A stretch of DNA of 64,000 nucleotides from Octopus sinensis (GCF_006345805.1 NC_043005.1:44888001-44952000), one strand, 5' to 3'. Shown: positions 1 through 64,000, counted from the stretch's first letter. Notes: generated by a model from the sequence alone, not told the origin. Translations and numbers: made by a program.

Positions 1-138
1 GGCTGTTAAGCAAAAAGCTGAACACTCATACACCATCTTTGATGGGAGAGTCCATCATATTTATATATATATATATATGTGCATGCATGTATGTATGTAT
101 ATATATATGTGTTTCTGTGTGTGTGAGTGTATATATAT

Positions 139-370
139 GGTGGTGAGCTGGCAGAATCGTTAGCATGCCGGGTGAAATGCTTCGCAGTATTTCATCTGCC
201 GTTACATTCTGAGTTCACATTCTGCCAATGTTGACTTTGCCTTTCATCATTTTGGGAGGAAGGGATTAAATAAGTACCAGTTATGCACTGGGGTCGATGT
301 AATCGACTTAATCCCTTTGTCTGTCCTTGTTTGTCCCCTCTGTGTTTAGCCCCTTGTGGGCAATAAAGAA
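139..370 (+). mobile_element. tRNA-derived SINE, family B (GGCGAGCTGGCAGAA head; GCCTTTCATCCTTTCGGGGTCGATAAA core)
   Basis: A-box/B-box-like head (tggcagaatcgttagc, gagttcacattc) and A-rich tail. Related copies at about 4020-4230, 42100-42310, 43961-44195, 47478-47708 and 55597-55815 (-). Confidence 0.8.
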
Positions 371-393
371 AAAAAAATATATATATATATATA

Positions 394-1445
394 CAGAGTG
401 TATCACTTTTTTGAGGATACCTCTTTCAAGAGTTTTAATTTTCTTCTAATTAACATTTTTCTTTACTTTTCAGATAAATAATATCAAACATCAGGTTAAC
501 TAGGGAAATAAAAAGGCAAGCTCTAATTATTGCCTTAAAAATGCAGCAGTGTGATACAGAGTTTGTTAGTTTCCTGAAAGTTGCCTGATACTTCATTGTC
601 AAAGTTGGAAAGAAGTGGAGACGCAGCTGAAAGGATACAGTATCAGTAGTTAAAGGCAAAATGCATGCACAAGGTCCCATACCATCAGAACATTATGCTT
701 TGCATGAAAATGTCCAAGAAACAATTGATAAAATTCCTGGAAATTCAATCAGAGCCATTTCAAAAGATGTTAAAATATCAGAATGCACCATCAGGAGAGT
801 TGTGGCTGAGGACATCTGCACTGAGCTGCATGTGATACAAGGGGGTTAGTTTATGTCAAATGTGACAAGAGAGAATTGTTTGATCCATGCAAAGTGCTTG
901 GCTAAAAAATTTAAAACACCATGAGGCTGGAATGCTTTGGTTTTTTCTCTGATGAGAAAAACTTTGATCAGGACCAAAAGGTAAACTGAAGGAATGACAG
1001 ATGGTTATGCAAAGACTCAAATGAAGTTCCAATAGTCATGCATACTAAATTCCCTGCAACTCTGATGGTTTTGGGGAGTTGTCAGCAATGAGGGAGATGC
1101 CACACCTCCTCACTTTTTTTCGTAGGGCTTAAGAGTCAATGCTGCTGTCTACATAAAGATGCCAGAGAAGGCTCTGGATACACAGAGTATGCAATAGAAA
1201 ACCGTACATCTTCCAACAAGACTTTGCATTGTCTCATTAGGCAAGGACAACCCAAGTATGTCAATCTCCACGATCATGCTCATCTAAACATGTGGCCTCC
1301 TAGCTCACCAGATCTCAATCTAATGAATTGTTGCATATGTGGCATAGTCAAGAGAGAGGTCAATCAACACCCTTATAACACCATACAATCACCCATGTCT
1401 GCCATTACCATGTCTAAAATTGATAAAGTTCATCTGATTCAGGCA
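394..1445 (+). pseudogene. Degenerate DD37D (maT-type) Tc1/mariner transposase, 3' end truncated
   Basis: Begins at TA|CAGAGTGT...TTGAGGATA. Broken frames give FFSDEKNFDQDQK, TKFPATLMVFGVVSNEG, YIFQQD and MWPPSSPDLN. Multiple stops and frameshifts. Cut off at about 1445 by the hammerhead-bearing repeat. Confidence 0.85.
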
Positions 1446-1453
1446 AACATTCT

Positions 1454-1490
1454 GTACTGAGGACAGGAAGGAACCCAGAAACCGGTATAC
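1454..1490 (+). ncRNA. Minimal type I hammerhead-like motif, family 2, copy 1 (degenerate)
   Basis: gta-CTGAGGA-c-agga-aggaa-ccca-GAA-ACCGGT-A-tac. Core CUGANGA and GAAA are present, stem III is the palindrome ACCGGU, and stem I is GUA/UAC. Stem II is mismatched. Confidence 0.55.
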
Positions 1491-1793
1491 TCATTTTACT
1501 TTGCTGGAGGGAGGATGGTTTGTTCCCTTGCTCACAATAAAACAGGCACAGGTTGTGTGTCGTTAGATAGTGGGAATAGATGTTTTCCTGCAGTTAAATA
1601 TAGTAACATTTTTTACATTTGATGGATAGTTGTCCTCATCGATAATGATGATGATGATGAAGCTGAGTAAACTGGTACTATATTGATTATTGTCCCCTTT
1701 TTTTCATGTAAAACTGAAAGGTATGGTTTTTTGAATTAAAGGAAGATTTGGCTACTATTTTTAGCAGATTAAGTGATCATATATAGATGTGCA

Positions 1794-1928
1794 TTATTTA
1801 CATTATTTACATTTGACGGATATTTGTCCTCGTCTTGTTTGTTGTTAACACATCGTTTCGGCTGATATATCCTCCAGCCTTCATCAGGTGCCTTGGGGAA
1901 ATTTCAAACCTGGGTTCTCATTCCTAAG
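1794..1928 (-). mobile_element. Penelope-like pLTR fragment with hammerhead motif, family 1 (motif 1847-1892)
   Basis: Minus strand reads ggcac-CTGATGA-a-GGCTG-gaggatatat-CAGCC-GAA-acga-t-gtgtt. It is a 135-bp inverted copy of 2704-2838. Confidence 0.7.
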
Positions 1929-1936
1929 ATATTTTT

Positions 1937-1941
1937 TTATC

Positions 1942-1988
<47 letters not shown>

Positions 1989-2038
1989 AATTATTATTAT
2001 TATTATTATTATCATCATTATTATTATTATTATTATTA

Positions 2039-2070
<32 letters not shown>
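1937..2070. repeat. (ATT)n microsatellite
   Basis: Directly visible; it produces the poly-L/poly-I ORF 1888-2076. Confidence 0.95.
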
Positions 2071-2605
2071 GAGTGAGAGAGCAGTGCATGCCATCAAAGT
2101 GACACTGGGGTAAAATATACGAAGCCCAATATACCCTCATGACTACCCGTCTGATAAGGTACCCAGGCACATGCAAAAATCACAACCATATGTGCGCGAC
2201 ATGGTGATCTCATATCAAGATAAACAGCACATGACCTTGCAGGTGGGGCCCAGTTAGAATTTTCTTCAGGTTGAGTAGCCCATCCCGCTCAAAAGGTCCC
2301 TGAATAAGGGTGTTTAAGGATGTTGAAAGAACCACCCATGTTTCCAGAGGTGATTATTCAAACCCCAAAGAATCCCTCTCAACACATGGCTATGATGCTC
2401 CCCCACTACTTCTGCTCATGATCAGAGATGCACATATCGTCAGCCACTAAGGGACATGCTCAACTGGTTAAGGTCAAACAAGTGACAAGCAAATCTGTGG
2501 TATTGAGCAGAATATTTGCTGTAGCCCATCTTTTATACCAAGACAAAACAATGTACATGATAACACTTCCAATCAGTTAAGATCAGAAGCCATGAGAGCC
2601 ACTGC

Positions 2606-2701
2606 CTGGTACTGCATCAGGGCATTCTGGTACTGCATCAGGGCATCCTGGTACTGCATCAGGGCATCCTGGTACTGCATCAGGGCATCCTGGTACTGCA
2701 T
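2606..2701 (+). repeat. 21-bp tandem repeat (CTGGTACTGCATCAGGGCATC), about 4.6 copies
   Basis: Units start at 2606, 2627, 2648, 2669 and 2690, at the 3' end of an interspersed repeat (about 2071-2626). Confidence 0.9.
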
Positions 2702-2703
2702 AC

Positions 2704-2874
2704 CTTAGGAATGAGAACCCAGGTTTGAAATTTCCCCAAGACACCTGATGAAGGCTGGAGGGTATATCAGCTAAAATGTTGTGTTAACAGTAAACAAGAT
2801 GATGACCAGCATCCGTCAAATGTAAATAATGTAAATAAAGTACATAATTCCTCATCTCTTAAATATGGAACTAC
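2704..2874 (+). mobile_element. Penelope-like pLTR fragment with decayed hammerhead motif, family 1 (motif 2740-2785)
   Basis: gacac-CTGATGA-a-GGCTG-gagggtatat-CAGCT-AAAATGT-t-gtgtt. CGAAAC has become TAAAAT, consistent with CpG decay. Confidence 0.7.
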
Positions 2875-3055
2875 AGTAACATTTGTTGTGCATAGAACAG
2901 CCACATTTAAGTGGCAACAGCCTTTACTGTTTAGTACTGTTACTATGTGAATCTCTTTCAGAGATTTAAAACCAGCTACTTTAGCTTGTTTCAAGGTCAG
3001 CAATGCGTAGTTAATTCTTTGTTTATATAGTGTGAGCAAGGACGAAGGCAAACGT

Positions 3056-3098
3056 CCGGTACTGAGGACCGAAAGGAATCCAGAAACCAGTATACTGG
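3056..3098 (+). ncRNA. Minimal type I hammerhead-like motif, family 2, copy 2 (degenerate)
   Basis: ccggta-CTGAGGA-c-cgaa-aggaa-tcca-GAA-ACCAGT-A-tactgg. Stem I has 6 bp (CCGGUA/UACUGG, one G-U pair). Confidence 0.55.
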
Positions 3099-3338
3099 CT
3101 TCCCTTTGCTGGAGTAGTTTGCTCACAATAAAACAGATACAAGTTGTGTGTCATTAGCCAGCAGTAAAAGATGTTTTCCTGGGGTTGAAATATAGTAACA
3201 TTTGTTCTGCATAGAACAGCCATGTAAACGTGGCAACAGCCTTTACTATATCAGTGCAGGTTGGCATATGATGGCATTACCAAAGTGAAAAGAAAGGCTA
3301 TGTAGAAAAGGTACATGACTGTAGAAAAGTATCAAGTC

Positions 3339-3488
3339 ATAGGAGTGGCTGTGTGGTAAGTAACTTGCTTATGAACCACATGGTTCTGGGTTCAGTCCCA
3401 CTGCATGGCATCTTGACAAGTGTCTCCTACTATGCCTTGGCCAACCAAACCTTATGAGTGGATTTGGTGATGGAACTGAAAGTCCCAC

Positions 3489-3541
<53 letters not shown>

Positions 3542-3762
3542 TGTATGTATGTGTGTATACGTTTGTGTGTCTGTGTTTGTCCCCCCAACATCGCTTGACA
3601 ACCGATGCTGATGTGTTTACATCCCCATAACTTAGTGGTTCAGCAAAAGAGACTGATAGAATAAGTACTAGGCTTACAAAGAATAAGTCTGGGGGCGGTT
3701 TGCTTGACTAAAGGCTGTGCTCCAGCATGGTCACAGTCAAATGACTGAAAAAAGTAAAAGAG
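3339..3762 (+). mobile_element. tRNA-derived SINE, family A (GGAGTGGCTGTGTGGTAAG head, internal TA/TG microsatellite, CAGTCAAATGACTGAAACAAGTAAAAGA tail)
   Basis: Highly repeated in the window: about 5999-6425, 14945-15270, 16150-16320(-), 20310-20700, 20730-20940(-), 21345-21505(-), 22517-22900, 36390-36775, 38375-38490(-), 45810-46340(-), 46950-47300(-/+), 52735-52880, 53440-53880(-), 60333-60735 and 60820-61030. Confidence 0.85.
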
Positions 3763-4598
3763 TATGTAATATTTAAGCCTGATATAGCAGGTTTAAATGT
3801 GAAAGGGGGAAAAGAACTAAATAGGTTATAAGTCTATAAGTCATCTGCTTAAAGTGATTGACAATTTTTACCTTGTAGCTGGTGTTTCACCATATAAACA
3901 GCTCAGTTTATCTAGCTGTATACAGACACACTAGAGTACAGCTATAGTACTAAGACAATGAGAAAGACAAATCTAACTCAAATTGCATAAATACTATTTA
4001 ATATTAAGGAACACACAAGGTGGTTAGCTGGCAGAGTTGCAACCATGCTGGGTAAAATGCTTAGCAGCATTTCGCCCATCTTTACATTCTGAGTTCAAAT
4101 GCTGCCACGGTAGACTTTGCCTTTCATCCTCTCAGGGTCAATGAAATAATTACAAGATGAGCATTGGGGTTGTTGTAATCAATTTAACCCCTTCTTCAAA
4201 ATTGCTGGTCTTGTGCCAAAATTTGAAGCCAATATTGATGAACATATGTATTCTTAGATATTCCTATGTCGGAAAAAACAGAATTTTGTTGTGTCTAGTT
4301 AGTTGGATATTTAACCAATTGACTAATAATAAAGGAGTGGAATTGAACCAGTGTGTGTGTTAATAATATTGGCATAATGACTCTTCTTAGACACAACAAA
4401 ATTTGTTTCAAGACATGAATTCATATAAAGAATCTTTCATACCAGATATAAAAATGAAGTAAAAATAAAAACATAACTGTTATTATGTGAATGTCTTTGA
4501 TAATAAGTCTGTTCAACTTGGAATGATTTGAGATTAAGTAACTATGATATGACAACAAATACACTGTTGCATCCAACAGTATATAACTAATAAATACT

Positions 4599-4728
4599 CT
4601 ATTTCTTTGATGTTCTAGAAAGTTCAGTTTCTCCCCAGAGGTATATATTGGAGAGGGGCGTTCTTGTAAAGTCAATGGGGTTGTACGTTTTAACAGTTAC
4701 CTCTGATTGCAAAAGGTCAACAAATTCA
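4599..4728 (-). CDS. Putative terminal coding exon of an unidentified minus-strand gene (…EFVDLLQSEVTVKTYNPIDFTRTPLSNIYLWGETELSRTSKK*)
   Basis: Acceptor gatacAG at 4730-4729, then 1 nt plus 43 codons to TAG. The phase matches the 7144-7041 exon. Non-repetitive sequence; no homology recognised. Confidence 0.4.
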
Positions 4729-6165
4729 CTGTATCAACTCGGTAAGAAGTACTAATTTAATTTACATCATCATCATCATTATCACCCAGTACCAACAAAA
4801 ACAATAACAACGACACCTTCACCAGCAGCAGCAACACCACCACCACCACCACCACCACCACCACCACCATCATCATCACCATTATGATGCAGCTGCCACT
4901 GTGAGTACACTGCCACCAGCAACAACACCAGCACTATCCCTGTTCTTACAACAACAAGAACAACTTCTGTTTCACCTGATTACATTAAACCATCTTTAAT
5001 TTCCTTTCACAATGAATGCCTTAAACCAATGGTTTCCATTTACACTCTTTACAGTTCATATTTCCAACATTCTAAAACATCAAATCCATTCAACTAAAAT
5101 AACTCCTAACCAATAATATCTCTTACTAGGGTCACTTTCTCACTCTCCCAGTATATATATATATATATATATATATGATATATATATGTATATACATACA
5201 TATATAAGCAAAAAAGCTAGTTCTAAAATCTCTCTAAGAGATCAACGCAGTAGTTGTACTTACAAGTAATGTTCTTAGCCACTTCAACATGGCTATTCCA
5301 TTTGAAAGGACTTTACTGGGATTTTTTATACCCCAAGAGGACATCTCCTCTAGCTGGTTAACAACGCACAGCTGCTTTCAATATATAGTTCCCTCACCTG
5401 TCTTCATCTTTTGTTCTCTATAAATTTGAACCACACACACATACACATATATGTATATATATAAAAACCATTGGGAGTCAGGAGGTATGAGAGGTGAATA
5501 CATTTATTTAATCATTTGTTATCCTTAGGATTACAACCATTTCACAGCCCTCATCATGTAATAATAATTTCAATGTATAATAAATTATTCTATATGTCTA
5601 CACCAATATGCATACTACACATTGTACAGTACAATTGTTTACTTACACATCAATACTGATGAAGTAGGCTAGCTCATCAGATCAACAGAACATCATGGTT
5701 ACACCAATACTTCAACTCTACTTATACATTAAAAATTTTCCTTTATATACACAATGTATGGAAGACTGATACTAGATAAAATTAGCATAGTATGGTTATA
5801 AAATAAATAAATATAAATAATAAATATATTTGGTATCATATCATTTAAGATGGTGGGTCTAAGTTTAGGAAAATGACTATCTTTAATGTAAACAAAAGTC
5901 AGGAAAGGGATATGAGAGGAAGTAAAGTGGTTTAATTAAATGATTGTTTTTTTTAGGAAGTATTTAAAATATTTATAAAAATTATAAATATACATACATA
6001 GGATGGCTGTGGTAAGTAGCTTGCTAACCAACCATATGGTTCCAGGTTCAGTACCACTTCATGGCAACTTGGGTAAGTGTCTTCTACTATAGCCTCAGGC
6101 TGACCAAATTCTGGTGAGTGGATTTGGTAGACGGAAACTGAGAAAATCCCGGTGTATATATATAC

Positions 6166-6198
<33 letters not shown>

Positions 6199-6710
6199 TG
6201 GTATGTACGTATGTGTGTGTGTGTGTATGTTTGTTTGTGTGTGTGTTTGTTCCCCCACAACATCGCTTGACAACTGATGCTGGTGTATTTACATCCCTGT
6301 AAGCTAGTAGTTCAGCAAAAGATATCAAAAATAAGTACTAGGCTTACAAAGAATAAGTCCTGGAGTGGATTTGCTTGACTAAAGGCAGTGCTGCTGTCAA
6401 ATGACTGAAACAAGTAAAAGAATAAAGGAATATATATTTAAATATGTATGTGTATGCATATTTATATATGTATGTATATAGTAGTGTCCAGCAACAGCAA
6501 AGAAGAAACACAGAAACATACACAGAAATATATTGGCGCAAGTGATGGCTGTTCCCTTTAAGGTCAGACTAAATAACCACAGGCACTCTTTTAGAATCAA
6601 AGAGAAGTGCAATTTATGCAATGTTACAAAATTAGCCAGTTATATTTAATGAGTAGCAGAGGAAGGGACAACATACAAAATTTATTGGAAGCTGCTGAAA
6701 CAACCTGCCT

Positions 6711-6823
6711 TACTGGAAGCAGACAGAGCAAGCTTTGCGTAGCTGAGAGGAGAATAATTCTAAAATGTATCTTATATTATTCTCTTCTCAGCTACGCAAA
6801 GCTTGCTCTCTCTGCTTCCAGTA
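6711..6823. ncRNA. 48-bp-stem hairpin, pre-miRNA-like or MITE-like
   Basis: Arms 6711-6758 and 6776-6823 are reverse complements with 2 differences (one is a G-U pair on +). Loop is 17 nt. Confidence 0.5.
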
Positions 6824-7040
6824 TGTTATATTATATTATACAGAAAGGTTAAGATGTTTCAAACAAGTAAATTTATATTAAAAAACAAAAGAAGAAAGAA
6901 AGTATTTACATTTTTACCAAAATAGACTACCTGTTTCAATCACTTTAAAAGATGATTTAGTCATGCTGAAAAAGAAGGAAAAATAAACTGAAAAGAAATC
7001 TTTCATTATATATTTTCTGAAAGTCCACGTGTTTTCTTAC

Positions 7041-7144
7041 AAAAGCACAAGGTGCTGGTAGTTGGTTTCCTTCTGATAATTGTTGGGTTGTAGTAGGAGT
7101 AACAGTTCAAGCAGAGGCAGTTGTCCTTTATCATTAAGGAGTGT
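7041..7144 (-). CDS. Putative internal exon of the unidentified minus-strand gene (TLLNDKGQLPLLELLLLLQPNNYQKETNYQHLVL)
   Basis: Acceptor cttttgctatAG (7146-7145), donor GTAAGA (7040-7035). 104 nt, open in phase 0 to phase 2. Confidence 0.45.
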
Positions 7145-8072
7145 CTATAGCAAAAGTGAGATAAAAGAAATAACTCAGACTGGCAAGTACCTTGTATAGG
7201 AACAACAGATACAAATACAGGTATAGTAGATAACATACAACATAAATTCTTGGTTCATTAAGCTTAGAGGGTGTGTCACAGATACTAAATCACAACTGAG
7301 AATAGTTTTGTAAGAGAAGAGGGTTAATAAATTAGGAATCTAGAATTCTTCAGAATTGACTTGTCGTTAAGTAAAGGAGAGGCTGGAGATAAGAAGACAT
7401 GTATTTCGTCCTCAACAGCTGTCATTTGCATAACAGATGTCCTGTGCTGGTGATGCCTATTGAGGTAGGAACAATTTGGCACTTAGTAATAGTTCCACAT
7501 CTGCCCTTTGGTAATTGTGACACAATTTCTAGAGGTAGAGAAATGTTATTTAATCAAGAATTTATGTTGTATGGTATTTAACATCCCTGTATGCCTGTTG
7601 TTCATTTACATGCTTCTGGCCACTCTGAGTTTTTTGTTTTAGCTATTTTTTGTCTTATATATGCATGTGTGTATATATATATACACATACACACATATGT
7701 GTGTGTGTGTGTGTGTGTAGGTATGTCATTATTCAGTTTTATTTCAAGATTTCTTGCCAATAGAGAAAGAGTTGGTTTCGAACCTAGATCCAAAGCTGGA
7801 ATTTCAACATCAACAACAGGATACTTTTGTATGTATGTATGTATGTATGTATGTATTGATGGATGGATGGATAGACGTATCAGTGGCTTGGGGTGATTGT
7901 TGTATTGGGTGTGCTGCCACACCCAATGCCACCAAATTTCAAGGAGGGTTATAACAAAATTTTTCCATTAAGATTTGTGATTAAATTAATGAGTAAGGTT
8001 AATATTTATGATGAATTTGCCATTTTCGATGGGTGTGCAGCGCACACCTAGCACACCCAGAATATATGCCCC

Positions 8073-8400
8073 TAGTATGTATGTATGTATGCATGTATGT
8101 ATGTATTATGTATGTATGTATGTATGTATGTATGTATGCATGCATGCATGTGTGTGTGTGTGTATGTATGTATGAATGTATGTATGTATGTATGTATGTA
8201 TGTATGTATGCATGCATGCATGCATGTATGTATGTATGTCTGTGTGTGTGTTTATGTATGTATGTATGTATGTATGTATGTATGTATGTATGTATGTGTG
8301 TGTGTGTGTATGTATGTATGTATGCATGCAAGTATGTATGTATGTACGTACGTATGTATATATGTATGCACGTATGCATGCATGTATGTGTGTATGTATA
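8073..8400. repeat. (ATGT)n/(GT)n compound microsatellite
   Basis: Directly visible. It is one of dozens of TA, TG, ATGT, CAT and ATT arrays, e.g. 9330-9530, 14620-14945, 38870-39050, 56590-56900 and 57770-58190. Confidence 0.95.
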
Positions 8401-8952
8401 CTCTACTTAAAATCTCTCATTCCTTTCCTGCTGTCATTCCACTCACTCCTACAAGTGAATCTTAATTTCATTTCTCTCACTTTTTAAGAAATTATTGCCA
8501 GATAGTTGATATACTTTCAGTAAATTTAATGCCCTTAACCCTTAACGCACACAGAACTCAACAACTGGTATTTGACTTTCTTCGTGCTTATGTTAAACTA
8601 TCGTTGTTATTTTTAATTCACCCACTGTAAACTAAAACAAGTGTTGATAAGCAACATACCAACCAACCTTCCAACAATTACTGCTAGCTTCTTGAAATTC
8701 TGATTTGTTCCAAGACCCACCGACCAGTTCTAAACTTAGTTGTTCTTATATTATCATATCCCCCAACACTCTCTCTATCTGTCTCTATTTCTCTCATTCG
8801 TTCCCTGCCCAACACATATCTCAGTGGAATTTCATTAACAGCATTCAACAACCATTAACTCACATACATGTAGCTTTTACTCTTTCCCTCTCCATCTCTT
8901 TTACTGCTACTGTCATAACATCTTTACCTATGAATTCTCTCTTCTTATCACT

Positions 8953-9001
<49 letters not shown>

Positions 9002-9429
9002 GGTTGCTTCCACTAGAATACTTCCATTCTCTCTCTGCTCTTGTTTGATGGGGCTGGAGGGTCATCCCAGGTTAGCAGACCCAGAGGCTACCAGTTCCAT
9101 ATCCTACATTCTAGAAATTCAAACTTAGCACTTCATTCAGTTCGTTCACCCTGAACTGCTACTGACTGGGAATCCTTCCATTTTTCTTTCAGTTGTCAGC
9201 ATTCAAATGCTTCATCATAACACTGACCACATCAATCTTACCAGCCTGAGAATGTTTTCTGTCATTTCCTCTCTAACTAATAAATTTTAAAATGCTTACA
9301 CAGGTAAGACACATCCACAGCATAATACACCATATATATATATACATATATATATATATACATACATATGTATATATACATATATACATATATATATATA
9401 TTATATATATATAATATATATATATATAT

Positions 9430-9464
<35 letters not shown>

Positions 9465-10275
9465 CATTACATATATATATATACATATATATACATACAT
9501 ACATATGGATTAACTATGTATATATATATATAATAACAAAGTGTATTTTTCCCTTTTGCCTACGTGGATTGTTTTCAAGTACTTTGGTTTTTCTGGGAGC
9601 CCCTTTTAAAGTAGGAGGAATAGCTAAGATTTTTTGACTGCTATTTCTAAACTTCGGTATGTGGTGAAACAAATCTTAGCTAAACCCTAATTATATATAT
9701 ATACATATATATATATGTATATATATATATATGTGTGTATATATAGATGTATATATATTTATATATATATATATATATATATAGTTGTAAAATCTCAAGA
9801 AGAGATCAGAGTAGTAACTATACTAAGACGTGAAGTCATTTGTCACATCAAAGTGACTGTTCCATGTTACTACTAGTTTAACCCCAGGCAGATTCACTGC
9901 CAGTCAGTTACCAGTGTGACTCTGCACCCTTTATATACAATACATTATCAGTGGGGGAGCAAACCCCTACCAACCTTTAACAGGTGAGAGGATCATGAGA
10001 CTGGCTCAGTTTTGAGCTATGTTGGTTGGAAGCAGACTTTGGGTAATCGCCCTGGCAGGTAGGTGGTTGTGACTGAGGATGAGCCAAATAGCTTGAAACT
10101 GAATCAGTCTCACTATCCTGTTACCTACTAGAGGCTGATAGGGATTTGCCCCCCCCCCTCCTGCTGACAATATATTGTGTATAAAGGGTAACCAGGTGGC
10201 GGAGAATCTGCTTAGGGTTAAACTAGTGGTAGCATGGAACTGTCACTTTGATGAGGCAACTGACTTTACTTTTTT

Positions 10276-10309
<34 letters not shown>

Positions 10310-10453
10310 TATATACATGTAAATATACATGTATGTCTATATCTATATACATACATGTATATATACATGTACGTATGTATATGCATATATATACACACAC
10401 ACACCATATATTATATATATAATATATATATGTATATATGTATATATATATAC

Positions 10454-10515
<62 letters not shown>

Positions 10516-11509
10516 CTTATAAACAAGGGCAAAAGAAAAAATTCTAATGCCAAATATGCCAAAAATAGACTTAAATCACCAATAACCATATAACCATATA
10601 TGTATGTATGTATATATGTATGTATGTATGTATGTATATATATATAAAGGTAAGATCCAAGGATCAAGGTGTAGGGAGTTAGTGAGCTTCAAGCAATCTG
10701 CAGAAGATATGAATAAAAACTTCCAGGAACAATAGTGGTTTATTGGCACAGAAGGTTGTGAATTGTTCCCTTATCAAAGTACGATAAACTGAAAAGAGCT
10801 AATTCTATAGTTCACAGTTAGCAACAGGGGTTGTTGTATATGCAAATAAATGTCCCAAAACGTAGAGAATGGAATAGGTAAGTTCAAGCTACATATGTTT
10901 CATAGCTAACAGAACCTCAGAAGTAGTAAATTATCCAAACAAGGATTTTACACACACACATTTTAATGTAGAATTCATGGATTTATATAATTCAGTGCTA
11001 ATCACAAAATAGCTCCAAGCAGGCTACAACCACATCATAGACTAATATGCAGGAGTATAAAATATAGAGTCGTATGCAGTTGAAATCCAATTTATTATAG
11101 ACTAAAATAAATTATTTTTGCATGATATTAGCCGTGAAATGCCTGTCACCCTGTGGATATCAACTAGTGAAATAAACATATTCATTACAAATCTCCCAAC
11201 TTACTTTATATTCCCTACACTCACACACACGCATAAACAGGCATTTATATATATGTTTGTTTGTTTTATATTTGATTATACAATTTTACATTAATCTGAT
11301 GGGTTACTCTATACTTTTGTAGAGTACAAATTTGCTATTTCTTAAACAAGAATATTATTGACAGTGACTTCAAAGCTTTACTTGTTTAAACTTCAAAGTC
11401 ACTATAAATGATAATCTTGTTTAAGATTAATAAATAAATAAATTCTTTTTAAAAATAGTTAAATATATACATTACATATATATATATATATATGTGTGTG
11501 TGTGTATGT

Positions 11510-11544
<35 letters not shown>

Positions 11545-11575
11545 AACACACACACACAAACACACACACAAACAC

Positions 11576-11614
<39 letters not shown>

Positions 11615-11616
11615 TC

Positions 11617-11860
11617 ATCATCATCATCATCATCATCATCGTTTAACGTCCGTTTTCCGCGCTAGCACGGGTTGGACGGTTCGACCGGGGTCTGGGGAGC
11701 CAGGGGCTGCCCCAGGCTCCAGTCTGATCTGGCAGTGTTTCTACAGCTGGATGCCCTTCCTAACGCCAACCACTCCGCGAGTGTAGTGGGTGCTTTTTAC
11801 GTGCCACCTGCACAGGTGCCAGAGGGGTCTGGCATCGGCCACGATCAGTTGGTGCTTTTT
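11617..11860 (-). mobile_element. SINE-like repeat, family C (…TTGGCGTTAGGAAGGGCATCCAGC…GGACGTTAAACGATGATG tail)
   Basis: (GAT)n tail on the minus strand. Further copies at about 17150-17360, 22150-22480, 31380-31550, 36920-37010, 37460-37630, 52090-52560, 58190-58340 and 59320-59610. Confidence 0.8.
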
Positions 11861-12187
11861 TTTTTTTTTTTTTTTTTGTGCTACCGGCACAGAAGCCAGT
11901 CAAGGCGGTGCTGGCATCGGTCATATATATATATATATTTGCATGATATTAGCTGTGAAATGCCTGTCACCCAATGGATATCAACTGGTGAAATAAACAT
12001 ATTTTGACTGCTATTTCCAGCGTGGTGATATCTCTTAGATACCCTGAATTATAATTTTAATAATAATTATTACCTTTGAAGGTTATTATCCCCATGCTGG
12101 CCACCTGATAAGATCGGTATTTAAATAACAATCGTATCCTTATTTATATGAATTTATATATATATATATATATATGTATAATCACAC

Positions 12188-12246
<59 letters not shown>

Positions 12247-12469
12247 GTAATAATAAAAAGTAACAACAAAAGAATGAGACCTCAATATTAGATAAATAGA
12301 AGATTATTTATATATAACTTAGAACTAACAGTAAAAGGTTGTCATTATAGTACTCAGAGTTTCAAATGTTGCCTTTAATAGCTGACAAGAATGTATCATA
12401 GTTCTCCGCTCCGACATTTGAAACTCCGAGGACTATAATGACCACCTTTTACAGTTTGCTCTAAATTGT

Positions 12470-12515
<46 letters not shown>

Positions 12516-12516
12516 T

Positions 12517-12547
<31 letters not shown>

Positions 12548-12601
12548 AAGAGACTGATAGAAAGGTTGTAACATATACAGATGTATATATATATATGTAT
12601 A

Positions 12602-12655
<54 letters not shown>

Positions 12656-12657
<2 letters not shown>

Positions 12658-14278
12658 GTTGCAGCCAAAATGTTCAGAACGGCATTGTTTTCGTCAGAAA
12701 AGTAGATATAATTTTTTATCAAAGTTGTTTTATAATTTTCACAGACAATAAATACGATATTATTTGTTATTGCCTGAGATTTTGGTGCAATTTGAGAGGA
12801 TAATACAAAAGTTATGGATGATTTAGTGATTTACTGCAAAACCCATGGCGGCCAAAATGATCAGAATGGTTGCTTTTACTCCGTGTTTTAGTATATTTAA
12901 ATGGCGAACTCTAATGTTTTGAATTTGTTTACGTGACGGTTCGTTTACTAAACATTAGTAAGAATATTTGCAGTGTACTTTGTTAATATAATGCCACTTA
13001 CTCCGTTACCAATTCGTCAGCAGATTATTAAGCTTCGAAGGAAGGATAATTTAAGTATTGGATCTATTGCAAAGATTGTTAACAAGTCAAAAAGTGTTGT
13101 ACACGGTATTTTTAAGGTGTACGATGATTGTGGTTCGTGTGAAGCAAGAAAGTTTACAGGTAGGCCAAGAAAAACGACCAAGAGAGAAGATCGTGCTATG
13201 GTAAAGTTGGTTAAAAAGGACAGATTTAAAACTGCTGCTACTGTTTCTCAGAAAATGAGCATTGTATTGAAGAAAACTTTATCTCGAAAAACTGTGTCTC
13301 GTCGTTTAGTTGAACATGACCTACAAGCAAGAGCACCAGCAGTGAAGCCACTGATCAGCTCCAATAATAAAAAGTGCCATCTTACCTTTGCAACCAAACA
13401 TGTGTTGTGGTCTCAAGAAAAATGGCAAACGGTGCATTTCAGTGATGAATCTAAGTTTATGCTATTTGGCTCAGATGGGAAAAGGTACGTTCGTAGAAAA
13501 GTAGGTGAAAAATTGTTGCCTAAATGCCTTAAGACTAGTGTTAAATTTGGTGGAGGAAGTGTCATGGTTTGGGGAATGATATCTGGAGATGGTGTGGACC
13601 CTTTGGTGCGATTACATGGAAAGTTAAATGCAGGAGTTTATAAACAACTTGTAAAAGATCATGTCTTGCCTGTGCTGAGAAATTCAACTAAGCGACCACT
13701 CATATTCATGCAGGACAATGCCCCATGTCACAAGGCTAAGGTGGTCATGAACTTCCTCAAGACTGAAAAGGTTATTGTTATGGATTGGCCAGCTCAAAGC
13801 CCAGATCTCAATCCTATTGAAAATGTGTGGAATATTCTAGGAGAACATTTGAAAGCCAGCAATCCTGAAAACAACTGAGCAATTATGGAATGCCCTTCAG
13901 GAAGAATGGAATAAGATCACCCAGCAAGAAATTGAAAATTTAATTTCCTCATGCAGTCGAAGATGTCAGAGTGTGATTGAAGCTAAAGGGCTTCACACTA
14001 AATATTAAATAATTCCAGTATTTTCTGTCATTTTTGATTATTTTGTTATTTTTTCAACCGTTCTGATCATTTTGGCCACCATGGATTTTGCAGTAAATCA
14101 CTAAATCATCCATAACTTTTGTATTATCCTCTCAAAGTACACCAAAATCTCAGACAATAACAAATAATATCGTATTTATTGTCTGTGAAAATTATAGAAT
14201 ATAAAACAACTTTAATAAAAACTTATACCTACTTTTCTGACGAAAACAATGCCGTTCTGAACATTTTGGCCGCAACTG
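12656..14278 (+). mobile_element. Tc1-family DNA transposon, IR/DR architecture, 1623 bp
   Basis: TA on both sides (12654-55, 14279-80). Long TIRs 12656-12872 and 14055-14278 start with CAGTTG. Each TIR has an outer and an inner copy of GCGGCCAAAATG(T/A)TCAGAACGG. Confidence 0.95.
12991..14008 (+). pseudogene. DD34E Tc1 transposase with a single +1 frameshift near 13866-13872 (338 aa if corrected)
   Basis: N-terminal HTH, GRPR linker, FSDESKF, QDNAPCH and DLNPIE with 34 residues between D and E. Frame 0 stops at 13876-78. The +1 frame continues TTEQLWNALQEEWNKI…IEAKGLHTKY to TAA at 14006-08. Confidence 0.92.
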
Positions 14279-14302
14279 TATGTATGTATGTATATATGTA
14301 TG

Positions 14303-14338
<36 letters not shown>

Positions 14339-14417
14339 TATATGCATATTATATTATATATCACTAATTTTTCTATTTGGTTTGCAAGATTCTTTATGTG
14401 AATTCGTGTGTTGAAAT

Positions 14418-14612
14418 AAATTTTGTTTTGTCTAAGGAGTGGCATTACGGCAATATTAATAACACAGTCACTGCTTCAGTTCCATTCTCATATTAGTAAT
14501 GAATTTTGTTAAATAGTTGGATAGATATTTAACCAATTGGATTAATAACAAAGAAGTGGAGTTGAATCAGTACATATATTATTGATATTAGCTTAATGAC
14601 TCTCCATAGACA
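14418..14612. mobile_element. Palindromic MITE-like repeat (AATTTTGTTGTGTCTA…TAATGACTCTCC…TAGACACAACAAAATT family)
   Basis: Imperfect inverted arms. Related pieces at about 4275-4440 and 15420-15625. Confidence 0.55.
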
Positions 14613-14655
14613 TAAGATATTTTATATATATGTAAATAAATGTGTGCATATATAT

Positions 14656-14746
<91 letters not shown>

Positions 14747-14751
14747 TATAA

Positions 14752-14850
<99 letters not shown>

Positions 14851-15058
14851 ATATATATATATATATATATACGCGTATATATGTATATATTCTTATATTC
14901 ACATGTGTGTGTGTGTACATTGATGATATATATATATATATATAAAGTTTGCTTCCCAACCACATGGTTCCAGGCGGCACCTTGGGCAAGTGTCTTCTAC
15001 AATAACCTCGGGCCTTGTTAGTGGATTTGGTAGACGGAAACTGAAAGATGCCTGTCAG

Positions 15059-15089
<31 letters not shown>

Positions 15090-15809
15090 TGTATGTGTGT
15101 GTGTGTCTTTGTGTCTATGTTTGACAACCAGTGTTGGTGTGTTTACATCACCGTAACTTAGCAGATCAGCTAAAGGAACTGATAGAATAGGTATTATGCT
15201 TAAGAAGTAAGTCCCAAGACAGTGCTCCAGCATGGTCGCAGTCAAATGACTGAAAGAAGTAAAAGAGTACATGAATAAAAGAATATGTATATATATATAT
15301 GTATGTATATCTTTATATCTATATCTATATATATGTGTGTATATATATATATGTGTGTGTGTGAGTGCGTATATGTGTGTATATATATGTTTGTATGTAT
15401 ATATACACACATATTTCGTTTTTGTATTAGGCTTGCAAGATTCTTTATGTGAATTCATATGTTGAAGCATATGAAGCATATGAATGGGGAGAGTCATTCA
15501 GAGGTTGCAAGAAGTAATGAAAATTTCAGGAAAAAGAAATAAGTAAATGTGTAGAAAATGAACTGGTGAGTGTGTTAATTAATAAGGCATTTAAACAGAA
15601 CGACTCTCCCCAGACACAATAATATATATATATATAGACACTTGCATCGAATACCAAGCAGTGGGGCTGAACTTTGAACCAAGTCTTATTATACAACCAC
15701 ACCCATGTCTGCCATATATAATGGCTGCATCTTTTCTGATTTATGAACTCTTAGACAATTTAGACACACACACTCCCACACCACACACAAATATATATAT
15801 ATATATTAT

Positions 15810-15841
<32 letters not shown>

Positions 15842-16007
15842 ATATATATATATATCATGCTAGCATGGAAAGTGGATGTTAAACGATGAAGATGATGATA
15901 TAAGTAGTTGAATGAATTATCCTAGTATGGATAGTTCGGTTAACTGATACCGGATAGCAAATTCACGTCAGAAAAACACGGTTGAAGCTACATGTATATA
16001 TATATAT

Positions 16008-16072
<65 letters not shown>

Positions 16073-17801
16073 TGTGTTTACATATATATATATATGGTGT
16101 GTTTACATATATATCCCTCTCTCTCTTTCGGAGAGGCACTGAGCAGCTATACGCATACATACACACACGGCAGTAACTTCCGCCTACCGAATTCAATCAC
16201 AAAGCTTTGGTCAACTCGGGGCTATAGTGGAAGACACCTACCCAAAGTGTCACGCAGTGGGACTGAACCCGAAACCATGCAGCTAAGAAGAAAGCTCCCT
16301 AACCACATAGCCATGCCTGCACCTAATATTTATATTTATATTCATATATATATAGGGCAGCCTATTAATAGAGTTATTACAGTGTATTTGTGTGTGTATG
16401 TGTGTGAGTAAGCAATATAAATGTCCATAAATCAGGAAAAATGCAGATGCTATATAGCAGACACTGGTCTGGTTGTATGATAAAAAGTTTACTTCCCCAC
16501 AACATGGTTCAAGGTTCAATCCCACTGCATGGTACCTGGAGCAAGCACCTTCTACTATAGCCCTGGAATTAACCAAAGTTTAGCCTGGGGCTATAGTAGT
16601 ATATATAAGATCCTTGAAGCTGGCCTAATGACTGCTTGATAACATGGCCTAATACCTGAAACCAGTAAAAGAAAGAACAGTGGAATAAAATTACTATAGA
16701 AACTAGTTTCATCTTTTATTCTTTCCAACTCTACTGTCTTGTTATTCCTCCTGCCTCAAGTGTACTTACTTCTCATTTAAGCCCCTTCCTATATGCAACA
16801 AAGGCCATCGATAACTTCTTTCTACTATTTTTGACTCTGGACTGTCTTTGAAGAAAAGGCCTTCCTCTCACAGGTCGTGTTGATTTTCAGTTGTCATCAA
16901 TATTTCTTTACTCTTTAAAACTTTTATTACACATACAAAAAAGACTAAAAAGAAGCAAGTATTAGAATTGTTCTAAACCAAATGTCCCAAATGGCGGTGC
17001 CCCAGCATGGCCACAGCTCATGGGCTGAAACTAGAATCAATCAATCAATGTTTCTACCCTACAGCAAAACACCTGTTCCTGTCCCACTGTCATACTTTAA
17101 CCTCTCATCACCTGTTATCTCTGAGAGTGTCATCATCATTATCATCATTGTCGTCGTCGTCATCATCATCATTTACTGTTCATTTTCCATGTTAGCATCG
17201 GTCAGACGGACGGTTTGACCGGAGCTGATAAGGGCCAGGGCTGTACCACACTCCATGGTCTGTTCTGGCATGGCTTCTATAGCTGGATGCCCTTCCTAAT
17301 GCCAACCACTCCACAGAGTTGTATTGGGTGCTTTTTATGTGGCACCAGTACCACTGCTTTTAACGTAAGAATCCTCAGGCACCTCCTCCATAGGGGTCCT
17401 ATCAGAAACAACCCTCATTAGATTTTCCAGCTGGATTCTCAAGTATGACCAACTGAAACTATGTCTATGAGCCAATCATCTCATTCTTGGTCTACACCTC
17501 AGCTTGAAGAATCCATCTTATGATTCTTTCCAGTCACATTCTAATCAGATGTCCATTGTACCAGAGCTGGGAACACTCACTGAAGAAAAGTAGCAGCTCA
17601 ACCACACACACATATCATCATCATTTTCATCATCATCATCATTTAGCGTCCGCTTTCCATGCTAGCATGGGTTATATATACATAAATTAGAGAAACCACT
17701 ATTATGCAATTCAATTTATATATATATTATATATTTATATTGTGAAATTTGATTTAATACTAAATTGAATTTTTCCCTGTAAAGTTTGGAGTTATACTCC
17801 C

Positions 17802-17833
<32 letters not shown>

Positions 17834-17837
17834 TCCC

Positions 17838-17927
<90 letters not shown>

Positions 17928-18348
17928 ATCAGTGGATCCCACTTGAAAAAGAAGCACACTCTAAAAGAGCAATTATGTTTTACATGAAGTTAAATATACG
18001 TCCAGTCATAGAGTGACCAATGGCTTCACATCCATATAGCACTTACCTTTATTAACGACTCATCAGACTCCAATGGTCAAAGGCATGTAACCTCTCTTCA
18101 ATATACAAGGCTCAGTCAAAAGCCACCTGACAGTAAATCAAAACTATTTAATTCCAAGATTTATTTATGTTTTATAACTGAATGAATTTAATAAAAGCAT
18201 CTAAATGTGAAACATCATAAAGATTGTTCAAACTGAAGTCCTTATTGAGTGACGCATTTTTCCATTCGAGTCAATACAAAATTACATGTAGTATTTATGG
18301 AATTTTGTTTTACTTGTCAGGTGACTTCTGGCCAACCCTGTATGTATG

Positions 18349-18379
<31 letters not shown>

Positions 18380-21089
18380 AGAAAAAAAATGGAGATTAGG
18401 AAGTTAATTGTTTATTATTAACAACAAATTGGTCATCTTTGCTTCTTATAGCTGCTTCAATTAATAGTCAATAATTTAATTACAAATTTGTAAATTAAAT
18501 TTACATTTATGTGGCATGAGTATAATTTCAATGGAGGAAAAAAAAATGTACCTTTGGATGATATATGTGGTCTTACCAATTCATTTCAGCAGTCTGCTGA
18601 AATTAATTATTAACTTGCTAATCTTCATTTTATTTTCTTCTTTAAAATGGATATAAATTATATGCACCGATTGTTTAAAGAGAATTTCATTCCCCAAGAA
18701 TACTAGGTATTAAACCAGTATTTCTTTGGATGCAACCAACCCTTCGTGAGGTTAACGTACACTCTAATAAAATTTATATGTATGTATATATGTATATATA
18801 TATATCAGTAAAAAATTTTGCTAGTTTATTTTGTCTCTCTGTCTTCTCTCCAAGTGCTGCTATATGAACATTTAATGTGGCTTTAGAGTCAGGTTTTGAC
18901 TGCTATTTCAGCGTGGTGGTATCTCTCAGATACCCTAAATTATAATTTAAATAATTATTACCTTTGTGAGTTTTTTTATTCCCATGCTGGCCACTTGATA
19001 AGATCAATATTTAAATATCGATCTTATCCTTATATACATTAATAATAATAATAATAATAATAATACTTTTAATGCAAGTACAGAGATAGATATTTGAAAT
19101 AAGGATTTAGTTCTACTGCTGCAAGGGATAAACGTAGAATTTACTGGCCCCCACTAGGGCCGTATTAGTAATAGGCCCCTGGGTAAATCAATGCACTGGG
19201 CCTTATAGTATTTATGAATTGGCAGCCAACTGCAATATACATATATCAGAATCAGATCCCTAGACCTATGAGGCCTCAGGATAACTACCTACTGCACCCA
19301 TAACTAAGGACACTACTGCTCCCACCCTACCTTAAAACCAAAACATAACATAATACGTAGCAAAAGTGCCAACCGCAACCCTAAGATAAAATAATAAAAT
19401 GATGTCTCTTAGGGAGGACCATCTTTTCACCCCTTTGGGAGGAATATGAGAGAGATCAAAGACAAAAGTTTCTCTGGCAAAATTAGGGCCCAGAAACGAG
19501 GAAAAACGTAACTAAATCGCCTTGCCACCCATGAAACACACTGTGCTACAATCGATTAGGGAACTCTTTGTGCCATTTTTAACTAAGAGATTTTAACAAG
19601 AACGAAAGTTGGTTCTGGAATGTAATTAAATGAAACCGTTATTTATCTGGTGTTTTCTTCCCTAAAAGAACAAGGGATGTGATTAAATGCCGCAAGGCAT
19701 TTTGCCCGTATCGATTCTGTCCAATCTACCGCAACTTTTGACTTGAAAGAAAGCAAAACAAAACAAAGAATGTAAAAGTTTGTAAAAATCTGCTAAAGAG
19801 AAAAATTAATGTCAACAGGAGTTATCTCCCTTCACATGCTAAATTCTCTTCGCATTTTCTGTGCTATTTTTATTTACATTTCGGAGAAGGAAAACAATGA
19901 ACTTATCTTTCATCTAATTCTTTTCTACTCTAGATACAAGTCCCGAAATTTTGGGGGCGGGAGCCAGTCGAATAGATCAACCTTAGTATGTAACTGGTAT
20001 ATAATTTATCGACCCCGAAAGGAAATGTGTGTTTGGGTATGTGTGTGCGTCTAGATACCTGTTTATATGCACATTTTGTTGTTACTTACACATGTCTATA
20101 TTCCTATCTAAAGATTTGTGATTTCTAATCTGTGTATCATTGAATATTTCTTTATTTATATTTATCGAGAATCTGTTCACAGTTCCTTAAATAAATTCAC
20201 CAACACACACTCAGATTTACGTCTCTACCTTTCTGCATATATTTCTCATTCCCTCAGTGCATATGTTTGGAAAAGAAAAAAAGGATCACACACACACACA
20301 CATCAGGCGCAGGCGTAGCTGTGTGGTAAGAAGTTTGTTTCCCAACCACATGGTTCTGGGATCAGTCCCATTGTGTATCACCGAGGGCAAATGACTTCGA
20401 TTATAGTCTTGGGCCAATCGAAGACTTGTAAGTGGATTTGGCAGACAGAAACTGAAAGAAGCCCATTGTATTTATGTTTGCATGTGTGCGCATCCTACCA
20501 CTGCTTGATATCTAGTATTGTTGCATTTACACTCCCCGTAACTTAGTGATTCAGCAAAAGAGACTGACAGGATATAAAAAAAAGTCCTTAGGTTGATTCA
20601 TTCGACTAAAAATTCTTCAAAGCATGACCACTGTCTAATGACCACTGTCTAATGACCACAGTTTAATGACCAAAGTTTAATGACTGAAACAAGTGAAAGG
20701 TAAAAGATAAAAAATATATGTATATATATTTATTCTTTTATTCTTTACTTGTTTCAGTCAGTTGACAGCAGCCATGCTGAAGCTTGCCTTTAGTTGAACA
20801 AATCAACTCCAGGACTTATACTTTGTAAGCCTAGTGCTTATTCTATCAGTCTCCTTTGCCAAACCACTAAGTTACAGGGATGTAAACACACCAACATGGG
20901 TTGTCAAGTGGTGGTGGTGGTGGGCAAACACAGACACACAAACATATACATACATATATACATATATGTGTGCGCGTGTGTATGTTTATATATATATAAA
21001 ATTAAATAAAGGTAGAAATTCATATTAATCAATTAAAACCAGTGGCTTAGCATATTTAAAAAAATCCGAAGATTAAAAATTGTGTTACA

Positions 21090-21292
21090 TACAAAATTAA
21101 GAGGAATGACACTAAAGTGGACAGCCTATATGCTAAACATAGACGTCAAGTCGCCATTACCACGAAGAATGTGTTCTCAAGAATTTTTCTTGAAATTTTC
21201 TTGAGAACATATTCTTCATGGTAATGGCGATTTGACATCTGTTTAGCATATAGGCTGTCCACTTTAGTGGTTATTTCTCTAAATTTTGTGTA
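21090..21292. repeat. Fold-back palindrome, arms about 95 bp
   Basis: Core arms 21110-21185 and 21196-21269 (CACTAAAGTGGACAGCCTATATGCTAAACA…) differ by 4 transitions and a 2-nt indel. Looser pairing extends about 20 bp further out. Confidence 0.85.
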
Positions 21293-22953
21293 TATATACA
21301 TATATACGTATATATATATATATATATATGTGTGTATATATATATATATACGATGGGCTTTTTTCAATTTCCATCTACCAAATCCACCCACAAGGTTTTG
21401 GTCAGACCGAGGCTATAGTAGAAGACACTTGCCCAAGGTGCTAAACAGTGGGACTGAACCCAGAACCATGTGGTTAGGAAGCAAACTTCTTACCACACAG
21501 CCACTCCTATATTATATTATCCAAAATATATAGTATTATATATCCATCATGGTTGATCTTACCAGTCAGTTTCGCGCAAAGGAATACAATGGAGTGTTAG
21601 GTAACAATCCAATTATTTAACCCTATGCTCATCAGAATTAACTGATATGGAAGGTAATATGGCGACTGGAAGGGAATATGACGATACATATATATGTGAG
21701 CATGTGTATGTGCGTGTGTGTGTGGGGGTGGGTAGGTGTATACATACACATGCAAGGCACAAAATGCAAAACAAGATATACAAAAACAGTACTTCGATAC
21801 TAAAGGCAGAGTGAAATACTAGTTTATTAAATCCAGGAATATCCTTCACAAATTTACTTTACGCTTTGATAAAATAGTTTATTTGTGTGTGTGTGTATTT
21901 ACAGAATTACTGAACCATAGGATAAACTACCTGCATCAGTGGTTAGCAGTTCAGACACCACATTCTTCAAAACTTCCATGCTTCCTGAAATTCACCAACA
22001 GTACACCTGAAGACCCCACATCCCCACACAGCCTTGTTTCTTCTTTCTTTTTCTAAAAATCTTTTTCAATGTTCACTTCCTGTACATATTCTATGTATTG
22101 TTCATGCAGTTTTGGTTACTTTTTCTGATGAGTTGTAGTGCACCTGAGCAGACACTAAACTCTTCTTGCGAAGACCTGTTGTGGCAAGTGAAATCGAAAT
22201 TGAAATCAAATTCGATGACTGGCATCCGTGCTAGTGGAGCGCTAAGAGCACCATCTGAGCATGATCGTTGCCAGAGCAGCTAACTGGCTTCCGTGCCAGT
22301 GGCACGTAAAAGCGCACACTGCACTCTCGGAGTGGTTGATATGAGGAAGGGCATCCAGCTGTAGAAACTCTGCAAGATCAGATTGAAGCCTGGTGCAGCC
22401 ATCTGGTTCGCTAGTCTTTAGTTAAATTGTCTGACTCATGCTAGCATGGAAAGCGGACGTTAAACGATGATGATGATGATGATAATGATGATATATATGT
22501 ATGTATGTATGTATACTGGTGCAGGAGTGGCTGTGTGGCAAGTAGCTTGCTTACCAACCACATAGTACCAGGCTCAGTCCCACTCCGTGACACCTTGGGC
22601 AAGTATCTTCTAGTTTAGCATTGTGCCAACTAAAGCCTTGTGAGTGGATTTAGTAGATGGAAACTGAAAGAAGCCTGTCGTATATATATGTTTGTGTGTT
22701 TGTATGTCTGTGTTTTTTTCCTCCACCATTGCTTGACAACCAATGTTGGCATGTTTTCATCCCTGTAACTTAGTGGTTCTGCAAAAGAGACTGATAAAAT
22801 AAGTACTAGGCTTACAAAGAATAAGTCCTGCAGTTGATTTGTTCGACTAAAGGCATTGCTCCAGCATGGCTGCAGTCAAAAGATTGAAACAAATAAAAGA
22901 AAAGAATAACAGAATATATATCTTTTAGTCATGGTATAAAGAATGGCCATTAC

Positions 22954-23072
22954 ATATTTTTCCTTTATTAGAATAAATTTGGCTTACAGATGTTTCCAGT
23001 AGTCATTAATGTATTTATAATGGCTACTGGAAACAGCTGTAAGCCAAATTCACTCTAATAAAGGAAAAATAT
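22954..23072. repeat. Fold-back palindrome, 55-bp arms, 9-nt loop
   Basis: Arms 22954-23008 and 23018-23072, 4 mismatches. The right arm contains GAA-ACAGCTGT-A-AGCC. Confidence 0.85.
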
Positions 23073-23430
23073 TTAATATCAATTATTTATGCCTTGTCTT
23101 ATATATCATGCTGTGTAAAAACCAGTTTGACTGGTGTTCGACCATGGATTTACAATATAGAATTGTGATGGACCATAAACTCAAACCCTGTCATAATAAT
23201 ACTTGGAGTTCTTCACTAATCTAAACAATATTGTTAACCAGGTGTGCCAACAGAGAACTCATAAGTATTTTGCCTGGATTGGTGATCCCTCACTATTAGC
23301 TCTGTTACACACACACCCACACATATATATATATACATACATATATGATCCAATAGTGGTAGAATCAACAAAAAAAGTATTCCATCAAGTGAGATATAAA
23401 TATCAATTAAAATTCACAACCGAAGAATTT

Positions 23431-23578
23431 ACTAATAGTTTCATAGTATTATGATACTTGAACAGGCATGTTTATAAAATATGCTATGTATCTTAAAGCG
23501 ATCTTTCAGGCTTTAAGATACCTGGCATATTTTATAAATATACCTGTTCAAGTATCATAATAGCATGAAACTATTAGT
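23431..23578. repeat. Fold-back palindrome, 69-bp arms, 10-nt loop
   Basis: Arms 23431-23499 and 23510-23578, about 6 mismatches. Confidence 0.85.
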
Positions 23579-23611
23579 AGCTCTTTCAGGTGTATATTTA
23601 GATTTATATGT

Positions 23612-24667
23612 ATCCTAGCAGTATCACCCGGTGTTGCTTGGGTTTGTTTCGACCCTTTAGAATTGGAATTTTTGAAAAGTAAAAATTTTGCATTATGCAA
23701 CTTGTTATTCTCTTCAAGTGAACATTTTTCCAGTTGAAATACACCGAAAAATGGTGACACAGCAGTCAAAAATAGGGATTTTCATAGAAAAAAAAGCACC
23801 TTTTTGCTGTAAATAATTTTTGGTGTTAACATGGTCCAATTTGAATTTTATCTTCTACAGAATGAAGAGCAAACCTTCTATCATACTCTCAATTTTGGTC
23901 AACTTGCGCTGCAGGGTCTCAAAGGAGATAGTGTTAGTTGAAGGCTACCAAACCTGCCACACACAGACAACTTCAGCTTTATATATATAGATTTGCTACA
24001 CACTACTTTCCATCCTTAATAATGAAACTTGGTAGATCTAAAAGTTAAACACACAGACACACACACAGATACACACACAGACATACAAGTTGAGTTTTAT
24101 ATATATAGATTTCTCAACGGGGATTTCAGGGGAGAGTTACAGGGAGTCGCTGGCGATGTATCGATTTGATCAAAAATCCGGCCTGCTAATATTTGGTTAA
24201 AGTGATTCAAACTGCAGACTCAACGCAAAATTGTCACATTTAATTCAAAGCGTTAAAAATGTTAACGATTGATAACGAAAAAACCCTCCAGGCTATATCC
24301 CGAAAATTCATTTCTTTGCCGAATTTCTACAATGTTTATGGCGATTCGTTTTTATATCTTGATTTTTTATTTGTCATGCAATTTACGCATGCTTGCAAGT
24401 GTGGTAAATACAGTTCACGTCAAACAGCTGACTGAGTTAAGTTCACTATTCAATGCATGGGATAAGGCGCAAACAAACACATTATCAATTTTTGCACTTG
24501 CAAGATGAATTTCGGAACAGAAATAGTGCAGTTCAATTTTCATTCGCCTAAACTTTAAGTGACCCATTTTTGGTGGTTCTACGATTTGTTGGCTAGGAGG
24601 AGATGTGCCGGGAAGTTAAACACACTGACACACACAGACACACAAGTTGAGTTTTATATGTATAGAT
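23612..24667 (+). mobile_element. Cluster of non-autonomous Helitron-like (Lep1/HINE-type) units
   Basis: 5' end ATCCTAGCAGTATCACCCGGTGTTGC. Three ends of the form (ACAC/ACAG)n…TTTATATATATAGAT at 23992, 24110 and 24667. Family assignment is from recalled similarity only. Confidence 0.5.
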
Positions 24668-24688
24668 ATGCATATATATATATATATA

Positions 24689-24737
<49 letters not shown>

Positions 24738-24836
24738 GTTCTAGGTAAATGCTTCATCATATCTTTAATTTTCCTCTATATGGTATGATTTAAGTATATC
24801 ATTGTTGAATTGCTTCATGGTGGTTCTTCTCTAATT

Positions 24837-24868
<32 letters not shown>

Positions 24869-25252
24869 GGGGTGCAATGGCCCAGTGGTTAGGGCAGCGG
24901 ATTCGTGGTCATAGGATCGCGGGCAATGTGTAGCAACATCTGATAGCCTGGTTGGTCATGTGAGCCTGAATTTAAAAAAAAAAAGAAAAGAAATAAAAAC
25001 TTGTTATTGAAGAACTTGTACCATGATTGTTATTTTAAGTGGAGTAAGTTAGTGCAGAATCTACCCTGCTCATTCCTAATTGAGTAACTTGGACTGGTGC
25101 ACAGTGTGCCATATATCAAGCAAAAAAGGAATCATGCTAAGGAAGATGATGATAATGATGATGATGAAGATGAAGATGAGGACAACAACAATAACAATGA
25201 TGATGGCGACGACAATGATGATGATGATCAAGAGGATTATCATCATATTCAT

Positions 25253-25445
25253 CATTGAGCTCAGAGCAGTCCCCTGGCTTGTCAGTTCCTGTCAAACTAT
25301 TCAACCTATACTGGTATGGCAAATCATCATTATCATCATCATCACCGTGGATGTTAAACGATGATGATGATGATTTTCCATACCAGTATAAGTTGAATAG
25401 TTGACAGGAACTGACAAGCCAAGGGGCCTGCTCTGAGCTCCAATG
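25253..25445. repeat. Fold-back palindrome built from a diverged family-C SINE tail
   Basis: Arms 25253-25343 and 25360-25445 are near-identical reverse complements and share the same deviations from the other family-C copies. Confidence 0.85.
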
Positions 25446-25458
25446 TTTGCTTTATATA

Positions 25459-25501
<43 letters not shown>

Positions 25502-25579
25502 ACACATATATATATACAGTACTAACCATGCTCTCCATCTTTTCAACTCTTTCTCCATCCCTCTTCACCCCTCTTAACT

Positions 25580-26420
25580 TCTCTTTACTCTTGATATCAA
25601 GAGTCTATATATGGTGATCCCACACAACAAAGGGCTTCTTGCCCTCAAACACTTCCTATACCTTTAACCCAACACCCAACCTGACACATCCACACTTCTT
25701 TTCTGGCCAAACTTGTTCTATCCTCAACTGCTTTTCCTTCAAGGGGGAGTTTTACCAACAGCTTTCAGGAGTGGCCATGGTAACTCCAACTTTCTCTGTG
25801 AAAAGGAATTGATTTTCTTTCTTCGCTCCTTTGTGCCACATGGGCTCAACTCCACTACCCTCTTTATCTGACTCCCTCCTCTCCTCTCTTGCCCTGACAC
25901 CTACTTCCTCTCTTTACTCCTACCCACCTTCTCTCTTCATTCATACCTCCATCCATCCACACCCCACCTCCACCACACATCCTTACCCCACCCACACATT
26001 CTCATCCAAAATACACACCCCACACCCACACCCACACCACCTACTTCCCAGCACCCACACCATCCACACACCCACACACACATTCACATGTCAAAGTCAC
26101 CAGCCCCTATCCACACATACACACTTACTCTCATATACACACATGCACACGCACCTTCACTTTGGGATCACCAGTACTTTATTATCTCCCCTTCTCCTAG
26201 GCTTTCCTGTCCAACTACCTTTTTTCAACTAGTCACCCTGATTGATCACTAAATCCACAAGTTTTTTTTTTATTCGCTCTCTGTTTATTTCCTCGTGTTC
26301 CTCTCTGTTGAAGAGCATAGGCTTGAAATGTAAAAGACTTTCTCACCTTCTCGAGGATCAAACTAATACACCTGCTTGTTGTTTATACACCTGTCTTCAT
26401 CTTTTGTTTTCCTGTTAATT
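25580..26420 (+). mobile_element. Degraded Penelope-like element: RT fragment plus 3' pLTR
   Basis: Broken frames give LFTLDIKSLYMVIPHNKGLLALKHFL and LNCFSFKGEFYQQLSGVAM (RT motifs typical of Penelope-like elements). A hammerhead-like motif lies at 26301-26337. Confidence 0.7.
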
Positions 26421-26453
26421 TCAAATACACACACACATACATACATACATACA

Positions 26454-26487
<34 letters not shown>

Positions 26488-26501
26488 CACACACATACAT
26501 A

Positions 26502-28143
26502 CAAGGTGCATTCCTGAAGTTTTAAGACTTTTTTTTAGGAGAGACAGTTCTAACTGTCCAAGGTTATTGTAATTTTTGTATATTATTTCTATGCATAAAA
26601 TAAGCTGACCTGCCAACTTTTGTTATTCTAAATTGAAGGAAACAGCTGTAACAGCACTTTGAACACACCCTACATATTACACCTTACTGGTTTGAAGAAT
26701 GCAGTTGAGACATGAATACAATTTGGAAGGTTGCTGTACAATAAAGTTTTTGTGTTAACCCTTTTTTTACCATATTTCTGTTGAAATGCTCTGTGTTTCT
26801 TTCACTTAATTTTAAATATAACAAAGAATTTAGTAAAATAACTTAGTTATCATTGAGCTAGTGTTAGGAACATAAATTGTGACTGAGGTTTGGTGGAAGA
26901 TTTTAATTCAGAACTTTTGGAAACAAGACATTTGTACTACAGAACCAGAAACGGTTTCAGCTGGGTTGGTATCAGAAGGGTTAAATAGGGCAAAAAATAC
27001 TAGTGAAACTTATAAAATGCTCCAGAATGCTTATGGATTAACTTGTACGAGCTGAACATGTGTTTTGCTGACACAAAGGACCAGGCAAATTAAGTCTATC
27101 AAGAAGCTCATGATGATCCTTTAGTGATAGGTCTCAAGTCTCCCTTTGTTTTGCTATGGAATCTTATATACCATTGTATAATATATTTTGCATGTTCACA
27201 CATGGAAGTAACAAAAGAAATTAACTTTAAAATAACAGAAAGACTTTATTCTTCCATAAAGTGGTACAATGGATCAAATAAGAAATATTACGAATTCTAG
27301 TAACCATAGGTCATCCACTATATGAATAATTCAACTTAGGTTGTCATTAGTTACATGTGCTCTGTTATATTAATTTTCCTCTGGTAGAAAAGAAATCAGC
27401 ATAACTCGTCTTAATGAAAATCACTGACCCCTCTGATTTAAATAATTTGTCACGTGAATTTTGGGAAAAGGTAGACTCCAGAGCGCAAACCAATTAGTTG
27501 TTACAGAATGTATTATGTGCAATGTAATTAGACCTTCGATCCAAATCCCATGCAATACTCAACCAACCACAGCACAAGACTCATCCAATGGTCAAAACTC
27601 ACATGATGGGTAAAATGACCAATCATTACAGATTACTGTGCTGAGCCTATAAAGGGCTAATTGTCTTCAATATGCCATAATAGAAACTGGTAATGATACA
27701 ATCCTCTTTTTCAATAACGAGGGATTCATCTACATTCACTGGGTTCCCTCTGGACAGACAGTCAACAAACAGTACTTTGTATAGCTTTTGAAGGAGTTCA
27801 GGAAGAGATTCCATCACAAAAAGCTAAAGAGTCTGCAACAGGATAAAGCACCACTCATCAATTCCATCCTGGTAACCAACTACTTGACATTAAAACAATG
27901 GGCCTTAAAACATCTCTCACCCTCCCTACACTCCAGACTGTGCTCCCTGTGACTTTTGGTTGTTCCTCATGCTGATGGAGGCTGTGACAAGGGACCTGGA
28001 CATTTTCACTTTGGAGTTGCTCGAGTGCTACAACTAGAGTAATAATATCAGAGGATCCTACTTTGAAGGAGACTAGAGTTTTGTACTTCATTGAAATTAA
28101 TGAATGTCTTTCTTGGAACAGTCTCAAAACTTCTGGAATGCAA

Positions 28144-28147
<4 letters not shown>
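26502..28147 (+). mobile_element. Degenerate mariner (DD34D-type) element with nested insertions
   Basis: TIRs CAAGGTGCATTCCTGAAGTTTTAAGACT and AGTCTCAAAACTTCTGGAATGCAATTTG. Fragments KFCVK*GKNTSETYKMLQNAYG, HWVPSGQTVNKQYF and PYTPDCAPCDFWLF. Confidence 0.75.
26759..26980. mobile_element. piggyBac-type MITE
   Basis: TTAA at 26755-58 and 26981-84; termini CCCTTTTTTTACCA and TGGTATCAGAAGGG. A similar TTAA/CCCTT-ended MITE lies at about 41265-41490. Confidence 0.8.
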
Positions 28148-28187
<40 letters not shown>

Positions 28188-28345
28188 TGTGTGCACATAC
28201 ACACATATATATATATGTATAGACATATATATTCACATGTATATATATATGTATATGTACATATCTCTATGTATATGTATGCATATATCTGTGTGTGTGT
28301 GTGTTATATATACATACATATATGTATATATATATATATATTTAC

Positions 28346-28621
28346 CGAAAAAAGCATAGTGTTTGCTGATTTTAACCCACACTGGTGGAAAGGGGAGAGC
28401 AGAAATTCTTCGCTTGCATATTTGAGTTTGTTGGCACTGTTAGTTTCGAGCGGATCTTCAGAAGCGATAAGAAGCCGAAAGGGTATGCTCCCACTTTCAG
28501 TGTTTTCAAATCCAAACCAGGGAGTTCTGAGCTGATGATAGAAATGTCGATTTTGACTAATCTTGAAACGTACGTTCTCAAATAACCTTTGCATTTGATT
28601 TTTTAATGTCTCTACCCCCAT
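28346..28621 (-). CDS. Putative first coding exon of the unidentified gene divergent from MORN5 (MGVETLKNQMQRLFENVRFKISQNRHFYHQLRTPWFGFEN…KSANTMLFS)
   Basis: ATG at 28621, 92 open codons, donor G|GTAAAT at 28345 (phase 0). Upstream acceptor ctctctcatatAG at 28650-49 keeps the frame open from 28648. Unique, CpG-retaining sequence. Confidence 0.55.
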
Positions 28622-28762
28622 ACTTTCGTGAGTTGAATTGAGCAAACACTATATGAGAGAGGTTTTCTTTAAGTATTAGAAATAGTTTTATAAATGTTTT
28701 TTTAGCTGCTATTTCTAATGAGTTCAGTATGCGGCAAAGTAATTTATTTTACTAAGCCCTTT

Positions 28763-29964
<1,202 letters not shown>

Positions 29965-31569
29965 ACTTTAAGAAAGGTCTATCTATCTATCTATCTATCT
30001 CTTGTTTCACGGTTGCTTCATCGATTTATGAGAGAATATAAACTAATAATTAAACTGATAGTCAACAAAAGTAGAAGGCCATTTGCATTGTTAGGATTAT
30101 GATAACATGATATCATTTGAAATATTCGATTACAATTAAATATTTGCCGTAATTAAATTGAATAACTGTGCAGATATGACAAATGTCTTTCCGGTTAATC
30201 ATTATTTTAGCTATATAAATAGGAGCCACATTATTTAAGCACCAGCTTGCCTTCAGGTGATTGTAGATGTCAATACCTGGAGTTTGAAAAGGATTTGAAT
30301 ACAGCTTAAATGAATGGGGTTTGATCGCACTATCAATCTCCTCTTTTGTGTTATTTATATTGATTTCTAACTTAAGTACAAAATCTCGCGTTTCAGGTGG
30401 AGTTTTGCGGATTAAATTGACTTCAGTATGTGACTGGTACTTTATTTATCATACCCAAGAGAATGAGAGATATAGATTTCGGCGAGATTTAAAACCTCAG
30501 AACTTGAAAAGCAAATAACTAGATACTGCAAAGCATTTTGTCTGACGCTCAAACGATCCTTGTAATTCAGGTGTCACACACATAAACACACAGACACACA
30601 CACACACACACATGCCCACAATAGAGAATGGAATGAAATTGCATGATGATAATGCCTTTCTCAACGGTGTTAGCAGTTGAAGTGAAATTATTTGGCTTTA
30701 ACCGAGTATTTAAAATAGCTCATGGGTTTGTCTAACCCAGAAGCTTTAGTGTATTTATTTACTATTTATTATTCGGTGTTAAAGACAATATATTGCATTA
30801 AAGATAGCTAGCATTGCAGTATACTACTGCACTAACAGCATTTCTGTATTTAGTTATGGCCCTTTCAGTGAAGGCATTCAAATCTTGAAGTGGTTTAAAT
30901 AATTAATTTATACTATTAATAGACTGAAACATATTTAACCGACTCTTACCTCGCACATTCCTTTTCAACTATTGGTCTTCAACCTAGATAGAAAATCGTT
31001 ATGTACTGAGGTTGATTTAATCGACGTTCCTTGTCATCAAATTTGTGGTCTTGTACCTATACTAGAAATCAATATATCATATTATTTTATATTATATTGT
31101 AATGAATTATTCACGTGTATACAAACGACATATAGATATATACATACATACACATATTTACAACAATTGTATTGATAGAAAGTTTAAGGTTTCATTGATA
31201 TAAGTTTTAAGAAACTTTAAGGTTGCTGTCAACAAAATAAATAATTTTTGAATATCAGTCTTTACATATGTGCTGAGTCTTTAATTCAGTTAATGTTTGT
31301 TGCTTTTATCCATACAAAAGTACTTTTAATTAATTACAAATATATAAACACACACGCACACACATATGTATATGGTGCCAATTAAAAAGCACCTAGTCCA
31401 CTCTGTAACGTGGTTGGTGTTAGGAATGGTATCCAGTTGTATAAACCATGCCAAAACAGACTGGAGCTAGGGGCAGTCCTCCGGTTTGCCAGCTCCTGTC
31501 AAACTGTCTAACCCATTCCAGCATGGAAAACAGACGTTAAACGATGATGATTAAGATATATAGACTTCT

Positions 31570-31990
31570 TTCACAGAGTGAAAGGTAGATTGTACAATGC
31601 CTATGTATGACCAGCAATGCTACAGGTTGTGAAACTTAAGCTATGAAATCAAAGTACATATGAAGAAGACTAGAAGTAAATGAAGCTTATATGCTCTGCT
31701 GGATGTGCAGTGACAGTGTGCACATACAACAAAGTACAAATGTGTTGAGAGAAAATTTGGGTATAAGAAACATTAAATATGGTGTGCAAGACAAAAGATT
31801 GTGCTGGTATGATCGTATGATATGGATGAATGTGAACAGATGCATAAAGAAATGCTTATCAATAAATGTGAATGGAACCTGTGGAAGAGGAAGACTCAAA
31901 AAGATGTAGGATACAGTAATGAAGACCAAACTCAAGATGTTGAGCCCTGTGGAGGAGATGACAAATGGTTGAGATGAATTGGGATATGCT
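31570..31990 (+). mobile_element. RTE-clade LINE 3' fragment
   Basis: Broken ORF RVKGRLY…LCWMC…VLRENLGI…KRLCWYDRM…GTCGRGRLKK. Other LINE-like debris at about 7380-7520, 9960-10240 and 40590-41130. Confidence 0.75.
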
Positions 31991-32100
31991 GTAGTTGAGA
32001 AAAACCCTCCAACTCAACAAAAATGAGATTCTGTCAAGACTTCTCCCATAACTCATCTTCTGACACCCATCCCTCAATCAATCTCCTAACTATGACACTA

Positions 32101-32317
32101 CAAGGGGGTACTGGAAAGTTCCTGGCTTTGAGTAAAAGAAAATATAGGAGGATACGTTAATTATGATTTTATTCAACATATTCCCCTCCCAGATTCACAT
32201 ACTTATTGCAGTAGTCCTTTAGTTTTTCCAAGCCCTGTAAAAGAACCCGGAAGGTTGAGCTTCCAACCAGGCCTTTCGTGACACCCTCAAAACCCAAAAC
32301 TTTTCAGCATCCCCTCG
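32101..32317 (+). mobile_element. mariner-derived MITE
   Basis: TA-flanked, TIR (C)AAGGGGGTACTGGAAAGTT / AACTTTTCAGCATCCCCTCG. An oppositely oriented copy of the same internal sequence lies at 40367-40576. Confidence 0.75.
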
Positions 32318-35279
32318 TAACCCCCTAGTGCTGTGAATGATACCATTTCTTCCCCCTTCACTTTGCATTGTATTTCTGTTACTGTCACTTATCAATTCCT
32401 TCTCCTTGACCTATTTTTTTCATTTATTCTCCTCTAAACTGATATTTATTGCATATAGTGATTGGTGTTTGGAAGAGCATCCAGCTGTAATCTTTTCCTG
32501 ACTTTTTTGCATCTGAAGCCCACCACACCTCCAAAAGCATATTATTTAATTCAAATTCCAATTTTATTTGCAACATTTTAAGCTTCCACTTCTTGTCCTG
32601 TACTTTTCCTGGTTCATTTAAGAATATTATCACTTTCTTGCATTTATTTTTCCAGTTCATCAACTCTTTTTGCAGGCATCACTTTTTACCTGTTAAAATT
32701 AAAAAATAATAATTGGTTTTAAGAAATAACAGTTGTATTCATTATTTTAATTATCAATTATCTATTATTGGCATTGATTGGTTTTATCATTAGGTACAAA
32801 AATAAACTTAGAAAATAATTCTTGGTTTAACACTTAAACATAAATCTTACTTAAAAAACCACAAGGAAAATGTACAATTTGATGAGCTTAAATTGGCATA
32901 TTTATGCCTGAAATCAAAAATAAATATTTTATTCTCATAGAACCTTGGCATTTTCACTAAATGTGAATAAAAAATTATGGAATATTTTGCACCTAAACTT
33001 GAACTGGAAATCACAATTATTTTTGCACCTAAAAGTTGACTATTTTGCACTTTTAATTCACTCTTTACGTATGATTTATCTATAAAATAAATTGGACATG
33101 CGTGATCATTGTATTCTTTCTTGTCTTGAGGTTCACAGCCAAACAACTGGGTGGATTTGTGTAAAAAAATGGCACACACACAGAGACAGGTGCATAGATT
33201 GGAATGCAGTTTGTATTTTTTTCCTAGCCCCCATACTTACCGAAAAAATCTATTAAAACTTTTTCTAATGGAATTCCCCTGTTTGCTCTGCCATTAAAAC
33301 AACCAGTTGCTCACACAGCCAGCATACACCATTTCGCTAGCAACAAGGGGAATACAGGATGACAGTCAGTCCAAACTTTCTCTCTGCTGTCTCTCTTCTT
33401 TCACCTCTTTGACGGGTTAATAATCTTCATCTTTAGTTACAGTTTCTCATTTAAACTACATAATAGGCAAATTGTCAGATTAAGACAGTAAGGTGTTTTG
33501 AGGGAGATTTGACTTCTATTTCTACCAGGTCTAGCTACCATGTAGAGGTCTGAACTGAATTTTCATTTACATATTTGCATTTCAAAAATTTAACATAATC
33601 TTTTCCATAAATCAACTATTGTAAACATTTTCTACCATGACCTCACACTTTCTATGTATGCGTATGTGTACCTTAAAAAACGTGATTAGACAGAGGTCCA
33701 ATAGAATAGCTCTCAGAAACAGGCTACATGCAAATTCTTTCTTCACAACTCCTGAAGCTGTTTTCTGACAAGCGGTGGGGTGGGGGTGTTGTCAGGAAAT
33801 TTTCATACAGCTGGAGGCTCCAATTGAAACAAGGAACCCGAAATGATAAGGTTGAAAAACACTGTTATAGATTATGCCTAATCAAAAACGATCACAACCA
33901 CATCATCCAAACAAACCGGGTGAAACTGGACTTAGCCGCTAGTTAAATATACATATTAGAAAATCAGAAAACTTTTTAGTTTGTGCAACACTTCTCTAAA
34001 AGACAAACATCTAGATAGAACCAATCCAAAGATACTGATCAAAATTCGGTACTAGTGCATCACTGCCTCTTTTCTCTGCATTGCTACTGAATGTTATTGT
34101 CAAAGCTTCCCATTAGACAAAATTCATTGATAACTACCCCAGAATTTGATTGCTTTTTGTTTCATAAATTTTTACTTTCTACAGTGCGATTTTTGACAAT
34201 GATTACGTAATTAGGGTACTCTTATGATTTTTTATTTCAGCATAATTAAAGCTAAAATAATAATGGAATAAGGAAGCTATTCTATTTACAAGTTACATCT
34301 ATGCAGTCTCTCCCATTTTTAGATACATATTCTATCTTAACTTTTTTAACCCAGCCAATTTTGTATTATAGTATCTAATATTTATCCTCATTATCATTTG
34401 ATCGAGCTTACTTAAAATGTAGCAGAGCTCTAGCCTTTTCCTATGAACTTAACTGCATTTAATTAAGAATTGGATTAGAGAGAAAGAGAGAGAGAGAGAG
34501 AAAGAGCATAGAAATGAGCATGTAAAAGTAAATATTAACCTTGAGAATATCAGCCACCCATTGCTGTAGGTGAATGATGGTATTGTTGTAAATATTGTCA
34601 TCCATTTAGTGCCATGTTGTATTGGCTCATCTCTCAACTCTGTTCTCTAACATTTAGATATGATTTTTAAGAGAGACACGAACAAGACATTTTGGAGATG
34701 GATTTTGTCAATTATTGTATTGACCCCTACCCTTAACCCCCTTCAGAAACCAAATTGGTGGTGCCAGTATGTTTTGCACTTTGAACAAGAGGGATTTTAT
34801 TACGTTTAATTAGTTACAAGTCATTAAATTTATTGATCTGCTATTTCTGAATATTTGAAAATAATAACAGCTGCCAAGACAAATAAATTCTTTGAATTTT
34901 GTGGTGAACATTGTAGTTATACTTATTTGTACAATGTTAGAACATTTTAGCAAAGAGAATAATCAGTTGAATTGAACAAAATCTCTATCTTTATACTTAT
35001 TTTACCTCTTCTATAGAAATGAAAGATAAATGTTTGCATAGTTTAGAAGTTTGGCTCACAACTGTGTGATTCTAGTTTCACTCCTATAACCATTGTACTT
35101 TAGGCAAGGTTCACAGGCTGTCTCTAAAGGGGTGATGCTAGAGCTGTGAAATCTTGCATGCATTAATTCCCAATCTTCTTATTAATAACTGCATTGTTTC
35201 TCTCCATGTAATCTGACATTTGACTGTTCAAAGAAGACTTCAAAAGTAACTAGTAGCAATTTCTCTTGAAAAATCAACA

Positions 35280-36210
35280 GAATATGGCATTGTGGTGTTA
35301 TCAAGTACCTGCAGAAAAAGAGTTTATCCCCCAAGGACATTCATGCTCACATGGCTGCTACATTAGGGAATAATGCTCCAGCTTTATCTACAGTGAAAAA
35401 GTGGGTGGCTGGATTTAGGAGGGGAAGGGAGAGTATTAAAGATGACCCAAGGTCTGGACAACCTGCAACTGCCACCACTGAGGAAAACATTGATTGTGTT
35501 CACACATGGTGATGGATGACAGGTCACAGACTATAAATCAAATGGGCAATGCTATTAACATATCCTGTGAGAGAGTTGAGAATATTCTGCACGATAAAGC
35601 TTTTTGTATGATGAAGGTTTCTGCTTGGTGGGTGCCACATCTTTTGACACCTGATCAAAAGCTTGCCAAGCAGATCAATTCATGGGAAAATCTGACATTG
35701 TGTGAGGCAAATCTAGCTGCTTTCCTTGAACATTTCTTAACCCAGGATGAGTATTGGGTTCACCACTTTGTGGCAGGGACAAAGAGATAATCCATCCAAG
35801 GTTGTTTCCTCTGCTGGGAAGGTGATGGCTTTAGTTTTTTGGGGATGCAACAGGCATTGTGTATATTTATTGACTATCTTCAAAAGGGCCTCATCCTCAA
35901 TGGAAAATACTATACAAACTTGCTGAGGCAGTTACAAAAGGCTACCAAGACCAAATGCCCAGGAAAACTGATGAAAGGGGTCTTGTTTCATGAAGACAAT
36001 GCTCCAGCACACAAGTCTTTGGTTTCAATGACTGCTGTGCTGACTGTGGCTTTGAACCTGTTGATTATCCTTCATATTCTCCTGATTTGGCCCCATCTGA
36101 CTATCATCTGTTCCCTAACATGAAAAAACACTTGGCTGGGAACTAGTATTGCAGTAGTAATGACATCATACCTGCTGCTGATGACTTTTTTTACCAGTGA
36201 GATGAAATCG
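35280..36210 (+). pseudogene. Degenerate DD34D mariner transposase
   Basis: VIKYLQKK…KKWVAGFRRGRESIKDDPRSGQP, WVPHLLT, TQDEYWVHH, LFHEDNAPAH…YSPDLAPSDYHLFP (34 spacing after one frameshift). Many stops. Confidence 0.9.
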
Positions 36211-37160
36211 AATTATAACCAGCCGAAATTGCAAAGATAATCTGGAACTTGACTGATGAAAGAAAACTTTGAATGACCCATCCTTGTTTTTTCTTGTCCC
36301 TTTTTTGTATCATCTAACTGTCTGGATGTTTTGCGTTCTTGTCCCATTTTTCGTATTCCTTTACATATATATATGCACACATATATGGGCATGCCTGTGT
36401 GGTAAGTAGCTTGCTTACTAACCACATCCTTCTGGGTTCAGTCCCACTGTGTGGAACCTTGGGCAAGTGTCTTCTACTATAGCCTTGGGCCAACCAAAGC
36501 CTTGTGAGTGGATTTGGTAGACGGAAACTGAAAGAAGCCTGTCATATATATATATATATATATATGTGTATGTATATGTTTGTATCTCTGTGTTTGTTCC
36601 CCCACCATCACTTGACAATCTATGTTGATGTGTTTATGCCCCTGTAACTTAGTAGTTCAACAAAAGAGACTGATAGAATAAGTGCTAGGCTTACAAAGAA
36701 TAAGTCCTGGGATCAATTTGTTCCACTAAAGGCGGTGCTCCAGCATGGCTGCAGTCAAATGACTGCAACAAATGAATGAATATGTGTGTGTGTGTGAGCT
36801 TTTGTGTACATTTAACAAAATGTCATGTGATGTGACCATCATACAAGCAGCACTATCTGCTTCCCATCTTCTGTAACAAAACTTTATCTCGCCTGGAAAT
36901 GAATGAGAGTGGACTACCTGAAGGACACCCAGCTGTAGAAAAGCTGCCTCAACAACTTCTATCTGATCCATGCTGGCATGGAAAATTGGTCGTTAAAACA
37001 ATGATGATGATATTGATGTAGGATGACTTTACCTTTCATTTTCACACATGACGTAAATATAAGACTAAGTTCTGAAGTTGATATAACTGACTAAATTCAT
37101 TTATACACACACACATATATATGTGTATACATGCACACCCATATACTCACACACACACAC

Positions 37161-37200
<40 letters not shown>

Positions 37201-38210
37201 ACCTTCCTCTGATGTATATTAGTAAAGGATATAAGCATCAATAAACTGTTGCTTTACAAATACAGAGACATTTGTTTAGTGTTAAGTTACAAATACTCTG
37301 TTGCTACTCTCACTGACAAAAATTCACTGAACCAGAGATTGGTCCATTCAACATAACCTGTGTCCAGTGATACTATTAGTCACCAATCATGATATAAAAA
37401 TAAATTAAAATGAAGATGCCTGGTAGTATTTGAACCAGGAATGTAGACAATCATCATCATCATCATCATTATCATCATTTAATGTCCATTTTCAATGCTG
37501 GTAAGGTTGGAAACTACATAAGACTCCAGTTGTCTGTTTTGGCATGGTTTCTTCGACCAGATGCCCTTCCTAATGCCAATCACCTTACAGAGTGTACCAG
37601 ATGCTTTTATGTGGAACCAGCACCAAATGAAACTAAAAGCAAACAAAAAAAAATATATTGCAAGACATTTAGCTTAGTACTTACTGATTTCTACTCATAT
37701 TGGCATTTATTCAGTACGGTCTGAACTGACTCAAACCAAAGAATCTTCAGTATCATGAACAGATGATGACCATTCTCAGTCATCAGATGTGCCTGATACA
37801 GGAATGATTGGCCAGCCACAATTCCAACAACTGACACTTTCTAAACTAAGATTAAACATCAATTCAAGATGTAACTTGTGCAGTAAGGGGAAAATAAACA
37901 TAATCCACCTTGCAGGTCCTCTTGTAATGTTAATCTTTTCCAGCAGGCATATATATGTCCAAAATCTTGCTGTCTAACCTCTGGCCAGAACTAATGGCAA
38001 GTTCTCTCAACTCATGTGGCCACCACATCTATCCTGAATGACAGCCTCAAGGCAAAAGATATCTACATTAGTCATCTTTCCACTCACATGACCCCCCTTG
38101 CTCCTCTCCTGCAAAGGCCCCCTTGGCTATTTGCATGATGTTACTGACCCTATAATCCTAAATCTAATTTTTCCCTGAAAGTCTGGATTTTCTCCCTAAT
38201 ATTATTATTA

Positions 38211-38299
<89 letters not shown>

Positions 38300-39257
38300 T
38301 ACATATATATAAACATATGTGTATATATATGTGTCTATGTGTGTGTGTGTGTACAAATATATATATATACATACCAGATCCACTTACAAGACTTTTGTTT
38401 GTATGGGACTGTAGTAGAAAACACTTGCCCAAGGTGCCACTGTCATGCAGTGAGACTGAATCCAGAACCATGTGGTTGGAAAGCAAACTTCTTATCACAT
38501 GTACACTTTACACACACAAAAATGGATCTAGGAAATGTATAAAGGAATCTTCAGACTTAGAACCTGGTGAGCTACAAAAGGAAATAAGTTGAATTGGTGC
38601 ATTTGAGATCTGTTTAGGTCACCTCTAGTGAAAATTCCTTTTCATAATGCCAGATCATGGAATACTGATGTAGCATTAATTGTTAGGATGACTTAGACGT
38701 GTCTTGCAACTGTTAGGTGTTGATAATATATAAATGATTTAAAGACATGATGAGGATGAAAAAGAATATCTATACGCATGATGGAGGGAAAAAAAATCAT
38801 ACATGAAAGGAAGTTGTATACAGATTACATAATTGTCTCTCATCTACAAAGGGATCGTTAATTAATTCATCATCATCATCATCACCACCACCACCAACAC
38901 CATCATCACCATCACCTTTGCTATCATTATTATCAACGTCATCATCATCATTATCATCACCACCACTGCCACCACTACATCGTCATCATCACCATCCATT
39001 GTCACCATCATCATTATCATCATTGTCATCATCATTATTGTCATCTTTCTAATGTCCATACTTCCATGCTTGCATGGATAGGACAGAATTTATTGAGGTA
39101 GATGATTTTCTACTGCTGGATGCCTTACATGCCACCAACCTTTACCTGTTTCCAAGCAAGGTAATATTTCCCCATCGCCAGACATGATTTTGCAGAAGAT
39201 GAGAAATGAATGACATTCTTTTACAATAATCACACATATGTCAAAATACTGAGACAT

Positions 39258-39292
<35 letters not shown>

Positions 39293-40366
39293 CATACACA
39301 AACACACACAAGTATATATACATATGATAGGCTTCTTTCATTTTCCATCTACCAAATCCACTTGGGGCTATAGTAGAAGACACTTGTCCAAGTTACCAGC
39401 AGTGGGACTGAATCTGAAACCCCATGGTTGGATGATCCAGCCTGTGCGTATGTGACGGCTGTGCCTATGTTATTCAGAAAAGGAAATGAAATGTTCAATT
39501 ATTTTACAAATTGTTCAAGAAATGAGGAATTTCAAATGCATTGCATGGTACAGAAGATGTGGGATGGTGATGGTGGTGAAGATGATGATGATGATGGTGA
39601 TGATGATGGTGGTGGTGGTGGTGGTGGTGGTGGTGATGAAGAAGAAGCAGATAATGTGCAACATATAATTATGGGAAGTGATTATGGGAAGGATATCTAT
39701 GATAATACACAGTCGCTCTGACGAGCCTAAAGGTTCTGAAGATAAGAAACAGTGTGTTTTCATTGGAGTTTTATTGGATATTTTTGACTGAAATGTTTAA
39801 GAGTTAGCAAGTAATTGTGATTTAAAGTCATATCAAATTTCTCCTTCAGTTTTGTGTGCATAAATGAACCATACAATTTCACTTTTATTCATTCACCATA
39901 TTTATAATTTTTTAAATAATATTTATCATTTCTTCTTTAAATATCTATAATTTCTTTTTTGTTTAAATATTTATAGCCTTAATCTTCATTAAATTAGCAA
40001 ATTAGAAATGAAACTTTAACGCTGATATCATCTTCTGTAATGAGTATGACATCGGTGAAGGTAGTCAATCAAATATGAAGGACACAAGTAAAACAACATG
40101 TGTAAATATTCATAAGAGCTACAGGGCCATATTTACTTAATAGGACATGTGTTTTCATGTGGACAGAAGATAATTTTTGGCAGTAAATTCATTCTTTTCT
40201 TTCCGTTTTCTTCCTTAGTCATTTAAAAGATCATTTAGAGTTCTGCTTCTTATTGAGTTCTTTGGATTGTGTGTTGAGTTTCATTTACAAGGAGAATTAT
40301 TTCTAGTAACATCATTAATGATAGGAGGAGTGTCAGTACAGCTCTGATCTAATCTAATCCAATCTA

Positions 40367-40576
40367 CAAGGGGTTTCTGGAAAGTTCTTGGCTTTAAGGA
40401 TATCGTGAAAGGTCTAGTTGGAGGCCCAACCTTCTGAGTTCTTTTACAGGATATAGAAAAACTGAAGGACTATAGCAAAAGGTATGTGAATCTGGGAGGG
40501 GTATATATTGAATAAAATCATAATTTTTTTTTGTTTTTTTTGTACCCAAAGCCAGAAACTTTGCAGCAGCCCCTCA
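40367..40576 (-). mobile_element. mariner-derived MITE, second copy
   Basis: Reverse-complement match to 32101-32317; TA-flanked. Confidence 0.7.
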
Positions 40577-43500
40577 TAATGTTCATCTGTATTTTCGACG
40601 ATGACCAGGACATCACATGGGAGAGGAAGCTGGGTCACAGTGTGTCCAGCTGTGGCCAATCAAGACAATGTGTGCTTGGAAGGTTCTGCCACAGTTTGGG
40701 CATTGATGGTCTACTGGGAATGAAGGAAGGAGTTGACTCTAGACTTGCATAGCTCATATTTTCTTTGTGTTCCTTTGATCCTATTCTGTTCCTCTAGAGG
40801 ACTTTTGGAGTAACATTACATGACAAAGTGCAAAGTTTAGAGACCAGGGAGTCTCTTCAGGTCGTGCTGCTACTTCTCAGCACTGAAAGCTCACAGCTCT
40901 GTTACAATGGCCATCGGATTAGAATGTCACAAGAGGAATTCTTCAAGCCAAGTCAACTAGGAGACTTAGAAATAGAGCAAGAATGAGATGGTTTGAGAAT
41001 ATCCAGTTTTAGCTGGCCACACTTGGAAATTCAGTTGGAAAATTTAAATGATGGCTGCTTCTGATGCCTGAAGACGCTGTCCCTATGACCCTGGATGGAT
41101 AAGAGCTATGGCGTGCTAAATAAAAGGATGATGATACAGAAGTTTTTGAAACTTGGACAGCTCTAAAGTCTACACTCTTAAAGTTAAACCCTCATATTAT
41201 GGCTCAATCTACTCATCTGGACTTGTCAAGGAATTTATGAATGTACTGATAATAAGGACCCTTCAACCCTTTAGCATTTAAACTAGTCATATCTGGCCAA
41301 ACTATTCAACTTCTTTTATGCTCAAATTGTCCAGATCTAGCCTTTCACACCAACCCTACAATATCATTCTAAAAATTAACAGCTACCTCATCAAAATTGC
41401 AAAGCTATGAGATAACGCATGATTAATTCAAAACAATGTGAATAAATAAGCATTACTTTCAGCAGAATGATGTAAATATTAAATGGTTAAGTTTTTAGAA
41501 AAATGACTTTAGATGTAATAATTGTAAATATAAATATAAAAAAGATAATTCACTCAGAGCTTCAAGTATTATTATGAAACATTCTAACAATAATAATGTT
41601 AGCACTTCTAATAGAAATAACAATAATATCAATTATTATTATAATATGTAGTGCTACTAGGAAAACTTTGAATGTGTGAAGGTTCATAAGAACTGGTATA
41701 GTAATATGATCCCACTATAAGTACAAATACAAAGAATTGATAGAGAAATGTCAGGCATGTTTTAACAGAATATTGAAAATGAATGACATTCACTTGCAAC
41801 AGCCACAGGACTTCATTGAAGACAAGGTGTACTTACAGATGTGTGTGTGTGTGTGTGTACATAATTGTTGACATCATGAGAATATTATAATCCTTCGAGA
41901 GAACAATTCTTTTTTGGATAAGTGAATCTCAAAGCACAGAAAACTATTGCTAATAATAGCATGCAAATATTGGACGGAAATGTCCTTTTTGATAGAAAAT
42001 TCAAAGGCTGTCCATAGGACACATATTATTTTTCTATTCAAAGGGGATTTTTAAAGTTAATATTTAATTTTTGCTATTTATTGCTTCATGTGAAGGCAGA
42101 GAGCTGGCAGGATCTTTAGCATCATGGACAAAATGCCAATAAACATTTTGTCCATCTTTACATTCTGAGTTCAGATTCTGCCAAGCTTGATCTTTACTTT
42201 TGTCCTTTCAGGGTGAATAAAATAAGTACCAGTCAAGTTCTGTGGTTGATGAAATCAAGTAGCCACCTCCCCTAAAATTTCAGGCTTTGCAACTATAGTA
42301 GAAAGGATTATTTATTGCTTTACTTGCTTTGAGATCCACTGCTCCCAAAAAAGAATTATATATATATATATATATATATATTATGTGTGTGTGTGCAAAT
42401 GTTCTTTATGCCTTCCAAAACCGAGCTGCTGATTTTGACATAAGGGGTATCAAAAGATTCAGTAAACTTTTGCCTACCAACTAAGCTATATTTTCATTCA
42501 CATATTTGCAGTACAAAAATTTAACATTATCATTTTTGTTTCAGTCACCTATCATAAACGACATTTTATATCACCATCACAATGACTATGACATCACATT
42601 TTCTATATTCGCATGTTTGTTACCTACATTAGGCTGATGACGGACAAGTATATGTGTGTGACAGTGTATGTATCTCAGTATACATACATTTTCATGATGA
42701 CTGACACACACATCTAAAGACAGAGACAGACACATACAGGGACAGAGATAGGCTTCAGGTGTGTGTTAATGTACGTGTGTGTGTGTGTGTGTGTGTGTCT
42801 TAGTTTATCTATGTAATTCCCCACCCCCACTGCAACAGTGAAATGCACCGATATTGAAAGTTTACTTGCAGCCTGGACTTCAAACAAACAACAACGTTCA
42901 CTTTCAAATAGTACCAAAATGAAGATTTGGCTGATTTAACACCACTCACAATACTCACAAATATATCTGGAAAAAAAAATTATTTTGGTTATTATAACAA
43001 ATTCGGAAACTTGGCGAAGTAGAAAGTCACAGCAGCTCTTTCAATATAATTACACAAATGTTATTCCACACCTTCTAACCAGTTTCAAGATAATGTTTTT
43101 TTTTTAACAGTCCTAGTATTCCTCATCACTGCGAGTATCAACGTCGCACAAACTTTTTACTGCGTTACTCAGTATTTTTCATTCCTCCTGAGTGTTAAAC
43201 TAAAACACCTGCTTGTTGTTCTTTCAATTGTCTTTGTCTTTTGTTTACTGTAAATTTGAACTCTATAAATATACATATAAATACATACACACACACACAC
43301 ACACACTCCTTTTCCATACTATTCTCTTGGCCCTTTTAAAAATATAGACATTCAAGACTGCATATTGTGCACATTATTACAATTTATTCTTCTCTTATCC
43401 TCACATATGTATCTCTTTCCTTCCTTTCTTTCTTCCCATACTTCTTTGTTCTCTCTTTCACCATTAAGATTTCATTTGAGGTCTACTCTGGATATGTGTA

Positions 43501-43960
43501 TCACAGTTAAATTAAGTAGGTGCAGATGTTCTTGTGTCGATAGGCACAGGTGTCGATGTGCGGTAGGTAGCTTGCTTCCAAACCACATGGTTCCATGTTC
43601 AGTCACACTGCATGGTACCTTGGACATGTGTCTTCCACTATAGCTTTGGGCCTCATGAATGCATGTGGTTTAGTGGTTAAGATATTTAAATCATGACTGT
43701 AAGATTGTAGTTTCAATTCCTGAACTGGGTGGGTGATACGTTGTGTTCTTGAGCAAAACACATCATTTCACATTGCTCCAGTCCACTCAACTGGTAAAAA
43801 TGAGTAATCCTGCGACGGATTGGGGTCCCGGCCAGGTGGGGAATATATATGTCATGGAAACCAAGAAACTGGCCCTTATGAGTCTTGAAAAAGTAGCCTA
43901 AAGGTACAGCTTTGGGCTGACCAGAGCTTTACAGGTGGATCTAGTAGACAGAAACTGAAA

Positions 43961-44195
43961 GGCGGCGAGCCGGCAGAAACATTAGCACGCCGGGCGAAAT
44001 GCTTAGCAGTATTTCATCTGCCACTACGTTCTGAGTTCAAATTCCACCGAGGTCGACTTTGCCTTTCATCCTTTCGGGGTTGATAAATTAAGTACCAGTT
44101 AAGCACTGGGGTCAATGTAATCGACTTAATCCGTTTGTCTGTCCTTGTTTGTCCCCTTTATGTTTGGCCCCATGTGGGCAATAAAGAAATAAGAA
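43961..44195 (+). mobile_element. SINE family B, well-preserved copy nested in a family A copy
   Basis: Interrupts family A at …AACTGAAAG; the family A sequence resumes with AAATTGAAAGAAGC after the A-rich tail. Confidence 0.8.
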
Positions 44196-44859
44196 ATTGA
44201 AAGAAGCTTGTCATATGTGTGTGTGTGTGTGCATGTGCATGTGTGTGTTTGTGTGTGTGTGTGTGTTTGTTTGTGTGTGTCTCTTTGTGTCTGTGTTTAT
44301 CCCCCACCATTGCTTGATAACCAGTGTTGGTGTATTTATATTCCTGTAACTTAGCAGTTCAGCAAAATAGACCAATAGAATAAGTACTGGGTTTAAAAAA
44401 TAATAAGTACAGGAGCTGATTCATTTGACTAAAAATTCTTCAAGGTAGTGCTCCCGCATGGCCACAGTTAAACATAACTGAAACAAGTAAGAGATATAAG
44501 ATAAAAATATCCTTTCCACTTCAACAGTTAGTTTTACACTTCAGTCTTGTTTTTTTTTCTCTCTCTCCCTCTTTCACACCCACTCTCTCTTTCCCTCTAT
44601 CTCTCTTTCACTCTCTCTATGTTTGGTAAACTGCATAACCCTTAAAGAAGCACGGAGTCAGTGCCTTTGGTCATTTTATTCTATGAAAAATTGAATTAGT
44701 TGGAATTCCTTTCTCTGTAGACAATAAATGTAAAATAATTATATTGGTGTTAATAAAGCATTTCTTTTTATAGATTTTGCCTGCAGATCATCTTTCTTTG
44801 ATGTGTGTCTGATAAGGTTTCTCTTTTAAAAGGAAACAATCTTGAGGATGAAGGAAATG

Positions 44860-45369
44860 GTGGAATTCTGCTTCAGGCACACCATATAACCCCTCGTAAC
44901 ATTTTTATTTTTTGGAGGTTTTAAAAAATTTTTGCAAATTTGTTTTCCATATATGGAAATTCATATGATTACGCAAAAACCAAACGAAAAAAATTTTGGT
45001 GCATGATTTAAGAGCTATTTAGCTGTTACTTTTAGTACATCTCAAGAGTACCTGCTATTTTTAGCACATCTCACGACCACCTCATACTCTCCTTGTTTGT
45101 CACTCTGATGTAATGATACTTTTCAATATCTTTCTCACCATAAACACATTTAATGATCTATTGCTGGGATTCAAGCCAAAAATTCAGTATTTTAAATTAT
45201 GATTTTAAAAAAAAAAGATTTGAAAAATTTTTTTTAAATCTTTTAAATTTTTTTTCATAGTCATGTGAATTCCCCTGTGTAAAATACAAATTTGCAAAAA
45301 TTTTCTGAAAATTCCAAAAAATAAAAAAGTTATGAGGGGTTATATGGCTTGCTTGAAGCAGAATTCTAC
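44860..45369. mobile_element. MITE with about 130-bp imperfect TIRs
   Basis: GTGGAATTCTGCTTCAGGCACACCATATAACCCCTCGTAAC… versus the reverse complement GTAGAATTCTGCTTCAAGCAAGCCATATAACCCCTCATAAC…. Confidence 0.75.
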
Positions 45370-48227
45370 GAAAATGTTAGCCAAAGGACAAGATGTAATA
45401 TAGCCAATAAGTACATACAAAGATTGGCAAGTATTAGTAGGTGTTAAAGTTATTAATTTACATTCAGATTATAGTTGTTCTAGGAATTAAAGGCTATTAG
45501 CAACCACCGAAGGAAAACCACTGAAGATTGCATGCAGATTAATCAGATCTGAGTGCCAACAAATGTTTAAAAATTTATTATTTTACCCAGTAAGTAGCTT
45601 GAAATAAATAAATTAAAAGGATGAAAAAATAACCAACAAAGAACCCCAAAAAACAAAGAAGAATTCTCTGATGCTGTGCAAGTATGGACGACAGATATTA
45701 AAATATGATGAGATAGAATTAATTCCAAGATGCTGACCAAGAAAATGAAAATGTGAAAAAAAAACAAGTATTCTTGAGCCAAATGTTCTCTTATCTCTTA
45801 TTTCATATCTTTATTTGTTTCAGTCATTAGACTGCGGCCATGCTGGGGCACAACCTGGAAGAATATTTTAGTCACACAAATCAACTTTAATACTTATATT
45901 TTCATGACTGATACTTATTCTATTGGTTTCTTTTGCTGAGCCTCTAATTATGGGGACATATGCACACCAACAATGATTGTCAAGTGGGGGGAGAGACAAA
46001 CACAGACACAAAGACACATAAATATATATCTGTGTGTATACATATATATATATATGACAGGCTTCTTTCAGTTTCCATCTACCAAATCTATTCACAAGTC
46101 TTTTGATGGCCCAAGGCTATAGTAGAAGACACTTGCTCAAGGTGCCACACAGTGGGACTGAACCTGGAACCATGTGGTTGGGAAGCTTTTTCCAGTTTCT
46201 ACCTACCAAATCCACTCACATGGTTTTGGCCAGCCCAAAGCTATAGTAGAAGACACTTGGCCAAGGTGCCATGCAGTGGGACAGAACCTGAAACCATGTG
46301 GTTGGGAACCAGACTTCTTACTACACAGACACACTGTACCTATTTATTCTTCTGGAGTGGATGAAGTACTACAAGGTATACATTGTGATAGATTTATTCA
46401 ACAATATCTTATTTTACCGACCTACATAACTATCCTATATTTTTTTACTACTCTCAGTATGAGGTCTTTTGTGGGATCTGTTGACCTAATAAAAATAGCA
46501 GCCAAACATTCCATAGGGCACACTCTGCTGTTTTAGATAAAAAAGAAAAAAAGATACTGATAAAGTAGTCCTAAATCACACCAAATAAATGAGAGGGTCA
46601 CAGCTGGAATGCCTTCTATAATATGCCAGTATGATTAAGGCTGGTTTGAGGCTAAGTAACAACAACTACAACAACAACCATAACAACAGCAGCAACAATA
46701 TTGTGTATAATGAACAAATATCACAATGGAACACCACTCATTTGACAGTTACTCTTAGTTTATGAAATATTTATGAATTATTTTGTCTTGAACTACATAT
46801 ATAGGGACTCCAGTATTCAATGAGGTATTATTTTGTTTGATTTCAGGGAGATTTGGCTGCTATTTCTAGCAGATCAAGTAACCATGCAATAAATTTTGTT
46901 TCTGTTATATGCATGTTAACCCAATTAATGTGTAAAAGTTATGAAATAGCAAGAATTTGAAAGGGAAATGGTCCTGAGTTCAGTCCCGCTATGTGGTACC
47001 TTGGACAAGTGTCTTCTGCTATAGCCTTGGGCTGACCAAAACCTTGTAAGTGGATTTGGTAGATGGAAACTGAAAGAAGCCCATCATATATAAGTATGTA
47101 TGTCTCTTTGTGTCTATCCTCCACCACCACTTGACAATCAGTGTTTGTGTGTTTACATCCCTATAACTTAGCAAAAGAGACTGATGGAATAAGTACTAGG
47201 CTTTTAAAAAAAAAATCCTGTGGTCAACTTATTCAACTAAAATCCTTCAAGGCAGCATCCCATCATGGCCACAGTAAAATGACTGAAAGAAGTAAAAGAT
47301 AAAAGATAAGAGATTCAAGTATTGTCATTATCTTTCCAAATCCTGTTGCATTTCACCTGGAATTTTGAATCTTCCAAAGTTCTCTTGGTGTATAAGACTT
47401 ACCTCTTTTGGGGGTGTACACTTTGGTCTAAAAAATTCAACTTGTATGCCAGAAAACACGGTATTATTATTATAAGGGGGCGAGTTGGCAGAAATGTTAG
47501 CATGCTGGGTGAACTGCTAAGCAGTATTTTGTCTGCTGCTATGTTCTGAGTTCAAATTCTGCCGAGGTCGACTTTGCCTTTCATCCTTTCGGGGTCGATT
47601 AAATAAGTACCAGTTATGCACTGGGGTCGATATAATCGACTTAATACATTTGTCTGTCCTTGTTTGTCCCCTCTGTGTGTAGCCCCTTGTTGGCAGTAAA
47701 GAAATAAGAAAACATGGCATTATTTGTTTTTTACCGTAATTTTTGAATAATAATGTTGTTAGTTACAAGTTTCTAATAAGCCACTTTGGTTCATTGCAAA
47801 TCTGATAGCAAAAATGACAAAGAATGTCATCTATAACTTGGTGCTGTGTAAGAGACGCTTGTCTAAAAGGCTGTACAGTGAGATTGAACCAAGAACCACG
47901 TGGCTGCAAGCCAAACTCTTAAGCAATATAGCCATGCCTGTCAACTTACAGATCTAATGTTTTAAGGAAAGGCATGAATGGTATAATTTCCCATTTTTCA
48001 CACCTGAATATCTCTAAAGTTTATGCTTAATTAAGAAAACATAATTCACTGTTTTATTTCATTTCTATTTTTTTCTGTCGCAATTTCCACAACTTAATAG
48101 GAATTCTATAACCTTTTGATTTAGTGGTTTCCACCTTAAACTTCATATGGTTTAATGGATGCTTGATGGTGAAGCAAACTTGCCAACAAATTAATTATGA
48201 GGCTATCAAACACTTGGTTATTTGTGA

Positions 48228-48545
48228 AGGCGCATGACTTAGTAGTTACAGTATTCAGCTCATGATCGTAAGGCCAGGAGTTCAGTTCCCTGTGGCAAGT
48301 GTCTTGAGCAAGACACTTTATTTCTCATTACTCCAATCCGCTCAGCTGGCAAAAATAAGTAATACCTGTATTTCAAAGGGCCAGCCTTGTCACATTCAGT
48401 GTGTTATGCTGAATCTGCCAGAGAACTATGTTAAGGATATGCATGTCTATGGAGTGCTCAACCACTTGCACATTAATTTCATGAGCAGGTTGTTCTGTTG
48501 ATTGGATCAACTGGAACACACATCATCATAACTGGTCGAGTGCCA
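48228..48545 (+). mobile_element. tRNA-derived SINE, family D (GGCGCATGGCTTAGTGGTTAG head; TTGAGCAAGACACTTTATTTC core)
   Basis: Copies at about 24870-24930 (head only), 43655-43870, 48665-48970, 54063-54395 and 58965-59222(-). Confidence 0.75.
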
Positions 48546-50258
48546 GTTAGTTATTTAGCCAATTATTCATATTCCACTGAAGCTGTTATGTTGTTGTTTA
48601 GTGCCAAGTCAGTTGTAACCACTCCATTGTTTAGAGGTGTTTAAGACAACATTATCTAATGCACGTGAAAGCTCATGGCTCAGTAGTTAGATTGTCAGGC
48701 TCACAATCATGAGGTAGTGAGTTCAATTCCCAGACTGGGCTCTGTGTTGTATCCTTGAGCAAGACACTTTATTTCATGTTGCTCCAGGTCACTCAGATGT
48801 AGAAATGAGTTGCAATGTCACTAGTACTAAGCTGTATTGGTCTTTGCTTTTCCCTTGGTGTGGAGAGGAGAGACTGGTATGCATGAGCAACTGCTGGTCT
48901 TCCATAAATGATCTTGCCTGGACTTGCATCTTGGAGGATAACTTTCTAGGTGCAATCCCTTGGACATGAAGGGGATCTTTACATTATCTAGTGCATCCTC
49001 TTTTTTTAAAAAGTAATACTATCTCATTTGAGTAGAATTTAATTGACATTTCTAGTAGATTGAATGACTGCATAGATGTTCCATTGTCATGATATCTCTG
49101 AGAAAAAACAAGCCTAAATACCATGTTGATGTCGATAGTTAAATGTGATGCATCAATCAGACAATCCTTTGATTACAGTCATTCCCCGTCAGTGTTGTTC
49201 TCTTATGAGTAATTTGTTCCCAAATTTAGGAAATTTAGGATAAGATTCCTGCTTTAAAATGGGTGAAGAATAAGTTGAGGGAAATTTGAGTGTTTTATAT
49301 TGCATAGCACATGTAACTTTCATGAGGTTTCTCAGCAAAAAGAGACCAACAGAGTGAGCAGCAGACTTAAAAATAAGTACCGGGGGGGGGGGGTATTTTT
49401 ACAACTAAACTCTTCAAGGTGGTGCCCCAGCATGGCCACAGTCCAAAGACTGAAACAAGTAGAAGGTAAAAGACAATCAGCAGGGAATGCATTTCCCACA
49501 ATCCTTTAGAGGGTCTCCAAGATAAGTGGGAAGGAGAAAGGGAGAAAAGTTCCCTCAAATTGGAGTTGTAACTTCAATGCCTACAATAGAGGGAACTCTA
49601 CTAAAGGTACCCCAAAGTACCTGGTGGTGGTATAAAGCAAGATGACAAATTTAGTCCACCACCTAATTAGGCCATGGTAGCAATTGAACTCGGACTGCAA
49701 AGAGTTGGAACAAACACATCAAGACATCCACTCCAACACTCATGCTATTCTATCAATTCCTCATTTTGGATTCATGCATTTTTACCAACCTGGAAAAATG
49801 GCAGTGACTTCAGTGAGATTGGAACTCAGGATCCCAAACATCAGAACGTATACTGTGATATATTCTCTCTGATGCTTTAATGTCTCTAATATCTGAGTAA
49901 CCATCTAGTTAATGGTAGTGATGATGGTTCCATTTATCTCTTTCTAACATCAAACCTTAATGAGTTCCAAGAACTGATGCAACCACATATATTAGAAACT
50001 TCTGCTTATTTTGGTTTTGCTTTTCCTTTTATTTTTCCTTCTTTTATTTCTTCCCCTTCAAATAATTGTTTGATGGAAGCAGACAAAGTTTTATCGTGAA
50101 ATAAGAACAAACTAAGTAACAATGGTAAAAAAAGGAAAGGAAAAAAATCACCCTCACTTTTCAACCACAATTCGTACAATACATACTGTCTGTAAAAATT
50201 CAGCCATAAATAATCAACCTTTAGGTTGTCACCATTACTAATAAACATACATGCACAA

Positions 50259-50293
<35 letters not shown>

Positions 50294-51293
50294 AGATTAT
50301 TTATCTATATTTATTTATTTATCTATCTATTGTCTGTACTGGCAACCAAAATATAAACCACATCAAATAAACCTTCGTGAACTGGAGGGACTTGTCATTC
50401 TTTTTTTGCTTTTTCAAAATGCTACCGGGTATTTTGCTACCGAAATCTTTGTTATTTTTTATCATTATTATTATTTAGAGAATGGAAGAGAGTTTCTCTC
50501 TCTCTTTTGTTTCCTTTATTTTCAATTATGTATAGACAGACATAAAGGATTTCATATTATTTAGATAAATTTCTATAGAGAAGCCTATCTTCTTTCTACC
50601 TATGGAAATATAACCATCCAATAGGAATTCTTATCACACAAATTATGTCAGCAATTCTTTTGTTTGAGAGTTTTACTTATCTCTCTTTATAATCTTCCAC
50701 TATGTCTAGCTTCTTCGTATTGAATAACGAAAGCCAAAACAAATCCCTACAACTGATATAAACTGTAGAAATGGTCAAGGAATGAAACATTTCTGCCAGA
50801 TAAATATAATTAATTCACCATCTATTTTATTTACACTAATCTTTTATCTTAGGTTTAGTACTTATATTATACTTTGTGTACTTTGGCTTCAGACTGTATT
50901 CACTGTCATACAATTGTTACGTAGCTGCACAATAGAACAGTTTTCACAGAGTACAGATATCACATGGCCACAGGGAACACAACACTGTACAGATAGTACA
51001 GTCATCATCTAGTTCACATTACACACTGGAATGCTCCACGTTGCACATAGTCAAGTAGTTACATAGCAATACAGCAATTACTGCATACTCCATCCACACA
51101 ACACCCGATTCAATAGCCATGCAACAGCACATACAGTGCTGTAGACATATAGTATATGCATATGCATACATACATATATATATATATGTATATTGAGCAC
51201 ACATGCATATATTCATAGGTATACATAAGTACACACACACATATATGTAAATATATGTGTGTATAAATATATATGCATATATGTATCTATATT

Positions 51294-51327
<34 letters not shown>

Positions 51328-51422
51328 GGAATATAATTATATATATATACATATACATATATAGATGCATATATATATGTGTGTGTCATGTGTGTGTGTG
51401 CGTATGTATAGTATGCATATGC

Positions 51423-51473
<51 letters not shown>

Positions 51474-53658
51474 TATTTGTACATATATTTGTATGTGTAG
51501 TGAAGTAGTCACACTGCAAATTTAACCACAGTAGTCATGCAAAGTTACATGTAAGGCACTAGTAACATATACTATTTGTGTGTGTGTGTGTATATATATA
51601 TATAAATTATATATTATATATATTTATATATATAAAATCAAAGAGCAGCAATAATACACTCTTCACACTCCATAATAATCATACAACATTGCATGTAAGA
51701 TTTATGATAAACACAACACCATACATTTACAGTGCAACAGTCAAACAGTAACATTTCACCAGACAGTACATAGAGTGTAATGGCCAGACAGTATTGCCTC
51801 ACAGAATACTGCATATAATCCAATAGTTATCCAGTGGCACAGTATGTAATAGTACATATAATGCAATAGCTGTACAGTAGTAATATGTATAGTGTAGTAA
51901 TATTTAGCTACTGACATCATCAACATTTAATTTAGTGTAGCAGTCTTAAAACTGAATTGGAAGATACATTTTATGTAGTACAGTATGCAAATAGCTATAG
52001 TATATGCGATACTACTTATAATATCTTATCTGTACTGGTATACTATATTCTGTAGAGTATAGTACTTGTGAGACTAGTGTATATCATCATGATCATGATC
52101 ATTTAATGTTCATTTTCTATGCTGGCATGGGTTGGATGGTTTGACAGGAGTTGGTAAGCCAGAGAGCTGCACCAAGCTGCAGTTGTCTGTTTTGGCAATG
52201 TCTCTACAGCTGGATGCTCTTCCTAATGCCAACCTCTTCACAGAGTGTACTGGGTGCTTTTTACAGCAAAGGAGTTCTATACATAGTGCCAAAGGAGTTC
52301 TATACATGGTATCAGCAAAGGAGTTCTATATATGAGGCCAGCACAAGTGATTTTTATGTGATACTAGCATGAGTACTTTTTAGATGGGGTCACCATGGGT
52401 ACATTTTATGTGGTGCCAGCATGGGTGCTTTTTACATGGCATCAGCTCAAATGTCTTCACCTGGCACCAACACAGGTGGTGCTTTTTGCATGGCACCAGC
52501 ACAAATGTTTTTTATCTGGCACCAGTGCAGGTGCTTTTTGCATGGCACCAGCACAAATTCTTTCTATGTGTCACAAGCACCCATGGGGTCATCAAGTAGC
52601 TTTGCAAGATAAGAAGCTTTCAGCTGAGAGAGGGAGTGGAGCCAATAGAAGTGGCCTTGTGCCAGGTGAAAGGTCAGAGTATGATAGAGGGTCAGAGACA
52701 GCTGTCTTATTACATAATATAATATATATGTACAGGCATGGCTGTGTGGTTAAGAAGCTCGCTCCCCAATCATGTGATCTTGAGTTCGGTCCCACTGCAT
52801 GGTACCTTCGGCTATAGTCATCAACTCTAGCCATGGGCTGACCAAAACCTTGTGAGTGGATTTGATAGATGAAAACTGAAAGAACCTTATCATGCATATA
52901 TGTATATATGCATGCATGTGTATGCATGTATGCACACATATCTAGACATAGTGTGGTTGCTGTGAATATCATCCTCAAACAAACGAGGTCGTTTGTCTCC
53001 AGTCTTTGTGAAAAACATGTCTATCTATAGGGAAATATTACCTCCACTGTAAACAAGTGAGGATTGGTGACAGGAAGGGCATCCTGATGTAGGAAATCTG
53101 CCCCAACAAATTCTGACTGACCCATGCAAGCGTGGAAAAGTTGTCATTAAGTGATGGTAAAGATATTTACTACATTCTCAACAGTACAGTACATATAAAG
53201 CAACAGTATATCATTTCACATCTTATATACTTTAGTATATACACCGCAAGTCATAGAGTATAGTACACGTATAGTTCTAGTATATAATACACTGTATATG
53301 ACATAATATTTTTGATGTGACTGTTGTGGTTGCATTTCTAAGCCATTATTCACTGTGGTCCTGTACTTCCTGAGTTCATTCACTTCGGTATTGCTTCCTT
53401 CCACTGTATCTGTTATTTTTAATATTTTACTTGTTTTAGACATTAGACTACGGCCATGCTGGGGCACCACCTTGAAAATTTTACTAGTCAACTGAATCAA
53501 TCCCAGTACTTTATTTTTAAGCGTGGTACTTATTTTATTCCACTCCTTTGCCAAGCTGCTAAGTTATGGGAATGAAAACACCCCAAGACTAGCAGTCAAG
53601 TGATGGAGTAGGGGACAAACACAGACACAAAGACACACACACATATATATACATATAC

Positions 53659-53710
<52 letters not shown>

Positions 53711-56035
53711 ATATATATATATATGATGGGCATCTTTCAGTATCCATCTGCCAAATCCACTCACAAGGCATTGGTCAACCCAAGGCTATAACAGAAAACA
53801 TTTGCCCAAGGTGCCATGGAGTGGGTCTGAACCCAGAACCGTGTGCTTGGGAAGCAAGCTTCATACCACACACCCATGCCTGAAGTTAAATATAAATTTC
53901 CTAACAGACTGTTAAGTTGGCCTGTTATGAAGATTGAATATTTAGCATCTAGATACATAACAATGACATTACAATCTATATAATACATTGTATCATACCA
54001 CACCTCATGTGATACAGTATATACATAAGCAATTCAATCTATGTAGGTACCAATGGACTAGTGAAGGCACATTGCTCAGTGGTTAGAGCATCAGGCTCAC
54101 ATTCATGATGTAGTGAGTTCAGTTACTGGACTGGACCGTGTGTTGTGTTCTTGAGCAAGACACTTTATTTCACATTGGTCCAGTTTACTCAACTATAGAA
54201 ATGAGTTACAACATCACTGGTACCAAGCTGTATCAGCCTTTGCCTTTCCCTTGGATGATATTAGTGGTGTGGAGTGGGGAAGCTAGTATACATGGGTGAC
54301 TGCTGGTCTTCCATAAACAACCTTGCCTGGACTTGTGCCTGGAGTGTAACTTTCTAGGTGCAACCCCATAATCATTCATGACCAAAGGGGTCTTTACCCT
54401 TTATCCTATGGACCAGGCAATATCAACTGGCCCATGGGTGTCTACGTGCAGTGCATATAAGTTTCCTATAGGCATCTATGGTAGAGGTGGTGTAGTCCAC
54501 AGATACTTTTAAAAACCTCATAACAAAATAAATAAAACAAGATAAGCAAAAAAAAAAAACTTGTTTGGAGGTGTAGATGCTTTAGGTAAGTTTATTTTGC
54601 TGCAAGCATTCAAGTAAGCTTTCCAGTTTGAGAATAATTACTGCTCACCAGATCTTCATTCTGCTTTCAATACCACGTCAATGAAAATCCAGCCCTCAAC
54701 TCTCTCTCTCACTCTCTCTCTCTCTTACACACACACACACATAACTTTTTAAAGTTATCTCTACAGATTTCTATAGAAAATCTGCACAGTTAACTTAAAC
54801 GAGTGACTGAATTGCACTGCTAACAGAGGTAGGACACAGCATTGATTTATAAATCATTTAACATACTTTGTAGTTTTTGATTTTTAATTAGTGTATTTTT
54901 TATTTTAACATGGATTGGGAGTTGTCCGGTAGAATATCCATATGAAATAATTGGTCGTATTTTTAGGGTTTTATATTTTACTTGTTTTTTATAGTTGTAT
55001 AACGAAATACAGTGTCCCTGCCAGCAATTAATACTCACACACACATATATATATATAAATGGGAAATGAGTCAAGTAAGAGTATACAAAATTTTATAAGC
55101 AACACAGCAGGATACAAAGGTGAGTGGAAGACCTCACCTGGCAAGAACATATTCTTGTACTTTCCCACCCATGCCAGCATGGAAGGCAGATGCTATACGA
55201 TGATGATGATAATGATGATATGCTTTGAACAGTCCATTGTTTGGATTAGCTCATTTTTTTGTGCAATTTTTTTTTTTACTTCCTTCACAGTAATTGAAAG
55301 GAATATTCAATCCACAACATCGATGGTTCAAATTCACATGGCTCTAACTTTCCAGATCATCATCATCATCATCATCATCATTGATTTTCTTTTCTTTTTA
55401 TGTCTGATTTTTCTTCTTTGCATTGATCAGATTGGTTCTTTTCAACTCAGCGTCTTTGTAGCATTTCCTTTCTTTTTTCATGTTTAATGTTCAACCTCCT
55501 GACAGGCAGTTTTCATCATTTCTGCCCATGTCTTCCTTGGTTGCCATCTGCTATAGTTTTCTTCCACTTAAATATCCTGCCACTCCTTATCTTATTTCTT
55601 TACTGCCCACAAAGGGCTCCACACAGAGGGGACAAACAAGGACAGACAAACGGATTAAGTCAATTATATTGATCCCAATGCATAACAGGTACTTATTTAA
55701 TTGACCCCGAAAGGATAAAAGGCAAAGTCGACCTCGGCAGAATTTGAACTCAGAACGTAGCGGCAGATGAAATACCACTAAGCATTTCGCCTGGTGTGCT
55801 AATGTTTCTGCCAACTTGCTTATCTGCCATACAAATCACATCTCCATATCGATGGAGTCTTCATTCTTTCATATTACAACCGATCCCTCTTATATGCAGT
55901 TTATCCATCAGCTCATCTGCGCTGTGTCCTTCATGCATCTTTTTATAACTTCTCTTTTTCTTGTTTCAGTCAATTAGACTGTGGCCATGCTGGGGCACTG
56001 TCTTGAAGAGTTTTCAGTCAAATGAATTAACCTCA

Positions 56036-56195
56036 GTCACTAGCGTAGCTGGAGGAGGCGGGGGCAGTCCGCCCTAGGTGGCACTTTCCATCCTGTTGTA
56101 GGCTTTTACTGTAGGCAATATGTGTTTTTGTGGGGTCTGGGGCAGCAAATGGAAAGGCCACCTTGGGCAGCACACACTCTAGTTATGCTAGTGAC
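56036..56195. mobile_element. Small TIR element (hAT-like MITE) inserted in a SINE tail
   Basis: Termini GTCACTAGCGTAGCTGGAG and CTCTAGTTATGCTAGTGAC. It splits a minus-strand family A tail. Confidence 0.55.
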
Positions 56196-57015
56196 CCCTG
56201 TAGTTATTTTTGTAAGCTTGGTTTTTATTCTATTGGTCTCTTTTGCCAAACCATTAAGTTACAGGAATGTAAACAAACCAATACCAGTTTTCAAGTGGTG
56301 GTAGTAGTAGTGATTGGGGCACAAACAGACACAAAGAGACATGGTTGCAAAGCATGCATCTTAAACACACAGCCATGCCTGCACCTATAAGGATTAGATG
56401 AAAACAACCAAATATCTTTGGCTTTTGGAGAGAAGGGAAGAGAAGTTGAAACATCACTAATTACTGAAGGTGCTGCTGCTATTGCTGATGGTGGTGGTGG
56501 TAGTGGTGGTGGTGGTGCTGCTGTTGCTGCTAGTGTTGGTACTGGTTTTGATGATAACAGTGACAACAGCAATGACAACAATGACAGCAACAATGGTGAT
56601 GATTCATTATGATGATGATGATGACCATTGGCAATAACAATGACGATGATGATGATATGATGATGATGGTGGTAATAATGATGTTGACGATGATGACGAT
56701 GATGATGATGATGATGACGACGATGAAGATGATGATGATGACAGTGCTGGTGATGATGAAGATGATGATGATGATGAGGAGGATGACAATGATGATGATG
56801 ATGATGATGATGACGATGATGACGATGATGACAATGATGATGATGACAGTGCTGGTGATGATGATGATGATGACGGTGACGATGACGATGATGTTTGATG
56901 GTGATGATAAAAACTTGAACATTATTTCATATAGAGGAAGAAAAAAAAGACAAAAATAAAACAAAAAAACAACACTACGTATACTCTTTAAATGTACAGA
57001 AAATATATATATACG

Positions 57016-57053
<38 letters not shown>

Positions 57054-58070
57054 ATATATATTATATATATATAATATATGAAATAGAGAGTGTAAAATTG
57101 TTTTCAGAGACACATCCTGAATATACACTGCCACTGTCTGATAAATAGCATCAGATTAATGCTTAGTGCTACAAGATGGAAAAGGAATAAAAAAAAAAAG
57201 AAAAATGGAAATTATTTTAGATTTAGAAAATAATGTTCTGTGTCAGTAGGCCGAAAGGTTTTAAAATTGCTTTCGAAATTTCTGAAGTGAATCGAGACAT
57301 CCTAATAGCAATTGACAGAGCATTCTTTTTCCTTCATCTTCTCTCTCCTTTTTTTTTTCCTTTCTTTCTTTGTTTTTTGTTTTTGTTTTTTTTTTGTTTT
57401 TTTTTTTGTATATGGAGAATGAAGTGAAAAGATTGTTTATGGGGATGGGGTGTAGAAGTTCTTCTATATTTTCCTATATTTTCCTATAACCATTATTCAG
57501 TAGTACTAAATGATGCAAGACTACTATGATAATGATAATATATGTACCTGCCTTCCCATTCTATGATTTTTTTCACTTGACAGATGCTAATTTTCTCTCC
57601 CTCTTTTCCCTCGCTTGTATATGCATGTTGTCATACTGTATGCATATCTACACACTCACACACACATACACGCACACACACACACACATACATATATGTG
57701 TTATTTGAAGAATCCTGTCACGTTAATGTGTATATAATTATTTTTCTCTCTCTAGCTTTTCTTTCTCCGTATATATGTGTGCATGTATTGATGTATATAT
57801 ATCCGCGCGTGTGTGTGTATACATACATACACACACTCATGTATATATATGTATGTGGGTATGTATATATATTATATTATATATATAATTATATATATAT
57901 ATGTATGTATATATATATGTATATATTATATATGTGTTGTGTGTATATATATATATGTATGTATATATATATATATGTATATATATATTATATATATATA
58001 TATACATACACATATATATATATATACATACATATACATATATATATATATGTGTGTGTGTGTATGTATA

Positions 58071-58121
<51 letters not shown>

Positions 58122-58128
58122 ATGTATA

Positions 58129-58191
<63 letters not shown>

Positions 58192-58378
58192 TCATCATCA
58201 TCGTTTAATGTCCATTTTCCATGCTGGCATGGGTTGGATGGTTTGATAGGAGCTGGCCAGCGAGAGAACTGCACCAGATTTCACAGTCTGTTTTGACATG
58301 GCTTTGATGGTTGGATGCCCTTCCTAATACCAACCACCTAACACAGGATGTGCATATGTATATATATATCTGTGTGTG

Positions 58379-58432
<54 letters not shown>

Positions 58433-59663
58433 ATATATGTATATATGTAGTCAATTTGAGGATGTAATTTCCTCCTTAGGATTATAAAATCCAGAGACCA
58501 ACTGGTGTTATCAATGATATATTGAGAGAATTTTCAAAAATATAAAAGGACAAACAGTCTAATTTATAGTTATACTAATATAAGAAAATGGAGAAAAAAT
58601 ATATTGTCGATACTTATTTTATTTGAAAACTGAAAATGCCTCTCATATATATGCATGTGTGTGTGTGTGAGGTTTATTCTCTGTGCGTATGTATGTGTGT
58701 GTGTGTGTTTCACTGTGCTTGATAATTGAAAATGAGTATCACTGTCAGGCGAGTGGTGTCCTTTGTTTATAAATTTTTTCACATGGAAACAGGTTGGCAA
58801 CAGGAAGGGCATTAGAAAATTTACCTCAGCAAATTCCATCTAACCTATACAAATATGCAAAAGTAGACACTGAAATGATGATGATGATGATGAGTTATCA
58901 CCCCAAATTTAAAATTCAGAGGTTTGTGTAAGAGAGTTCCCTTCCGAAGCACAAGCCTGGGTGAGATTGTTTATGGAAGACCAGCAGTCTCCCATGCATA
59001 CCAGCCTACTCTCTCCACACCACTGATGTTATGTAAAGGAAAGGCAAATGCCAATACAGCTTAGCATCAGTGATGTCACAACTCATTTCTACATCTGAGT
59101 GAACTAGAGCAACGTAAAATAAAGTGTCTTGCTTAAGAACACAACACACAGCCCAATCCAGGAATCGAACTCACTACCTCATGACTGTGCACCCAATGAT
59201 CTAACCACTGTGCCATGTGCCTTCACTATCTCCTTGCATAAAACATGACCTAATTCATTCAGGGTTCATAGTCTTACAAGCTGCATGGCAGTTTCTGTAG
59301 TGTTGGTGGCATGAAAAATGCATCTAGTATAAGGTGTAAAGTGGAAGGCCATCCACCTGTAGAAACCATGCCAACCAGACACTGGAGCATGGTGCAGTTG
59401 TTGGACCCATCAGATTATGTGAAACTATCCAACTCATGCCAACATGGAATCATCATCATCATCTCATCATCGTTTAGCGTACGTTTTCCATGCTAGCATG
59501 GGTTGGACGGTTCTACTGGGGTCTGTGAAGCCATAAGGCTTCATCAGGCCCAGTCAAATCTGGCAGTGTTTCTACGGCTGGATGCCCTTCCTAACGCCAA
59601 CCACTTCATGAGAGGAATATGGATGGTAAATGATGATGACGATGATGTCATCAGAGCTAACTC

Positions 59664-59698
<35 letters not shown>

Positions 59699-59809
59699 TA
59701 ATAATTTGCAAAGATTATTTCCAGCAGGTAGACATACTTAGTATGTCCTTTGATTAATTTATTTTAATCCTTCAGCTATATATATAAATCTTTATATTAA
59801 TCCTTCAGC

Positions 59810-59845
<36 letters not shown>

Positions 59846-60245
59846 TGTAGGAAAGAATGGAAATGGAGATTAGGAAGTTAATAATTGCTTACTATTAACC
59901 AATAGCCTGAGGCTGATCAAAGCCATGTGAATGGATTTGGTTGGTTGACGGAAACTGAAAGAAGTCCATTGTACATATATATATATATATGAAAGAAAAA
60001 AAGAAAATGGTGATTAGGAAGTTAATGATTGTTTAAGCGAAGATGACCAATTTGTTGTTAATAACAAACAATTATTAACTTCTTAATCTCCATTTTACTT
60101 TCTTCTTTTAAATGGATATAAACTATATGCTTTATATGCACCGATTATTTTTAGAGAATTTCATTTCTCCAAAATACTAGGTATTGAACCAGTATTTCCT
60201 TGGATACAACCAACCCTTCATGAGGTTAACGTACACTCTAACTAA

Positions 60246-60327
<82 letters not shown>

Positions 60328-60776
60328 AGATATGCAGGAGTGGTTCTGTGGTAAGAAGCTTGCTTCCAAACCACATGGTTCTGGGTTCAGTCCCACTGCG
60401 TGGCATCTTGGGCAGGTGTCTTTTACTATAGGCTCGGGCTGACCAAAGCCTTGTGAGTGGATTTGGTAGGCAGAAGCTGAAAGAAACCTGTTATACATAT
60501 ATGTATATTATATATATGTATACATATGTATTTGTGTGTTTGTTATTTGTGTCTGTGTTTCTGCCCCAACCATCACTTGAAAACTGATGTTGGTGTGTTT
60601 ATGTGCTTGTCACTTAGCGGTTTGGTAAAAGAGATCAATAGAATAAGTACTAAGCTTACAAAGAATAAGTCCTGGGGTTGATTTGTCTGACTAAATTTCT
60701 GCATAGCCATAGTCAAATGAATGAAACAAATAAAAGAATAAAAGAATAAAAGAATATATATATGTATTTGTGTATG

Positions 60777-60810
<34 letters not shown>

Positions 60811-62177
60811 TTTATGAGTGTGTGTCTTTGTGTCTGTATTTATTCCCCCACCATCGCTTGACAACCGATGTTGGTATGTTTACGTTCCTGTAACTTACTG
60901 TTTTGGCAAAACTGTACAATAGAATAATTACTAGGCTTACAAAGAATAAGTCTTTAGCTTGATTTCTTCAACTAAAACCTTTCAATGTGGTGCTCCAGCA
61001 TGGCCATCGTCAAATGACTGAAATGAGTAAAAGAAAGAAAGAAAAAAAGAACATACTTCGACAATAGATCATCATCATCATTCAGTGTTTTAAATCCGGG
61101 TTTTCTCCTCGTTAATGGGGGTGGCCGGATCTACCTCAATGCCACATTAACCACCCTCACAATATCTTGCCATCTTACCTGGTTTTGTGTGTCCTTCTTT
61201 TCCAGACTAACCCTTCCAATCTCCTCCTCCACATGTCCCCTCCACCTGTCCTCTCCACCTTTTCCTCGGTCTACCTCACTTTCGCACTCTATTTACCTTA
61301 AATGCAGTCACCCTCCTCAGAACATGCATTTCATATACACAAAATATTAAAACATTTATTTTTTTATGTATAATTCCTAATAAAATTTAGTTATAAAATA
61401 TAAGAATTTTTAGACATCAAATATCTATGAGGGTCAGTCCTCAATGAGTAAAATAGGGATCAAAAGGGTGTCCATAGGAAAAAGATGGTTGAGAAACGCT
61501 GCTCTAGAGCAATGAGAGCTATGTGCCTTCTTGTAAGGGAACAGTCAATGTGTTTTATTAAATTGTGAAAATACGTTTCTAAATATCACTGTTGTGAGTT
61601 GGTTGAAAGTTTCCTGCCTGAAATTCTAAAATAAAAAAGTTTTCTTCAACACTCTTAGACTACCAACATTTTTGTAATATTTGCTCAAACAGTCACACTA
61701 AGTTTGTTTTCTTGGTAAGAAAACTTAGCTTCTGCCCTGCAGCAAACCACCTGAGCAGTTTATGACCTTCAGTTCATGGCATTTTGTTATAAATCTCCAG
61801 TGAATCACCTACACCTAAACTATATATATATTTTTTTTTATTGTTTTTTTATTTTATTTTTCATTCCATCAGAGATTCCATTGCATTATTTTGGGTATAT
61901 GTATATTGATTTTCTGCCAATTCTCACTCTACATACATATACATATACACACATATGCACATTCACACACACACACACACACACATGCACACACATGCAC
62001 ACACATAAATAAGTGTGTGTGTACATATCTATATATATATATGTGTGTGTGTGTGTACATGTATATATACATGTATACATATATTTAAAAAATTTGAGAA
62101 AAACACAACAAATAACATTGTACAAAAACATAACAAACAGAAATCTCGTAGCTACATCCAACAACATCCAAGAAATC

Positions 62178-62219
<42 letters not shown>

Positions 62220-62708
62220 GTATTCATACACACAGAAACATATATTTATATTTTCACACACACACACACACACACACATACACACACACAAAATGATCAT
62301 CCAATCTAGATAACACTAATATCACTATTAATCTCGCTTTTTCTTCCTTGGATTGAATATGAATTTGATTAAAGAAACTATGTATCCAGACTCTAATATA
62401 TTTTGCTTAGGCACCAGATTGGAACCTGGTGTAGCCCTCCAGCTTATCAGCTTCAGTCAAACCATCTAACCCATGCCAGCATGGAATGTAGATGCTAAAT
62501 GATGATGATATATATTTGTATATAATCTTCTGCTATACTGTAGAAGACTATATGACTATATATATTGTGACTAGATCAGGTAGATGGAGATGGATGGATG
62601 CATGCATATATGTATGCTTCAATACATATATAGCCAGTGATGATATATATATATATATATAGTAATACCAGCGTTATAATTATTTTTATTTTATCAAATT
62701 TGATTTGT

Positions 62709-62741
<33 letters not shown>

Positions 62742-62808
62742 ATATATATATATAAACAAATCAAATTGCGATAAAATAAAAATAATTATATATATATATA
62801 AAATAAAA

Positions 62809-62844
<36 letters not shown>

Positions 62845-62953
62845 CAGTGGATATATATATGACAGGCTCTCCCATTGAAGATGACATAAGCATGTTCAGT
62901 GAGAAGACAAGAATGTGTATGTGTGTGTATATATATATATATACATACACACA

Positions 62954-64000
62954 CAGGGTGTGAGGGGTATTTGAGGATAGTTTTGGTATATAATAAAAAC
63001 AATTATATTTCAGCATAAATAAATATGTATTTGAATAAACGTTTGTGCAATTAGTCTTGATAAGGATCTTTTAAGCAAATCATTCTATGGAACCACCTTC
63101 GACTTCGATGACTGCTTCAATGTGGAACCAAAACTGCTGGCATGCTGACTTTATATGGTCCTTATTCATTTCAGACATCATCTGGACAATGACAGCCTTC
63201 ACTGAAGCTACGGTACTATGAAGATGACAATTAGTCTCCCTTTCAACAGTGCTTCACACATAGTAGTCCATAGGGTTCAAATCTGTTGAGTTTGGAGGCC
63301 ACATATCGAGTGTTACATAATCATAAAGATTGTCTGACAACCATTCTTGGGTGACTAGGGCTTTGTAAGATGGTGCTGAGTCTTGTTGAAACACGTCTGG
63401 CCTTCCATTGTATACTTCATAAATCCAGGGCTTGATAACAGTTTCCAGTACCTTAATGTATTCAGCAGCATTAATTCTAAGTTGGGAGGCATCACATGAC
63501 CTTCACTACTCACCATTCCTAAAACCATCACATTTGCTGGAAATTTCATGTGCATCACTCTGGATATTTCCGAAGGGTCTGCACATAAGCACCTGCCATT
63601 TCTTCTGTTAGACTTTTGATGCTGCTCAAAGTTTTTTTTTTGTCAGAGAAAAATCAAAGCATGCCTCGTTGATGAGCTTTTTTTCACTTTGTTAAGTAAC
63701 CATTGTGAATGGGTGAGACATTCTTCCTGTATCTTTGCAGACATCTATTGGCGTTTCCTCATTACATTGAACTTGTATCGGATGTCACAGTTCTGATAGT
63801 CCACTCTGACATCCGAAGTTCTTTAGCAATGGACCTCTTTGATCTTCTGGTGTTTTCATTGGTAACGTTTTGAACATGTATAAATTCTGCTGTCTCTTTA
63901 GTGTCTGAGCTTTGTGAATGTTTTTTCCTCTTTGATACAGGTGAACCAGTACCATCACATGCCTCCAATTCCAACCAAACTTTGTGTACAAATGATCTTG
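62954..64000 (-). pseudogene. Degenerate DD37D (maT-type) transposase, running off the window end
   Basis: Minus strand gives MKFPANVMVLGMVSSEGHVMPP and VFQQDSAPSYKALVTQEWLSDNLYDYVTLDMWPPNSTDLNPMD (37 spacing), ending IEAVIEVEGGSIE*. TIR CAGGGTGT…TTGAGGATA at 62954. Confidence 0.9.

Follow-up and report, generated by a model that had tools for sequence, protein, structure and literature searches.

Hairpins are known to arise by template switching during replication, which can also flip their loops (PMC10710096), and switching that maintains hairpins has also been described (PMC8794818). In the template-switch mutations characterised by Loytynoja and co-workers (PMC10710096, PMC8794818), a single replication error places a reverse-complement copy beside its source, with microhomology at the junction; a second event can invert the loop and lengthen the stem, and a near-perfect stem is thus obtained from unstructured DNA. 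A different source of palindromes is represented by the Stowaway-like MITEs of the Tc1/mariner type, short non-coding elements with TA as target, TA at their ends and inverted arms of almost full length. Inverted Alu pairs of primates, which serve as ADAR substrates, are a further example of closely spaced repeats that can form double-stranded RNA.

Here we describe the hairpins of a 64,000-nucleotide stretch of Octopus sinensis DNA (the window; positions are counted from its first letter). A sequence-only reading had listed nine fold-back hairpins, all of which are present in the window where it placed them; 22954-23072 is indeed near-perfect, but it is the core of a longer hairpin (22927-23099). 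Four others were found, namely 20681-20760, 18372-18643, 4276-4408 and the decayed pair 59343-59591. The hairpins are real and non-random. An ungapped scan detected seven palindromes outside low-complexity sequence versus none in each of 10 dinucleotide shuffles and no mirror (non-complement) repeats, and RNA folding gave z-scores of -9 to -19, with none of 200 shuffles as stable. The hairpins measure 80-260 nt, are non-coding and, as in MITEs, have terminal inverted repeats (arms of 39-100 nt, with lengths and identities taken from gapped arm alignment). Arm identity (85-96%) exceeds that between copies of two abundant SINE-like repeats (about 74-85%), as had been claimed. The remaining "palindromes" of the window are mostly (TA)n microsatellites.

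Six of the hairpins had been assigned to introns of a predicted minus-strand gene, which could not be substantiated. The sole gene on record in 19428-39964 lies on the plus strand, and a minus-strand host gene is absent from the record there:

29428-29964 (plus strand): intronless MORN5 gene, the anchor for finding the orthologous O. bimaculoides locus

Moreover, the interspecies identity profile of 21.9-26.8 kb contains no conserved exon-like block or peak, and none of the 223 candidate segments from ORF filtering for host-gene exons was convincing. The orthologous O. bimaculoides DNA (L001) begins at window position 21884, and the comparison covers the region from there; in total, 84 kb of Octopus DNA were compared.

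One of the hairpins consists of SINE-derived sequence, and two other SINE-2 loci are relevant to it (strand is given, here and below, for features that have one):

25253-25445: hairpin, apparently made in situ; arms of 85 nt, 92% identical; inverted duplication of a 5'-truncated 3' fragment of an abundant SINE-like repeat (SINE-2)
31384-31551 (plus strand): canonical single SINE-2 copy, reference for the 25253 arms; body - CAGAC - GTTAAAC - (GAT)n
59343-59591: second, old SINE-2 inverted pair; arms of about 108 nt, about 72% identical; tail central

The evidence supports formation of 25253-25445 in situ by template switching within the SINE fragment, as judged from the comparison of two genomes. 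Its loop and inner stem correspond to the microsatellite tail region of SINE-2, and both arms terminate at one 5'-truncation point. At the orthologous site O. bimaculoides carries the right arm alone, in the canonical SINE-2 order (ATC)n-TTTAAC-linker-body, and it was from this arrangement that the polarity of the change was deduced. The O. sinensis-specific insert (69 nt) is an inverted copy of neighbouring sequence, the only one among about 10 indels of at least 12 nt in an interspecies alignment of about 14 kb. CATTG closes the left flank and also opens the inverted arm (5-nt microhomology at the junction). A two-switch model built from O. bimaculoides, with the segments A, rc(R), T1, rc(T1 GX), R and B in this order, scored 182 when aligned to O. 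sinensis; one-step models reached 153-156, and a model with no event 34. A 5'-truncated SINE-like copy would originally have resided at this site in minus orientation, as in O. bimaculoides today. A template switch primed on CATTG may then have copied the SINE-2 body in reverse beyond the microsatellite tail, and a second switch would have flipped the loop and appended the tail's complement, producing the 85-bp stem. The event is probably old, near the species split, because two substitutions are derived in the right arm and neither is found in the left arm. Two independent SINE insertions and twin priming were rejected for this hairpin, given its central tail, the truncation point common to both arms and the single tail motif.

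Fold-back template switching had been suggested as a recurrent process. For 25253 the suggestion is sustained by the single O. bimaculoides arm, the CATTG motif and the two-switch model. As a general cause it seems unlikely, because two hairpins belong to dispersed families and five have TA...TA ends like those of Tc1/mariner-type elements. In 59343-59591 the left SINE-2 copy lacks a tail of its own; this pair, together with the (TA)n-centred hairpins at 62675 and 20681, possibly had the same kind of origin, and template switching is plausible for these three microsatellite-centred structures. Penelope-type insertion, the other process proposed, finds no support: there is no reverse transcriptase ORF or hammerhead match (no RT/GIY-YIG remnant among window ORFs of at least 75 aa, no hammerhead in an Rfam search), the arms of different hairpins are mutually unrelated, and the SINE arms stand tail-to-tail. 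Inverted partial copies of Penelope-like elements are expected to be arranged head-to-head.

Another group of hairpins is associated with TA dinucleotides or (TA)n tracts:

6711-6823: hairpin; arms of 48 nt, 96% identical, loop of 17 nt; TA...TA ends; z-score -16.1
12313-12470: hairpin; arms of 57 nt, 86% identical, loop of 44 nt; TA at each end
21090-21292: hairpin; arms of 99 nt, 88% identical, loop of 2 nt; TA...TA ends
62675-62790: hairpin with TA ends; a (TA)n/(TATG)n core lies between unique arms of 35 nt
20681-20760: short hairpin beyond the earlier list; arms of 39 nt, 85% identical, loop of 2 nt; short (TA)n-like centre
12654-14281 (plus strand): Tc1-family transposon, TA-CAGTTGCAGCCAAAA...CAACTG-TA; long TIRs; inserted in (TA)n

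TA is present at both ends of 6711, 12313, 21090, 23430, 62675 and a hairpin of O. bimaculoides (17462), and not in 20681, 22927 and 25253; being self-complementary, the terminal TA merges into the palindrome and is thus not a clean target-site duplication. The five O. sinensis hairpins with TA ends are probably MITE-like; the simplest reading would make them non-autonomous, palindromic DNA elements of Tc1/mariner type, which target TA. Two of the TA-ended hairpins occupy ends of SINE (TA)n tails, resembling the Tc1 element, which is located in (TA)n in two genomes. Hairpin 21090-21292 is found where the (TA)n tail of a minus-strand SINE (21358-21499) ends. Hairpin 12313-12470 adjoins (TA)n on its right side, about 180 nt upstream of Tc1. 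The Tc1 ORF (12973-13878; 301 aa) contains DDE_3 and HTH_Tnp_Tc3_2 domains, and Tc1/mariner remnants number four in the window. Hairpin termini match neither the Tc1 TIR (CAGTTGCAGCC...) nor any other transposase-bearing remnant of the window, in a comparison limited to four remnants. For the TA-ended single copies the 84 kb yielded neither a second copy nor an empty site or matching autonomous element, a search without power, and six hairpins have no relative there in a scan that is uninformative for families of fewer than about 40,000 copies; 6711 has no second copy in the window or in L001. Concatenated six-frame hairpin peptides, compared with 5.8 billion proteins, gave 4657 candidates and none with E<=10, which is uninformative on copies. 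A 20-mer of the 6711 arm had no match in metagenomes, a meaningless result given that the control, the 3' end of the abundant octopus SINE, had one chance match, from a bioreactor contig, so that the collection holds no octopus DNA. The exact products of the Tc1 ORF and of an ORF spanning hairpin 6711 have no record.

The description of the hairpins as unrelated is not confirmed, as the window holds relatives of both 14416 and 59992, and the arms of 25253 are SINE-derived. The relatives form two families:

14367-14625: repeat unit of family B, made up of a 48-nt extension and the decayed palindrome 14416-14625 (arms of 100 nt, 73% identical)
4276-4455: second family B copy, inverted; one arm mostly deleted, both 22-nt termini retained
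18372-18643: long family A copy; inverted termini of about 60 nt, 184-nt spacer
59992-60108: short family A copy; arms of 43-61 nt, 81-86% identical, loop of 31 nt; adjoins a SINE (TA)n tail

Family A has a third, partial copy at 59851-59899, and the homology of the 18372 copy to that at 59992 extends rightward for about 165 nt (to 18805). Each family has 2-3 copies in the window, and the palindrome boundaries agree between copies. Neither family is a textbook MITE, because homology runs past the palindrome on one side. The hairpins at 14416 and 59992 (with 18372 and 4276) belong to dispersed repeat families in which a long palindrome forms part of the unit.

The density of hairpins had been considered unusual. 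The window contains about 1.3-2 per 10 kb, against three in 27 kb at the MORN5 locus of a clam (Mercenaria), and the claim cannot be upheld. Four hairpins were found in 19.7 kb of the O. bimaculoides locus, two in 21 kb and one in 21 kb of a second cephalopod-like assembly, and none at the Argonauta and Littorina loci, all background densities coming from single loci of 20-27 kb and two different detectors. Long contigs of ENA ERZ21867824, retrieved by a Tc1 protein search, have only Tc1 in common with the window, whose SINEs they lack altogether, and served for background, not for family counts. The local clustering is real, with 9 of the 13 hairpins between 6.7 and 25.4 kb and not one from 25.5 to 59.3 kb, but the interval was picked post hoc. 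The window alone gives no reason for expecting a special process.

Two hairpins are common to both octopus species:

22927-23099: hairpin common to O. bimaculoides (L001 1035-1207); arms of 82 nt, 85% identical
23430-23579: hairpin common to O. bimaculoides (L001 3651-3800); arms of 70 nt, 91% identical; TA...TA ends

The identity of 22927-23099 is two-step, at about 93% over the inner 55 nt and about 70% over the outer 27 nt, and in 23430-23579 weaker complementarity reaches about 30 nt further out. Such a two-step pattern in both old hairpins is not predicted by simple neutral decay of one insertion.

Several explanations for the hairpins have to be weighed. Chimeric fold-back reads can produce palindromic chimeras in long-read assemblies; here an assembly artefact is scarcely credible and was rejected, because the arms differ by 4-27%, where artefact arms should be near-identical, and because 22927 and 23430 also occupy orthologous sites in the separate O. 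bimaculoides assembly. The small size of the hairpins also speaks against it. A selected role of the hairpins as RNA genes or elements (precursors of hpRNAs or miRNAs, or structures recruiting ADAR) is very improbable, even though their long stems are highly stable and coleoids are known for heavy RNA editing. No Rfam family matches at gathering score; with a permissive E-value, microsatellite-type miRNA models and generic hairpins appear on both strands, a weak likeness far below that score, and stems of 48-100 bp far exceed animal pre-miRNA length. Divergence inside the shared hairpins (22 differences in 323) is comparable to that of the flanks (65 in 755; p=0.39; 6.15% elsewhere), and their stems display 17 lineage-specific pair-breaking changes, 11 shared mismatches and no compensatory change. 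Because of this flank-rate divergence and these pair-breaking changes, selection for structure left no sign, and stems, once formed, appear to decay at the neutral rate. The missing record of a host gene in 19428-39964 also argues against a selected role, as does a survey of mollusc small RNAs, including those of O. bimaculoides, that reported scant Dicer processing of long dsRNA (PMC12479628). If transcribed, the hairpins would fold into long dsRNA, for which roles as editing substrates, small-RNA sources or new miRNA precursors had been suggested.

More serious, though still unlikely, is the proposal that fold-back template switching produced most or all hairpins on site, often at forks stalled on SINE microsatellite tails, each therefore being unique in sequence. 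The sole polarisable case (25253) is of that type, seven hairpins adjoin or enclose a microsatellite, six are without relatives, the loops are short (2-44 nt), and later re-copying of the inner stem could explain why identity in the old hairpins has two tiers. However, several copies of families A and B exist with identical palindrome boundaries, the absence of relatives is uninformative at the scale compared, TA flanks without a neighbouring microsatellite are seen at 6711, 23430 and O. bimaculoides 17462, and just one of the medium-sized interspecies indels is an inverted local copy. We likewise think it improbable that octopus undergoes unusually frequent and unusually long (70-130 nt) fold-back switches at SINE microsatellite tails where replication stalls; if it did, unique, long, perfect hairpins would keep arising in introns and intergenic DNA and would supply dsRNA to the expanded coleoid ADAR system. 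The opposite extreme, that all hairpins are ordinary MITE/TIR insertions at background density and that the O. bimaculoides half-site of 25253 reflects secondary deletion of an arm, agrees with the TA ends, the Tc1/mariner remnants, the multi-copy families and a clam locus equally dense from one MITE family. Against it, the arms of 25253 derive from SINE-2 3' ends, tail, linker and body have stayed in exactly the canonical order in O. bimaculoides, and a deletion would have to remove one arm and (GAT)n and to re-invert the loop. Hairpin termini also match no Tc1/mariner TIR of the window, and the all-insertion explanation is on the whole improbable. We conclude that the hairpins are probably mixed, repeat-derived palindromes without detectable selected function, i.e. 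typical debris of a repeat-rich mollusc genome.

No new kind of element is indicated. The value of 25253 lies in providing a clean base-level example of template switching at a SINE tail, with an 85-bp stem formed in one lineage; it suggests that transposition and replication errors both feed the octopus pool of dsRNA-capable hairpins. It resembles the described template-switch mutations in its adjacent reverse-complement copy, its microhomology and its second, loop-inverting event, with a tract of about 70 nt at the upper end of published sizes (28, up to 83 bases; PMC10710096); it differs in its source, a SINE 3' end with a microsatellite tail, and is known from DNA alone. The TA-ended hairpins share the general structure of Tc1/mariner MITEs and occur by or in (TA)n, like the window's Tc1, in a genome with Tc1/mariner transposases; unlike such MITEs, their termini match no autonomous element seen, five are known as single copies, and the family A and B units reach beyond the palindrome on one side. 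As in inverted Alu pairs, 25253 and 59343 have close, inverted SINE-derived arms that would form dsRNA if transcribed, whereas the octopus arms, again characterised at the DNA level, appear to come from duplication of one insertion. The MITE hairpins of the Mercenaria MORN5 locus (L006) are similar in length, arm identity (84-96%) and density, but the clam copies belong to one family, while the octopus hairpins comprise many different sequences.

All nine hairpins described in the sequence-only reading fold as claimed (9/9). The eight that were tested have an RNA minimum free energy of -34 to -99 kcal/mol (z -9 to -19), with equal stability in 0/200 dinucleotide shuffles. An ungapped palindrome scan returned 27 palindromes, 20 of (TA)n-type microsatellite and seven of complex sequence, while the same scan of a mirror control (reversed, non-complemented) and of each of 10 dinucleotide shuffles gave no complex match. 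An assembly artefact was ruled out: mismatches between the arms amount to 4-27%, the structures span only 80-260 nt, and two of them (22927-23099 and 23430-23579) lie at orthologous sites in the independent O. bimaculoides assembly. The arms are indeed more alike than dispersed repeat copies (85-96% vs 74-85% for two abundant SINE-like repeats), the exception being 14416-14625 (73%). Additional structures were also found:

20681-20760, further hairpin (gapped detector)
18372-18643, further hairpin (family searches)
4276-4408, further hairpin (family searches)
59343-59591, decayed inverted pair with arms of SINE-2, an abundant SINE-like repeat

The origin of one hairpin, 25253-25445, could be followed by comparison with the O. 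bimaculoides MORN5 locus (L001), which is colinear with window positions ~21884-37608 (identity about 91%, with 6.15% of ungapped columns substituted) and covers the sites of four reported hairpins. The 25253 arms correspond to the 3' portion of SINE-2, of which nine or more copies in the window end body...CATGGAAAA - 5 nt - GTTAAAC - (GAT)n. The orthologous site in O. bimaculoides holds a single 5'-truncated SINE-2, in minus orientation and canonical order. The two arrangements are:

O. bimaculoides: flank...CATCGTTG / TTATTATCATAATCA / TTTAAC ACCCCCT / body...CTCCAATG / TTTGC
O. sinensis: flank...CATCATTG / inverted body / TCATCATTATCATCATCATCA / CCGTGGAT GTTAAAC / (GAT)5 / body / TTTGC

Two independent insertions are excluded, because both arms end at an identical truncation point. 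The model tested is a pair of template switches, the first of which would have added an inverted SINE-2 body ahead of the tail, and the second of which would have exchanged the linker for a reverse-complemented copy of the tail-linker stretch. CATTG stands both at the end of the flank and at the start of the inverted arm, a microhomology of five bases. When the predicted two-step product was built from the O. bimaculoides sequence and aligned to O. sinensis, it scored 182; the one-step models reached 153-156, and a model with no event 34. There is documented precedent for template switching that forms a hairpin in a single step and flips its loop in another (PMC10710096). Among the ~10 indels of at least 12 nt in ~14 kb of alignment, 25253 is the sole inverted copy of neighbouring sequence. 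We infer that it was made in place, the polarity being taken from the canonical O. bimaculoides arrangement and not from an outgroup. The event is old, near the species split, since neither of the two derived substitutions of the right arm occurs in the left (0/2; alignments judged by eye).

The idea that fold-back template switching is a recurrent source of these palindromes therefore holds for this one hairpin, with its single O. bimaculoides arm and best two-step score, and fails as the cause of all; it is possible that a few further hairpins arose in this way. The pair at 59343-59591 has a similar layout, with an inverted SINE-2 body and a central microsatellite tail; it has only one tail, the left copy having none of its own, and its arms are about 72% identical. 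This architecture is that of the first switch step proposed for 25253.

The other hairpins, leaving aside the template-switch cases, are most readily taken for palindromes that belong to repeat families or resemble MITEs. They had been described as unrelated, a view contradicted by two dispersed families (A and B) whose palindrome-bearing units are multi-copy within the window. Copies of family A at 18372-18643 and 59992-60108 have inverted termini of about 60 nt in common, and their homology runs about 165 nt past the right arm (18605-18805 vs 60070-60279, 86%). There is also a partial copy:

59851-59899, family A, partial copy

The family B copies (14367-14625 and 4276-4455) are mutually inverted and about 80% identical, and have a common 48-nt extension beyond the palindrome; 4276-4455 has lost most of one arm and retains both 22-nt termini. 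Since these units are multi-copy, with homology extending past the palindrome, they are mobile or at least amplified and not local one-off events. They are not textbook MITEs.

TA stands at the start and end of the single-copy hairpins beginning at 6711, 12313, 21090, 23430 and 62675, and of an O. bimaculoides hairpin (17462); the 84 kb of Octopus DNA compared has power only for families of about 40,000 copies or more. The Tc1 element of the window has TA/CAGT... ends and is inserted in (TA)n, as is its relative in L003, a locus of ENA assembly ERZ21867824. Three more Tc1/mariner-superfamily transposase remnants are present:

631-1457, plus strand
35270-36143, plus strand
63257-63998, minus strand

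Among the remnant segments scanned against Pfam, 35839-36120 matched Transposase_1, and 1224-1457 and 35494-35787 gave no match. By eye, 631-1457 and 63257-63998 resemble a single family. ERZ21867824 is filed as a metagenome, and its loci L003 and L004 lie on AT-rich (36% GC) contigs of 344 and 524 kb that carry the same Tc1 family (88% nucleotide identity); the octopus SINEs were not found in these contigs, which resemble host DNA from a different animal, perhaps a cephalopod. Long ENA contigs account for about 25 more Tc1 matches.

The main octopus SINE (~170 nt, about 16 copies over 3374-60486) ends in ...GGAAACTGAAAGAAG CCYRTC and carries after it a (TA)n/(TATG)n/(TG)n tail; such tails account for much of the (TA)n load of the window and for many microsatellite "palindromes". 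The hairpins at 21090 and 59992 are located exactly at the ends of main-SINE tails, a position that fits TA-targeted insertion and fits fold-back at a microsatellite-stalled fork too.

The two hairpins that O. bimaculoides also has (22927-23099 and 23430-23579) differ between the species at 22/323 positions, vs 65/755 in the flanks (Fisher p=0.39). In their stems, 124 pairs are intact in both species, 11 mismatches are common to both and 17 pairs are broken in a single lineage, with no compensatory change between the two species. If they began perfect, the stems would be roughly 2.3 times as old as the species split and would have decayed neutrally since. Arm identity is ~90-95% over the inner 55-60 nt, 65-75% over the next ~40 nt and at background beyond, a two-step profile that could reflect an older palindrome whose centre was re-copied later. 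A 1.65-kb block of O. bimaculoides (L001 17121-18775), comprising the remainder of a mariner element, a SINE and two hairpins, is absent from O. sinensis at 36207-36214, where a deletion probably removed it:

L001 17462-17626, hairpin within the block
L001 17872-18169, hairpin within the block (arms 129 nt, 97.7%)

Placement of the hairpins in introns of a minus-strand gene found no support within 19428-39964, where the sole recorded gene is MORN5, on the plus strand, and interspecies identity revealed no exon-like conserved block in 21.9-26.8 kb. The 178-aa ORF at 29428-29964 encodes MORN repeat-containing protein 5 (94% identity to the O. bimaculoides protein), an exact product recorded only for Octopus sinensis GCA_006345805.1, chromosome CM016867.1. 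MORN5 is one uninterrupted ORF in both Octopus species and in Argonauta hians (L005 10001-10555), whereas in the clam Mercenaria it extends over 7.3 kb (L006 10001-17323) and in the snail Littorina over 3.7 kb (L007 10001-13730), so that octopods may have a retrogene substituted for an intron-bearing parent. Rfam at gathering score gave no match for the hairpins, and permissive matches were generic. In a small-RNA survey of molluscs, O. bimaculoides among them, long dsRNA was reported to be little processed by Dicer, and editing was proposed as something that might melt such molecules (PMC12479628).

The hairpin density, put forward as unusual, exceeds chance but is unremarkable against other genomes in a small sample of loci. 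The hairpins of the window are clustered, 9/13 falling in 6.7-25.4 kb, an interval picked post hoc, and 0/13 between 25.5 and 59.3 kb.

Hairpins per locus
Window: 8 in 64 kb (common detector)
O. bimaculoides L001: 4 in 19.7 kb (common detector)
Cephalopod-like ENA assembly, L003: 2 in 21 kb (common detector)
Argonauta: 0 in 20.5 kb (common detector)
Second ENA locus: 1 in 21 kb (second repeat detector)
Mercenaria MORN5 locus: 3 in 27 kb (second repeat detector)
Littorina: 0 in 23.7 kb, just one (CA)n/(TG)n pair (second repeat detector)

For a repeat-rich mollusc genome this hairpin set is nothing out of the ordinary; one member is an instructive case of template switching. The set may be compared with the MITE hairpins of the Mercenaria MORN5 locus, where all three (arms 51-106 nt, 84-96% identity) belong to a single family.
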